A DNA stretch of 64,000 nt, taken from positions 3,658,001 to 3,722,000 of the forward strand of contig CP089276.1 of the NCBI GenBank assembly GCA_023920165.1, in the 5' to 3' direction. Position numbers and translations under genes: made by a program. Position 1 is the first letter of the stretch. Every line of letters begins with the position of its first letter. Below, one piece after another: positions 1-64,000 of this stretch. Source of the DNA: Curvularia clavata (Eukaryota). Under the pieces are notes generated by a model. It did not search any database. It was not told the origin of the DNA and worked only from the letters and a program-made list of their open reading frames with translations.

Positions 1-1879
1 GTCGGATCGGATGAAGAATAGTGATCCGGCTTCCGCGTTGCTAAGCCCGACGACGAATCATTACCATCTGTTACATCCGACAATGGAGTCTGGAGAAGAA
101 GTAATATCATTTTGCTTTGGTTTTGGAGGAGAAGAAATGTGTTGCAGCAACAACCGCTGTCCTCATTGGATTGATGTTTTTGTTGATGTTGCGTGCGATG
201 GTAGGTTCCGCTTGAGTGCATATGAGCCGTTTCCTGCTGACATATCGTCGAAGATGATTTACTCCAGCGATTATATCGAATCACAACGGATGTAGTCGGC
301 GGTATGATACAGGCTGGTAGATTGGAAAATAATGAACGAAGAAATGTCACAAATCAGCTGCAGAAAATGCTCTGGTCAGCCACCAAAGCTCATACTACAT
401 ACTGCAATGCGCCCTTTAGTTTGGGAAGGTAAAAGAAGTTCAGAAGTTATTCTTGGAGAGTTATTTGGTTCTACAAAATATCATGGCCAGGGGGTTCAAC
501 ACTGCTAAACATACACCTGTGCTAAACCGGTTTACATATGCACTCACCTGACATCCAGGTAACAGTAGCCAAGAACCATTGAATGAACCCAGTGCCAGCT
601 ATCCAAACACACCTACCACGCTTCTGGAATCTGCCTCAAGCTGTACAATCATCACGCGTGGCCTTGGCACTCTGGGCATCAGGTCCAATGCGGAAACGTA
701 AGATCCAACACCACAGCGGCAGAACTTGGCGCTTAATGTAGCCTTACGACGATCGAAGCACGAACCAAGGAGCGTCCGTTCAAGGGACTTTCAATATGGT
801 AAACCTGGCACTTGGGTATCGTTGGTGGACCCTAGGGCGCATGCAGGTGCGCATATAGTCGGGTACCTCGATCTAACATCTAGAGTAGACTTTACAACTA
901 GACACTTCTTCAGTTTGAATACAAGCTTTTTGAAAAGGCTATTATCTATTTCGTATCAAGAAAGGACATCCCTCGTTGGCACAAAACTTGTTTAACAGGA
1001 AGTGCCTCAAGGCTGATCGTGCTAACATTGACTGCGGTCATGGCTTGAGGTCCAAGGCAGATTTTTTAAGCCGACCCTTTCCACTGTTATCTTATCAAGT
1101 ACTTGATACTAGCATACGCCACACTATTATTCTCTTAGCAGCGTGCCGCGATCTTGAGCGACGTTTTGGGGATTCTGGATGGATCTTGGGCGACGTTCTG
1201 GGATCCTTGGCACCTACCACTGCCTCCTAACTACCTACTTAGTACTGCTAGTATCGATAAAAGACCAAGAACATCACATTCCTCCCTCACATCTCACTTC
1301 ATCTTACTCCACAGCCTTCTCTCAATCATTTGCCCTCCAATCGCAATGATTCATCCAAGCGAAACCAGCGATACAAGCCCTTGGCGCAAAGCGCCGTCTA
1401 CCCGACCCTGGCTGGCCCAGTCGGGAGTCGGCACGCGCCTTTGCTTGTAAACTTCCCAGCGCGCCGTAGTTGCCAACGTTCGCCAACGAAACCAAGGCCT
1501 GGGACTTCTTGTGTGGGTGTTGGAAAAGGAGTCGCTTCGTACTAGACTTGCACTCATGTCCGAGACTTGGTACTGTGTGGAGCGAATCAGCAGCCGGCGT
1601 AAGAGATGGGGCGCTTTTTGGGATTGGTTAGGGAGGTCCAAGAACAGAGACGGTGCGAGAGCACGGGAGCCACTATGAAGTATTGGGGGCACAGTTGTTA
1701 TCTCTTGGTTGCCTTGCCACGAGATGATGTGCGGAGTAGCCGAGCGGTGGAGATGGCTGTATAAGATGTCCATGTAGCACGCGAGCGATGCAAGGTCCCG
1801 CGTAACTGTTGCTTTTTACCTCTTGCTTGGGAACAAAAGAGTTGTTGATTCTTCGTACTCTTCCTCCTTATTGCCTGCC

Positions 1880-3441
1880 ATGGGGGATCTCGACACCAAG
1901 ACGGGCGAGGTCGAGCGTGCTACGAGCAGCAACAGTTCGCCTTCGGAGAATGTCATGCCGACGCCTACTGTTGCGGTCGAGGAGAAGAAGACGTTTTGGC
2001 AGAGGGTGAAGACGCCTGGGTCGGTATGGCAAATCATAATTGCGGCCATCTTAGCTATTGCCATCGGTCTCGCCGTTACGACCACCGTCGACGAAGTACC
2101 TGAAGCTGCAATTGTGCTTCTGGCGGTCCCGGGAAACCTTTGGTTGCGCGCCTTGAGGGCAGTTGGTATGTATTATCGTATCTCCATGATTCTGTCCTAT
2201 GAGCTAACAGACACAGTACTTCCTATGATTGTAACTGCCATGATCATGGCTGTCCAGCGCCTGCGGAATATGACTCAAGGAGGTGGTGCGGCCGGGAAGC
2301 TCGCTCGCTGGACCGTGGGCTACTACGTCCTCACCACTATTCTCGCCGTTGCGCATTCAGCTCTGCTAGTCGGCCTCGTTTGGAGCAAGCTGTTCAACGT
2401 TGTATCCGGTAGTGCACTGGAAGTTTCCGAAGAAGACCAGGAGGTCATTGACGAGAGGAAGGATACCGCAATCCACGATGTCGTCGTTGAAATGTTCTAT
2501 TCTCTCGTTCCTAACAACATTGTCAATGCATTGGCTACGGACGCCCTCCTCTCGGTGCTCATCACAGCCATCGTCCTCGGATACGTTATCAAGCCGGGCG
2601 GCGCCCTGTATCGAGCGGTTGAGGAAGTCGAGGCCATCATCCTTCGAGTCATTACTGTCTTGATTTACTTCGCGCCAATCGGTGTCTTCTTCCTCATCAT
2701 GCCTAATCTCTTCCGTCTCGACATTGCTGAGATCGGTGCGAACTTGGGTATACTCATCGGAGGAACATTGTGCGGCATGTTCATTCACCTCTTTATCTTA
2801 ATTCCTCTCATCTTCTTCGTCTTTACCAGGAATAACCCATATACATTCTGGTTCAAGATGAGCCCTTCATGGATCACCGCCTGGGGTACGGCGTCAAGCG
2901 CCGCCACCCTGCCCGTAACTATGCGCTGCGTATTGAAACAGGGCATTCCTGTTACAGGTGAGTTTTCATGTCTATTTTGTTGCAGAGGCTCTTGCTAAGT
3001 CTTATAGTGGCCAAATTCACGGTTCCACTTGGTTGCTTGATCAACATGGACGGTACTGCGATTTACTTCCCAATTGTCGTCGTCTTCCTGGCCGCTACCC
3101 AGGGCATCACCTTGAACGCTGCAGACTACATTATAATCATTCTGCTCTCGACCCTCGCTTCGATTGGAACTACGCCCATTCCAAGTTCCAGTCTGGTTCT
3201 TGTCGTTATGATTGCCACCAGCGTCGGCGTACCCATCACTGGAATGTATGCTGTCGTTATTGCCATTGATTGGTTTCTAGACCGCTTCAGGACGGCTGTG
3301 AATGTGAGCTGCGACACTTTTGCAGCCAAGATTGTTACCAAGATTACAAAGATCAAGGATGAAGAGGGCGTGACATACGAGGAGGCCGAGAATGTTGATC
3401 CAAACGCATTGGGACGTCGGGAAGACGAATCTAAAGTTTAG
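1880..3441 (+). CDS. Dicarboxylate/amino acid:cation symporter (DAACS/SDF, EAAT/GltPh family); exons 1880-2165, 2217-2957, 3008-3441 (486 aa)
   Basis: Multiple hydrophobic helices. Family motifs TASSAATLP (HP1), NMDGT (TM7) and DWFLDRFRTAVNV (TM8). Introns 2166-2216 (GTATGT..CTAAC..CAG) and 2958-3007 (GTGAGT..CTAAG..TAG) join the ORFs in frame. Confidence 0.93.
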
Positions 3442-3753
3442 AACTAACTATTCAATCTGATTGGGCTTTTCAGTCTAACTCCTTGTATGCGGGGTTTCTT
3501 AGGAGCAGTTAGACGACACAAACGCCGTCCGTTTCGCTGACGCTGAAATGATATTTTTTTACCTGGGTGAAGCCGAACAAAGCTATTAATCGTGCCTATT
3601 AGAGTACTCGTGCAAGGACACAGTTTTGATTGTTGAACAGAATGATTCAGAAAACTTTTTATGGGTATCAACTACGCAATGCGCTAAGAACTAGTCAGGC
3701 TACGGATATTAGGGGTTGGAAAAGTGAACGCATGCTCCTGTCGAGCAAGAGGG

Positions 3754-5011
3754 TTACTCTGAGTCTTCACCTCCACTATCCTCACTCTTGTCGCCGTCAT
3801 CATCGTCGCCTGAGTCAACTTCCGCATCATCATCGTCGTCATCATCGTCATGGTCCTCCTCAGGCCCGTCTTCTTCCTCACTATCGTCCTCCAGTACAAC
3901 CTTTGGCTGTGGTACTGGTCTAGCAGCAGCTCTGCGGCTTGGCCGTCCAGTAGCTGTGACGTCGTTTGTCTTTCCCCACGCTAGCTCGCCCTCTTTGATA
4001 GCCTCGAGGTCCTTTTCAAACTCTCTTTTCTCTTTGATCTTGGCTGCCTTTTCATTGGAATACTTGCCGTCCATGCCGACATCTTTCAACCAGCCTTTAA
4101 GAATGCGTATCTTTTCTTTGGGTGTGTCGCACTTTGAGAGTTCGGGGTCGCGTGCCCAGACTTTGCGGATGCCGCATTTGACCAGCCAACCTTGAAGGCG
4201 CTTAACCTCTGCAGTGTCGGGGTCGTCTTCGGCCTTGGACTTTGGTGCTGCCCTTGGTTTTGCTGGAGCCTTTTCCTTCTTGGTCTTTGCTGCCGGGGCC
4301 TTTTTCTTCTTCTTAACGGGCTCCTCATCTATGACGCTTGAGAGGTCGCTATCCGACATGTCTCCCTTTGTATCTGACGCCTTAGGGGGCGCTGTCTCCG
4401 CGTCGCTCTCGTCTTCAGCAGGGGCGCCGGGCCTTGATGATGGTTCTGGTGGCTCGTCATCTGAGTCCTCTGCAACAACTTTTTTACCACGGCGCGCTGG
4501 CTTCTTTGGCGGCTCGCTTTCGGCGTCTGATATTTCAGCAGGCGGTTCCGAGAGGTCGGCCTCGGACTCTTCAGACTCGGTCTTCGCACGCTTCTTTGCC
4601 TTTTTCGCGGGCGCAGCAGCTTTCCGTTTCACACCACGAGAGCTCTCTGCAGCTTTGGCTTTCTTTTCTGCAGGCTTCGCTTTGGGCTTGGGTGCAGCCT
4701 TCTTTGGAGTGGGTTGCGGCGAGGGCTCATCACTACAGAACTTGTCCTATTTGCGTCTTAGATGGGTGCATGGAGACGGCATTGCTGGTACCGACCACTG
4801 CGTCTACAATTGCCTTCTGCGACTTGTCCTTCCAGCTCGCGTCGCTCTTGAAGAAGCCCTCGTCGAGGCCCAGCTCCTTCTCGGCGCGCGCCCGAACGCG
4901 TTTGACAGTCAAGTCGTCTGTGTTGCCAGACTTGTGAATTGCAATGACAATGTCGCGTAGCTTGCTGGTAATTGCTGCCTCGGACGGCATTTCACTCTCT
5001 GGATCAGACAT
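3754..5011 (-). CDS. HIRIP3-like charged nuclear protein, possible histone chaperone; exons 5011-4796, 4746-3754
   Basis: N-terminal LTVKRVRARAEKELGL helical module, K/A/E/D low-complexity linker, EVKRLQGWLVKCGIRKVW domain and acidic tail. The 49-nt intron 4747-4795 joins two ORFs in frame. Confidence 0.7.
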
Positions 5012-5835
5012 GGCGGGCGGCGTGGTGGTGATGTTGAGTGATCGACGATGGTACGCGACGGGCGCGGCAGCATGGCGGTGCTAGGCTGAGCCGTCACTAG
5101 TGGGACGGGGCTGGCACGTGACAGGGTGGAGACATGGAATTGTGAATTGGCATCAAGCTGCCCCGCGGCGAGCCAGCCGCTGCAATCGACGAGCCACTAA
5201 ACGTCGCAATACGCGATCGTAGGTTGTAGTAGACACAATTCTTGCAATTCTTGCCCGTGATGCGTTCGGTGGTCTCGCATATTTGCTTTTTGCAATGAAG
5301 AAGCGGCAGTCCGCGTCCTGGGGCGCCGTTACCCGGGACTGCACGCTGTGCGAGAAGGGCCCCGCGCACGCGTTGGGCAGCTCCACGGCCGACGTCACAA
5401 GCAATCGCAGGTTTCAACAATCCCACGCTGCCTGAGCTCGCCATCCTTGGACATCGCCCATTGCTCAGCGCCCACACCGCCCGCCAGCCCTAGTCTCTTC
5501 CAACTTTAGCCCTTGTCCCAGCCGCTGCATCAGGCCCCGTCGCCCGCCATCTCTCGGTAGCTACTACTAGCTAGGCAGAGCTCGGAACCTACGAGAACCC
5601 ACTTGCACCTCAGCGGGCCCTGGTCTATTATCATTCTTTCGTCACCCAGCATCGCCGTTGAAAAACACGATTCCCTCCCCTCTCCCGCCATCGTGACACG
5701 CCTGCCGACACGGTCGCTGCTGATCTCGCCTGATCATTCGCGCCGCAAATAAAATTCCGGCTTCAGCAACTCGACGACTCGGCCCCTCCATCACTCCACT
5801 AACCCCCATACAGCTCCTGTGCAAACTCCGCAGAC

Positions 5836-7518
5836 ATGCCTGACGAACCCACAACATTCGTAAGGCCAGAGGCCTCGGAAGGACGCCTGCTGCTCGTGTC
5901 AAATCGTCTGCCCATCACCATCAAGCGCTCCGATGAGGGCAAGTACGACATGTCCATGTCCTCTGGTGGACTCGTCAGTGGTCTGAGCGGATTGGCAAAG
6001 ACGACGACTTTCCAGTGGTATGGCTGGCCTGGATTGGAGGTGCCAGAAGACGAAACAAAGGACCTGAACGACCAGCTCAAGAAGAAGTACAACGCCGTAC
6101 CCGTCATGCTCGACGATGAGCTTGCCGACAGGCACTACAACGGCTTCTCAAGTGAGAACCCCTCGCCGGGCAGCATCTTTGGCAAGACTGACCAAGCGCA
6201 GACGAGATTATGTGGCCGCTCTTCCACTACCACCCCGGTGAGATTACCTTCGACGAGTCCGCCTGGCACGCATACACCCAAGCCAACCGTCTGTTTGCCA
6301 AGGCCGTCGCAAAGGACGTACAGGACAACGACATGGTTTGGGTGCACGATTACCACCTGATGCTCATGCCTTCTATGCTGCGAGAAGAGCTTGGTGACAC
6401 AAAGAAGAACGTCAAGATTGGCTTCTTCCTGCACACACCCTTCCCCAGCTCCGAGATCTACCGAATCTTGCCTGTCCGAAACGAAATCCTACTCGGCGTC
6501 CTCCACTGCGACCTTATTGGTTTCCACACCTACGACTACGCCCGCCACTTCCTGAGCAGTTGCTCTCGCATTCTGTATGTTTCTCTCTTTCCAGAAGTTC
6601 TGCAATTGCACTAACACGCCGCAGTGGCCTGGCTACAACACCAAACGGAGTCGAGTTCCAAGGCAAGGTTGTGACTGTGGGCGCTTTCCCTATCGGTATC
6701 GATCCCGAAAAGTTCGACGAGGGTCTCCAGAAGCCCAAGGTGCAGGAGCGGATAGCGGCCCTTGAGAAGAAGTTCCAAGGCGTCAAGCTCATTGTTGGTG
6801 TCGATCGTCTTGACTACATCAAGGGTGTACCACAGAAGCTACATGCCCTCGAGGTATTCCTTACCGAGCACCCCGAATGGATTGGCAAGGTGGTACTTGT
6901 CCAAGTCGCCGTTCCTTCCCGACAAGACGTCGAAGAGTACCAGAACCTGAGAGCTGTTGTCAACGAGCTCGTTGGCCGCATCAACGGCAAGTTCGGTACA
7001 ATTGAGTTCATGCCTATTCATTTCATGCACAAGTCCGTCTCCTTTGACGAGCTTATCGCACTCTACGCCGTCTCCGATGTCTGTCTTGTTTCGTCGACGC
7101 GCGATGGTATGAATCTGGTATCGTATGAGTACATCGCAACACAAGAGAAGCGACACGGTGTCATGATTCTCTCCGAGTTCACTGGTGCCGCCCAGAGCTT
7201 GAACGGCAGTCTTATTGTCAACCCATGGAACACTGAGGAGCTGGCGGATGCTATCCACGACGCAGTCACAATGGGCGACGAGCAGCGCAGTCTCAACTAC
7301 CAGAAACTATCAAAATACGTCCGCAAATACACCAGGTTAGTCTTCCAGCCAATTCACATTAACTTGATCTAACCACGCGCAGTGCATGGTGGGGCGAGTC
7401 CTTCGTCACGGAGCTTAGAAGGATCTCGGAGGCTCCAGACCGCAAGGTGCACTTTGCCAACGTCAGTGGTGCGGGATCTCAAGACGGTGCAAAGACTGGT
7501 GCAGAGAAGACTAATTAG
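5836..7518 (+). CDS. TPS1: Alpha,alpha-trehalose-phosphate synthase (GT20); exons 5836-6151, 6202-6574, 6625-7335, 7383-7518; possible alternative end at 7590
   Basis: Motifs LLLVSNRLP, SSGGLVSGL, WVHDYHLM, GFFLHTPFPSSE, GVDRLDYIKG and DGMNLVSYEY. Three canonical introns restore a 511-aa frame. Confidence 0.97.
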
Positions 7519-8115
7519 CTCCCAATCCGCTCGGAGGCCGATGTCAAGGACAAGGAATCAGATCCCGCTGCTGCTGCCAATGCTCAATGAGACACTGACA
7601 GAACCTTGACGTGGCTTATGCTTTGACGATTACGAATTTCATGTGAGGGAAAAACGGCGCGATGGAAACTGCTTGGATTAGGCAGAGGCGAGGGGTTCCG
7701 TTCTTGCAGTACATGCTCAAGCTAGACTCTTTATACCTAGACGCTGTAGCGGATTACATGACTACAGCAACGAATTTATACCCCCTTCTGCGGAAGATAT
7801 CATGTTTTTTTTTCTGGATTGTCTTTATCATACCCGGACCGCCTCGCGGCAGTATGTGGTACAGTGTAACGGTAAAGGGCCTATCACCTCGTTACCTAGG
7901 TAATACCGTAGTGAGTGCCAGGCCACGTGCTTGGCGGGTGAGTGTAACTACGACAACGTCTGGACGCAAACGGATCTGGCAGTCACCTCGAGGGTCGAGC
8001 ACGATAAGTCAATTGATTCGTTTCTACACTCTACATCTACTCACGCTGCCATCAACTCCTTACCAATCTACCCTACCAAAGCAACGATATCACGCAACAT
8101 AAAAACCAACACTCA

Positions 8116-8733
8116 ATGGCAACCATGCATCTCCTCGCCCTCAGTCTTAGCAACTTCATTCTTAGCCTCAAACTTCTCGCTCTCCTCACGTCTCCCGCCC
8201 TCAGTGGCACCCTCGAGCGTCTCGCCCACCTCCCCACCTGCGACCTCTCACTCGCCGGGACCACTCTCTGCGGTGGGGGCCCTAGCTACACCAACGACAT
8301 CTTCCAATGCACTGCCAACTCGACCTGGACCCTCAAGCATACCTGCACCTCCGCCAACGCGCCCTGTTCCAACGGCTCCTGCAACCCCCTCTCCACGCCC
8401 TGCAGCTCAGGGGCCACCAAATGCGCGACACTACGTTCCCATGGGTACCAAAGAATTGCCATCTGCCGGAATGGCAAATGGGACATGGACCAGGAGTGTG
8501 CGTGCGGTGAGATCCACGGCGAAGTCAAGTGTGTGGGTCCGAAGTTGACGGGGATGGTAACGGGGCACGAGGGATGTAGGGTAGGCGAGTTGAAGTGTCT
8601 GGCGGAGAATAGTCAGGGCAGGGATAGTGCCGTGTACAGGTGTAATGAGCAGGGGATGTGGAGGGTCATCATGGATTGTGCGAGTTGGGAGAGGTGTGTG
8701 GAGGGACCGGTGCCGCATTGTACGTGGGCTTGA
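8116..8733 (+). CDS. Small secreted cysteine-rich protein (205 aa, 18 Cys in three 6-Cys modules)
   Basis: Hydrophobic N-terminus ending PALS/G, good start context (CACTCAATGG), regular Cys/Trp spacing, intronless ORF. Confidence 0.75.
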   Translation: MATMHLLALSLSNFILSLKLLALLTSPALSGTLERLAHLPTCDLSLAGTTLCGGGPSYTNDIFQCTANSTWTLKHTCTSANAPCSNGSCNPLSTPCSSGATKCATLRSHGYQRIAICRNGKWDMDQECACGEIHGEVKCVGPKLTGMVTGHEGCRVGELKCLAENSQGRDSAVYRCNEQGMWRVIMDCASWERCVEGPVPHCTWA

Positions 8734-9215
8734 GAAGGTGTACTAGAGTAAGGGAAGGGGAAAGTGTGTGTGCAGAGGGTCGCGTTAAAGAGGGGGTCGG
8801 ATATTCTGAGGTGGGATAGGGAACTATGAGACATATGGGTATTAAGTGATATCAATCGATACGAGATGAGGTTAAGCCTTATGGGCTTACAGTGCTTCTC
8901 AATCTCAAACTTGTGTGCCCTTTTTCTAAAGCGTATAGGGAGTTTACTTTTCTTCTCCTTTGCAACTGTTTTCATGTGCCTCAGCAAGTTCACAAAATAT
9001 GTATAATTTCACATCCAATCCCCTATCCACTGACACCATACTACCAACACACTAACTATATAGCTCGCTAGTTAGCTCAAGAATCATCCAATCAATTCGA
9101 ATATTTTACTCAATCCATGGCACAGAAACATTTTCACATCATCACCATCGTTGTATTTACAAGCTCTAGCCTCCTTCCACCCCTTATTTACCTCACCAGT
9201 CATCACTCATAATAT

Positions 9216-10651
9216 TTACATGTTCTTAAGCAGATAGCTCAATCCCGCCCACATCTCCTCGCCACTGGGCAGAATCTGCTCCTTGGGCAACACAAAGCCA
9301 TATGTACCCGTGTCCCTCAGCTCAACCGTCATACTGTACGTAGCCTTCGCAACCTCAAACGCATAATCGACACTGTCGCCGCTGACCTGGTAGATGGTGT
9401 TGCAAATAGGGCCGCCAGTGAAAGTGGTGCCGTGGACGGCCTTGATGGCGGCAATGGCGCCCTTGGTCAGCGACGAATACTTGGCTGAGTTGGGGACGGT
9501 GCCAGAGCATGTGTAGCCGTAGGGGTACATCCAGAGTTGGCTGTAGGAGTGGATGTCCATGTAGAGTTGGACACCCTTTCCAGCGGCGATGCTGTCGAGT
9601 TGCGCCTTGAGGGCTTTGGTCTCGACACCGTCGCCGGCAGAGGGGCCCTTGTAGTCGTCGGCGCAGGGGGAGGTGGAGGCGCCGCCACGTTGGTCCCAGT
9701 GCGAGGGCCAGTTGCCTGATTGGGAGTGTTAGTTTTGCACTCTTATCTTTTTTTTTTGGGCTCACGCCGGAAAATAGAATAACTTACGGTTGATATCGCG
9801 GCCAACGCACGAGGCGCTGGGAGTAGTTTGACGGTTCTTGCGCCACATGCGATCGGTCGACTGGGTGTAGGCAAAACCGTCAGGGTTCACAATGGGGAAA
9901 ATGTAAAAGTCGTAGTTGTCCTTGAACGCGGCGGTGGTGGCATCAGTCGCGGTAAGGAGCTGGTAAGCTGCATACTCGACAACCTGTGAATGTTAGACCA
10001 ATAGTCCTAGAATGCTTTGATAGACTGATTTTACCATTGTGGTAATCCATTCTCGTGCGTGCACTGTACCGTGCCAGACGACACCCTTCTTGGATCCCTT
10101 ACCACCACTGCCCCAGATATGGATACCCTTGATGTCTCGGCCCTCGACAGACTTGCCTGCCGAAATAACCTCAGCATTGTTTGGGTAGGCAGCCGCAAGG
10201 TCGGTGATCCATTGCATGTGATCAGCAATTGTGTGATATGAGTTGAACCACGACGCATTTGGTGCAAGTCCGGCTGACGGGTAGAGTTAGCGGCACAACC
10301 CATGTCACCTTACTATAGAGGGGTTACAATACCGGCATATACACTGAAACTCTGCTCGTTCGCGATAGATGCGCCAAGGTTGTCATGCATGAGCTTTGTT
10401 TCGAAACTTTGGGTAGAAGCCTCAAAGTCCTTGACAGCTGACGGTGGCACCATCAGGTCAACGACGTCGCTGGACTCTGGCTTGCCCTTCCAGAGCTCGA
10501 GTTGGAGCTTGGTCATGACATCTTGGAGCTTAGCAGCATCGGAGCCGACATTGACGCGGAAGACTTTCCAGTCGTCGTAGCTGACTTTCTTTGCGACGGT
10601 GGCTGCGGACGCAAGGCCTAGAGAGGCCAGGGTGACGCCGAGGAGCTTCAT
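9216..10651 (-). CDS. Secreted zinc metallocarboxypeptidase A (M14A) with signal and pro-peptide; exons 10651-10333, 10273-10035, 9983-9788, 9715-9216 (417 aa)
   Basis: Signal [16 protein letters not shown]. Zn/catalytic motifs HAREW, NPDGF, RMWRKNR, DINRNW, DIHSYSQ and VELRD. Three canonical introns. Confidence 0.95.
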
Positions 10652-10728
10652 GGCTGCAGAAGGGACAAGAGAAGCAGATGAGGGAGAAGCGTGGCCAGAG
10701 AAGACATTTTCGAGACCGGCTGCCTCTA

Positions 10729-10737
10729 CTATATAAA
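10729..10737 (-). promoter_or_regulatory. Candidate TATA box of the carboxypeptidase gene
   Basis: TTTATATAG on the minus strand ~80 nt upstream of the ATG, followed by a pyrimidine-rich leader. Confidence 0.45.
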
Positions 10738-11297
10738 CCTCTGTAAAAAGAAGCCTGCAGTCCAAGAGTCCCGTCCTGCAATAAGAGAGCTTGATTGAAC
10801 GATAGGGCCTCGGCAACCTACCATTTTACACCTGCCCAACTAGCCCTAACGTGTAGCGGGGCGACAACCTTGCTCAGGAAGCTGTTTCCATGATATTGGT
10901 AGAGCTTGAAACGATGAGCAGATGTTTAATATGGCACTGCAAGATAAGCCTGCCAGAGGGTCAAGCCTTATGCGCCTAGATGGTGATCCGCAGGGAGCGT
11001 GGACTTGGCAGCCATTCAACTGCCAAAACTGGTAAGCGTGTCTAGGGCCCATGCCTCCAACGTACGAATGACTTTGGCGGACAGTGTATGCATGGCCAGC
11101 TGCGGGAGTGCTGGGGATGCGATTGGTGACATATCGGCCTACCGCACGCGACCTTCCCCATTGGCGTTGGAGTTACCGAATGTGGCCGTAAGATCAATGT
11201 GTCGAAGAAGCAAACCGGATAAACTAAGGACACGAAGAGATGGTTGAAGAAAGTAGTGTCTATAGTGTGCAGCTGACAGTGTAAAAGACGCAGTGGT

Positions 11298-13079
11298 CTA
11301 GTCCCGCTTCAATCCAACCTTGCCCGCCTTCCTCAATCCCACCAAAGCAATCAACCCACACACAACCATGTACGCAAACATGAGCCAGTAGCTCGCTCTA
11401 TACCCTTTCAACACTGCCCCTTCATCCTGGTCCTCGAATGCACCTTCGCTGGCATGCCCATGCCCGCCCCCAGTAGCAGAACCTTGAATCCCCAGTGCCA
11501 CGACCTGACAGCTTCCCATACCTAAGCTCATGCCAAACTGTGCAACAGTGTTGAATACTGCACCAGCCAGCGCCTGTGTCTTTTCAGGAAAGCTGTCGCT
11601 CACGATAACGAGGCCGACAGTAAAGAGCACGTCTGCGCTGAAAGGAGCAAAGGTTTGCGCCCAAAAGGCGAGTTTCCAGTAGCTCCACGTGGGAGGTACG
11701 AGTGCCATGATCAGTGGCGAGAGAGCACAGATGAGGGCTGAGCCAGCAACGAGCCAACGAGCGGGAACCCGGTGAATGAAGAGGCCCACGAGGATGTTGA
11801 TAAGAACGCCAGTGGCGAGGTTGGGGAGGAGGTAAAGTGAAGTCGTCAAAGTAGATGCGTGCTGAATCTCTTGGAAGCTGTTCTAGTCAGTCACTAAGTC
11901 GATAGAAATAAAGTATTGCCAGTGTCATGATGTATGGACAAGGATTGCTTACTAGAGACTCGAGAAGAGTTCTATGGAGTTCATGACGCCGTAAGACAGT
12001 GCGACCATGATGCAGGTGCTAGTGAAAGGAAGGTTCTTCCACAGCCTGTTTGGCACAAGAGGTGGTTTTCCAGCACGTTCGCGGTAATGCATCCATACTG
12101 GAAAGGCGGCAAGGAGGACGATGCTAACAGCCAGCAATGAAGCCGTCTCAGCCGAGCGAATGCTTGTGAGATCTGCGCTGAGGATACTGACCATTGTGAG
12201 TACGAGGCAAATGCATGAGTGTAACTTTGTGACTTACGCTAGAACATAGGCAAGAATCGCCAACCCGCCGCTGGAAATGATGGCGCCAATCCAGTCTATC
12301 TCCTTGCCCACCTTCTTCGACAGGGCAACTGCACCGTCTTTGTTCTGAGACGGCAGTTTTGGTAGTGTCCACATAGCAGCAACAGCAACAGCTAGTGTGC
12401 ACCCTCCAGCTAAATAAAAGCCTGACCGCCATCCAGTTCTCTGTATCATGATGCCACTCAGGACAAGGCCAACAGCGAAACCAAGCGGCTGGCTAAACCC
12501 CAGACATGCAAATCCCAAATTCCTTGCTCTTCCAGACGGCACAGCTCCAGTGATTATCGCAACCGAGGCTGGCAGATGCATAGCCAGTGCGATGCCTTGG
12601 AGAGCGCGGAAGACGACGAGCTGGCTTCCAGACTGAGCAAAGCCACATGCCAGGGTAAGAATACCAAGGAGTGTGATACCAACGAGCTCGACGGGCCTGG
12701 CACCAACGACATCGGCAATGGAGCCTGCGATGAGCAATGCAGCGCCTGAAGTCAGTCCATAGACGGACGAAGGCCATAGGTAGAGAGAGCGCTCGAGGGA
12801 AAGGGAGCGCGCTATGATTGGTAGGCCAACGGTGATGATGCCATTGGTAAAGCTGGCTAAGAATCCCACCAAGGACGGCGTCAAGATTGTCAAGACAGTA
12901 CGCAGGGTAGTTGATTTGGTGATAGATGCCGGAGACGATGTGGACGATTCAGCGTCTGATATGCCATGACTGTCGGACAATGTTTCCCCAGAAGGCCTTG
13001 GTGGGTAGGAAGTTGCGTTAGACTTGGACCACGTTTGAAGTCCAAAGTCTTCGGTCCTGGTTTCTGTTTGCGTAGCCAT
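11298..13079 (-). CDS. MFS transporter, 14-TM drug:H+ antiporter-like; exons 13079-12238, 12186-11953, 11877-11298
   Basis: MFS motif A GSIADVVGAR, FRALQG, GWRSGFY and IDWIGA. Introns 12187-12237 and 11878-11952 join three hydrophobic ORFs in frame. Confidence 0.92.
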
Positions 13080-14173
13080 TGCTCAGTCCGCTCACGAGAG
13101 AGTTTTTCCTTTTCTTAGTGCAAACAACTTTCGGCTTCAGGAAAAGAGAACATTTCTTTTATAACAATGACGGTAAACGCCTGAGGTGGATCGATCTATG
13201 ACTTAGAGGCCCTTTGATTCCGATGAAAATTCCTTCGCGCGCGATCAAACTTCGCCACCAGGCTGGTATTATTGGTTCAGTGGTCAAACCGAGCAACTGA
13301 ATTTGAATCGGAATCACAGTCGGAATCATTATGCGGATACACCGAATGGGCCCTAAGCTGTTGGACGACTAGTCGCACGCCCTACAACGATGTCATGTCA
13401 ACTACGCTTCCTACAAGGCGTAAAAGAAAATTCAGTCAGCAACAAAGAACTAGAACAGTGCCTGCATACCGTCAGAATGACAAAACGTGTAAGCGTTTCC
13501 ATGGATTTGGCATTTCACGTTTGGCATTTTTCACGACCCTGTTCAGACGGGATGCAGGCCAGGAGGATTGCGCCAGACTTTGTATTTCCCTGCAGAATCG
13601 CATGTCCGCTAGGGCACTGCAAAAGCTAGACACACAGTAGCGCAGATGCGCAATGTTGGTCCGAGGAAATCTGGGGTCGTTGCGGCGGACTGTGCTGCAG
13701 GGTGTCTAGTTCCAGGTACCCAGGGACCCATCGCGAAAGAGCGGTCGCGGCGACAACAGCGAGCCCCAACATTTGCACCTCTCGCAGCCGTGATTGGTAC
13801 AATGCATTAACACGGAGATGCCATGCCGCGGCCTAGGCGTGCTGTCGAATCAATTACTGGTTGCCGCGTGGCAGTGGTTGGCCGGGATGGCGCTGTTGCT
13901 GCATCAACGGTTTGTTTGGGAGGTGACGTGAGGTGGCTCGCTTCCCCAACCTCCTCCTAACCACCTGCATTTGTCCTCTCCAGCCACTCCACTATCCAGC
14001 AACCCACCCAAACCAAAAGTCCCTGGCCGGGCAAGCTCCTCTCCTACACACCCATTCTGATTTTTGCTAGAATTCAGCCTGACTATTTTGCTGCTAGTTG
14101 CACCCGCTGTTTTTTCCAATCAACGTAATCATCTTGTATCGGTGACAAGACAAACACTACCCGCTCGCCCACT

Positions 14174-15838
14174 ATGGCGCCCCATCCCGAGGTCGCAGCC
14201 GATGGCAGCGCACTCTCGCCCATGGCCATCAACGCCTTGCAACAAGCAAAGTCCATTGTGAAGCGTGGCGATGAGCGTTACACACAATTGGCTTCAACTG
14301 GAGCACGCCCACCACTCGATCTCGCTGGCCCTGGCTTCCAGGCTCTCTTCGCTATCATCGGTATTGGCATGGCCTTCATGGCCCTTTGGTTCTTCTTCTG
14401 GGCCAAGAACGGCGGCTTCAAATGGCGCGAAGGTGACTGGGAAGACTACAAATCGACAGTGCTGCGACGCAAGGGACCGGACGGCAAGACCCTATCCAAC
14501 GCTACCAAGAGCACCCGCCTCGGAGGTGGCAGTGTTGTGCACGGCGGTAGCTACTTTGGTGCCCAGAGCGACCTTGGCTACACGGATGAGACTGGAACAA
14601 CCATCACTACCAGCGACTACCACGATGCCGAGAAGGCCGAAAAGGGCGAGGCCGGCCTTCGTGGCGGAGATGGACGAAAGCAAAAGAAGAAGAGCCGCCG
14701 TGACTACACCAACGACTACAACGACCCTGAACTCCGTCAGTACCGCGAGGAAAAGGCTGCCCGTGTTGGTGGTCTCAACCGTGTTGGTGATGGCAAGTAC
14801 ACCGACTACTCCGGCTCCCAGGTTTCCAGCAACGCCCCACTCGTCAAGCCCGAAGTCAAGGACCCCAAGAAGGAGGCCAAGGCCAAGGAGCAACGTGCAA
14901 AGGAACGCATGCGCAAGGCTAAAGCTGCTGAAAAGGAAGCCGCCAAGAAGGAAGCCGCCGAAGCCAAAGCTCGCAAGGAAGAACAGAAAGCCGAAGCCAA
15001 ACGTCTCAAGGAGGAGCAGAAGCGAGCCAAGAAGAACAATGTTGCACCCTCTGAAGTCCCTGAGATGGCCGAAGTCAGCCGCCCCATGATTGAGTACCAT
15101 TCGCCTGAGTCCGAGTACACTCGCGCATACACCGAATACACCGCTCCTTCTGTCGTCGATACACCAACTCGCGCTCCTACTACCAGGACCAGCAAGGGTC
15201 CTGCTGGTCCCCGTCGTGCTCCTCCTTCCGCTGCCTACTCCTTCACCACTGGCGACGACACCGAAACCGTCTATACCGGCGTCTACACCAACGATCCCGA
15301 TGCTCCTGCCGCTGCTCCCAAGACCACCCGCACTACACCCTCCGAGGCCGCCGAGTCAAGCTACTACTCCGACTACCGCCCCAACGCCGACCCCTCGCTC
15401 TACACGGACCCCAACAAGCACGCTCCTCGCTCCCGCTCTGCCCGTCCCTCGCAAGACCGCGGCGACCGTGCTTCCCGTGCTGACCGTGCTGATCGTGCTT
15501 CCCGCTCCAGTCGCCCATCCTCAGCTTCTCGTCCCCGTCCCTCTGGCTCCCGCTCCCGCCCTACTTCCGAGTCTCCAAGGAAACAGCACCGCTCTTCGCG
15601 TCCGGCGCCTCCTGCCTCGGACATCTTCACCGCTGCTAACGGCGAGTCTCGTGGTCACATGAGCTACCCGTGCCACATCCCCGGTCTGAGCACGGCGGGC
15701 AGTGTCCACCCCATGGACAGTGTTTCGCAAGCCGGTGTACCGAGGAGAGAGCGAGGCGGCAGGGACGTCATGGATGGCTACAGGCGCGGTGGCGTGAGGG
15801 CTGTTGGTCGCAGGGACAGCCTGAGTGACAGTGATTAA
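14174..15838 (+). CDS. Uncharacterised single-pass membrane protein with coiled coil and disordered R/S/P-rich tail (554 aa)
   Basis: Long ORF with strong coding-type codon bias. One TM segment (FAIIGIGMAFMALWFFFW) followed by KNGGFKWREGDWEDYKSTVLRRKGPDGK, then a K/E/A coiled coil. Confidence 0.85.
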   Translation: MAPHPEVAADGSALSPMAINALQQAKSIVKRGDERYTQLASTGARPPLDLAGPGFQALFAIIGIGMAFMALWFFFWAKNGGFKWREGDWEDYKSTVLRRKGPDGKTLSNATKSTRLGGGSVVHGGSYFGAQSDLGYTDETGTTITTSDYHDAEKAEKGEAGLRGGDGRKQKKKSRRDYTNDYNDPELRQYREEKAARVGGLNRVGDGKYTDYSGSQVSSNAPLVKPEVKDPKKEAKAKEQRAKERMRKAKAAEKEAAKKEAAEAKARKEEQKAEAKRLKEEQKRAKKNNVAPSEVPEMAEVSRPMIEYHSPESEYTRAYTEYTAPSVVDTPTRAPTTRTSKGPAGPRRAPPSAAYSFTTGDDTETVYTGVYTNDPDAPAAAPKTTRTTPSEAAESSYYSDYRPNADPSLYTDPNKHAPRSRSARPSQDRGDRASRADRADRASRSSRPSSASRPRPSGSRSRPTSESPRKQHRSSRPAPPASDIFTAANGESRGHMSYPCHIPGLSTAGSVHPMDSVSQAGVPRRERGGRDVMDGYRRGGVRAVGRRDSLSDSD

Positions 15839-16587
15839 GACAAGAGATTGCTCTTGCAAGATTGCATCATGTTTTGGCGTTTTGACCCAGGGGGTCTTTG
15901 AATTGTGATGATAGAGCGAGTTTTTGTTTTGTTTTGTTTTGCGTTTTGTTACTTCTCCTCGCTTTGCTTTTGTTTGGAGAAGAAAAAGGGGAGAGAGATC
16001 AGTCTGGAATACCCCTCCACCCCCCTTTTAATGCCACGCGATGAAGAGATTCGAATGGGATATGAATGGATCATGGAAGTTATGGCATCTACACAGTTTT
16101 TTGTGTGGGTGAAATGTATGTATGTAGTAAAGAAATATGAACATCGAATACTATGAATCAAAGTCAAATATGTGCCGTATGAATGACGTGCTTTTCTGCT
16201 CTCCTCTTGTTTGTAGAACGTAAGATTGGGGGGAAACAGGATACGGTTCCGTAAAGAAACCGACATACTCGTATGTTTGTCTGCACGCTTCGCGTATAGA
16301 AGAGACACAAAGGAGGGGTGTAGAAGTCATTGCATTTCCACTTCTTCCTTCCACCACAAACCCAGCACTCCTCCTTGAACTTGGCAAGAAAGGAAACAAA
16401 AACCGCTGGTGAACACTCACTGCTTTCTGAACACGCACCACCAACGAAACGACATGAACACCAGCACAAAAACCAACAAGGCAATCAATCAATCAAACAT
16501 GTAAACAAAAGATCAGTTGGTTGGGTTATTCATAGACTACATGATATACTAGGCATTACCTCGATTACCTCGCTTTTCGCACAGGAC

Positions 16588-16606
16588 GGGGGGGGGGGGG
16601 GGGGGG
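16588..16606 (+). repeat. Poly(G) tract of 19 nt
   Basis: Uninterrupted G run between two convergent genes. Confidence 0.9.
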
Positions 16607-16941
16607 TGGGTCATCATCAAGGTCCAGATCAACTGAACCATTTGGTTTCTCTCTCTCCTCTCCGCTCTCCCTCTCTCGCTTTCTTTCGTAATTGCTAGTT
16701 GCAGCATTTCCACCAGGAAAACAATTTAGGGGGATCATTGATGGTACAATTCGTGTCGTTTGTCATAATGAGTGTGTAGGATGTAGTGGTGGTAAGGTAG
16801 AGGGTATGTGTGTGCTTTTATACTTTGATCGCGCTTTGCGAGTCGCTTGAAACAAAAAGTCACATACATGGCAGCGTAACAAGCCGATCCTGTCGGAAGA
16901 GCTGCTGTGGAAGCATCGACGGGCAATGCCAAGTCAACAGC

Positions 16942-19900
16942 TTACAACTCGTCCTTCACGACTTGAGTGGCCTTGGTGGCAGCGCTGGATAGGCTGCTGG
17001 CTGCTTCCTCGGCATTTTGAGAAGCAGCGGAATAGAGCTCTGCAATGCGGCTGTTGGCAGCTGCGACGGCATCGGCAATTCGGCTGTTGGCGCTCTCCAT
17101 TGCTCCTTGCTCTGGGCCGTACACCATGGAGCTGGCGGCAGAGGAGATGGAGCTGTATACCTCGCCAGCACCGCTGGTGACGGAAGCGATATAGTCGCTT
17201 GCAGTAGGCGTACCGAAGATAGCCTCACTGATAGCCGCTTGCGCAGAGAGGGCAGCTGCTGAGAAGCTATCTTGAGCGGCTTGTGTTCCGTAGAGCTTCT
17301 CGCTCACTTGGGATTGAATAGATGCGTAGACGCTAACAACGGACTCGCTGGCTTGTTCAGCAGCACCCTTGGGAGTTCCATAGAGAGCAATAGAAGCACT
17401 CTCAACAGCCAGGTCCAACGAAGCGCTAGCTTGGCTCAGCACATCTTCAATAACAGCGGGAGGTGTAAAAACTGCATTGACAACAGAGGTAGCAGAGGCG
17501 TACGCATCTGCAGCTGCGTCAGTCACGGCGTTGTAACTGTCCTCAGCATACGATTGAGCAGACGCGACAACTGCAGGCAAGCCGGTAGAATACGCGGATG
17601 CCAAACGGCTCATCACGCTCTCTGTGAAATCGGGTTCCTTGCCCATGACCAGCTCGGAAATCAGGGCCTGAACATCGGCGTACTGCTTAGCGGCGGCCTC
17701 GGTGGCTTGCGCACCATATGCACCTGCTTGAGAGTAGACCGACTCCGCCCAGGGTGTAGGTTGGCCATAAACTTGGCTGCTTGCTTGTGCAACGAGCGCT
17801 TCCCAGTTCTCACTAGCTTTGGACGCAACGGATTCCGTCCATGGTGTTTCGGAACCGATGATAGTAGAGCTGATTTCCGAGGCGATTGACTCGGCCGACT
17901 CAGAGATGTGAGAAGCGGCAGAAGCGGCCGAGGCTGAAGCCGCTGAAACCGCGGTAGCATACTGAGGGTTAGTGACGGCGTCCGACGCTGCATTGATAAT
18001 AGCCGAGTAGTAGACGTGGGCCTTGCCAACAGCTTCATAGTACCCTTGTCGAAGAGCGCCCTCGGGAGCAAGAGTTGACTGGGGAAAGAACTCGTCAGAC
18101 GCACGGCTAAGGGCTTCCGAAAGTCGGGATGAGGCGGAGGAGGAGACAGACTCCAGAAATCCCGATTGTGTGGCAGCTAGAGGTCTCTTCACCGACTCAG
18201 TGTACTGCATGGCGTTTGACATGCGCACCTTAGCGGCTTCAACAGAGTCAGAATAGGCCTTCTCGAAATAAGATAGCAGCGTCTGGTGTGCAGGCTGGGG
18301 CTGGCCAGAGATCAGACTGGACAGTTGAGATTTGACATTCTCCAGCTGTTGGCTCGCAGCGCTGACAGCATCATTGTAGCGTGAGCTGGCCTCAATTTGA
18401 ATCGTCTGAATGACAGCAGTGGGAGTTGGCGTGCCGAAGATGGCGTACGATGCCGCGGTGACAGCCTGCGCGTACTTCTCAGCAGCGACACTGGTAGCAC
18501 TCTCGACAGCGGGCTGTTGGGTTCCATAGAGCACGCTCGATGCAGCGGCCAGTGCCTTGGCCCATTGTTCGCTTGCAATTGACGATGCCGATTCGACGCT
18601 GCCTTGCGTCTTGGATGGCCCTAGAAGCGCTTCGCTCACTGCTCGACTCAACTCGGCAGCTCGGTCTCCTGCATCTGCTACCACATTGTGCAACTTGTCA
18701 GAGTATGTGTCTTCCTCATCGTCTTCATCAAAAGGCTGATCGAGCACGACTTGTTTAGCTTCAGCAAGGATCTGAGCATTGGCTCCCCCAAACACCTTCT
18801 TAGGGGATTCGTAAGCTTCAGCAGCTTTTGAAGAGACCTCATCGACAATCTCCGAGGCAACAGAAGATGCTTGAGACAGCACGCTTTCGGATGATGGTGT
18901 GCCGTAAACGGCCTTGGAGACCTCAGAGGATGCTTGAGCTGCAGCGTCCGCAACTGGTGCTGCCACACTCTCGGCAAGTCCAGTCGAGACAGCTTCAACA
19001 GCTTCGGGAGCCTGAGATGATGCCTCGGACGCTGCTTCCTTGGCGGAAGATGCAACGCTTTCAGCGAGCGGAGTTGAGCTGCCCTGGATAGCTTCGGATA
19101 CCTGAGAAGATGCATCCGAGTACATTTCAGCAGCGGATGAGGCGATGCTCTCGCTGAGCGGGGTAGAGCTACCCTGAATAGCTTCAGAAGCATAGCTCGA
19201 TGCCTTGTCGACGTTGTCCATTACTTGTTGAGCGGCATTCCGGACACGAGGCGCAAAGACTTTGTTTGTGAAGTCACTGCTGGCATCACCGGCCCAGATT
19301 TTCGACTTTGAAACATCCTTAAGGCGAACCAACTCGGCGACCATGTCCGACGCGATAGCCATAGCCTTGTCCTCGAGTTCCTTGGCCTTTTCGTGAGCAA
19401 GACGGAGACCTTCATGCTTGGACCCAACAGCCTCGACTTCAGCCTGCCATTCGTCGAGAGTGCTCCTGAGCTTGTGGTAGTTTTGCCAGTCCTGATATGT
19501 AACGCCATCAGTCCATGCCTATGGCACTCGGTCAGCAGGATTCACAGAAAGAATAGACGTTTAGAGTGGTGATATCATACCCATCGCATGCCAACCTCTT
19601 GAAGGCCAAGACCGTGGATCTTGTCAAGAACCTCAACAGTGCTTCTCACAGCCGCTTGTACTAGAGAATCAGTCTCCTGGTCAAAGGATGCCTTCCAGGC
19701 ACGGATATCTTTAGCGCGTTCCTTGACCGTAAGACCAAACTCACGGGTCTTTGCACTGCAATCCTCGTACGCAGTCTCCAAGTCAGCTTCCGAGGCGTCG
19801 TCAGGAAGAGAAGCGATGGTTTTCTGGATGTAATTCTTCAGCTTAGCAATGGTCGAATCAGCAGTTTCCTCAAGTTTGACGAGCAGAGCCTTGCCATGGC

Positions 19901-21110
19901 CATTGACAGCGTTATTAATCTGGCGGTTGGTGATTTCCTCTACCCGTACTTCAAGGTCATCGGCACCTTTGTCTGCAGCCGCAGCGAATTTGCTCTGCCA
20001 CTGGCGGAGATCATTGTTAAGCTTCTCCTGCAATTCAGCGCCGGTCAGCTTAGGCTCAGCAGGTTCGACGGCTGCTGTCGGCTTCGACTCATCTGAGCTG
20101 GCAGATTCACTACCAAAGAAGTCATCAAGAACACCCCAGCCGGATGCTGGAGTGGAGCTGGGGGAGGCAACAGAAGCAGAGGAACTGGCCGTAGTTGAAG
20201 CTTGCTTGCTAGACTCAGCAGACACAGCCTTTTGCGAATCAGCAGCAGCCATGGCCGACTCCATCTTCTGCTGGTCCCTGTAGCGGCCGAGTCGCTCAAA
20301 GATGCGGACCAGCTGGGGCTCGACATTGTCACCGTAGAGGACGCGTAGCTGTGGCCAGACGCTGCGCTGGATAAAGATCCAGGTTGTGTCCTTGGCGGTG
20401 CGCAGGTAAGGGTAGACAATATGGACGAGGGCATGGTGGCCGTAGGCATGTCCCTGCTGAAGGTATGGGAGGGAACGTTCATAGGCCGGGAAAAGGGTGT
20501 GATGATAGAGATCTTCAGAACTGGTCTTGAGTTCGTTGTAGTGAGGGGCAATGGCATCGGTTGCCTTTTTGACGTGGGGGCCTAGATGCACCTCATACTG
20601 TGCCCAAGCCTGTTCCTGGGCATTCTGCAGCTGAGGGCGAATGGACTTTTCGAATTGAGCCTCTGCGTACTTCCTTGCATGCTCGACCCTGTGTGCGCCG
20701 TGTGTTGCATATTGCTCCTGGGCAAAAGCAATGGCGGGGCCGGTGTAGGGCTTGATCTTGTCAAGCTGAGGGACAACATAGGTCTCGTAGTAGGGGTCGA
20801 GATAAGGCGCGGCGTAGGAGCGGGTTTGGAGGTACGGCTTGCATACGCGGGGAGAATCGTTGTTCAGCTGGGTGATGGAGTTGGGACAGCGGAATAGGAG
20901 CGTGATGATGAGATACCACGTTGTCAGCCGTGCTGTCATGCTCGTAAAGGACCCCATGAGCGTCCGTCGCGGCTTTCTCGCGCGGGCGGACCGCGTCTGG
21001 TCTACATTGCTCTTTGTCTTGCCGTTGGCGCTTCCCACCGTCGAGCCATTGGCACTGCCATTTGGCGAGGTTTTGGGCTTTTTCGCCCTTCCGTTGGCCT
21101 GGACGGCCAT
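16942..21110 (-). CDS. She10-like protein: N-terminal membrane anchor, coiled coil and long Ser/Ala-rich repeat tail; exons 21110-19581, 19518-16942
   Basis: Start MAVQANGR. TM segment LTTWYLIITLLFRCP followed by SPRVCKPY. GLQEVGMRW|AWTDGVTYQDWQNYH joined by intron 19519-19580 (GTATGA..CTGAC..TAG). Family assignment from recalled architecture. Confidence 0.7.
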
Positions 21111-22071
21111 GCTCGCGTATGGGTTGACGATGAAGCGGACCGGCTGGTGGGCACTGCGGGTTAGCCAGGTTGCGCCGGTGCGAACAGGCCAGTCTACGTA
21201 CCAAACGGAGTAGAAATGTGCAGCTTCTTGGATTGTTGATAAAGCGAGAATGGAGGTGATGGACTGCTCCAGGGAACCTGTCTGTTTAGCGCTGGGGGGG
21301 CAGCACAACCGAGCTGCAGAAGTGATGTAATTTGCACGTGCTGACGCGGGAAGAGCAGCAGCAAGATCAGGATTTAGGTGGAAGAAGCGGGCGAAGGCAA
21401 GATGACAGCGATGATTGCTGTCGCACCAGACGACATCAAGCCTATGTATGTCGCGTGAAGGGGTGGGCGCGGGTGCCTCAGGTTCCCCCTGCTGCCGTTG
21501 CTTCTGCGCGCTCTGTAACGCCCTTGTATGGGCCTTGTGCACCCCAGACGACGGGCGTTCGCATGTGACGGCTGCCCATGTCCTGCCACAGAATAGCTGC
21601 CGCCGCCGCCTCCGCTGCCTTTACTGGCTAAAACCACAGACCCAATGCTTGTATACCAGCCGGCACTAGGGTCGCTAGGTCGCCGTGGTTCTGGCCGGGG
21701 GCTCATGTGCCAAGCCTATCCAAGGGTCCAGCGGCGACATCACCACCACCACCTTCTTTCCCGTGTCCTTCTGCCACCGCCCGCACCACTCCTGCGCTTT
21801 CCCCCATCCACCCTCCTACTATACCCCTACGTCCTTCCTCGGTGCTAATCATCTCTGCAATCCGCTCTGCTTCACGTCCTTGCGTCCACCCAGGCCTTGC
21901 CGTTTCACCGCGCATTCGCACGCGACGTAGCCACCAACTATTCCGTCTCACATCGGTCCCGATGACTACTTGAGATCTCTCCCTTTGCGGCTCCCGCCCG
22001 AGACTTGACCACTACGACACGTTCACTTCGACCTCCTTTATCCCGTATACGTCTTTTAATACCCCCCGACA

Positions 22072-25000
22072 ATGGCGACCGACGCTGCTCCTCCGAATGC
22101 GGGGCCGTTCGACGAGGTTCCCGACACCGCCGACACAGCAGCATTCGACAGAGACGAAGCCGATACCTGCCGCATATGTCGTGGAGAAGGCACTGCCGAC
22201 GAGCCTCTGTTCTTCCCCTGCAAATGCAGTGGCAGCATACGATACGTCCACCAAGAATGTCTAATGGAATGGCTGTCGCACACGCAGAAGAAGCACTGCG
22301 AACTGTGCAAGACGTCGTTTCGCTTCACCAAACTATACCATCCAAACATGCCCAATCGCATACCCACGACTGTATTTATCCACCGCGCCGCACTCCACGT
22401 CTTCAACATGTTCATCACCTGGTGTCGCGGTGTCTTAGTAGGCGCCGTGTGGCTGTTCCTGCTCCCTTGGTGTATGCGTGTGGTATGGCGCAGCCTCTTC
22501 TGGGTTGGCGACGGTGGCTGGTCACGCGAGATATTCATGGGCATGGCTGAGACACAGGAGGTGGGCAGACTGTCTGGTGGAGGACTGGACACAATCCGCA
22601 CTGCAGTTGAGCGTACTACGACGAGCAGGAACAATACCGTGGATTCACAACTATCCAATTCGCAAGCATCAGTAGCCTTCTCATCCAACAACAAAACCAC
22701 TGGCGAGTCTCTGCTCTGGAACTTTGCCGAGCGACTGTTTTTCGGCGCTCCGTACGCATCCCGCCAGCTCTCCCCAGCTGAGCAGCCAAGCCACTTGCAC
22801 ACCTCGAACATCACGGCATCGAATATCACATCAAACCCCCTCGGTAGCCGTAACCCCTCGCTACTCTCCGATGTCCCCTTCTTCAACTGGTTCCAATCCC
22901 AATCGGCTAATCGATTCATTGTGGATGTTATAGAAGGCCAAATTATTACCTTGCTTGTGGTAGTCGCATTCATTCTCGTGTTTCTTATTCGAGAATGGGT
23001 TGTCCAACAACAGCCAGTAATCAATATGGTTGCTCTGGGCGACAATGCCGCTGCACAGCAAGCTGCAGTTTTCGAGGACGATGCTCAAATTGACGACGTT
23101 CCCGTTGATGAAGATGAGCTCGATGATGCTCTGGATGCTTTGCATGCTGAGGTGGCCCAAGAGGATCATGAGCTGCACAATGCTGATGACGATGGACCCA
23201 TCTTTGCCGACAACGACCGCGACGCATCAGACCCCACGACAGACCGGGTTCGCCGGTCGTCCTCACTGCGCAGGGAGCGCGATGACCTTGTCCGAAGGTT
23301 GGTTCTTGAAGGATTATCTGATGATGTTAGGGCAATCTTGCAATCGGAGTCCGGGGCTGACATTGTCGATCTCTACACCCGCGACGACGAAGCTGCCCAA
23401 ACTCTTCGGGAATCTCTCCTACAAGCCATGAGAGCTGGAGAGCCGGCCAATCGAGCCGACGACCATGATGAAGCCAGTAGCTCAGCATTCCCTACACGCA
23501 CTTCCTCGCTTCCCCTGCCTTCGGGCTCCACGCCAGATGCAGCAGACTTCGATTTGTCTTCATCCTGGCAAAGGCCAAACATGCCAGCGCGTGATCGCTC
23601 ATTCATCGCTACAGAGATTCGTCGTAGCCTCGAAGAAGCCAACACATGGTCATTTGAGAACCTGCAACAGGCGCCAGAGCCAGCCGCTGGTGATGCAGAT
23701 AATGCACCTGATTCTTCGGAGGATGATGCTAGAGGCCGACAACCAATTCAAAAGCCCGAGAGTGTGTCGGATCATGAGCAACACAGTGACCATAGTAGTG
23801 GAAGCTGGCAACAGGTTCCCAACGTTGTGGTGGATGACTCTGACCAAGCGCTGGAAGGAGAACACGCACACGACAAGGGCAAAGCCAGAGCGGTCGACTA
23901 CGAAGAGGAAGATACATCAAACGAATTAGCGTCATCGCCCGAAAGCAGCATCGCTCATTCTGACGAGAGTGTTGCGGAAAACATCGCTGTTGGAGCAGAC
24001 CACAATGCCAGCCAACCTGAGCATGATTCCAGTGCCGAGGAGCAAATCCAAGCAGCAGAAGACCACGAAGATCAGACGGAGCCTCCTGCAGCTGCAGGTA
24101 ATGTCCAGCCTGCGGACCCCCAAGCTCCCGGAAATGCAGTCGATCTTGTGTTGGATTGGATGTTTGGAGACGTAGCGCCAGCGACCCAAGCAGCTGATGA
24201 GGGAGGTAACGATGAGCATGTTGTTCGTGATCTAGCGGAGGAGGCGCCTTTTGTCCCATTCATAGGAAACGAGGCACGGGATCACGGCAATGGCCCTGCC
24301 CAGGATGCTGAGGTAGCCGCTGCCGCTGCACAAGCCGGCATCGATGTCAATGATCAGGAGGCGATTGAAGATGCAGAGGATCTGGAGGGCATTCTCGAGC
24401 TCATTGGTATGCAAGGACCTATTGTTGGCCTTTTCCAGAATGCCCTGTTCAGCGCAGTACTGATTTCTGCGACGCTGGCCTGTGCTGTCTGGCTCCCATA
24501 CCTCTGGGGAAAAGTCGTCATCCTCTTCATGGGAAGTCCCGTCTCGCTCTTCGTCAAGCTTCCTTTGCAAATAGTCGCCGCGGTCACAGACCTGATCGTC
24601 GACGTTACCCTGTTCGTCGTGGCCGGCGGCACATATTGGAGCTCTTATGCCATCACTAGTCTGGTCAAGTTATGTTCCTGGGGTAAGCTTTCGGAGACTG
24701 TCGAGGGCCCGCTGCGCACGATATCTACACCGGCTTACTCTCTTGCTGAGAGCTCCATGGCTCGTATTGGCAAAATGTTCATGGACTCACCTCTATCATC
24801 TCGACCTGACTATTTCCGCCTCTCGGTCAATGCCCATGCTTCTCTGCGAAGCCTCCAAAATACCACTTCATTTGCACTCAATGAGACGAGTCAATTTGCG
24901 AACGCACTCATTGAAGAGATCTCAGCCGACTCCCCGCTGAAGCTTGTGCTGAGGATCATCGGGCACTTGCCAGCTCTGGTTACAAACACCTTGACAGTCA

Positions 25001-27000
25001 CATATGCCCGAGGCAGCGCCTTGCTTTCATGGCTATGGGCGTCTAAATCATACAAGATTACCCTCGATTTGGATTCGAACAACAACGCCACTGCCGCATA
25101 CGCTGCGACAGAGTATTGGACAGCAAGCGACCGTCTGATTGCAATTCTTGCTGGCTACGGGTTCTTCGCCTTGGCTGGTGCAGTGTACCTCAAGCGTGGC
25201 ACGCCCTTCAGTTCGTCACAACAAGGACAGAAGATTGAACGCATCATCTCCGACATCCTACAGCAGGCTGGCGGCGTGCTCAAGGTAATACTGATCATCA
25301 GCATTGAGATGTTGGTATTCCCTCTGTATTGTGGTCTGCTCCTCGACCTTGCCATGCTTCCTCTCTTCAAGAATGCTACGCTGTACACCCGCTGGCAATT
25401 TGCCAGGGAGAGCCCTTGGACTTCTGGATTTGTGCATTGGTTCATTGGCACTTGCTACATGTTCCACTTTGCGCTCTTCGTGTCCATGTGCCGTAAGATT
25501 ATGCGCAAGGGCGTTCTGTACTTCATCCGCGATCCAGATGATCCTACGTTCCACCCAGTCCGTGACGTTCTGGAGCGCAGTGTCACGACCCAGCTGCGCA
25601 AGATCGCCTTCAGCGCTCTGGTCTACGGTGCGCTGGTCATTGTCTGCCTTGGAGGAGTGGTGTGGACTCTGAGTCGCGCAACTTCCAATGTTCTGCCAAT
25701 TCACTGGACGACCGAAGCACCATCACTGGAGTTCCCGCTGGACCTTCTCTTCTACAACTTCCTCACTCCGGTCATCATCAAGTTTTACAAGCCTAGCGAG
25801 GGTCTGCATGCCGTATATAAATGGTGCTTCCAGAAGTGTGCCAGCTTCCTTCGCCTTTCAAACTTCCTCTTCGGTGACAAAGTTCCAGAGCAGGAGGGCG
25901 ATGATGGCAGATATGTCCGTGCCCCGTCTTCTGATCAAGCTCGCATTCCAAAGGGTCAGCCTGTCTTCGTCGAAGTAGATCGGAACAACGTGCGCAAGGA
26001 CGGGCAAAACGAAGGGGGCGTACACAACTCTGACCTTGTGGCGATGGTGTTCATACCACCATGGTTCCGCATGCGCATCTTCTGCTTCGTTGTCACGATA
26101 TGGATCTTCATGGGCTTGTCTGGGGTCAGCGTTACCATTCTGCCTCTCCTCTTCGGCCGCTACCTCTTCTCGCTATTCCTTCCGCCAACCGTCGAGATGA
26201 ACGACATTCATGCCTTCTCACTCGGAGTGTACACATTAGCCAGCATTGGTTATTCTGGCTATCATGCCGCCAAGTTCATACTCTCACTCAACGGGCGGAT
26301 ACCAGACCCCATGTCTACGCTTCACACAATCGCAGCCACGACCTCGCGTGTGGGAGGCCGTGCCCTCCGCTTCTCGTACGTCTGGGCTAGTCTCATCTTT
26401 GCTATACCCTTCCTCTTCGCCGTGCTACTTGAACTTTACTTCCTCATGCCGCTCCACGCCTACCTCGGCCCCAAGGAACCGCACGTCGTCCACCTTATCC
26501 AAGACTGGACCCTCGGCTTCTTGTACTCTCGTCTTGCAGCCAGGCTCATTTTCGCAAACCGCAATTCTCGCCCTGCACGAGCCTTTCAAGCCGTGGTGCG
26601 CGATGGATACAGGTACCCGAATGCCAGGATCGCAACTAGATGTTTTGTTATACCCGTGCTTGCTATTTTCCTCGTCGCCATTGCGGTCCCGTCTAGTCTG
26701 GCTTTCTTCGCCAGTCGGGTCCTGTATCGAGGCGCGAGCGAGGCGACGAAGAATCAGCTGTGGCGCTTTAGCTTCCCGGCTGTAGGACTTAGTTTCGTCC
26801 TCATGTGGGCCTCGTCTGCTATCGTTCGTCTGTTGGTGCGGTGGAGACTAATCGTTCGCGATGAAGTGTATCTAATTGGCGAGCGGTTGCACAACTTTGG
26901 CGAGAAGAAGGCGCCAGCTCAGGGCGCTGGCGGTACACCTTCTCCTTCATGGTCGCCGCAGCCACCAGCGGCGGTTGGTGCTGATGAGATGGAGAGGTGA
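22072..27000 (+). CDS. DOA10: ERAD RING-CH E3 ubiquitin ligase Doa10/Ssm4/MARCH6 (1642 aa, intronless)
   Basis: N-terminal C4HC3 RING-CH (CRICRG..PCKCSGSIRYVHQECLMEW..CELC). TD domain (EMLVFPLYCG, HWFIGTCYMFHFA, FIRDPDDP). C-terminal DEVYLIGERLHNF element. Confidence 0.96.
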   Translation: MATDAAPPNAGPFDEVPDTADTAAFDRDEADTCRICRGEGTADEPLFFPCKCSGSIRYVHQECLMEWLSHTQKKHCELCKTSFRFTKLYHPNMPNRIPTTVFIHRAALHVFNMFITWCRGVLVGAVWLFLLPWCMRVVWRSLFWVGDGGWSREIFMGMAETQEVGRLSGGGLDTIRTAVERTTTSRNNTVDSQLSNSQASVAFSSNNKTTGESLLWNFAERLFFGAPYASRQLSPAEQPSHLHTSNITASNITSNPLGSRNPSLLSDVPFFNWFQSQSANRFIVDVIEGQIITLLVVVAFILVFLIREWVVQQQPVINMVALGDNAAAQQAAVFEDDAQIDDVPVDEDELDDALDALHAEVAQEDHELHNADDDGPIFADNDRDASDPTTDRVRRSSSLRRERDDLVRRLVLEGLSDDVRAILQSESGADIVDLYTRDDEAAQTLRESLLQAMRAGEPANRADDHDEASSSAFPTRTSSLPLPSGSTPDAADFDLSSSWQRPNMPARDRSFIATEIRRSLEEANTWSFENLQQAPEPAAGDADNAPDSSEDDARGRQPIQKPESVSDHEQHSDHSSGSWQQVPNVVVDDSDQALEGEHAHDKGKARAVDYEEEDTSNELASSPESSIAHSDESVAENIAVGADHNASQPEHDSSAEEQIQAAEDHEDQTEPPAAAGNVQPADPQAPGNAVDLVLDWMFGDVAPATQAADEGGNDEHVVRDLAEEAPFVPFIGNEARDHGNGPAQDAEVAAAAAQAGIDVNDQEAIEDAEDLEGILELIGMQGPIVGLFQNALFSAVLISATLACAVWLPYLWGKVVILFMGSPVSLFVKLPLQIVAAVTDLIVDVTLFVVAGGTYWSSYAITSLVKLCSWGKLSETVEGPLRTISTPAYSLAESSMARIGKMFMDSPLSSRPDYFRLSVNAHASLRSLQNTTSFALNETSQFANALIEEISADSPLKLVLRIIGHLPALVTNTLTVTYARGSALLSWLWASKSYKITLDLDSNNNATAAYAATEYWTASDRLIAILAGYGFFALAGAVYLKRGTPFSSSQQGQKIERIISDILQQAGGVLKVILIISIEMLVFPLYCGLLLDLAMLPLFKNATLYTRWQFARESPWTSGFVHWFIGTCYMFHFALFVSMCRKIMRKGVLYFIRDPDDPTFHPVRDVLERSVTTQLRKIAFSALVYGALVIVCLGGVVWTLSRATSNVLPIHWTTEAPSLEFPLDLLFYNFLTPVIIKFYKPSEGLHAVYKWCFQKCASFLRLSNFLFGDKVPEQEGDDGRYVRAPSSDQARIPKGQPVFVEVDRNNVRKDGQNEGGVHNSDLVAMVFIPPWFRMRIFCFVVTIWIFMGLSGVSVTILPLLFGRYLFSLFLPPTVEMNDIHAFSLGVYTLASIGYSGYHAAKFILSLNGRIPDPMSTLHTIAATTSRVGGRALRFSYVWASLIFAIPFLFAVLLELYFLMPLHAYLGPKEPHVVHLIQDWTLGFLYSRLAARLIFANRNSRPARAFQAVVRDGYRYPNARIATRCFVIPVLAIFLVAIAVPSSLAFFASRVLYRGASEATKNQLWRFSFPAVGLSFVLMWASSAIVRLLVRWRLIVRDEVYLIGERLHNFGEKKAPAQGAGGTPSPSWSPQPPAAVGADEMER

Positions 27001-27743
27001 GGTTGGTCTGTGGAAAGGGAGAATGGGATTTGCCAGAGAAAAGGTGAGACGAGGTGGAAATTGTTGACGAATGTAGCTTATTACATGTTTCTCGTTTAAT
27101 ATTACTCTTTACTCTTCATGGCGTTTATCCTAGGTGATGGAAATGGTGTGGTGTGGCCCTTACTCGGATCGTGTTCTTTTATGGTTACGTTGGAAGAACA
27201 TGTTACAGCGAAGACTGAATAGTCTTAGGAATATAGATATAATCAAAGGTACACCACCGATATCAGACGTGTTCATATAAAGAACAAACTCAGTCATTGC
27301 TCCATGTCATGTCTTCTCCTCTAAAAAGCAACTACTACTTATACGTGGGTTTTACAAAGGGTATAAACTAACACAAGCCGCGTTCCTCGACGTAAACAAA
27401 ACCAGAAAAAGCCAACCGCACGATCCAGACGTTCAAAACCGAAACCGAACCTCCCTTGAAGAGGCAGAATAGAACAGAGCATGCCAGCTCTCCTATGTGG
27501 GCCCTCCCGGGTATTCCCTCCCATCATGAACGTGAAGAACAGAGAACAAGGAAAAGGGAAACAATACACATGTTATACAAAAAAAACCATAGCCCCTAAC
27601 CCAATCCATTCCCACGTCTTCTCATAACATCGGGAATACGTTCATGGCATGAGGCGTTTCCTTGATTTCAAGCATATTCTCACACGGACCGGTGGAAGGA
27701 GAAAGAAAACCTCACTACCCCACCTTCGCCAGACTTGATCACA

Positions 27744-28904
27744 TCAGCCCCGGCGGGTGGTTCTTGATCTAGTAGTTGGTTTAGATGGTGCTGCAGCTTT
27801 GGCCTGACTTGCGGCTGTGGGGGCATCGAAGGATCTCGTAGCACGCTTCTTAGTCGGCTTTGTGGGCTCTTCGTCTGCCTTCCTCTTGCGAGAAGGGTTT
27901 GTTGGTTTTGACTCTGCGGGAGTGGAGGAGGGAGTGGGGATGCAAGGGGCGGTATTGGTGTGAGAGGTGGCGGTAGTGGACGAGGGGGGAGGCGTGGGCG
28001 GTCGATTGCCGGCGGATGTAGGCTTATCGTCTTCTTCTTTTGTGCCGTTTCGTTGTTGGGCAACCCATGAGAGAAGGTTTTCTTCTGCGTTATCGTCGTC
28101 GTCTTCGTCGTCCCCGGCCAGCATGGCGTCGGCCATCTCGCCGGCTATGTCGTCGCCTGCGTCCTGGTTCGCGGCCATCCGCGTGGCGAATTCCAAGAGC
28201 TGTTGCGGATCCATGCCGCTTAAGGGGCCGCCGGCAGCGGCAAGTTGGCGTTGCAGGGCTGCCAGTAGAGCCTCCTGAGAGATGGCATGTCCCTCTTCGC
28301 TCATGGCCTCGTCATGACCCTCTTCCTCATCTTCGTCATATGGTGGTGAAGCGGGCTCGGTAACAAAGGCTCTGTTTCCCTTTTCCTTTTCTGGTGCTAG
28401 CGAGGGCGCGCCTGGAGAGTTTGGTGGTGAACCTTTTGCCCATTCTGGTGTGTCTGTAAGCTTCTCCCGCCAGTTTTTGAACAAGGCATATGGCTGTGCG
28501 TTGTCCTCCAACGTCTTCGTTTTTGTGCCGCGGTCAGCTTGCGAGCGCCAGACAATGGGGGGGTGGCCTGGCGGAGTCGGCTCTGTACGCGCACTTGTGT
28601 TGGTTTCGGCTTCCTTCCTCTTGTCTGGGCGACGTCGAGCCATGCGCTTCCTCTTCAAACCCGTCTTTGCCCCCTTGACGTCCAGCGGCTGAAATGTGGT
28701 GTCGTCGTAGCCATCGGATGCATATTCGAGGTCGTTGAAGTAGTCGAAGCGGTCCCAGTCCTCCTCCATGTCCTCATCGCCGCACGTTGCTGGTGGGGGC
28801 GATGCTACAGCATGCTCTGCGAGGTCGTCGGCTGCCATGTACTCATCCTCGACATAGAAGAAGTCGGCGTCGTAGTCTTCATATTCGTCTTCGTAGTCAC
28901 TCAT
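27744..28904 (-). CDS. Uncharacterised acidic, largely disordered protein with basic NLS-like motifs (386 aa)
   Basis: ATG-initiated ORF with D/E/Y-rich N-terminus, GLKRKR and SRKRKA motifs; coding-like composition. Confidence 0.75.
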   Translation of the reverse strand: MSDYEDEYEDYDADFFYVEDEYMAADDLAEHAVASPPPATCGDEDMEEDWDRFDYFNDLEYASDGYDDTTFQPLDVKGAKTGLKRKRMARRRPDKRKEAETNTSARTEPTPPGHPPIVWRSQADRGTKTKTLEDNAQPYALFKNWREKLTDTPEWAKGSPPNSPGAPSLAPEKEKGNRAFVTEPASPPYDEDEEEGHDEAMSEEGHAISQEALLAALQRQLAAAGGPLSGMDPQQLLEFATRMAANQDAGDDIAGEMADAMLAGDDEDDDDNAEENLLSWVAQQRNGTKEEDDKPTSAGNRPPTPPPSSTTATSHTNTAPCIPTPSSTPAESKPTNPSRKRKADEEPTKPTKKRATRSFDAPTAASQAKAAAPSKPTTRSRTTRRG

Positions 28905-29459
28905 GCTGGGCGGGATCCGGGGGCGGGTTGATGGAGAAGATGCGCAGCGTCGCAGCGGGGGGTTTCAAGGCAATGATTACGGGCGGCGGTCTCGTGCTTG
29001 ACGGCTGTATCGTTGGATCGTGGGAAGTGAGGCTGCTTGTGTAGTCAGGGCGGGCGGAGGCGATGACGCGCGCGCGCTCGCAGACGACGGTTCAGGTGCA
29101 CGGTGACCATCAGCGCAACATTGCGTGGCGCATTGGTGAGGAAGCAGCGACCGGCAGAGAGGAACAGCAGCCGTCTGCAACTGGGTGCGCGCCTTCCCAC
29201 GTCACCCACGCTCCTGCCCCATTGAGTCGCTGGCGCGGCGTGCACCTGCCCGCAACTGTTTGCTCCCGTAAACACCGGGCGCGTGCCTTTTCCCCGCAAA
29301 TTGACGTATCGCGGCTCCACGCGGCTTAACAACCTCCGAGGCTCCTGCCACTCTGCCTGCCATAGCCTTCCAAACAATGCTTTTTTTTTAGTCCTGCAGT
29401 CATTCAATCAAGCAAGAAGTCAATCAATCTTCTCTGATCCATAGGCTTCACTCGTGACT

Positions 29460-31734
29460 ATGCGTGCTTTCCGGAAGTCTACTCACCTCTCCCGCCAGCT
29501 GCTTGCTTCCAATGGCCGCCGCTGCAACTCGACGGCTGCGCCCACATCCAAGTCGCTTACCTCTGTCCTCATAGCCAACCGCGGAGAAATTGCCTTGTAA
29601 GACTCGTCTGTCGTGAACAAACAAACATCGCATCTGACATGGCTTCAGGCGAGTCGGCCGGACTGCTTCAGAGTACGGCATCCGAACCACCACTCTCTAC
29701 ACAGACCCCGATGCTCGATCACAGCATGCTCTTAGCTCGCCCTACGCCGTCAATCTCGGTGAACCCTCCGCATATCTCGATGGCGACCGTATAATCCAGA
29801 TCGCAAAAGAGCAAGGATGTCAGGGCATACATCCAGGTTATGGCTTTGTAAGGTCCTCCAAACATCAAATGGCATATTATTAACTGGGACCAGTTGAGCG
29901 AAAACCCAACCTTTGCAAGGAAATGCACAGAGGCCGGACTGACCTTTATCGGCCCGCCATGGCAAGCAATTGAGTCCATGGGAAGCAAAAGGTACGTTTT
30001 GAATACCCACCTTGGTCATGCTGGCTGACATGTGCAAGTGAGTCCAAAGACATCATGACCAAAGCCGGCGTTCCCTGTATCCCAGGATACCACGGCTCCA
30101 ACCAAGACCCAGAGTTCCTTAAGGAACAGGCAGCAAACATTGGCTACCCGGTATTGCTCAAGGCCGTCAAAGGTGGAGGCGGCAAGGGCATGCGCATCGT
30201 CCAGAACGAGTCAGAGTTCCTCGATCAACTAGCCTCTGCAAAGTCAGAAGCGCGCAATTCCTTTGGAGATGAGGTCATGCTGGTAGAGAAATATATCACC
30301 ACGCCGCGCCACATTGAAGTCCAGGTTTTTGCTGACAAACACGGAAACTGCGTTGCACTCGGCGAGCGAGATTGCAGTATCCAGCGCCGACACCAGAAGA
30401 TCCTCGAGGAGTCTCCAGCTCCCCACTTGGACGAGGCCATTAGACAGGATATCTGGGAGAAGGCTAGGCAAGCTGCCCTTGCTGTGGGTTACGAAGGAGC
30501 GGGTACCGTGGAGTTCATCTTCGACAATGATACGGGTGAATTCTTCTTCATGGAGATGAACACCAGGCTTCAGGTCGAGCACCCGGTCACTGAAATGGTT
30601 ACTGGCGAGGACCTTGTGAGGTGGCAGCTCATCGTTGCCGAGGGTGGCAAGCTGCCCCTTACCCAGCAAGAAATTGAGCAGAGGATCAAGGAGAGAGGAC
30701 ATGCCATCGAAGCGCGCATATACGCCGAGAACCCAGACATGAACTTCATTCCGGATTCAGGTCTCCTGCTCCATCTCAAGACACCCCAGCCTACCTCTAC
30801 TGTGCGCATCGACTCTGGCTTCATTGCTGGCGACGAAGTATCTTCACACTACGACCCTATGATCTCCAAACTCATTGTCCAAGGTCCTACTCGCGAAGCT
30901 GCAATCCAAAAGCTGCGAGCCGCACTCGAGGAGTACGAGGTTGCTGGTCCAGTCACAAATATCGAGTTCATCAAGCGCATGTGTGTATCTCCAGACTTTG
31001 TTGCCGGCGATGTAGAAACAGGATACATCCAAAAGCACCACGCAGAGCTCTTCACTCCCCAGCCTCCAGCACCAGAAGTTTACGGTCAGGCCGCTCTGGG
31101 TCTCGCTCTCCAGCAAATCTCTTCATCAAAGGGAGACGTATGGACAGGGCCACCCGTGACTACTGTAGGTTTCGGCTTCAGCAGCGCCTACCAACAGCGT
31201 GAATTCAACCTCGTCGAGATACCCGCCGATGGCAAAGGCGAAGCCAAGGCAACAAAAGTCACCATCCGCCAAACAAGTCCACAGCAATTTGACATTACCG
31301 TTGGCGACCAAACATACAGCAACGTCACATCTACCTTTTCTCCCTCTAACAACACCATAACCTCCTTCTACCCCCATACCCGTCTCGCAACAACCTTTGT
31401 CCGCGATGAAGACCGCATCATCCTCTTCCACCTGGGGCGCCAGCACAGACTCCGACTCGCCATGCCCGAATGGACCAAGAAAGCCCTTGGTGTCAAGGAC
31501 GTCGCCAACAGCGTTCTTGCACCCATGCCCTGCAAGGTCCTCCGCGTCGAAGTCGAGGAGGGCCAGGAAGTCAAGAAGGACCAGGCGCTGGTCGTTATTG
31601 AGAGTATGAAGATGGAGACGGTGATCAGGAGTCCGAGCCAGGGTGTGGTAAAGAGGATTGTGCATGGCAAGGGCGATTTATGTAAGGCGGGCACAGCGCT
31701 GGTGGAGTTTGAGGAGCCCGAGGAGAAGGAGTAG
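29460..31734 (+). CDS. mccA: 3-methylcrotonoyl-CoA carboxylase alpha (biotin-containing) subunit, mitochondrial; exons 29460-29596, 29649-29847, 29894-29991, 30039-31734 (709 aa)
   Basis: Arg-rich presequence. Motifs VLIANRGEIA, IHPGYGFLSEN, GGGGKGMR, ERDCSIQRRHQK and EMNTRLQVEHPVTE. Biotinyl domain ESMKME. Three canonical introns. Confidence 0.9.
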
Positions 31735-34231
31735 GTGATGTGTGGAGGTGGGAGGTTTTCTTTGATTGGGGATGTGGGATGAGGCAAAAAAAAGGTTTGG
31801 ATATTTTATTTATGACTGTCATGATGGGTTGTCGTTCGAATAAGCGTAGTTTGAGACTCTGTAATTGTGCAGGATAGGACAGGGAGAAAATACATTGCTA
31901 CTGTACTAGATCCTCATACATATGTTTCTTCCGCAATGGTGTTGTTCTAAATTATCATTGACTGTGTATTTGTTCCTAATTTCGCTTTCTGCTGTTGTTC
32001 AGTATGTGGTCTTTGAGATGTATGTGGTGTGGTGCCAGTACAGGCTACTAACGATATCACCACCCACAAAAATAATGATATCCACGGTCCTGTGGTTGAG
32101 AGATTGGGTTAGACAAAAGATGTCTTATCAGAAGTGACTCTTCATAGGTATATAGCCACCATCATATTAAAGATTTATTTACGGTAGAATATGTTTGCAG
32201 TTGTTGGACAACATATATATTCAGAAATAACCCTATAGGAGGACATTGTCTTCAAATTGAGGACATATCATTACATGACTGCCTAAATGAGGAGGGGGCG
32301 TTCCACAGGTTGAATATTGCCATGTTAATTTAGATGTTTTGAACTATGTATGACAACAACACTGATATCAAATTCTTTGCCTCTCTGCAAATCCAGAACA
32401 TCGTAACCTTCGTGTACTATCGCAAAAGAATTATTCTATTCACGAACTCGATATCAAAACAAAACACAGACCTGTCAATCTATACATGCGTCACTATCAA
32501 GTAGTTCGCACGTCCACTGAAGGGATCGCGAACACGTTCGTCAATACAGAGCCGAGAATCACGTCTCAAAGACAGTAATTTAATGCTTTTACACAGAAAG
32601 ACAGCAGAATCAGTACCGAGAGCAAACGAATACGACGTCTCCGCAGGATTCCCCCCAAAAAGCAGAAGGATTTCTGCATGCATTAGTTCTCTCAACCGCG
32701 TTGTCAAAGGGGCGAAGCAGCCAATACAAATTCCAGCAGCAGAACGAATGGACGTAAACACGTATTCAACATGTACCGACTCAACAGTTTCACTGCCATC
32801 TTCACACGCCTCACTCTACTGTATCTTCTGGTTTCTATCACTCAAGCTTAATCCTTACTGCCTGGCCGGACCGATATACGCAAATCTACAAACAGCAGAG
32901 GTTCGCCAACCTGGTCGAGTCTGCGACGTGTCATGGCCGCGTTACGAGACGCCACTTCCACACAGAACCTGTTCTGGGTTGCGTTCCGCGGAGAAAGTGA
33001 CTCTTTTGTGACGCCAAACAACTTTAAGATTTGCACGAGAGACTGAGACAAAAGAAAACTGTATCATAGCAGTTGGATGCTCCGTTGTTTGATAGTCTCA
33101 TAGTGATAAAATTCATCATCGCATGTTGAATGCATATCCATCAAAGCTGCTGGCCACCTCTCTCTCCATATCAGTGGGAGGAGAAACTCCACTTCTCCCC
33201 CCTCCAGCTCACGTAATTGCATGACTCTGCGATCGACACACTGAGACAAAACGTAAATGGGCAAAAGGTGAACTAACCTTCCACCCCAGAAAACGATCAA
33301 AACCTTGTTTTTCTCCGTTGCCACAGTTTTAGTGCCTAAGAGTTCAATTGCGCGTTTTGGACAAACACGAGCAAAGCAATAGAATATTAGTATTGACAAT
33401 AAACTCTTCCTTGGATATATTCATGTAAATGAGTAGTTAATGGAGTGGGGAATATTTGCTCTCATTCTCTTTCCGTCTCCAAACTCCGGTCTACCCCGAA
33501 AATCTCCCCAGAAGAACCGCGTTCCCCCCCACCACGTCTTGTCCCCAATCTCCGCGACTAACAACAGGGGAAAGGGGAAGCGGAAGTCAGGACGAACACC
33601 GCTCTCGTGTTTCCACCCTCCTCGAGGGAAGATAACGCCGCAAGTGTCCGGCTATGCTAGCCATTGACGTACTGGATTCACATCCACATCCACGTCCTGT
33701 TAGTATGTAGTATGTAGACTCGGGAGACGCGACCCAAGCAGGCCATACGATCGGCAGCCAGGCCATGCCATGCCCATGCACGGGAAGGCGCCCTCCGTCA
33801 TTCCCTCCCTTCCCCTTCCCTCTCTGACTTTCCTCTACATACATACACTAGACTAGGCCAGGACGGCAGGATAACCCCGAGGAAGTAAGACCTGCACACA
33901 TCATCTACCGTAGCCGGGCTGCATCACCCCCAAAAATCATGCCATTTTGATACTACATAGGACCCTCTTTGCCCCGTGTGCCCCCCGGCTCTACATAATA
34001 CCCCCGACAAAAACCCATGTCTATTTCGACCAAGACGACCCCCCCGGTTCAGCTGCGTCGGCGACGAGCCCTTGGAGCCCGATGGGTGATGGGCGCTGGG
34101 GTCAGGTTCGGGCCCAGTTTCCAACTTCACGCTCACCCACACTTTACTACATGGGGAGGTAGATGAGAAGGGGGGAGGGGGACATGGGGCGCGGCAGTGG
34201 GATTTCCTTCCTTCCTTCCATCTCACTCCGC

Positions 34232-34249
34232 AAGAGAGAGAGAGAGAGA
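34232..34249 (+). repeat. (GA)n microsatellite
   Basis: About 8-9 AG units. Confidence 0.85.
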
Positions 34250-37200
34250 GCACGGTCAAGATTGCAGCGTAAGAAACAAGAACAGGACCGAGATACGGCC
34301 ACCAAACCCTACCCTGCCCTCGACCGTATACCGCATAATCCATGCTTTTGAGGCAGTCGGGCGTAGGGTGCGGTGCGTATGTTATTTCCGACTGCTACTC
34401 AACAAATAGATGTGGTTGGAGTGATGGTTTTGGAGAAGAGAAAAAAAAGGGGGGCGCTCCTGGCCCAAAGTTTATGTGTTGAGTACTCCGAGGAAAGGCA
34501 AGGTTTGGATATTTCAAAGTTGTAAGATGACTATTGCATTTCCTTCATTCTCTTATTGATTTATTCATTGTGTGTTGATTTGATTGCTATGAGTAAGCCT
34601 CGATTCGGTGCTGCTGACTCTTGTTTACTCGATTGCTCTCGATTGCTTGCTTTGAGACCCACAGAAAAGCGTGTTGATATCAGCCCCCACAGAGCGAGGT
34701 ACACATGTACATATTCAGCTGTGTTGCCCTTGTCCGAACCAACCACCCTGGCAGTTCCGTTGACCAGGAGCAGGCTGCTACAAATATCTGCCAATCAGTG
34801 TGTCTACTTTGAGCTCCTTTTGACGTTTCCCCGCACACTTGCGTGTCACTCGCTTCACTTATTTTTTCTTTCCATCTATCTCTATCTTTAACATTCTACA
34901 GTGGGTCTACGCGCCCAAGGACGCCTCGGAAGAGGGCGGCAGGCCCGAATGACAGCATCACATTTGCTGATCTTTTAGCAAGAGTAGCTTGGCGTAGCCC
35001 AGCCTAGCGGACTGGGTTGTAGGGGTAAGAGGAGGGGGCGTGTGACGCGTCCGTCGAGCTGGGCCGATTGGAAAAGATAGGCTTTGTCAGAAACGGGGAA
35101 GGAGAAGAAAAGGGCAACAACAGCTTTGTTGGGCAACATTCGCATACCGTTACCCGACAGTGAGGGTCGATCCAAAATCAAAATGAGTCGTTACATACAA
35201 AAGCTGATCACGCTATCGTGAGGTTAGTAATGTGGGTACACGAGAAGGGGGGGGGAAGGGCTGTGATGAAGGTCTAGGCGAATTGATGAGCCCAAATGCC
35301 TGATGACCACTCTCTCGGGATTCTCGGGACTTGAAATGTAAGAAAATGCAGAAGGCGGAGCGAGGACCTCGAAGCGTGGTAGTCTACACGCCATGTGGAA
35401 TGCTCTCAGCTCGGAGAATATGTCACTGTTGTGCGTTGCCAAAAGGCCTTCTCACCGAGCCGTTCGCAACACGTCAAGAAGGAAGCGTCACGCGCATGTT
35501 ATCTGCTTCTTTTGCCTGGAACCATGATTGCGCCCTCCAAGCCGTACCCTAGGTCGTCGACGCGCATCCGGGGAATAACCCTGTAACACATTTGGACACG
35601 ACAGTTTTGACTACCAATAGCTACCGAGCGGGCCTCTCGTGTCGGCGGAAGAAAGATCGCACGATTTTCGATCCCGGACATGGTTAGGGGAACCTGGTTG
35701 GACGGAGCCCAAAGGCCATGTGTGTAAGGCGGCTACCGGCAATATCCCAGTTCCAACCACTGCGCTGTTTGTCATGGGGAGGGGGCCAGGCGCTCTTCGT
35801 GGGCTGGCAATGCATGTTGAGATCGTGAAACGCGTGTTTGAGCATGTTCTCCGACATGTCAGTCAACGTTTCGTGGAACCTTAAAATAATATAGCAACCC
35901 CAAGGCTTGATCTTTGTCCGAGTCCCCTAGCGTCTGGCGGATATCTGGCAACTATGCGCAATCATTCGATAAGTAATCTGTTGCATGTCCTTGCGGATGC
36001 AACAAGTATTAGCGCCAAGTCCCGGATCAGAGGTCTAGAAGACGACAAGATTTGAAATTGAGGTGGCTGGGGCAATTTTTCAGGTTTCGGATATGTGGTG
36101 GAGCGACTCTATGTCGACCCATTTGCATCGCTCGATGTTTATTGTTACACGCTATGCGCGTGGGGCATTCGTCCGGTAATCGTATCCAGAGGACCCCCCA
36201 AGTAGGAAATGGGCAAGGCGAAGATCAGGTCTGTGATGAAAAGCTACGTGTACTCTTGGAAGAAGGAAGATCGTCTATGGCGCCCTGCCTTTTCGCACAG
36301 GCCTCGCTACAGCTAGCGTTCGTAGTAGCAGATACTTACACACCCAGCCACCGTGACTCGCGACACTACCCAGACGAGGTAATTCGCCAAGCGTCAGATG
36401 ATGACATGGACATTGAGGCTGTTGTGCGAAATTGACTGACTGGAGCGATTGGAGTAGCGCGTATACTCCATCAACACACATGGGCGAGTACAATTAGTAA
36501 GGCTGGCTTCTAGAAGGCCGCTAGAAGGCCGCTAGCATCGTGAAACACGTGCAGAGGCCACTTCCAAGCACTATTTCTGCTCTATGATGAAGGCCATATG
36601 CTGCCAGCTTGATTTGGGCAATGTTTGCGGAGGAGGCGTTCGACTTTCTACCAAAAGGCCCGAACTTGCCGTGGTTAGAATCAGCCATGCGACGCACCTG
36701 ATGGATTGCTTCTTGAAGGATCAAGCAGGGGCGCATGCAGTGTGGCTTCGAGTCCATATGCGAAAAAGAAAGGAGTAGACTTGGACCACTCACAGTGGCG
36801 CTTTACCATCTTCTCGCCCAGAGCTATCATGAAAAGCCTGATAGGCGTTCAAAAAAAAAGGAACGGTGCGGCGTAGACTCAAGTGGGCTGAGAAGTACAG
36901 GAAAGAAATGGAAGGATACATGCTTCCACCTTTCAGTCGATGGCGTTCTGCGAATGGCGGCGACGCGTTTCTAGTATATGCCCCGGCGTTTAAACTGTAC
37001 TCTACGTCTGTCGCGGAATGATTATTCGGAGACGCAAACGATTGGCCGGATCAACAAGATTGATCATCCGCGGCACATTGGATAGGTAGTTGTGTCTTGG
37101 TAGCTTTTGCGAACGTGTCGAGCGTATACATACTACGGACGTTCTAGTATGATGTGTATACTGGTGTCTAAACGGAACGGCAGCAGCCTGCCTGCCTTGA

Positions 37201-39482
37201 GATAGGATACGCAGGGATGGGCCTGGCAGTCGAGCGAGCCGAGGTGGGACCAGATCCGGTTGTCGCAGGCTGCTGCAGCGACTCGGAAGCTAGCGCTTAT
37301 TGACATCATTGAAGGGAGCTTGGCCTCATCGATGACTTGCTGCAGGAATCAGCCCATGTCTGAATTTGCGCCCAGGGAGGGTAGGCACAGGGTATGTGCG
37401 GGAGACCAGCATGTCCTTGTCGCGAGTCTGACATATCGCCTGGGATGGTACGGCCCACGTCGTCTCATGATTAAAGCCGGCAAGTATCGAGCCAATCAGC
37501 GATTTTGCGCCGCCTGTCAGAAATGCCGCTTATGCAGTAACGTTCGCAACTGAAAACTCGGCTGGAGAAATGGGCATTTCAAAGCACGAGTGAAGAGTTA
37601 GTCATTTGGCACATGGCTGGCGACATTGGTGCCCGTGTCATGACTTCTGAATGAGATCACGTACGTTCATGGGTGCTCGGGTTCGGCAGCCGTCTTTGCT
37701 TCGAATTTCCCGATACGAAACAAGCACCCTGGTCAGCTGGATTACCGTACAAGTTGGGGGATCCGACACCCTCCCAGGCTGGCATCGCAGCGACCCTCAA
37801 GGGCAGGCAGCGGGAAGCAAGGTCGAGGGGCCCAGGCGATCTTCGCACCGCGTTCGTGGCTTGGGGTTTTGAGATCCACAGATTACCTACATGGCAAATG
37901 TATGTAGTTTGTACGTGGTCTGTAGACTCGTCGTTGCTAAAGGCTAGCCGCGACGAGCCATTATCTTGCAGTCGACTCACATTTGCCGGTGCAAGAGTCA
38001 TCAACGATAGTGGCCTAGACTTCTTACCACGGCCCTAGCCTCATTTGCGCGAGAGTGTCTGTGGGTAGAGACTTGATCGCATTCTTTTGCAAAGATTGTT
38101 GCGACCACGAGCTTACCTGCCGATCACTACCCAACGTGTCTAGCACAAGGTCATGATGCTCGATAAGCAGTAAATCTCCCGATACACAGCGACTGGGGTG
38201 ATGATGCCTTGGTTTCCGTTTTCCAGCAAGACAGATAAGGCAGGTCTGAAAGATACTGTGTTCCTGTAATCCACAGATGCATAGCGGGGCGAATCGGGGC
38301 TACGCGGTAGTCGACGCAGCGGGCAGTAGTGGTGGTGTGCAGTGTTTTTTTTTTTCCTTTCAGAATTTAGCGCTAAGCAGGAGGCCAACGGGACGAGTCG
38401 GATCCATGTGCGGAAGCATCGCACAGCTTGTCCATTGTGATCGTCGACCGTTATTGAGCAGGCCTGCACCCCTGCTTCCCGCGGGTGGACAACGGTCATA
38501 ACCAGAGTCAGGTATTCAGGCGTCTCCATGGCCTGTCAGCGACGCTTCCGTACGCAACGGCCAGCCAAGCCTGCCAACGGCGCGGGTATCCAACAAAAAC
38601 AAGCCAGGCAGCTAGCGAGGGCGCTGGTAGAGGTGGTGTACTACCCAGGATTCGAATGCGTGGTGGGACAAGGGGGAGCAAGCGACGCCGCGCACGAGTC
38701 GGTTGTCGAGCCAAAGCAGCTGACGGTTTTTAGCTGCACGTCGCCCGTCAGCCCGTGTTTTGCGCTACAGTGCGGAGGAGCAGAAACGAGCAGCCGTCGC
38801 AAGTGGACTATGAAGAGAAAGCCGATGTAACACGGCATGCGTGCCAAAAGTCGCTTATAAGATCGACAAGAGAATTTCCACATGTCGTGCAACTACTGCA
38901 AGCATGGCCGGCCGTCAATGCGTCCAAAGGCGCCGTGGCGGACCAAGTGTTGAATGCGTTCAGGGAGAGTTCGGCGTGCACAAAAGCAACGGCAATTATC
39001 GTTGTCGAGTGCAGAGAGAGGTGTGCGAGATGAGCTCAGGCTGACGGCTTCGGATGCATGTCCGGCGGCGTGCGCCAGCCATGTGTGTGCCGCTGTTGCA
39101 CTCGCTTTGTGTAGTGCCCGACAAGTATATGGAGAGATCAAGCGGCGTTGGAATAGAGTTGATGTTCGCTCGGTACCTGACCTATCTCCCTGGTCATGAG
39201 CAAGGCCAGCAAGCATGCTCGCGCGCGCGCCCCCCAGGGTTTCTCCGCACTGCGAACGCCTCGCTCGGAACATTTACGAACCCAGGTCCCATGTCCGCGA
39301 TCGCGACAGGGAGGGGTTGTTCGCGACATGGGACGGCGCGCGCAATGTTTCCCATGGAACCCGTTTCTCGAAGCCTGTCAACCACAAAAGACACAGAAGG
39401 CGAACCTGCGTTAGTCTTGGGAGCAGTGCAGTGCTCAGGGCGGCTATCGGCACCAAGACGACGGCAGCCCAAAAAAACAAAA

Positions 39483-39518
39483 AGCAGCAGCAGTAGTAGC
39501 AGCAGCAGCAGGAGCAGC
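39483..39518 (+). repeat. Imperfect (AGC/AGT)n trinucleotide repeat
   Basis: agcagcagcagtagtagcagcagcagcaggagcagc. Confidence 0.8.
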
Positions 39519-41245
39519 CTCGAGACGGGTAATGAGGGAAAAGGGGACGCGCGAAGCAGTTAATGCACCGAGACGGGACTCTGTTGTCGGGTCTAGCGTT
39601 GCTGCAGACTGGAATTGAATCTGCTGTTGAAATGGGCTTCGGCGGCTATTCGCCCCCATTGTTGCAGCAAATGTTTCTTCAGGCGTAGTGCGCGTGCTCA
39701 GCATTAATGCCAATTTAACTTATCATAGGAACATAACAGGCGATACTATTCCCATAGCCGCATGACCGGGAGTTTGCGGACGGACAGGGCTGACGGGGGG
39801 CTGGCATGAATGGAGATGGGCCGAAGACGATGGACGCAGCAACGCCCACGCTCCTGTTCCCCGTGAGGTGAGGCCAGATGTTTGTGAGGTCGGTGCCATG
39901 GTTCCGCAGACGAGGGTTGGGAGATGCAGCGTCCCAGGGCCGATCAGCGGCGGTGGGAGCAGGCAGCCCATGACGCTGCTCCCGAGAAGCATTGCCGCGA
40001 GCAGCATCGCGTGGCCGATCTCGAGTGCGGTAGATGGGGGAGGGTGGATGGTGCGGGCGCGCATCGGCCAGTGGGCGCGGGCGACGTTGGAGCAGGCCGT
40101 GGTGGGTGGCTTTTTTGGAACAGGCTCGTTCTTTGGCTCACCGGCGGCAGCAGCCAATCAGCAGCTAGCAGGTGGGGCAGTCAGGTAGTGCAACTGCTAA
40201 AACGGTCGACTAGCGGCGGTGAATTGGACTCGAGAACAGGGCACGCCAGAGGCCACACACAGGACGCGGCAAAACTGTGGGAGAATAGGCCAGTGACGCG
40301 TACGGTAGGGCCGCGGAGGGGGCAAGCTGCGATCTGAGGGCGAGGATGGCACGTCTGTCTGCAGGGGCGAAATGAAGAGAGGGCGGAAGCAGCAGGTCGC
40401 ATGGTGCATGGCTATAGCAGGGCCGGGGCTTAGTTGGTATGAGGCCGGGAGTAAGGTAAGGGAAGTACCGTGGGGTCGCAACTGCCATGCACAGCTGCCC
40501 GCCTGCCCATCCATCTCGAAGGATTTAGCCGAGCGGACAGGGCGAGGGGGGCAGGCGGCAGCCACACAGCCCAGGCCATGCGCCTGCCCTCGACGCGGTG
40601 CATGGCAAGAGCGAAGCAGCGCAGCGCAGGGCAGAGAAAGAAAGGAAAGAGCGCATCTGGCGTGACGCAACGGGCGAAAATAAGGATCAAAATAGAAGGA
40701 GGGCGCCGCCGCCGCCTTGACCGCCCAGTCTGCCTTCCCCACCCGCTGGCGTTGCTGCCCGCCACCGGCTGCGACGCGTCGCGCTCAGCAAGACGAGCAG
40801 GTCACGTGCGACGCCGGAAGATGCGACGCCGCCTGTGTGCCACGCTCCGCACGCTGCCCTCGCAGCACACGGACGGCGCAACCCCCCCTGCGCGCGACAC
40901 AACGAGGGCATTCGGCGGCGATCCTTACTCGCGCCTCGCGCCCGCGGCTTGGGCGGTCGAAACAGGACCTGTGTCCGAGCGTGCAGCAGTAGGCAGGCCA
41001 GGGACAAGGCCGGCGTCGGGAGGCGTGCTAGCGGTTCCAGGTTGATTTAACGACCGGCCGTCTCCACCCTGCTCGCACTCTCTCACACGCCCAGGCCGTC
41101 GCCGTGACTAGTGCCGTCCGCTCTGCGCCTGAAATTGCGCAGGCGACGCTACTGCATCTCGTCGCAATCCTCGTCCATCGCAGCAACGCCCGGACCCTCG
41201 CTGCTCGGATCCTTCACGTCGACTTACCACCGCGCAATCACAACA

Positions 41246-44200
41246 ATGTCGCAGCCAAAAATCCCAGATAGGGCCCGCAACTATAAGGAAGACCAGGCGC
41301 CGGTAGCGTCGCAGAAAATGGTGAGTCGACTCTTGCTCCTTGCTGCTTGCACGTCCACCCCTACCGCACCACCCTCGCTCCCGCATCCCATCCACTCGCT
41401 CGCTTCTCTCGCAACCCCGTCGCCCCAGCTGCTGCTGCTGCATCCTCGACCGTTGGTGTTTCGACCGTCGCGCCTCTGAAGCCGCCTACTGTCCTGTCCT
41501 CATCCCCCAAAACCGTCGCGCCCGTTGGCAGCTTCATCCTCGCTTTTTTTGCATACTGCAGCAGCCACAATCGCCGCCTCCCCTCACCGCACGCACACGC
41601 ACGCACAAACTCTCAACCACCTTGACCCCAGCTGCGGCGCCTTTTTTGGCCTACATGGTACGCCCTTCCCGCCAAGCTGCCCTGCTCTCCAACTACACCC
41701 CTCCCCCCTGTCCAAGCGACTGTCGCTTTCCTGGTCTGCTCTGAAGCCAGTCCGCCGCCTCTTGTCACGCAACGGCCAGCAGCGGCACCCCGGTCAAGAG
41801 CGTAGTAGCCCTACCTCTCCACCGCAACTCTGCGCTGTCTGCTCCATCCTGCCAAATCTCTCGCCCTGCCCTTCATTAGCCTGCCCTCCCCTTCCACGCC
41901 TATAAACTATACCCTACCCTCCTGCCCTTCTTCCAGGCCCTGCCCCTCGCCTAGGTCCTGTTGCAGCACATCACTGCCCCTACCTACACCCTAGCCTACC
42001 AGCCAACCACCGCCTCCCCACTTAACCCCCCCACCAACTACTAAGCTTCTTGCTGCCACTCCCTGCACCGATCACCATCACGCTTGCTTTTCGACCTGTC
42101 TTCTTTACTTTTTTGGGAGCTTTTTATTTATCTTTTTTATCTTCTTACCTACTATCTGCACCTGCAGCCTTACTGACCTGGTCTTGTGTTGCAGCATCAC
42201 CCACACTCGGCGCAGGGCTTGCCACCGCCAAATCATCTTCCGGTGCACCATCCTAGGCCCGGCGTTGTTCATCAACACCAGCAGCACCACCCCGAGTCTC
42301 CCCATCAGTCGGTGCCTTCTCAGAGCCCGGCACAGGCACACTATCCGTCGCCGCAACACCCAACCCCCCAAGGTCCTCCTCAGCACCAATCGCCCTACAT
42401 CCAGCAGATCCAAGGACAGCAAGGACCACCGCCACCACCACCGCCGCAACCCCAGCCTCCGCAACAGCAGCAGCAACCGCAGCAACCACAGCAGGAGGTA
42501 CCTTATTATTCGCAGCACCACCCTAGCCCGTACAGCACAAACAGTGCACCAAGCAACTACTCCTCGTCAGGTATGTTCTGATTGTTTGCTTCTTCTCGCC
42601 TTTCAGCTCCGAGGTGTCCATTGTCAATGCACATGTGCATGCGCGCTCAAGTGTGCGTGCGCCGCCGTTCTTCATGACGATTAGACCTGGATGTCCCCCG
42701 CTGTATCTTCCATCAAAATAAACGCGTTGACCTGTACTGACCTGTCCCCAGAAACCCCAGAGCTCATGGCGGCCGCAACGATGAATCGGGGCGGATACCC
42801 ACCCATCTCATACCACACCCCGCAATCAAACTCGCCTGCTTCTGTTCAATCGCCTCAGCATGACCAGCATGGAAGGCCCATCTACGGACAACCGCCCAGC
42901 CAGATGCCTCAGTCCATGTACTACACTCCCTATGCCTCGGCGCCAGTTCCTCAGCAGTCACCTTACCAACAGCATCCTTCGAGTGCGCCTCAGCAGCCAA
43001 TGGCGACGCAGTCACTTCTCATGTCTCACCAGCAAAACCAGCAGATGCAACACCAGCACCAGCACCATCCTCAGACTCCAGGCATGAGCGGAAGCCCCAA
43101 GCCACGAATGTCACAGACGCCACTCCAGAGGCCACCATCGGGATTGGGCCCGCCTCAAGCTGCGCCCCAAGGTCCTCCCGTCGGTACTCCAAACATGCAT
43201 GCTGGCCCCCCAGGAGGACCCAACGTCAACCCCAATGCTGCACCTGGCCCCATTCCTGCAACCACTCCTCTGGTTGTTCGTCAAGATCAGAATGGTGTTC
43301 AGTGGATCGCATTCGAGTACTCTCGCGATAGGGTCAAGATGGAGTACACGATCCGTTGCGATGTCGAGTCGGTCAATGTTGATGAGCTTCCTCAAGACTT
43401 CAAGACTGAGAACTGCGTCTATCCTCGCGCCTGCTGCGCCAAGGATCAGTACAAGGGAAACCGTCTCCACTACGAGACCGAGTGCAACACAGTTGGCTGG
43501 GCCCTTGCCCAACTCAACCCTTGCCTGCGCGGAAAGCGTGGTCTCATTCAACGTGCTGTTGACAGCTGGCGCAACAGCAATCAAGACCCGCGCCTGAGGA
43601 GTCGTCGCGTGCGCAGAATGGCCAAGATGACCACGAGGAAAGCCCAAACGGCTACACATGGTAACCACATGGCTGGACCAGGTGGACCAGGTGCACCTGG
43701 GGTTCCCAACTCGGCCGGACTAACTGCACCACCCCGACCAAACATGGGCATGGGTGGCCCCCAGATGCATCATCACCATGATGGGCCAGGAGGGCCTCAC
43801 GGAGGACCGGATGATGTTAGCGGTATGTTTCACCAGATGTGATGTGATAAAGCGTAATTTGTTGGTTGTTGTTGTTGTTAAATGATACCTCTTGTCGTTC
43901 TTTCGCTGCATGTACATTATTACACTCTTTGATGTAATACCCCTTTCGATACCACCCTATGCATGTAATGCATCTACCCACACGCACACACATAGTCAGA
44001 TATGGTTGTTTTGTTATACGCAGGATGATTGGAAGACAAGTACGCGCCATTTGTTCGGACGTGCAAGCTAACTCTCTTTGTGTACAGCCAATGAATACGG
44101 TGAATCTCACACTCATCACCACCAAGCGCCCAATGGTCAGCAGTCATCACCATCCGACGTGCGCACCACGCAGAACTTTTACCCCAGCTTCCCCTCCAGC

Positions 44201-44972
44201 GATTCAGCTGCAGGAACAAGCGGTATGCCACCAATTCACGACGGATTGAGCCACCCTCCACCCCCACCTCATGCATCCGGCGTGGCAGTCTCAAAGCAGC
44301 AGGAGCAAGACGATGAAGAACGCAAACTTGCCATTTTCGGCGACTTACCGGACTCGAAGCGCCGCAAGTTCATCCTAGTTGATGATGCGCAACGAGGAAC
44401 AAGGGTTCGTGTACGAGTCACTCTTGACACCGTCAAGATGGAGGAAATGCCCGACTCGTACCGAAAGTCTAACTCAGTCTTCCCGCGCAGCTACTTTGCC
44501 ATGCAAATGACTTCTCCACCTGCAAGCCCTCGTGGTAGCAAGGTGTTTGCCGATGAGGCTGACGTCGAAGACGACCCCAGCTTTCCCCTGGCTGGATCTA
44601 CCATTGTCCCAGTGCCAACGCTCGATGGCGAAGCCCGTGTTCCCAAGCCGCGGCTTACTCGTTCGAAGCGATCCAAGGAAATCACGCTCAATGACCTTGG
44701 ATACCGGATGAGCTGGAGCCAGAGCCGTGTGTTCGCAGGAAGGACATTGTTTCTACAGAAGTCTCGTAAGTAACTAGTTGTATCCGTGTCACTAGACAAT
44801 AGACTAACCTGTGATAGTGGATGCTTATCGCAACAAGATGCGAAGCAGCATGATGGGCCAAGGTCAAGACGTGACTCAAGTTGCTCCGCACTTTGAGACC
44901 CGCGTCGGAAAGAGACGTTGGAACGAGAGAATCGAGAGGGTCAAGAAATTGAGGCGCGAGGGCTCTCCTTAA
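41246..44972 (+). CDS. Uncharacterised Q/P/H-rich protein with two diverged copies of a basic domain (putative regulator); exons 41246-41320, 42195-42570, 42752-43822, 44088-44765, 44818-44972 (784 aa)
   Basis: Strong start context CACAACAATG. Donors GTGAGT/GTATGT/GTATGT/GTAAGT with TACTGAC or CTAAC branch sites. All junction phases are consistent and the total CDS is 2355 nt. Confidence 0.8.
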
Positions 44973-46175
44973 GAAGTATCCGGCCGCATCACCGAAATTG
45001 ATGCCCTGGTTGCAAGTAGCCGCTATCCTGACCCACTTCCTCGGCACTTGCAGGGTGCCCCTACGAACGACCGGGGCTGACCACCCTTTTTCCCAACCCG
45101 GTACTGAATCCTTCGCCATTAACCCGGCCGTTGTTCTCAACCAGGTTTCACGTCGGCTGCTTTAGGTTTCAGACCGCTGTCGCCTGTTAGCCAACGTCTG
45201 TTTCCTTTTTGAGCATCCCCCAGCTGCCCCATGCGTTTGTAGCTGTCGAGCAGTGCTTTTGATACCCGTCTGCAAGTTATGACCTCTTGCGACATTCCCA
45301 GCCCTGTCTCTTCACGTCTCTCCTCTCATCCACTGTTTGTTGGAAACGGTGTGTCTTCTTTGTGCATACGAGTCCTGTCGGCGCTTATGGTAAACAAAAA
45401 AATGGAGGGAAGCTAGGGACAAAGGAAAGCATTGAAAAAGCATGACTCGGAGCATGCACATGGCACCAGATGGAGTTTATCTGTTTGTTATGATTGTTTT
45501 GTCTTCGGATAAGTTTTATGCTGCAAGTGTTATTACTATTAGTATTATTTTGGAATTATGGTTAGATTATATGAGCTGATAAATGGTACTGTTTGAACGC
45601 ATATATAACTAGACATGCTTTGTTAATCCTACTTTCTTCTCTCATCGAGGTCGAGGAGAACACGGGAGAGAGCAGGTGTCTCTGCTGTGTTATCTATCTA
45701 CCGCAAAAAAAAAAGCATGCATTCCCCAGGAACCGCTCGTAATGCATCACGAGTCAAAATCTCAAAAGGTGGCCTGATTCCCTGATTCTTCGGCCGCAAC
45801 CTTAAATGAAGGTAGGGGTAATTGTAAAGAAGCAAAAAAGAGTACGAAGGCACCTCTTGCTTACATGGAATGACTGTCATCTACACATGCACGCTTGAGC
45901 AACAGAACGCTCAATGCATACTCAATCTTTTTTCTTACAGACGAACAGACAGACAGACCACCCGTTCCCTCTCATCTTCCTCCTCCCTACCTACCTACCT
46001 ACCCACGTGGACACGGGCACGCCTGGTGGGAGCACGCGGGATATGGTGAGGAATACACCATGTACCCAGCAAACTTCGCGTATACGAACTGAGTGCGTTG
46101 TAGGGAAGAACCCTGTTACGCCTGACATGTATGTGGGTCCCGACCGTTGAGATATGGAACCTTGATTGTCTGGTT

Positions 46176-46197
46176 CCCCCCCCCCCCCCTTTTTTTG
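46176..46197 (+). repeat. Poly(C)14 followed by poly(T); other homopolymers and (CCTA)n nearby
   Basis: Seen directly in the gene-free region downstream of the 41-45 kb gene. Confidence 0.8.
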
Positions 46198-49100
46198 TGT
46201 GCGTGCCTTACTTGCGCTATCTACTTGTGTGCGCGTGTTGCAAGACTGGCGTTTTTTTTTTTTAAAAAAAATTGTCCGTTTGGCTGGGGATGTGCGCATG
46301 GGTCCTCTGAACTGGTTTACCGGCAAGGGTTGTCTGCAAGGTGAGGGAACGGTAGAGGGAACGGCAACAGCGGATGCAAACGGATGCAAGTTCCCATGAT
46401 CTCACTTTGTTCCCATATTAGGCTTTCTTGGGGGTGCGAGAGATAGAAGTATATCCCTGCTTATTATCGTATTCAGATATATCACCTTGCCGATGCCTAC
46501 AGTAGATACTAGTGCTTAAGGGGCAGTACATGGATTCTTGGTATTGGATATGTTAGAGTGTAGGAGAAAGAGAGCGGCACGACTGTCTCTTTTTTGCCTC
46601 AGTTTTTTTGGCGCGACAGTCGGCAGTTGGGATGGGACATGTACCGTTGAGGTGATTAGAAGGGGGAACCATGACTTAGGACAATTATTGTTGCTAGGAG
46701 TGGAGTATGAGGATCTTTGCCTCAAAGATCATTAGTAAGGTTGTGAGAGATGATGACCTCGTAAACCGGGGGTAATCATTTCGTGGTCTAGATCGGGAGA
46801 TTCTTCCCTTTCCATGATTTTTTCTTTTGTGTTCTGGATAGAGAGAGATTGAGGTCCGGGCACGTTCGGAGGATTACCGGCTGATGTATGTGTGCCTGGG
46901 TCCGACCATGTTTGAGCGAATATTCATCATTCGAACATGTATTTTTACTAGCGTAGGCAACTGATGAGCAAGACTTGAAACCATCTAAACGCGAAGGGAG
47001 AAGTGATTCGCCTGCGCAAGCTTTCTCTTGGCCTGGATTGACCTTGCTGACCAATGTCTTACTCTCCGCTTGTCTTTCTTCATACGGCTCACTCTTGGGC
47101 TCCTTGTCCCTGTTCGCTTTCCTTCTTCTCTCTTTACTTCTGTCGCGATCTTCCTGCCTAGTTATGTATGAGACGCGTCGCATGATTGCCTTTCGTGATA
47201 CTAGGAGTATCGCAGACATGCCATCGCGTTAGGGCCTCGCTTCGCCGTCATCGTGATTCAGATATCGTGCCAGTCCCCATGCGACACAATGCCGGATCGG
47301 CGAGTTTAATAGCCGCTGTCACAAACGGGGCTAAGAAGAAGCTGCAGCAGGAAAAAAAAGGGCCATTTGAGTTGCGCCGAAGAACCAGCGTTCGGCCAAC
47401 AAATCCCTATCTTTTCATTCGCTCCGAAGCAACCGGTATAATGATGCGAGTTCCCACACCTTTTTTCTCGCTTGGCAAATGACGCGTTGCTGCTTTGCGA
47501 CCCCATCGCCGAACCATTGCCTAGTGTACAGTAGTGCGCCCGTTGGGAAAAAACGGTCTTCCCGGATACAACCCCTGTCCCCCCATACAACATCGCGTAG
47601 AGCCTGCAGCGCGCATGCTTCTCTAGCATCAACCCACTGTCCCATATTAGCTGGTTCGTCGCATGCATGTTTCCGCTCTGCTGGAACGGTAATGGCGCTG
47701 TGGGGATGGAAAGAGCCTTTGGTCAGATTGAGAATGGTGAACGATGGATGGGCACAATGAGTTTGAAAAAGAAAAAAGTTGGCTCTGAAGGCCCTAATGT
47801 TCACACTAGCGCTTGGAAATTTGACGTCCAAGTTTCTTCTTTGAGAGCGTGGACTCGAGCGGCCGGTGAGACAGACTTGCCCCCACATGCAAGCAGAGCG
47901 AGTAAGCCTGTACGACAAAGGGGGCTCTCGGGGCCCGAGGACGTCGAAGGGAGAAGAAGCATGCTTTCTTGGGGCCAAAAAAGTCTGATAGACGTCTCGT
48001 GTTCTGTCTAGCCTGGCCTGTGAAGAGCTCGTGCCTGCAACGTACCGTCGTAAGGACGGTCGAGATAAACATGAGGAAGGTGATTGGAACTAGAGGCATG
48101 AGCCGAGAATGAAGTATCAAGAGAGCATCTGAAAGTGGCGGCCGCTGTTGGTATTACGGGCGTTGACCTTATCTTCCTCGAAAACTGGGCTGATGAGATC
48201 TGGATTACTATAGTTCTCGCTTCAACTTCAGAACTTCTGCTGAATATCAGAAGCGTTCATGAGTTGAGAGAGAAGGTCTGTGATGAGCTATGTGATGATT
48301 ATGAGTGCTTCCAAGAGATCTTGGGTCGTTGCCAATTGAACCTGGCATCGCTAGAGAGTCAAGCGTGACTCCTTGAGGATGGTGTCTGCATCCGATGACA
48401 AAGAGTCTTTCTGTGGGTGAATCGACTTGTCGCCGTGTTACTACAGATCAATACATACGAAACCAGGCTTGTGGTCCGCTGGAGGGTTCTTTGGGGCTGT
48501 CACAACGACTGTGGTGGAGTTTCCTGACTCTTCAGAGGTTCGTTGGTGAACTTCGTTCTACTAACATCCCTAACAGCACTACAGTTCCTGAATGATCATT
48601 GATATTTCTTGTCTGAATTTTACCATGATGCTTCTTTGTCACTTCATTAGAGTTACCTTGAAGGGCTTCTCCATCGCTAGGCTTTACTTGGATTGTCTCT
48701 GATTTCATATCGACGTACTCACAGAACTTGACTTCAGAATTTTAACTGTTCTCTGTAAGCCTTTCCCGTAGTCACTGTGCTGAACAGAGATTGAATCGAT
48801 CTTCTGAAAAGCTTAGCTCTGTAATGGGGCTGAAGTATCTCAACTTGGCGTCCTACTGAATGGATTGAACTGAAGTCAGTACTATCATTTACAGAAGAGC
48901 CTCATAATTAACCCCCGTATTGTGTTCTTGATCACTTTCGTGTGTCGCTCTTACGTTGCATGATTCTTCTTCTAATATAAGTATTTGATTATGTGGAATA
49001 GACACACAAGGCAACCAATGACCTTGGTTTGAGAACGAACAAGCAAGCCAGGATTTTGTTCAAGACGAAAAGTGGTAAGACGTAGATACATAGAGGCACG

Positions 49101-49551
49101 ATGCGAGATATTTAGGATAGACGAACGTATATTAAATCAGATACGCGATCAACAATCCAGAGCTGTCACACTCGTAATTGTGACACAACGCTTCGTTCAA
49201 TATTGCGTGTACTGACTCTGTGAATTTAAGAATAGAAGCGTTTGTTTCGATCTATCCTTATGCCATACATGGGCAGTTCTAGCAGATCTTGTCGAATATT
49301 TCCTTCTCCTTCGTAGCTTCTACGAGCATCCCTAGCATGCGACCCTATGTATTCTGCAAACTGGCTTCTTGGAACCCCATCTCACCGCCACGGATGGCCT
49401 ATGCAATTAATCCAGTATGACTCTGGTAGAGCATCTCAAACGGGTCCTCTTATGCAAATCCCCATGCGTCATCGACGTATTGGACGCGCACACGCGCTGT
49501 CGAAGCTGGGATTGAATCTGTAAACGATATCCATCTTCGAGCTCTCTTTCT

Positions 49552-50115
49552 TCACAAGTACTTCTTCGCTGCTGTAGCAACTCTTTGTCTGAACACTGGA
49601 CTCTTGATAACCTCTCCGTTTCCAACCGCGAAGAATGGGTTCATGATAGTCTTGACCCATGCCTCGTACACATCAACCATGAAGTTCTTGACCGCCTCCT
49701 CAGTAGCAGGGCTGTTCGGATTGTATAGCCCGGCGCTTCCACCTAGTGCCGCTCGTCCACCTGCCAGGCTCCCTCTAGCACCTCCGGCGCCTCCACTCGT
49801 GAGTCCCAGACTTTCATCGCGTGGCCGTGTGAGCAACAGAAAGCGGGTGTTTCCACCTGTTATCCAACATGACACATAACAGTTCTGATACTTGTCGATG
49901 TGCTTGAGGTACATTGGTGCGGAGCCGCTGGACGTGGAGGGACCCCATTGGACTTCTTCGACGATGTCAAGGGCGGAGTGCAGAATAAATGGGACAAGGG
50001 CGCGCTCAGCTGGTGTGTAGTTTGCGACGCCTGTCCCACCACTTCGAGATGTGCCAAAGTCATGGGTAAAGAGGGGAACGTCCAGAGGCGAGAGTATGGA
50101 GAACGTATACGACAT
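49552..50115 (-). CDS. TRS20: TRAPP complex subunit Trs20/TRAPPC2 (sedlin family)
   Basis: FILHSALDIVEEVQW, MYLKHIDKY, VYEAWVKTIMNPFF and C-terminal AKKYL, all typical of sedlin. Confidence 0.9.
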   Translation of the reverse strand: MSYTFSILSPLDVPLFTHDFGTSRSGGTGVANYTPAERALVPFILHSALDIVEEVQWGPSTSSGSAPMYLKHIDKYQNCYVSCWITGGNTRFLLLTRPRDESLGLTSGGAGGARGSLAGGRAALGGSAGLYNPNSPATEEAVKNFMVDVYEAWVKTIMNPFFAVGNGEVIKSPVFRQRVATAAKKYL

Positions 50116-50416
50116 GGTGGAGTGTAACAGATGTGTGTGCGAATGCGCTTGGCTTGAGGGTCGACGCTGATTAGAATAGCTGTACTTTACAATCAGGCAG
50201 CCTTTTACACGCTACGTTTGAACGAGAGGCGTTTAAGGTTTCGTAATTCGTAAATTCGTAAAGTCGGTGGTGGAGTTGTAGCTACAGGAAGCGTGGAGTG
50301 GTGCTCAGCTTCCCCACGCTAACTGGGATGTTCGCCAAGAAGTCCGCGGGAGTGTCTGCGCAGAATATCGCAACTTCAGTTGCACAGGCTCGGCCTTGTA
50401 ACTCCCACACCTCAAC

Positions 50417-50975
50417 ATGTTCGGTCCTTTCCGCCTCACAAATCCACTATCGGGTGGTTTATTATGGTGCGTCTCTTCGCAATCAATTTCCTGCGCAATT
50501 GCCCGCTGCCGTCAGCGTGGGAACTTCTTCGCTATCGCTTCCACCAATTCTCAGAGATTGTATCTAGAAACTGTACACTGACACCGGCATAGGAAAGTGC
50601 CATGGCGGCTGTCCAGGCACCAGAAATATCGCCACCGTGAGCGTCTGCGACATGTCGACTCCGTCGTTTCCACCCTCGATACCGCACTACGACGAATGGG
50701 CCAAAGCATGAAGAAGGTGGAGCGCTGGAAGACGGAGATGCCAACCGAACAGGAGATGCTACCAAAGGACAAATACACTGTTTTCGATCGGAAAGTAAAG
50801 AGATACCGAAAGGGAATACATAGTAAGTGGCGCATGCTGTGGTACTGGACAGCGAATACGATAGGAGGACAAAATCCAGGTCCTGGAGAATTATCTACGA
50901 ATGTGTTCTGACGACTATGCAGAGGTGCCAAAGTGGACAAGGGTCAGTCAACGACTCAACCCCCCGGGTTTCTAG
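50417..50975 (+). CDS. MRPL31: Mitochondrial large ribosomal subunit protein L31 (mL60); exons 50417-50466, 50593-50822, 50923-50975 (110 aa)
   Basis: Spliced product MFGPFRLTNPLSGGLLWKVPWRLS...PKDKYTVFDRK..YRKGIHKVPKWTRVSQRLNPPGF matches the fungal YmL31 pattern. Confidence 0.92.
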
Positions 50976-51351
50976 ATGGTCATCGCAACAAGGAGCAGCA
51001 AACGAATGTATATTTCACTGTAACTATACGGACTGCATTCACATGCGGCGCTACGGAAAGGTGGAAATCCAGTATTTGTGGTGCCACCACACAGATGTAT
51101 GACCTCGGTTTCACTGAGCCTAACTATGATCGTAAAGATCTTGCTTGGTGAAGTACTCTTGGCCCATGAGATGCAATCATTGAATTCTTCACAAGTGCAG
51201 TATATTCATCCATTACTCATGCAAGACATTACTCTCTGTTCCACCTGTATTACACACGCGAAATCCTCGAATAAATATAACAATCAGTACAAGAGGTCCT
51301 CCGTGCTTTCTCGACGTCCATAAACATACAAATTTCATGACGAATTTCTAA

Positions 51352-53802
51352 TCAGAACAGCATACTTAGCTCATTAGACTCAATCAATCCGTCGAGTCCG
51401 AATCCCTGAGCGTTCCACCCCATATCAAGAGGGAGGAATCCATTCCAAAGCGCCGCATCATCGGCCGGTGCATTGTTTCCACCGCCATGTACCGCAAATT
51501 CGTTTACAGCGCTCAAATCTGTCCATCCAAAATCACCCATTTGTTCCGTGATTGCTGGACTTTCACCCGTTCCATTACTGCTGGCTTGTGGACTCGTCTG
51601 GTGGCCAAGTACTGGGTGTTGTGGGAAGCCGTTCTGGTCCACTGGTGTACTGGCAATGTGGGTACCGGGATGGTGGAATGATGACCGACTTGTTTTGTCT
51701 TTCCTCGGCACCTTCGCCCAGAGCAGTTTAAGGAGCTGAGAGTAACGGGATCCAGGGTGCTGGACACCGCTCCCAGACCCCACAGCACTGCGTTGAAGGC
51801 GTGCTACCGTTTCGTTGATCATGGCGCGGATGGCACGATCCTCGTCTGCACTAATGACACCCGTGCAGCGGGCGCGGTAGAGAAAGACGCCTGCGTAAAC
51901 AAGGTAGAGGTAATATCGAAGTGGCATGAAGCGCAATGAGCGCTCAGGATCCACGAAGTTATTGACTGTGGTGAGGATTGCCTTTGCGGAATCGAGGCCT
52001 TCATAAATAAAACGTGCGTCGCCCACGGCTCCTACGTTGTTCACGAACACGCGCTGAGGGGCTTGCATGCGACCCATACCGTTATTGGCTGGACTAGCTG
52101 CCATGGATTCGGCAGACGTGGATGAAGGCAGAGCTCGAAGAACAGTAGCTTGAAAGGCGAAAGCATTGGTATACAGACGCAGATAATCGTAAGACATGAG
52201 GAGGCATGCTTTGAGAGGTGGGGAGCATGTTAGGGTGCCCCATACGCTCTTCCAGCCGTACATCGCTGACCGAAAGTCGTCGATGAATTTGATGTAGCTA
52301 CCACTCATTTGTGAGCGGAAACTCGAACTGGGATTTGAGTAGAGTGTATCGTGAACGTTGCTGAAGAGCTGTGTGAGCTCTAGATTGGCCTGAAAAATGG
52401 AGGCGTGATCCTCTTCATTTGGGTTCTTGGGAATCAATGAAGGGTAGTCTTCTCGTCGCAAAGTGGTCAAAGGCCCAGGACCACGAGACCAGAACGCTTT
52501 TCCGATTCTGATACTGATATGGCGATCAGAGACATATGCAGCCGTCCAGATGAGACGCTTCCGATGGTGGTCTTCGTCCTTGTTTTGGTCTACGAAGCGG
52601 AACGAATACTTGTCCAGTGCGAGAAAGTAAGCGATTCTCAAAGCGAGACCGACATGCATCCAGCTCTCTTTGTCTTCCTCTCCTTTACCAACCTTCCCCG
52701 AGCCGCGCTGGGTATACGGTGCCCATTCGGCTAGAATAAGTAGAGCCTCAACTGCTTCGATGCCGGCTTCGCCTCCTGCAGCGAGCGCAGAGACCAGGTT
52801 TTTCATATGTTCGGAGCATGCTTCATATATGTGCGGCTCGTCGACGAGGTCTTTCGAGGCGATCAAGAGAATGGCAGTCAGGAGATGTTGTTCTTTGTTC
52901 ACCATGTCAGAGAGTCGGGATGTCTCGAAAGCGTGAGCCGGAGCAAGAGGGTAGAATGGGTGGTATAGCTGCTGGTAGCGGACAAGTAGCTGGCAGAGAG
53001 AATGGACGGTAAGGATTCCTCGATCCAACAGCGGATAAGAGAAGGATAGGGATGGCGCGGGCATGCTTAATGAACCTCTGGTACGCGATACGGCGTTGCC
53101 ATTCTCATTGTTTCCTTCGTTCGAGCTCGTCTCCCCTGCGACTCTGGCCAGTATTCCTAGGGCATCAGATGGATTTTGAAGATTCGAGAATGGAAGCTCC
53201 TCTGAATTTGACGAGTCTGATTGCTGTCCCTGGAGTTCATCTCCAAACTGTTGCGGTCCAGCATCTTGCGACCATGTTGTCCCAAGGTTGCCCAACGTAT
53301 GGAAGCTTCTTTCCGGCGCGTTCGCGGGAAGCGCTGGTAACGGCTGTTGTGGTTGCGCTTCTGGCTGCGACTCTGACGGCAGATGTGCCTGCGATTCGTC
53401 GATTCGTTTCTTTTTTCGTTCCCTTCTTCCACCACGATTGCTACCACCGAGTACGCATTCGAGATTGTCGCGCTTGCATCGAAGGCACGGTATAGAGTTG
53501 TTCGAGTCCCTATGGTATTATGTCAGACCCAAACTGATGTATTGAGCTCTGTCATCAGTCGACGACCGAATCCTGACCCTCAGTGATAAGAAACATCTAC
53601 GCTAGACTTTGCACATGAGTATGCTTCGTTCCTGAGACGGGCCGCGAACCAACATTACAACCACTTACAGCAAACACCGACTCTTCCTTTTCCTGCAGTT
53701 CAAGCACGCTATCTGCGTTCTCTTGGTCTTTGAAGCTTCATCTTCATCCGGGTTGGCGGCTGCCTGCGCGCCGACAGGCTGTTGTGGGGCATTTGCTTCC
53801 AT
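51352..53802 (-). CDS. Zn(II)2Cys6 transcription factor, Aro80-like; exons 53802-53669, 53509-51352
   Basis: Spliced cluster ACLNCRKRKSRCLLDSNNSIPCLRCKRDNLECVLGGSNRGGRR. LQNPSDALGILA motif and fungal TF middle homology region (SDRHISIRIGKAFWSRGPGP). Intron 53510-53668. Confidence 0.9.
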
Positions 53803-54185
53803 GCCTCATTTCGAGTGGGTAACTGGTGTCGGTGTTTGAAGCTGTCGGGGACTGGGGAAGAATGCGGAGACGCTGGCGTCGGTTGTTGCTGAGGCTTCGG
53901 GCCGAGCTGAACACGACGGTGGCGGAGCCTGGAACTGTCGGTTAACGGCAATGGACGGTGTCGGCCTGCTGTCCGTCTGGTACGCCATAGCTATCATTCA
54001 ATGTTCTAGTCTTGACATAGCAACACCAATGAGAGCTATCGGGGCATTTCCATGGTGCCACCCAGCCCTATCTCGTGATACAATTGCTGTCAGCCAAGAA
54101 AAATTCATCTTGAACGGCGCTCGTGAAAAGATTTGAATTGCTTTCATATTCGTACAATTCTGCCATCCTTCCATCAATCAAACAG

Positions 54186-54271
54186 GGCTCGGTGGTGTAG
54201 TTGGTTATCACGTCAGTCTAACATTCAGTTAGGCACACTGAAGGTCCCGAGTTCAAACCTCGGCTGAGTCA
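54186..54271 (+). tRNA. tRNA-Val(AAC): tRNA-Val(AAC) with 12-nt intron (54224-54235)
   Basis: Acceptor stem GGCTCGG/CTGAGTC. A-box TGGTGTAGTTGG. Anticodon arm TCAGT-CT-AAC-A^C-ACTGA. T arm CCGAG-TTCAAAC-CTCGG. Pol III T5 terminator at ~54302. Confidence 0.95.
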
Positions 54272-55050
54272 AAGCCGGAGCTCGTATGAGCTCCAACATT
54301 GTTTTTGCTAATGTGCGGGCCTCTGGGTATTGAATGGCTGGTGCGGATTGCGTGGAGAAGATTTTTTGCCGACCTACACCTAGTTAGACACTATCACCAA
54401 AGTGTCTAGCGAGACCAACATTAGTACAGAACATAGCTTGTCTCACTCAGCCATTGTCATCTACATGGGCAACACGTGCTTGGTATCTGGTTCCTGATGC
54501 TACGTTAGATTGATATATTGGAATGCGGATAGCCCTACTTCGAATAGAGCCTGTGTAAGATGTACTACATAGTAAAGTCGTTATGTTTGTCACACCACTC
54601 ACAATCTTTCATTGTCGCCCAGTTATGATCAACTATAAGCTATTGGGACAGACACATGGGTCTTGGTTTTGCTGGTACTGTAGGGGTATGCAATTGGATA
54701 ACGTACAGCCGACGTCATTCACATGAAGAACACGTCGAAGTATCCCCAGAGACACTCACGGGCGTATAGAGTCTACAGACTAAGCAAGGGACTCTACCCT
54801 GACTTCAACAGTGTGGATCTGAGTAAGGGGCTGACCGGATTGCACTAAGAGCAATCGTAGAAGTAAACTGTCCAAAGAAATATGTGTACGCGAAAGGTTA
54901 TCATCGTAGAGATTACAGATTCGCAGTTATGAATTTCTCTACGTCACAAGATATCACTGTAAAGAATCTTAAGAGTAGAATGGTAAACTTTTCTTTTTTA
55001 TCGTCTGATAGCGGTGTGTTGGAGATTGTCTGCCACGCAGCAGCACCGCC

Positions 55051-55449
55051 TCACCATTCTAAGCTCAAGGTGTCAGCCCACGTGCCCTTCTTGTCAACTT
55101 TGAAAGCACTCTCTATGTTTCCAGATCCGAGATCTGCTCCATAGAAATGTGCAAAACATCCTCGTCCAACCTCCTCCCACTTGAGCTCGGCCTTTTTGTC
55201 TGAATGAACCTGGCCGTCGCCATCAGTCCCCGCGGCCAGCACTTCATACTTGATCTTCAAGAGCCACAGCTCTGAAGCGTCGCCGAAAAACTTGTCGGCA
55301 GTACCGGGCACCTGCTCGGAGGTGGAGAGATGGATGTAGCCGTCATTCCGGTCGAGGTCTGAGAGGGGGAGACGAGCAGGAAGCGGTGAAGGCGGGGCGC
55401 TTGGAAGAATCTTGTACAAGAACGTTGGGAGGGGCGAGGGTGCTGGCAT
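55051..55449 (-). CDS. DUF952 family protein
   Basis: YKIL..LSDLDRNDGYIHLSTSEQVPGTADKFF..LKWE..FAHFYG signature. Confidence 0.85.
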   Translation of the reverse strand: MPAPSPLPTFLYKILPSAPPSPLPARLPLSDLDRNDGYIHLSTSEQVPGTADKFFGDASELWLLKIKYEVLAAGTDGDGQVHSDKKAELKWEEVGRGCFAHFYGADLGSGNIESAFKVDKKGTWADTLSLEW

Positions 55450-56078
55450 TGTGCTGACGGTCCGCGTGATGTGGCCGAAACACCGTCTGCTCACCGGGAG
55501 ACTTGAGTGTCCAAAGCTTGGCTGACGATAGACGTCACAAGAGAAGCCAAATTCATCGCGTTTAGGACGCGGATGCCTGTGTTTTGCTTGTGATTGGCGG
55601 GGAGATTACGTGAGGCACGCGAAAGGTCCACCCCAACCACGGGTAGAAGATGGCTTTTGGGCGCCACAAATCTGACCCTGAACTGAGCCGGCCAGCCGTC
55701 AACATGGACAAACCATTTCTTTTTCCACCCAGCCAGCGCGCCGACCGTAACGTTGCAAGTGGAGAAAGCTGCCCAACGCCTGGACGTCCTTGTCGTGTCA
55801 CTTGGACTGCACCCAGCTGAGTTGAAAGGAGACCCGACCATTGGACCACGCGACAGATATACCTGGAACCGCGAATCACCACCAGCACGTACCCAAAGTA
55901 GAGGGTGCTCCCAACGCTGTTCGGATCACCAGGAAAGAGTTGTATTTAGGCCGCCTCTGGGAAGATTCTGCTCTGCTTGTATGCACTTGCGCTAGTCTGC
56001 TAGGTTGTGTTGCGCAACTGCTAATAATGCTCGTGCCGGCGCAAACGACTATCTCTTTCACCTACCTTTCCACACAGC

Positions 56079-57278
56079 ATGACGGAGATACAACTTACGG
56101 GAGATGAGATACGACACCTCTCTGAAGAGCTAGGAGATGCGTCGACTCGATGCTGTGTGCGGAGGACCACCGGGACGCCAACTGCATCGCATGTCACCTT
56201 TGACTATCTCAACAAAGGCGCTGCCAACATCATCTTCAAAATCCAGACGTGGACTCCGAGTAGTTCTGCGACCACTTTCGCTTTCATTGATGTTATGCGC
56301 CAAGGGAAGCTGTCTTTCAAAGCCACAAAAATGGACCATCAATATCTAATGCGCCACGTCCTCCGGGTGCCCAGGGGAGGCCAGAAACATCTGTCGTCCA
56401 TGGAAATCATTCACGGATATGAGCATGCGATCCGACCCCTATTTTTACCAGGCAGATACAAAACCCTCGGTAAGGCCACAACATCACGAAACGGATCAGA
56501 CACCCCTATTACAGTGCAAGTTAGCCGAGATCTCACCAAGCATCTCATGGACCACGAGGCTGTGCTGCTACTACCAGAAGTCATGAGCCACCTCTATACG
56601 AGAGCTGAGAAAGGCACATTTACTAGTACCGCACCGAGGGCGTGTTGGGGTATCCTTCTCCCCAATATGTCGCCTACGCCTGGACAATCGATCACGCTCG
56701 AAATAAAGCCCAAATGGCTTGCACAGTCGCCCAATGCGCCCTCGGGAGCTCTTCGCTGTCGGACTTGTGCAATGCAGGTCTCAGTACCAAAGAACAGAGA
56801 TAGCTACATTTGTCCGCTCCAGGTGCTTCACGGAGACTCGAAGGCGCTCCGCCCGTGGGCAAATGCAACCGTCAAGCGCCATTTCGGCAGCCAAGCGCCC
56901 TCTCAGACTGTAGTATCAGCCATGGTCGAAGGCATAGTGGCCTACCTTACAGTTGGAGACGGCGTCGAATTACTGCGACATCTCCTCCAACTACAGAGTA
57001 CACTCGATCCACGAGGTATCCTCTGTCGACCGCAGCATGGCTCCGAACTATTCGACCACAACCTCCGGCTAGCAATGACGTTAAGAGACTGCTCGCTCTT
57101 CATCAAGATATCTTACAACGCTAGCGGCATGACGGGAATCGAGTCCAAACTCGGTGACCTCGACTTCAAGTCCGCCGAAAAGATTGTCGATTGGACGGAC
57201 AAAGAGCGGCAGCTGTTGAAAGCAGGAGCGTATACCACGCCGACTGGTCCACCATGCTGGATTCAGAATGGTCGGTGA
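56079..57278 (+). CDS. IPK1: Inositol-pentakisphosphate 2-kinase
   Basis: YLNKGAANIIF, LEIKPKWL, RCRTCAM, AMTLRDCSLFI and DLDFK motifs. Confidence 0.9.
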   Translation: MTEIQLTGDEIRHLSEELGDASTRCCVRRTTGTPTASHVTFDYLNKGAANIIFKIQTWTPSSSATTFAFIDVMRQGKLSFKATKMDHQYLMRHVLRVPRGGQKHLSSMEIIHGYEHAIRPLFLPGRYKTLGKATTSRNGSDTPITVQVSRDLTKHLMDHEAVLLLPEVMSHLYTRAEKGTFTSTAPRACWGILLPNMSPTPGQSITLEIKPKWLAQSPNAPSGALRCRTCAMQVSVPKNRDSYICPLQVLHGDSKALRPWANATVKRHFGSQAPSQTVVSAMVEGIVAYLTVGDGVELLRHLLQLQSTLDPRGILCRPQHGSELFDHNLRLAMTLRDCSLFIKISYNASGMTGIESKLGDLDFKSAEKIVDWTDKERQLLKAGAYTTPTGPPCWIQNGR

Positions 57279-58089
57279 ACTTGCAGCGTCTCAGACTGGT
57301 CTGGTGAGCAGTGCAAAGCAGACAGTCGCAACACCCCACGGATCTCCACCTAGAAATCTATCACGCTGCGGACTTGTCCAACAGAGGACAGCATCCCACG
57401 CATTATTAAAGCTGTATTGAACAGCTCCGAGAAGATAAAGCCGGCACGAAACTGGCATCCATCACGAACCTTTGCAACCTAGAGCTACCGCACCCTGTTT
57501 TGTATGTGCACCGCATGTACATGACACTCTGACGCCATAAAGAGTGCTACGAAAGAAACTGCAACAGACGCTTGTTCTCACGAGGACAGAACGAGGACGA
57601 AGGTGCTACGTTAAGAAATAATCGCGATGAGAGAGCAAAACAACCTCATTCCCGAAGATTCTGAAGAGAATCAGGGGTATTGTTTGTAACAACAGGAGAT
57701 AAGACGAGAGAGAGAGAAATGCCTTTCAACAAACTTCCCATTCTTGCTTTTTGTAACAAAGCGTAATCATCATTGACTGCACCGTACTTGTATTATATAC
57801 TTTGACAGAATCAAGTCTTGTTAATACCGCACACGCCTCAACATTGCATAGTCCACAGGTTCCATTACAAACGCTAGATAGGGGGTCATCATGATGTCGT
57901 CGTCGACGAACCAGGGGTTAAGGAACATGAAATACATTTCTCGCTAACTTGGGTATCTATCACGGAGCGCCAAATCGCAAGCCAGAAGCAAAAAAAGTAG
58001 AGAACAAGAATAAAAAGGGTTCATCGCTGCCACGTCCAAAAAAAACACACACATCAAAGACATCCACTTGTCCTCAGCATATGCGTCTC

Positions 58090-60328
58090 TCACGCCCTTG
58101 CCTCTTCAACAAAACAATGCACCCTTACCGTGCCATCCTCACTGCCACTAACTACGCGCTCATCACTCAAGCCAACACAGGTAATTGGGCCCGTATGACC
58201 GGTAAGCGTGCGCTCGTGTTTACCCGTCCTGGGGTCCCAAATCTTGATTGTCTTGTCTTCTGCGCCGCTGACGAGGCGTAGCGAGTCAGCAGCCAGCGAC
58301 CAGATGCCCTCGACGTGGCCGAAAAAGCGGTGCACGCAGCGGCCAGAGGGCACGTGCCAGAGGCGGATGGTGCCGTCGAGGGAGCCAGTGAGCATGTATG
58401 AGGGAGGAGAAGGGCGAGTTGGGTCGTCTGGAAAAAACGACTCGTCGGCGTTGAAGGCTTGTGAATTTGATGTTGACGAGGAGGTGAGTGGTTGGGAGTG
58501 CGGTGTATCGGAGGAAAGAGAGGCAGTGTCGGACATGTCGTTGTGGGCGTTTGCGACAAAGTCGTCTTCGTCGATTTCAAAGGCTTGTGGCAAGGGGAGC
58601 ACTTGTTGGACTTGGCCAACGTGGCCTTCGTATGTCCGGATGCAACGGCGGGTGTCTAGATCCCATAGCTTGACCGTCATATCGTCTGATGCTGAGAAGA
58701 GGGTTCGCGAGGGGATGTCGAGCTTGACTGAGTTCACCCAATCCGTGTGTCCGAGGAGTGTTGTGCGCTTCATCTGCGTGAAGTCATGAACCACAATGGT
58801 GTTGTCAGAGGAACCGGATGCCAGGAGCTTGTCGGCCATGTGGAGGCCAATGACGCCTTGGGTATGAGCGTTCAAGGTTTTGATCAGAGCGCCTGTCCGC
58901 CAATTCCATATCTTGATGGTATTGTCCAAGCTTCCGGTGATGAGTTTACTATCTTCAAACTGCAAACATCGGATGCCCTGAGAGTGGCCGGTAAGTGTCC
59001 GTAGCACTTGGCCAGTTTTGATGTCCCACACTTTGACCGTTGCGTCGTAGGAACCAGTGATGAGGACCTCGTCGTCAAACTGGAGGCACATGACGCCATT
59101 GGTGTGGCCTTTTAATATACGTGTGGAGTAACGACCGTATTTCCAGTTGCTGCCGACTTTGTAGCGGTCCTTGTAGACGTCCTTCCACGGACGCTTCTTG
59201 GGATGATCAAAATAAGTTGTAAGCTGATCCGATCCCGACGTAGGGTTTAGACATTGTCGCTTTCCTGTAGCTTCTGGAGAGGACGAGTCGTCTGGCATGG
59301 GTCGCTTGGTCGCTGTGGGAGAGCCAGGGCCCTCTGAAAGACGAGAAGGAAGCTCGGTGTGTGGATCGAAAGAGTCAGGTTGAGGTGTAATGTTGGGAGA
59401 CCACTCATTGAGGCCTCTGCCTGAAGCTCGAAGCTGTATCCGTCTCTTTTCTTGCCGCAAGCGGCGCTGATCCAACAGCGGAAGCCCCCAGCCACACTTT
59501 GTGCATTTCCTATCAATGTGTTGCTCACACATTCTATGCCAGACCACATCGTCGTCGGCCAATTGCCTCCATCTTCGATTGACTTGGGACGCCTTGCACA
59601 GGGAGGTCGTGTCAAGGTAACAGAGGATCTTGAAGCCCAGCTCCGTGGGGAGTGCGCCGAGAAAGTCAATCTTGATGAGGTTGCGGACCGACGAGGAAAT
59701 GAACGAGAGCTGTGGAAAGCAGCATTGGGCGAGGATGCCCTGAAGCATAAGGTTGCGGTGTCGAGAAGGGGCAGCGGAGAAGAGCGACCATACCGTGGCT
59801 ATGCTCTGCTGGTCTGCTTGTGATTCTCTGCCGAGTTCCTAGTCCAATCAGTAGCTGTTCTTGTAGTGATGATATTATAGCACTTACATCCTGCAATTGC
59901 TCCATGGACGGCTCGTCTGCCTGCCGCCGACAGAGTAGATCCGGTCTGTGACGGTAGCAGAACTTTGTGTTTGCCGTGCGTGGGCGCTCGTCTTGTCGAT
60001 CGCTATTGGTCCCCAGCGGGTTGTATTGCTGTGGGATGTGTTGGGCGAGATATGGGGTAATCATTCGCTCAATCTTCTTTGATTTGTTTGCCTGTGCTTC
60101 TTCGGAGTCCTCAGCGTGCAAGTGTCTGGTCCGCTCTGAGAGGCCTTCGTGGTCGTGACCATGCATCAACGTGGTATGAGGATTGGCGGGAGCCGTGGTG
60201 AAGTCGTCAGGCGAACGGGCAGAGTTTCGCCATGAGAGCCGTCTTTGTTTGGGACTTGCAGCCAGAGTTTGCAGGGGGGTATGCTCGGTAGCAACCGTTT
60301 CAATGGTATGTGTGGTATTGGGCATCAT
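58090..60328 (-). CDS. sconB: SCF F-box/WD40 sulfur controller (Met30/SconB/SCON-2); exons 60328-59888, 59838-58090
   Basis: [19 protein letters not shown]-box [31 protein letters not shown] and GH..WD repeats. Intron 59839-59887. Confidence 0.95.
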
Positions 60329-60740
60329 GGTCGCGCTCTCTGGGGCCGAAGGCTTTAAACAGTGGTAGACGGTGCTGACAGCCGGTTTGCAACAGTGGTT
60401 GTCTAGTGTTGAGCAGGGGCGCTGGGCCTCTGGGAAGCGTAATGCATACGTTGGGCGGGGAGTGCGGCGGGCTGTCGAGATTCTGGGGTGATATCGCGTG
60501 CGAGCTACGGAGGAGCGACGGGGAAGGTGCGACGGGTACTCGGGTGAATGTTGCCAACGGGCGTCCGCGCAGGCGCAAGAGGCGCCGAGTGTGCTGCGAC
60601 AAGAAAAAGCAAAGCGACGTCGTCAAGGCTCGCTCTGGATCGCAGAGGGTTTGTTTTGACTGGTTGCGAGGACGGGCAGCATCGGGGCGTGGGGTTTGGT
60701 TGCAGACGTCGGGAGAGCGGCGGCGAATCGACCATAGCTG

Positions 60741-60750
60741 ATGGCGCAAT
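60741..60750. promoter_or_regulatory. Candidate CYS3/MetR bZIP site
   Basis: ATGGCGCAAT is a one-mismatch match to ATGRYRYCAT, ~410 nt upstream of the sconB ATG. Confidence 0.45.
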
Positions 60751-61235
60751 GTCAGTTGTGGATAGCATCTTCAAAGCACGCAATGCCTCTTGGCCACTCG
60801 GAGCCGAAACCATGCCCACGACGGGCTCGAGGGTGCCGGAGATTTTTCAGATGAACATGCCCAACGGTCGAGCAGACTGTATTTTCTGCTTTGTCATAGT
60901 GATTGCGCCTTTTGCTGCATTTGTCCCTCTCGCGTCGGGGTTAAGGTGAGCGGCTAAGGCAAGGCAGGCCTCACTCCACCTTTGGACCCTGGCTGCCCGT
61001 CCCATGCAGCCCGAGCTTCACAACATCATCATCGTCACTCTCCTTCGCCAACGTGCTCTGTGCCCCCTAGCCTGAGCAGCATGCTCTGCAACAAACATGA
61101 TAGCCCTGACCTCGCCTTCGCCGTAGCCTGAGCACCGCTAGAAATGCCTTGAGATTTTGCTTGATACCCTCCATCGTCTTGCGTGCTGCCTACATACCCA
61201 CCACCACCTGCTGCCTACTCGAGTAGACGTCCGTC

Positions 61236-62753
61236 ATGGCTTCTCCCCAGTCGCCCACGTCTCCAACGAGCAGCGCTGCATCACAAACTTCGCTCAACCA
61301 CGACACCAACCACTCGCTCACCCTCGAGCATCTTGTAACCCACTTTGTTGCCGCCAAGCGTTCACTAAATACCCAGACAGTCCTATGGCGCGCGACCGAC
61401 ATTGTCAGCACCGCGCGCGAGCTGCTCGAGGAGAATGCCGTCCTCGCTGCCAAGAACACGTCGATTCGTAATATAGTAGAGCAGCAGCTCGACGCTCTCG
61501 AAGCCGTGCGCCGTGGTATCGACGTGGTCGAGGCTGAAGTACAGACTGAGTTCAAGCAGATACTGCACCATGTCGACACATCCTTTGCCGGCCTCAACTC
61601 TACGCTTGCCGTTCTGCGCGACACGCCCATCGAAGCCGTTCTGCAACCCTATGGGACCCCTCAGAAGCATCTCTACGACTTCATTGACAGCGCCACCGTC
61701 TCCAACCTCGAGAGCACACTGCGCGCCTGCATAGACCGGTACAACGAAGCGCATGCCACGCTCGACGAGAGCTGCGATGCCTTTGATACCTCGCTCGACA
61801 ATCTCTACTCGTCCATCGACAATGTGCCCATGACGCCTGCGACGGCGTCGACCCCAAGCCCAATCCCTAGCCTGTACCACAACCTCGAAGGACACGCCAA
61901 GGAGGCTGCACAAGCATTCCAGTCCCTGGTCCAACACTACGACTTGTGCATCACAGCCTTGCGACACACCGAGGGCGGATCAGCCGCTGCGACACAAGCT
62001 ACGGGCGACGCGCCCGTGCACTCTGCTGACGATGGCACTGCGCCCCCGGAGCCCATGAGCGAGGAAGAGCGACGGGACATGCTCAACGTGCTGCAAAAGG
62101 ATGCCCATCAAGTCGACGATGTCGTGGCCGAGATACAGGAACGAGGCTCAGAAATGGCCTTCCTCCTCAGCCAGATCGAGAACCATATCAACCATCTCCG
62201 CAGCGAGGCCTCAGCGCTGTCGAGCATACTCCAAATGATTTCCCACGTCACCAACGACGTCAAACGTCACATTGCCACATCCCGCGCCTTCCACGTCTCA
62301 TGGCTGCAAGACACACGTCCCAACCTACTCAACGGCATCGACGAGTGGGAGAACCAGCGCGAGTTCTACGAGCGCTTCGACCTCGCCTATGCCGAGCTCC
62401 TGGTGGAAATCTCGTCGCGGCGCAGACGCCATGAGAAAGCAAAGCGCAAGGCTGAAGAGGCGCAAAAGGAGCTGGACAAGCTGCGCCTCGAGGACGAGCG
62501 CGCCAGAGAACAGTTCACCCTAGCCCAAGGCGACTTTCTGCCACTAGACATCTGGCCGGGGCTGAGAGATCCGCCGCGCCGGTACGAGGTCAGGGCTGTC
62601 CCTGTCGCCACGGACAAGCAGGATGACAACGTTCAGGGACTGGATGAGGGGGACGAGTGGGGTGACGGCGGGGGTGGCGGCATCCAGAGTATTCCCCAGT
62701 TAGGAAGAAATGTCGTGGAGCGAGCACTGATGAGGGTCAAGAGACGCATGTGA
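61236..62753 (+). CDS. ATG17: Autophagy scaffold Atg17
   Basis: FVAAKRSL, KHLYDFID, SLVQHYDLC..A..HTEGG, YAELLVEISSRR and GDFLPLDIWPGL; coiled-coil composition. Confidence 0.92.
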   Translation: MASPQSPTSPTSSAASQTSLNHDTNHSLTLEHLVTHFVAAKRSLNTQTVLWRATDIVSTARELLEENAVLAAKNTSIRNIVEQQLDALEAVRRGIDVVEAEVQTEFKQILHHVDTSFAGLNSTLAVLRDTPIEAVLQPYGTPQKHLYDFIDSATVSNLESTLRACIDRYNEAHATLDESCDAFDTSLDNLYSSIDNVPMTPATASTPSPIPSLYHNLEGHAKEAAQAFQSLVQHYDLCITALRHTEGGSAAATQATGDAPVHSADDGTAPPEPMSEEERRDMLNVLQKDAHQVDDVVAEIQERGSEMAFLLSQIENHINHLRSEASALSSILQMISHVTNDVKRHIATSRAFHVSWLQDTRPNLLNGIDEWENQREFYERFDLAYAELLVEISSRRRRHEKAKRKAEEAQKELDKLRLEDERAREQFTLAQGDFLPLDIWPGLRDPPRRYEVRAVPVATDKQDDNVQGLDEGDEWGDGGGGGIQSIPQLGRNVVERALMRVKRRM

Positions 62754-62965
62754 GATGTGGGATTTGATCATATTGCAACTCCGAGTACAAGTATGCGGAT
62801 GCTCGTAAGTGGTATTGTGAAGGAGAACTAAGAAGACAAGAAGACGCTAGTTATGCTCATACGGGAAAAGATGTGTTTCGTGAATTTTGACTCGCTCATA
62901 ATACCAGACAAAAGACCGCTTTTGAAGACGATGGCACTGGAAAACCCGCTTCGTCATATGCCCAA

Positions 62966-64000
62966 CTAAGTGGCAGCCTGCTCGGGCTTTCGGCCGTAGA
63001 TGAAGTAGAACCGAATGTAGACATGAACGTCTCTTCGCCTGATGTCGGCGACAACACGGGCCGTCATGACGCGGCACTCTGCCTCGCTCCAGCCCAGGAC
63101 TTTGCCCATGAGGCCGAGGGTGTAGGGCTCGATGCCCATGGACATGTGCTCGCGCTGGTAGCGTCCGATTTCCTTCATGCGGGCGTCCTTGGGCCAGGGG
63201 CCGAGAGGAACCTATCAGGCATATTAGCCAAATGTACATATCTACTATGATGGGAGTTGGATTGCAAAAAGAAAAAGAAAAAAAAGGATGACATACCTTG
63301 ACCACCTTCTCATTCACATCCACAAACCCCGCATCTATCATCTTTTGCTTAAGCGTATTTCCCGCACGGATGTCCCTCCCCCACTTCCCCGCTGCCTCAT
63401 GGCACAAGTCCTGCCAATGCTTGAGATCCTTTGCTAGTTCCATGGTGCCATCGTCGCACTCGCACAGCGCCAGCGGCTCCTGGAACTCGACCCATCCGCC
63501 CGGCTTCGTATGCGTATACGTCTGGCGCACCAATCTGTCCCAGTCGGAAATACTACCAGACATGGTGCGACAGTGGATATAATCAAACGCCTCGGCGGGA
63601 CTATACACCCATTCGGACTCGGCATCGTCAATGTAGAATTTGACATTCGGGGGAACCCATGTGGGCTGGATGGGACTCAGATCGGTGCCAATGACTTCGG
63701 CGCCAGGGTGCTCGTCGGCAAAGTCAATGGCCCAGATACCGGTTCCGGTGCCAATGTCGAGGACGCGCTGTGGGGAAGCCGGGATGGGTGCGTCGTACAG
63801 TTTTCCCTCGAGGATGAGCAGGAAGATGTGGTGTAGCAGGTCCAGCCGGTCTTGCTCTTGCTCGTCGTTGGGCAGGATGTAGGCGCCGGAGCGGTAGCCG
63901 TGGTAGCGGCGGCCGTTGGAGTATTCATAGTTGAGGATGGTCGAGGCGAGCGACGTCGAGGCGGCGGATTGGGACTCAAAGGCAGAGTCCGAGTCGCTGT
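62966..64000 (-). CDS. Class I SAM-dependent methyltransferase (LaeA-like/Methyltransf_23 family), 5' end outside the window; intron 63212-63296
   Basis: NGRRYH..LPNDEQEQDRLDL, VLDIGTGTGIWAIDFAD, GTDLSPIQP, KPGGWVEFQE, VPLGPWPKD and YGRKP. Confidence 0.92.

Follow-up and report, generated by a model that had tools for sequence, protein, structure and literature searches.

The five-exon gene on the + strand at 41246–44972 of the window (the 64,000-nt stretch of Curvularia clavata DNA analyzed here) encodes a protein of ~760–784 amino acids (aa) that carries two diverged copies of a single domain, DUF8032 (PF26087). We consider it probable, at roughly 60%, that this tandem pair is a sequence-specific module recognizing TTAGGG-type repeats and that the gene is the ortholog of Neurospora crassa NCU02644. 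A preliminary description of the same DNA had proposed an undescribed type of transcription factor with a duplicated basic domain. The word "undescribed" was too strong, as the domain is catalogued as PF26087 and DNA binding by the N. crassa protein was published in 2015, and "transcription factor" goes beyond the sole assay, which concerned binding to telomere repeats.

The gene model was compared with P0001, a 742-aa ortholog from Alternaria panax for which an AlphaFold model was also examined. The homology-based model of five exons yields 784 aa with 88% identity to P0001, and every intron is of the GT..AG type. Splice joins were checked on contigs from four public runs, one of which is recorded as RNA, and spliced forms of the gene were found in them. 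In the homology-based model, exon 1 (41246–41320, MSQPKIPDRARNYKEDQAPVASQKM) agrees with P0001 and P0004 at their N-termini. The contigs continue unspliced through the GTGAGT donor at 41321, which is not used, and support a first exon at 41283–41657 with an ATG (41655–41657) at its 3' end, spliced to 42195 through a GT..AG join (41657|42195) in three of the four runs (X9, X10, and X1). The main open reading frame therefore begins with M|HHPHS… and encodes 760 aa. An upstream open reading frame of 77 codons is also present, and the 5' end of the transcript lies upstream of 41283. Exon 2 (42195–42570) encodes disordered, low-complexity, H/P/Q-rich sequence, for which the P0001 model has pLDDT values under 50, and its join to the next exon (42570|42752) was present in all four runs, placed within one base in two of these. 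According to the frame, model, and joins, exon 3 (42752–43822) runs from low-complexity sequence through DUF8032 copy 1 into the beginning of a linker. Intron 3 (43823–44087, 265 nt; join 43822|44088 in three of four runs) holds a (GTT)n run whose length differs among the runs, with indels at 43864/43865. Exon 4 (44088–44765), placed by frame and gene model, comprises the acidic, His-rich linker and copy 2 as far as …LFLQKS, and intron 4 (44766–44817; 52 nt, GTAAGT…TAG, phase 1; join 44765|44818 in three of four runs) interrupts helix 2 of copy 2. The frame, the match to P0001, and the gene model assign to exon 5 (44818–44972) the end of copy 2 (LDAYRNK…), its basic tail helix (GKRRWNERIERVKKLRR), and the TAA stop codon. 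The joins DDVS|ANEYGE and LQKS|LDAYRNK are identical in the window gene and P0001. A deviant noncanonical join in run X10 (44752→44809, CT..AC) lies on a contig that differs more from the window; we attribute it to the sequence of a relative or to an alignment artifact. The peptides quoted in the preliminary description were recovered in the stop-to-stop frames 42685–43842 (copy 1) and 44072–44773 and 44808–44972 (copy 2), the last of them (…LFLQKS|LDAYRN) crossing an intron.

Copy 1 spans aa 318–450 of the 784-aa model (43252–43650). It was delimited by 99% identity to PF26087-bearing proteins and by an AF2 model. It contains three beta strands, and its helices comprise a short one, two long ones, and a basic one that forms the tail (RLRSRRVRRMAK…). 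Copy 2 occupies 44348–44765 plus 44818–44969, split by intron 4. Its beta part (44348–44497; …RRKFILVDD…VRVRVTLDTVKMEEMPDSYRKSNSVFPRS) was assigned by hhalign against copy 1 and by strands E560–565 and E570–575 of the P0001 model. The alignment and the P0001 model then place an insertion of ~52 aa (44498–44656), modeled in part as an extra hairpin, ahead of the first portion of the helices (44657–44765; …EITLNDLGYRMSWSQSRVFAGRTLFLQKS), which was again assigned by hhalign against copy 1 and the P0001 model. In A1, a 75-row alignment of family members, the insertion measures 31–67 aa in the first 22 rows and 0–36 aa in 47 distant rows. When the copy 1 and copy 2 sub-alignments of A1 were compared by hhalign, they matched with a probability of 100% (E 2.7e-43) over 106 columns. 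BLASTP between the two window copies returned E 3e-6, limited to the 30-residue first segment, and window copy 1 matched both segments of NCU02644 copy 2 (E 4e-4 and 7e-4). With copy 1 as the phmmer query, 69 of 150 representatives among the matches listed contained two or three matched stretches, and the order of secondary-structure elements is alike in both copies of the P0001 model. These comparisons confirm, at the level of sequence, that the protein contains two homologous domains produced by internal duplication, as had been proposed from an alignment by eye.

Membership in PF26087 was established indirectly, through homologs. The precomputed PF26087 annotation was found on 120 of 120 homologs among the matches listed, in each of three listings, and copy 1 is 88–99% identical to all 120 of the 120 PF26087 proteins among the matches listed. 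The nearest ESM-Atlas clusters, to be taken as leads only, are likewise DUF8032 (scores 0.80–0.87). Pfam and NCBIfam scans of the window exons gave sub-threshold noise only; the scanned Pfam library did not contain the PF26087 model and returned no family even for four of four known DUF8032 proteins, which explains the blank result. There was no Pfam match to Zn2Cys6, bZIP, APSES, velvet, or WOPR domains, the families to which the preliminary description could not assign the domain, and with respect to these types nothing exceeded Z 3.6 at the fold level among 48,161 chains.

The phmmer search with copy 1 retrieved 513 representatives at E ≤ 1e-3, and family members are present in Rozella, chytrids, Mucorales, Glomeromycota, and Pezizomycotina. 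Rozella and the examined representatives of the chytrids, Mucorales, and Glomeromycota each showed two stretches. From these matches, the DUF8032 family appears to be confined to fungi and fungus-wide, with an ancestral tandem layout, and the duplication appears to be older than the radiation of fungi. Basidiomycota, Saccharomyces, Candida, and Schizosaccharomyces were absent from the named matches listed, which is an impression only. Because the telomeres of Basidiomycota are also of the TTAGGG type, their absence among these matches speaks against a simple link between the family and this repeat. A full-text literature search returned no paper containing "DUF8032" or "PF26087" and none connecting DUF8032 with DNA binding.

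AlphaFold predicted both copies with confidence: in each, a beta-hairpin sheet is combined with helices, the C-terminal one basic. The remaining protein is disordered and P/Q/S/H-rich. The AF2 model of the copy 1 stretch has a mean pLDDT of 84.2 and a pTM of 0.74, with a lower pLDDT of 61–67 in the tail. In the P0001 model, the 10-residue blocks of the domains mostly have a pLDDT of 90–98, 359 of 742 residues fall below 50, and order is confined to the two DUF8032 copies. The residues outside the domains (n = 463) are 20.5% P, 14.3% Q, 10.4% S, and 8.6% H, in keeping with the low complexity noted earlier; that these parts are activation or condensate regions is a conceivable interpretation of their composition.

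Searches for a structural relative were negative. Foldseek against the PDB gave no match at E ≤ 1e-3 with either the full-length P0001 model or the copy 1 model. In VIA-align against 48,161 chains, the highest Z scores were 4.0 with the full P0001 model and 3.6 with copy 1, and re-examination of the Foldseek top 1000 reached 3.4. HMG-box and RuvA domain III (Z ~3) were rejected as relatives, as the similarity covered two helices and no more. Against PDB sequences, copy 1 produced one chance-level row (a lysozyme, E 0.077), and the profile of alignment A2 produced no rows at E ≤ 1. As far as the predicted models allow, no solved structure resembles DUF8032, which does not amount to proof of a new fold. 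A predicted complex of copy 1 with copy 2, run without alignments or controls, scored 0.00 and counts as no answer. A pseudo-dimeric architecture, as proposed in the preliminary description, would have the two copies packed against each other, which goes beyond these models.

Both copies are basic and separated by an acidic linker: copy 1 carries a net charge of +9, the parts of copy 2 carry +5 and +13, and the linker carries −9. The Arg/Lys-rich tails seen earlier are real; the copy 1 tail helix has 9 K+R per 24 residues (net +8), the copy 2 helices plus tail have a net charge of +13, and the RSRRV of the tail is nearly invariant in the alignment. Copy 1 averages 87.3% pairwise identity among the first 22 rows of A1, a value that drops to 60.4% when all 75 are taken, and it holds 24 of the 25 invariant columns. 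Invariant positions, numbered on P0001, include N329, Y332, R346, E350, N354, W358, Q375–D379, R382, and S392–R393, and invariant residues occur in an N-x-V-Y-P-R turn, an E-x-x-x-N-x-x-G-W helix start, a Q-R-A-x-D helix, and the R-S-R-R-V tail. Copy 2 is conserved far less (37–65% mean pairwise identity), and the linker between the copies varies from 17 to 109 aa across 47 distant rows.

Over 155 residues, window copy 1 shares 85% identity with NCU02644 (P0348), and the copy 2 region is collinear with it at 46% identity over 228 residues (E 1e-83 and 4e-53; global identity 48.9%). NCU02644 shares a 90% cluster with the Sordariales matches. Judged from similarity and collinearity, the window gene is its ortholog. 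In the accessible text of Casas-Vila et al. (PMC4650311), NCU02644 is a TTAGGG binder with no recognized DNA-binding domain. NCU05718 is a second N. crassa TTAGGG binder that lacks a known domain. Of 709 quantified proteins, 12 were enriched on TTAGGG relative to a TGTGAG bait, NCU02644 among them (log2 difference 6.05), and the recombinant NCU02644 protein bound directly to double-stranded TTAGGG repeats and not to a shuffled repeat, undiminished by single-stranded competitor (PMC4650311). The assay was an in vitro pull-down of the full-length protein on concatenated repeats, and the duplicated domain went unrecognized in that 2015 study to the extent of its accessible text (PMC4650311). Through this ortholog, the nucleic-acid binding that the preliminary description had predicted gains support (PMC4650311).

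Since NCU02644 binds TTAGGG without a recognized domain, the DNA-binding module that is missing from its description is likely to be its pair of DUF8032 copies. Sequence-specific binding normally requires a folded module, and the DUF8032 copies are the sole ordered parts, which counts in favor of this assignment, as do the basic charge of the copies, their extreme constraint, and the ancestral compact tandem. We infer that the DNA is contacted by DUF8032 rather than by another part of the protein, that the two copies both participate, and that the window protein behaves as NCU02644 does. The gene product would then be a nuclear duplex-DNA-binding protein in which one repeat or half-site is engaged by each copy through its beta-hairpin/helix core together with the basic helix at its C-terminus. 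The same orientation of the two domains would allow direct repeats to be read, and the long P/Q/S/H-rich regions would serve as flexible arms for partner recruitment or regulation. Copy 2, which is less conserved and has a large insertion in this lineage, may not contact DNA. Because no known DNA-binding fold was recognized, the structure lends no independent support to the proposed module.

The site of action would be telomeres or else internal or promoter TTAGGG sequences. The literature found reports no in vivo telomere localization or phenotype, and no experiment mapping the DNA-binding region of any family member. Within the 64-kb window, no TTAGGG dimer was present with up to one mismatch allowed. 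It is possible, if rather less likely than the tandem TTAGGG module, that DUF8032 binds DNA as a promoter regulator at internal TTAGGG-like sites in the manner of Tbf1, with the arms as activation regions and with no role at telomere ends; the place of action would differ and the mode of binding would be alike. Long Q/P/H-rich disorder would be typical of transcription activators, and Saccharomyces cerevisiae Tbf1 recognizes subtelomeric TTAGGG according to the accessible part of Casas-Vila et al. (PMC4650311). The N. crassa gene is expressed at ~44 TPM, NUC-1 and NUC-3 bind its upstream region, and it rises ~2-fold in a nuc-1 deletion under phosphate starvation alongside ribosome-biogenesis genes, as given in the available portion of PMC12506109. 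Against a promoter regulator, the literature found holds no regulon or genome-wide binding data for any member, and the sole assayed target is the telomere repeat.

As the assay used full-length NCU02644, the binding could reside in the basic tails or elsewhere in the protein. The DUF8032 cores would then be protein–protein interaction or scaffold domains, with TTAGGG bound by the Arg/Lys-rich tail helices, by other basic stretches, or by one copy only. From the first strand through helix 2, the copy 1 core carries almost no net charge (+1, pI 7.7), next to a tail of +8 with a pLDDT of 61–67, and neither Foldseek nor VIA-align recognized a DNA-binding fold. We nevertheless consider this division of labor improbable, as a shuffled repeat with the composition of TTAGGG was not bound (PMC4650311), and such discrimination is rare for unstructured basic tails. 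Moreover, the tail is contiguous with the core and conserved together with it (RSRRV nearly invariant), so the tail belongs to the domain as it occurs in Pfam-annotated proteins.

An eL24-like ribosomal or ribosome-associated protein can be dismissed almost entirely, as no Pfam family, including Ribosomal_L24e, was matched at E ≤ 0.01 in four of four full-length members, nor in the window exons, and as a mostly disordered protein of ~760–784 aa differs from eL24, a small basic protein of about 150 aa. The label "ribosomal protein L24E/eL24", which occurs as "ribosomal protein L24E" among database names and is followed for NCU02644 in the text of one paper (PMC12506109), is unsupported and already contradicted by the missing profile match and the wrong size; the data tables of that paper, in its available part, give "hypothetical protein", and other propagated labels conflict ("SEC24-like", "duf814 domain containing"). 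The propagated misannotation has already colored the interpretation of a regulon in this 2025 paper (PMC12506109, available part).

The tandem DUF8032 pair turns the gap in the literature on the binding domain of NCU02644 into a directly testable candidate. A wider proposal, for which we see the odds as evenly balanced, is that DUF8032 constitutes a hitherto unrecognized, fungus-specific class of sequence-specific duplex-DNA-binding domain with a fold absent from solved structures. Its use as a tandem pair would be obligate and older than the split of Rozella and chytrids from other fungi; DUF8032 would recognize direct repeats of the TTAGGG type at telomeres, promoters, or both, and would be the "missing" domain of NCU02644. 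If confirmed, a new DNA-binding fold would join the short list of fungus-specific ones, and a function would be given to a pan-fungal DUF with near-histone-level conservation in Pezizomycotina (87% mean pairwise identity).

Pfam gives no function for PF26087, and its precomputed annotation names the family without a per-protein domain count; the two diverged copies, the second interrupted by an insertion in Pezizomycotina, come from the present analysis. NCU02644 resembles the window protein in its collinear two-domain layout, its low-complexity arms, and its size (736 aa versus 760–784 aa), but it comes from Sordariomycetes rather than from a Dothideomycete, which the best matches place near Pleosporales, and binding is known for NCU02644 only. 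The MedA/ACON-3/Acr1/Ren1 proteins are, in the accessible text of PMC3503810, similarly fungus-specific and nuclear, with low-complexity N-termini, a conserved basic C-terminal region, a fold that is unknown, and no recognized DNA-binding domain. They appear to form a different family, set apart here by names, accessions, and a motif compared by eye: the N. crassa MedA ortholog, in which the counterpart of the conserved MedA 346–557 region would lie, is ACON-3 (GenBank ADL28820.1; PMC3503810) and not NCU02644, the MedA motif KNRIRR was absent by eye from the window frames and P0001, and the names Ren1, Acr1, and ACON-3 do not occur among the Fusarium, Pyricularia, and Neurospora cluster members.

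The Myb/homeodomain binders (Tbf1, Tay1, Taz1, and TRF1/2) differ from DUF8032, whose predicted fold has a beta sheet and a best solved chain at Z 3.6; no Pfam match to Myb/SANT or homeodomain families was obtained in the window exons (E ≤ 1) or in four full-length members (E ≤ 0.01). NCU02644 is like these binders in its assayed target, duplex TTAGGG. Tay1 has two Myb domains and the TRFs dimerize, giving two DNA-reading units per functional molecule.

The region 43249–44972 belongs to the 3' two-thirds of a gene on the + strand, for which homologue guidance gave a five-exon model (41246–41320, 42195–42570, 42752–43822, 44088–44765, and 44818–44972; introns all GT..AG). The 784-aa product is 88% identical to a 742-aa orthologue from Alternaria panax (P0001) and 85% identical to a Parastagonospora protein (P0004). 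Local Pfam and NCBIfam scans of the window exons were blank; because four of four known DUF8032 proteins also matched nothing in the local Pfam copy, the blank Pfam scan is attributed to the date of the library. Precomputed PF26087 assignments were found on 120 of 120 homologues in each of three listings, among the matches listed, and many of these are named "DUF8032 domain-containing protein". The ESM-Atlas neighbours, taken as leads only, are DUF8032 clusters (scores 0.80–0.87). The domain, which the preliminary description had put forward as a candidate undescribed type, is therefore already named. Some family members carry the discordant names "ribosomal protein L24E", "SEC24-like protein", and "duf814 domain containing protein", labels that appear to be propagated misannotation; the first of these (eL24) was unsupported by any profile search run. 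One propagated label was adopted in the text of PMC12506109.

DUF8032 occurs twice in the protein, as copy 1 (43252–43650) and copy 2 (44348–44765 and 44818–44969), and the peptide strings from which an internal duplication had been proposed are all present in reading frames of the locus. When copy 1 (43249–43650) was compared by BLASTP with the exon-4 part of copy 2, only the first segment was recovered (E 3e-6, 30 residues). Against NCU02644, which a cluster look-up gave as the Neurospora crassa family member, window copy 1 recovered the first as well as the second segment of copy 2 (E 4e-4 and 7e-4). An exhaustive phmmer search of 1.84 billion representatives with copy 1 resulted in 513 proteins at E ≤ 1e-3, of which 426 reached E ≤ 1e-10 and 248 E ≤ 1e-30. 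Although the query held one copy, it aligned to two or three stretches in 69 of 150 proteins among the matches listed. Nine picked named homologues and 66 of these 69 representatives were aligned at full length (A1, 75 proteins); P0238, P0262, and P0264, in which the best match begins at query residue 31 or 46, were left out. The A1 consensus by itself reveals the repeat, with unit 1 reading …NCVYPRA…YETECN..GWKLA.LN…GKRGLIQRAVDS.RN…RSRRV and unit 2 reading …N.VYPR…E..CNELGWKLAWLN…AGK…LQRALD.YR.K. Profile–profile comparison of the two regions cut from A1 gave a probability of 100% and an E-value of 2.7e-43 over 106 aligned columns, establishing the duplication as real.

AlphaFold2 modelling of P0001 with A1 predicted two confident domains, with 186 residues at pLDDT ≥ 90, 10-residue blocks averaging 91–98 in copy 1 and 85–96 in copy 2, and 359 of the 742 residues below 50. 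In both predicted copies a beta hairpin or small sheet is followed by a short helix, then by two long helices, and finally by a C-terminal helix; copy 2 has an additional hairpin inside an insertion and is preceded by an acidic helix. Window copy 1, folded with a 113-row alignment, reached a mean pLDDT of 84.2 and a pTM of 0.74, with a weaker basic tail helix (61–67). Foldseek searches of the PDB with the full P0001 model and the copy-1 model gave no matches at E ≤ 1e-3. VIA-align against 48,161 representative chains peaked at Z 3.6 with copy 1 and at Z 4.0 with the full model, where by the tool's own note models lacking a Foldseek match typically reach 7–8, and a second look at the top Foldseek matches peaked at Z 3.4. 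Searching PDB chains by sequence and by profile also drew a blank. With nothing similar in the PDB, there is no known DNA-binding fold to appeal to, and by the tool's caveat the absence of a look-alike among solved structures does not prove that the predicted fold is new.

Among the matches listed, named members are fungal without exception and comprise Pezizomycotina (all major classes), Neolecta, Lipomyces with Dipodascopsis and Magnusiomyces, Mucorales (more than one protein in each genome), Glomeromycota and Endogone, Basidiobolus and Dispira, many chytrids, and Rozella. None from Basidiomycota, Saccharomyces, Candida, or Schizosaccharomyces was seen among the matches listed. Several distinct DUF8032 proteins per species are common in early-diverging fungi, with at least five rows listed for Rhizopus stolonifer, at least three for Calcarisporiella thermophila, and at least two for Basidiobolus ranarum; the Pezizomycotina clusters examined have one locus per species. 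In Fusarium oxysporum f. sp. rapae, several short (168–232 aa) single-copy proteins (P0208, P0284, and P0285) are encoded on one 1.77-Mb contig beside a normal 738-aa orthologue and are possibly lineage-specific paralogues. A 1014-aa protein from Lobulomyces angularis (P0488), in which PF26087 is accompanied by Pfam domains of the GAPDH and metallo-beta-lactamase types, most likely results from the merging of gene models.

The history of the pair was examined by dividing A1 into its first 22 rows, consisting of nine named Pezizomycotina and 13 unnamed representatives (at least 45% overall identity to P0001; taxa not confirmed), and a distant group of 47 sequences (rows 29–75), with rows 23–28 in neither group. 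Mean pairwise identity in the first 22 rows is 87.3% for copy 1 and 65.4% and 55.9% for the beta part and helices of copy 2; the corresponding values in the distant group are 60.8%, 37.2%, and 48.0%. The linker between the copies spans 17–109 aa in the distant rows and 105–209 aa in the first 22, and the copy-2 segment from the VFPRS turn to the first long helix spans 0–36 and 31–67 aa, respectively (~52 aa in the window protein, 44498–44656). The equivalent copy-1 loop is always 11–14 aa. As both linker and segment are shorter in the distant rows, the alignment indicates that a compact tandem pair is the ancestral state and that the longer linker and copy-2 loop insertion arose in Pezizomycotina.

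Splicing was checked with contigs from four public runs aligned to the locus, of which X13 alone has RNA on record. The join 42570|42752 was found in all four runs, with X9 and X13 placing it to within one base, and 43822|44088 and 44765|44818 were each found in three. At the 5' end, three of the four runs depart from the homologue-based model by reading through the 41321 donor and then splicing 41657|42195. In this form the last codon (final three bases) of exon 1 is an ATG (41655–41657), translation from it yields 760 aa (M|HHPHS…), and the homologue-model start at 41246 becomes that of an upstream ORF of 77 codons (41246–41479). Because Alternaria and Parastagonospora gene models likewise contain the upstream peptide MSQ…YKED.APVASQ.M, the 41246 segment may be a uORF under conservation or else a first coding exon used as an alternative. 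This discrepancy leaves 43249–44972 unaffected. Intron 3 contains a (GTT)n tract (43850–43880) whose length is not the same in all sequencing runs: X9 has an additional GTTGTT, and X1 is 3 bases shorter.

The flanking large ORFs (1778–31731 and 47418–63998) resemble ordinary housekeeping genes, and nothing about these large ORFs suggests that they form a functional cluster together with the DUF8032 gene. Their products include a sodium:dicarboxylate symporter, a trehalose-phosphate-synthase-type GT20, an MFS transporter, a RINGv/MARCHF6-like E3 (22060–26997), a Fungal_trans regulator (51355–53517, - strand), a biotin carboxylase, sedlin, an inositol-pentakisphosphate 2-kinase, an F-box/WD40 protein, an ATG17-like protein, and a methyltransferase. 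The ~9 kb upstream of the gene (32000–41000) contains no stop-to-stop frame of at least 200 aa. Together with a NUC-1 peak 2463 bp from the NCU02644 ATG, reported in a 2025 mBio paper (PMC12506109), this ORF-poor stretch is a hint that genes of the family may have an extended regulatory region or UTR on their 5' side. The same paper gives NCU02644 expression of ~44 TPM, and its own tables label the gene "hypothetical protein".

The window protein and NCU02644 align collinearly, with 85% identity over copy 1 and 46% in the region of copy 2. According to Casas-Vila et al. 2015 (PMC4650311), an N. crassa pull-down with concatenated TTAGGG versus shuffled TGTGAG baits placed NCU02644 among the 12 of 709 quantified proteins enriched on TTAGGG (log2 difference 6.05, -log10 p 7.5), and recombinant full-length NCU02644 bound the TTAGGG bait directly, with binding undiminished by single-stranded competitor. 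Of the preliminary description, the observation stands and the interpretation stands in part: duplication and nucleic-acid binding hold, the latter via NCU02644, and the undescribed status does not, NCU02644 having been assayed in 2015. The transcription-factor role and the pseudo-dimeric arrangement are putative. No publication was found under "DUF8032" or "PF26087", searches on NCU05718, ncTay1, and ncTbf2 returned nothing relevant, and none of five papers found on the Neurospora telosome and TTAGGG from 2016 on concerns NCU02644 by title or abstract.

Net charge in the window protein is +9 for copy 1 (core +1, tail helix +8), +5 for the beta part of copy 2, +13 for its helices and tail, and -9 for the linker. 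As the sole folded, conserved, and basic parts of the protein, the DUF8032 copies are, we infer, the best candidates for sequence-specific contact with duplex TTAGGG. Alternatively, the cores could be protein-interaction modules and the basic tails alone could touch DNA, a reading that does not square well with the ability to tell TTAGGG from a shuffled repeat of the same composition. Two like-oriented domains on a flexible linker would suit DNA repeated in direct orientation better than palindromes, and the basic tail helices, which are predicted with less confidence, could become ordered on DNA. Candidate sites of action are chromosome ends, internal TTAGGG sites, and promoters. A role as transcription regulator would be in keeping with the Q/P/H-rich arms. 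What is new is the linking of an orphan TTAGGG binder to the tandem DUF8032 architecture, the evidence for that architecture as ancestral in fungi, and the lack of a solved look-alike of the domain. The studied gene is in itself an unremarkable orthologue within a family that is known but has hardly been characterised, and the finding would gain interest if the DNA-binding role of DUF8032 is true.
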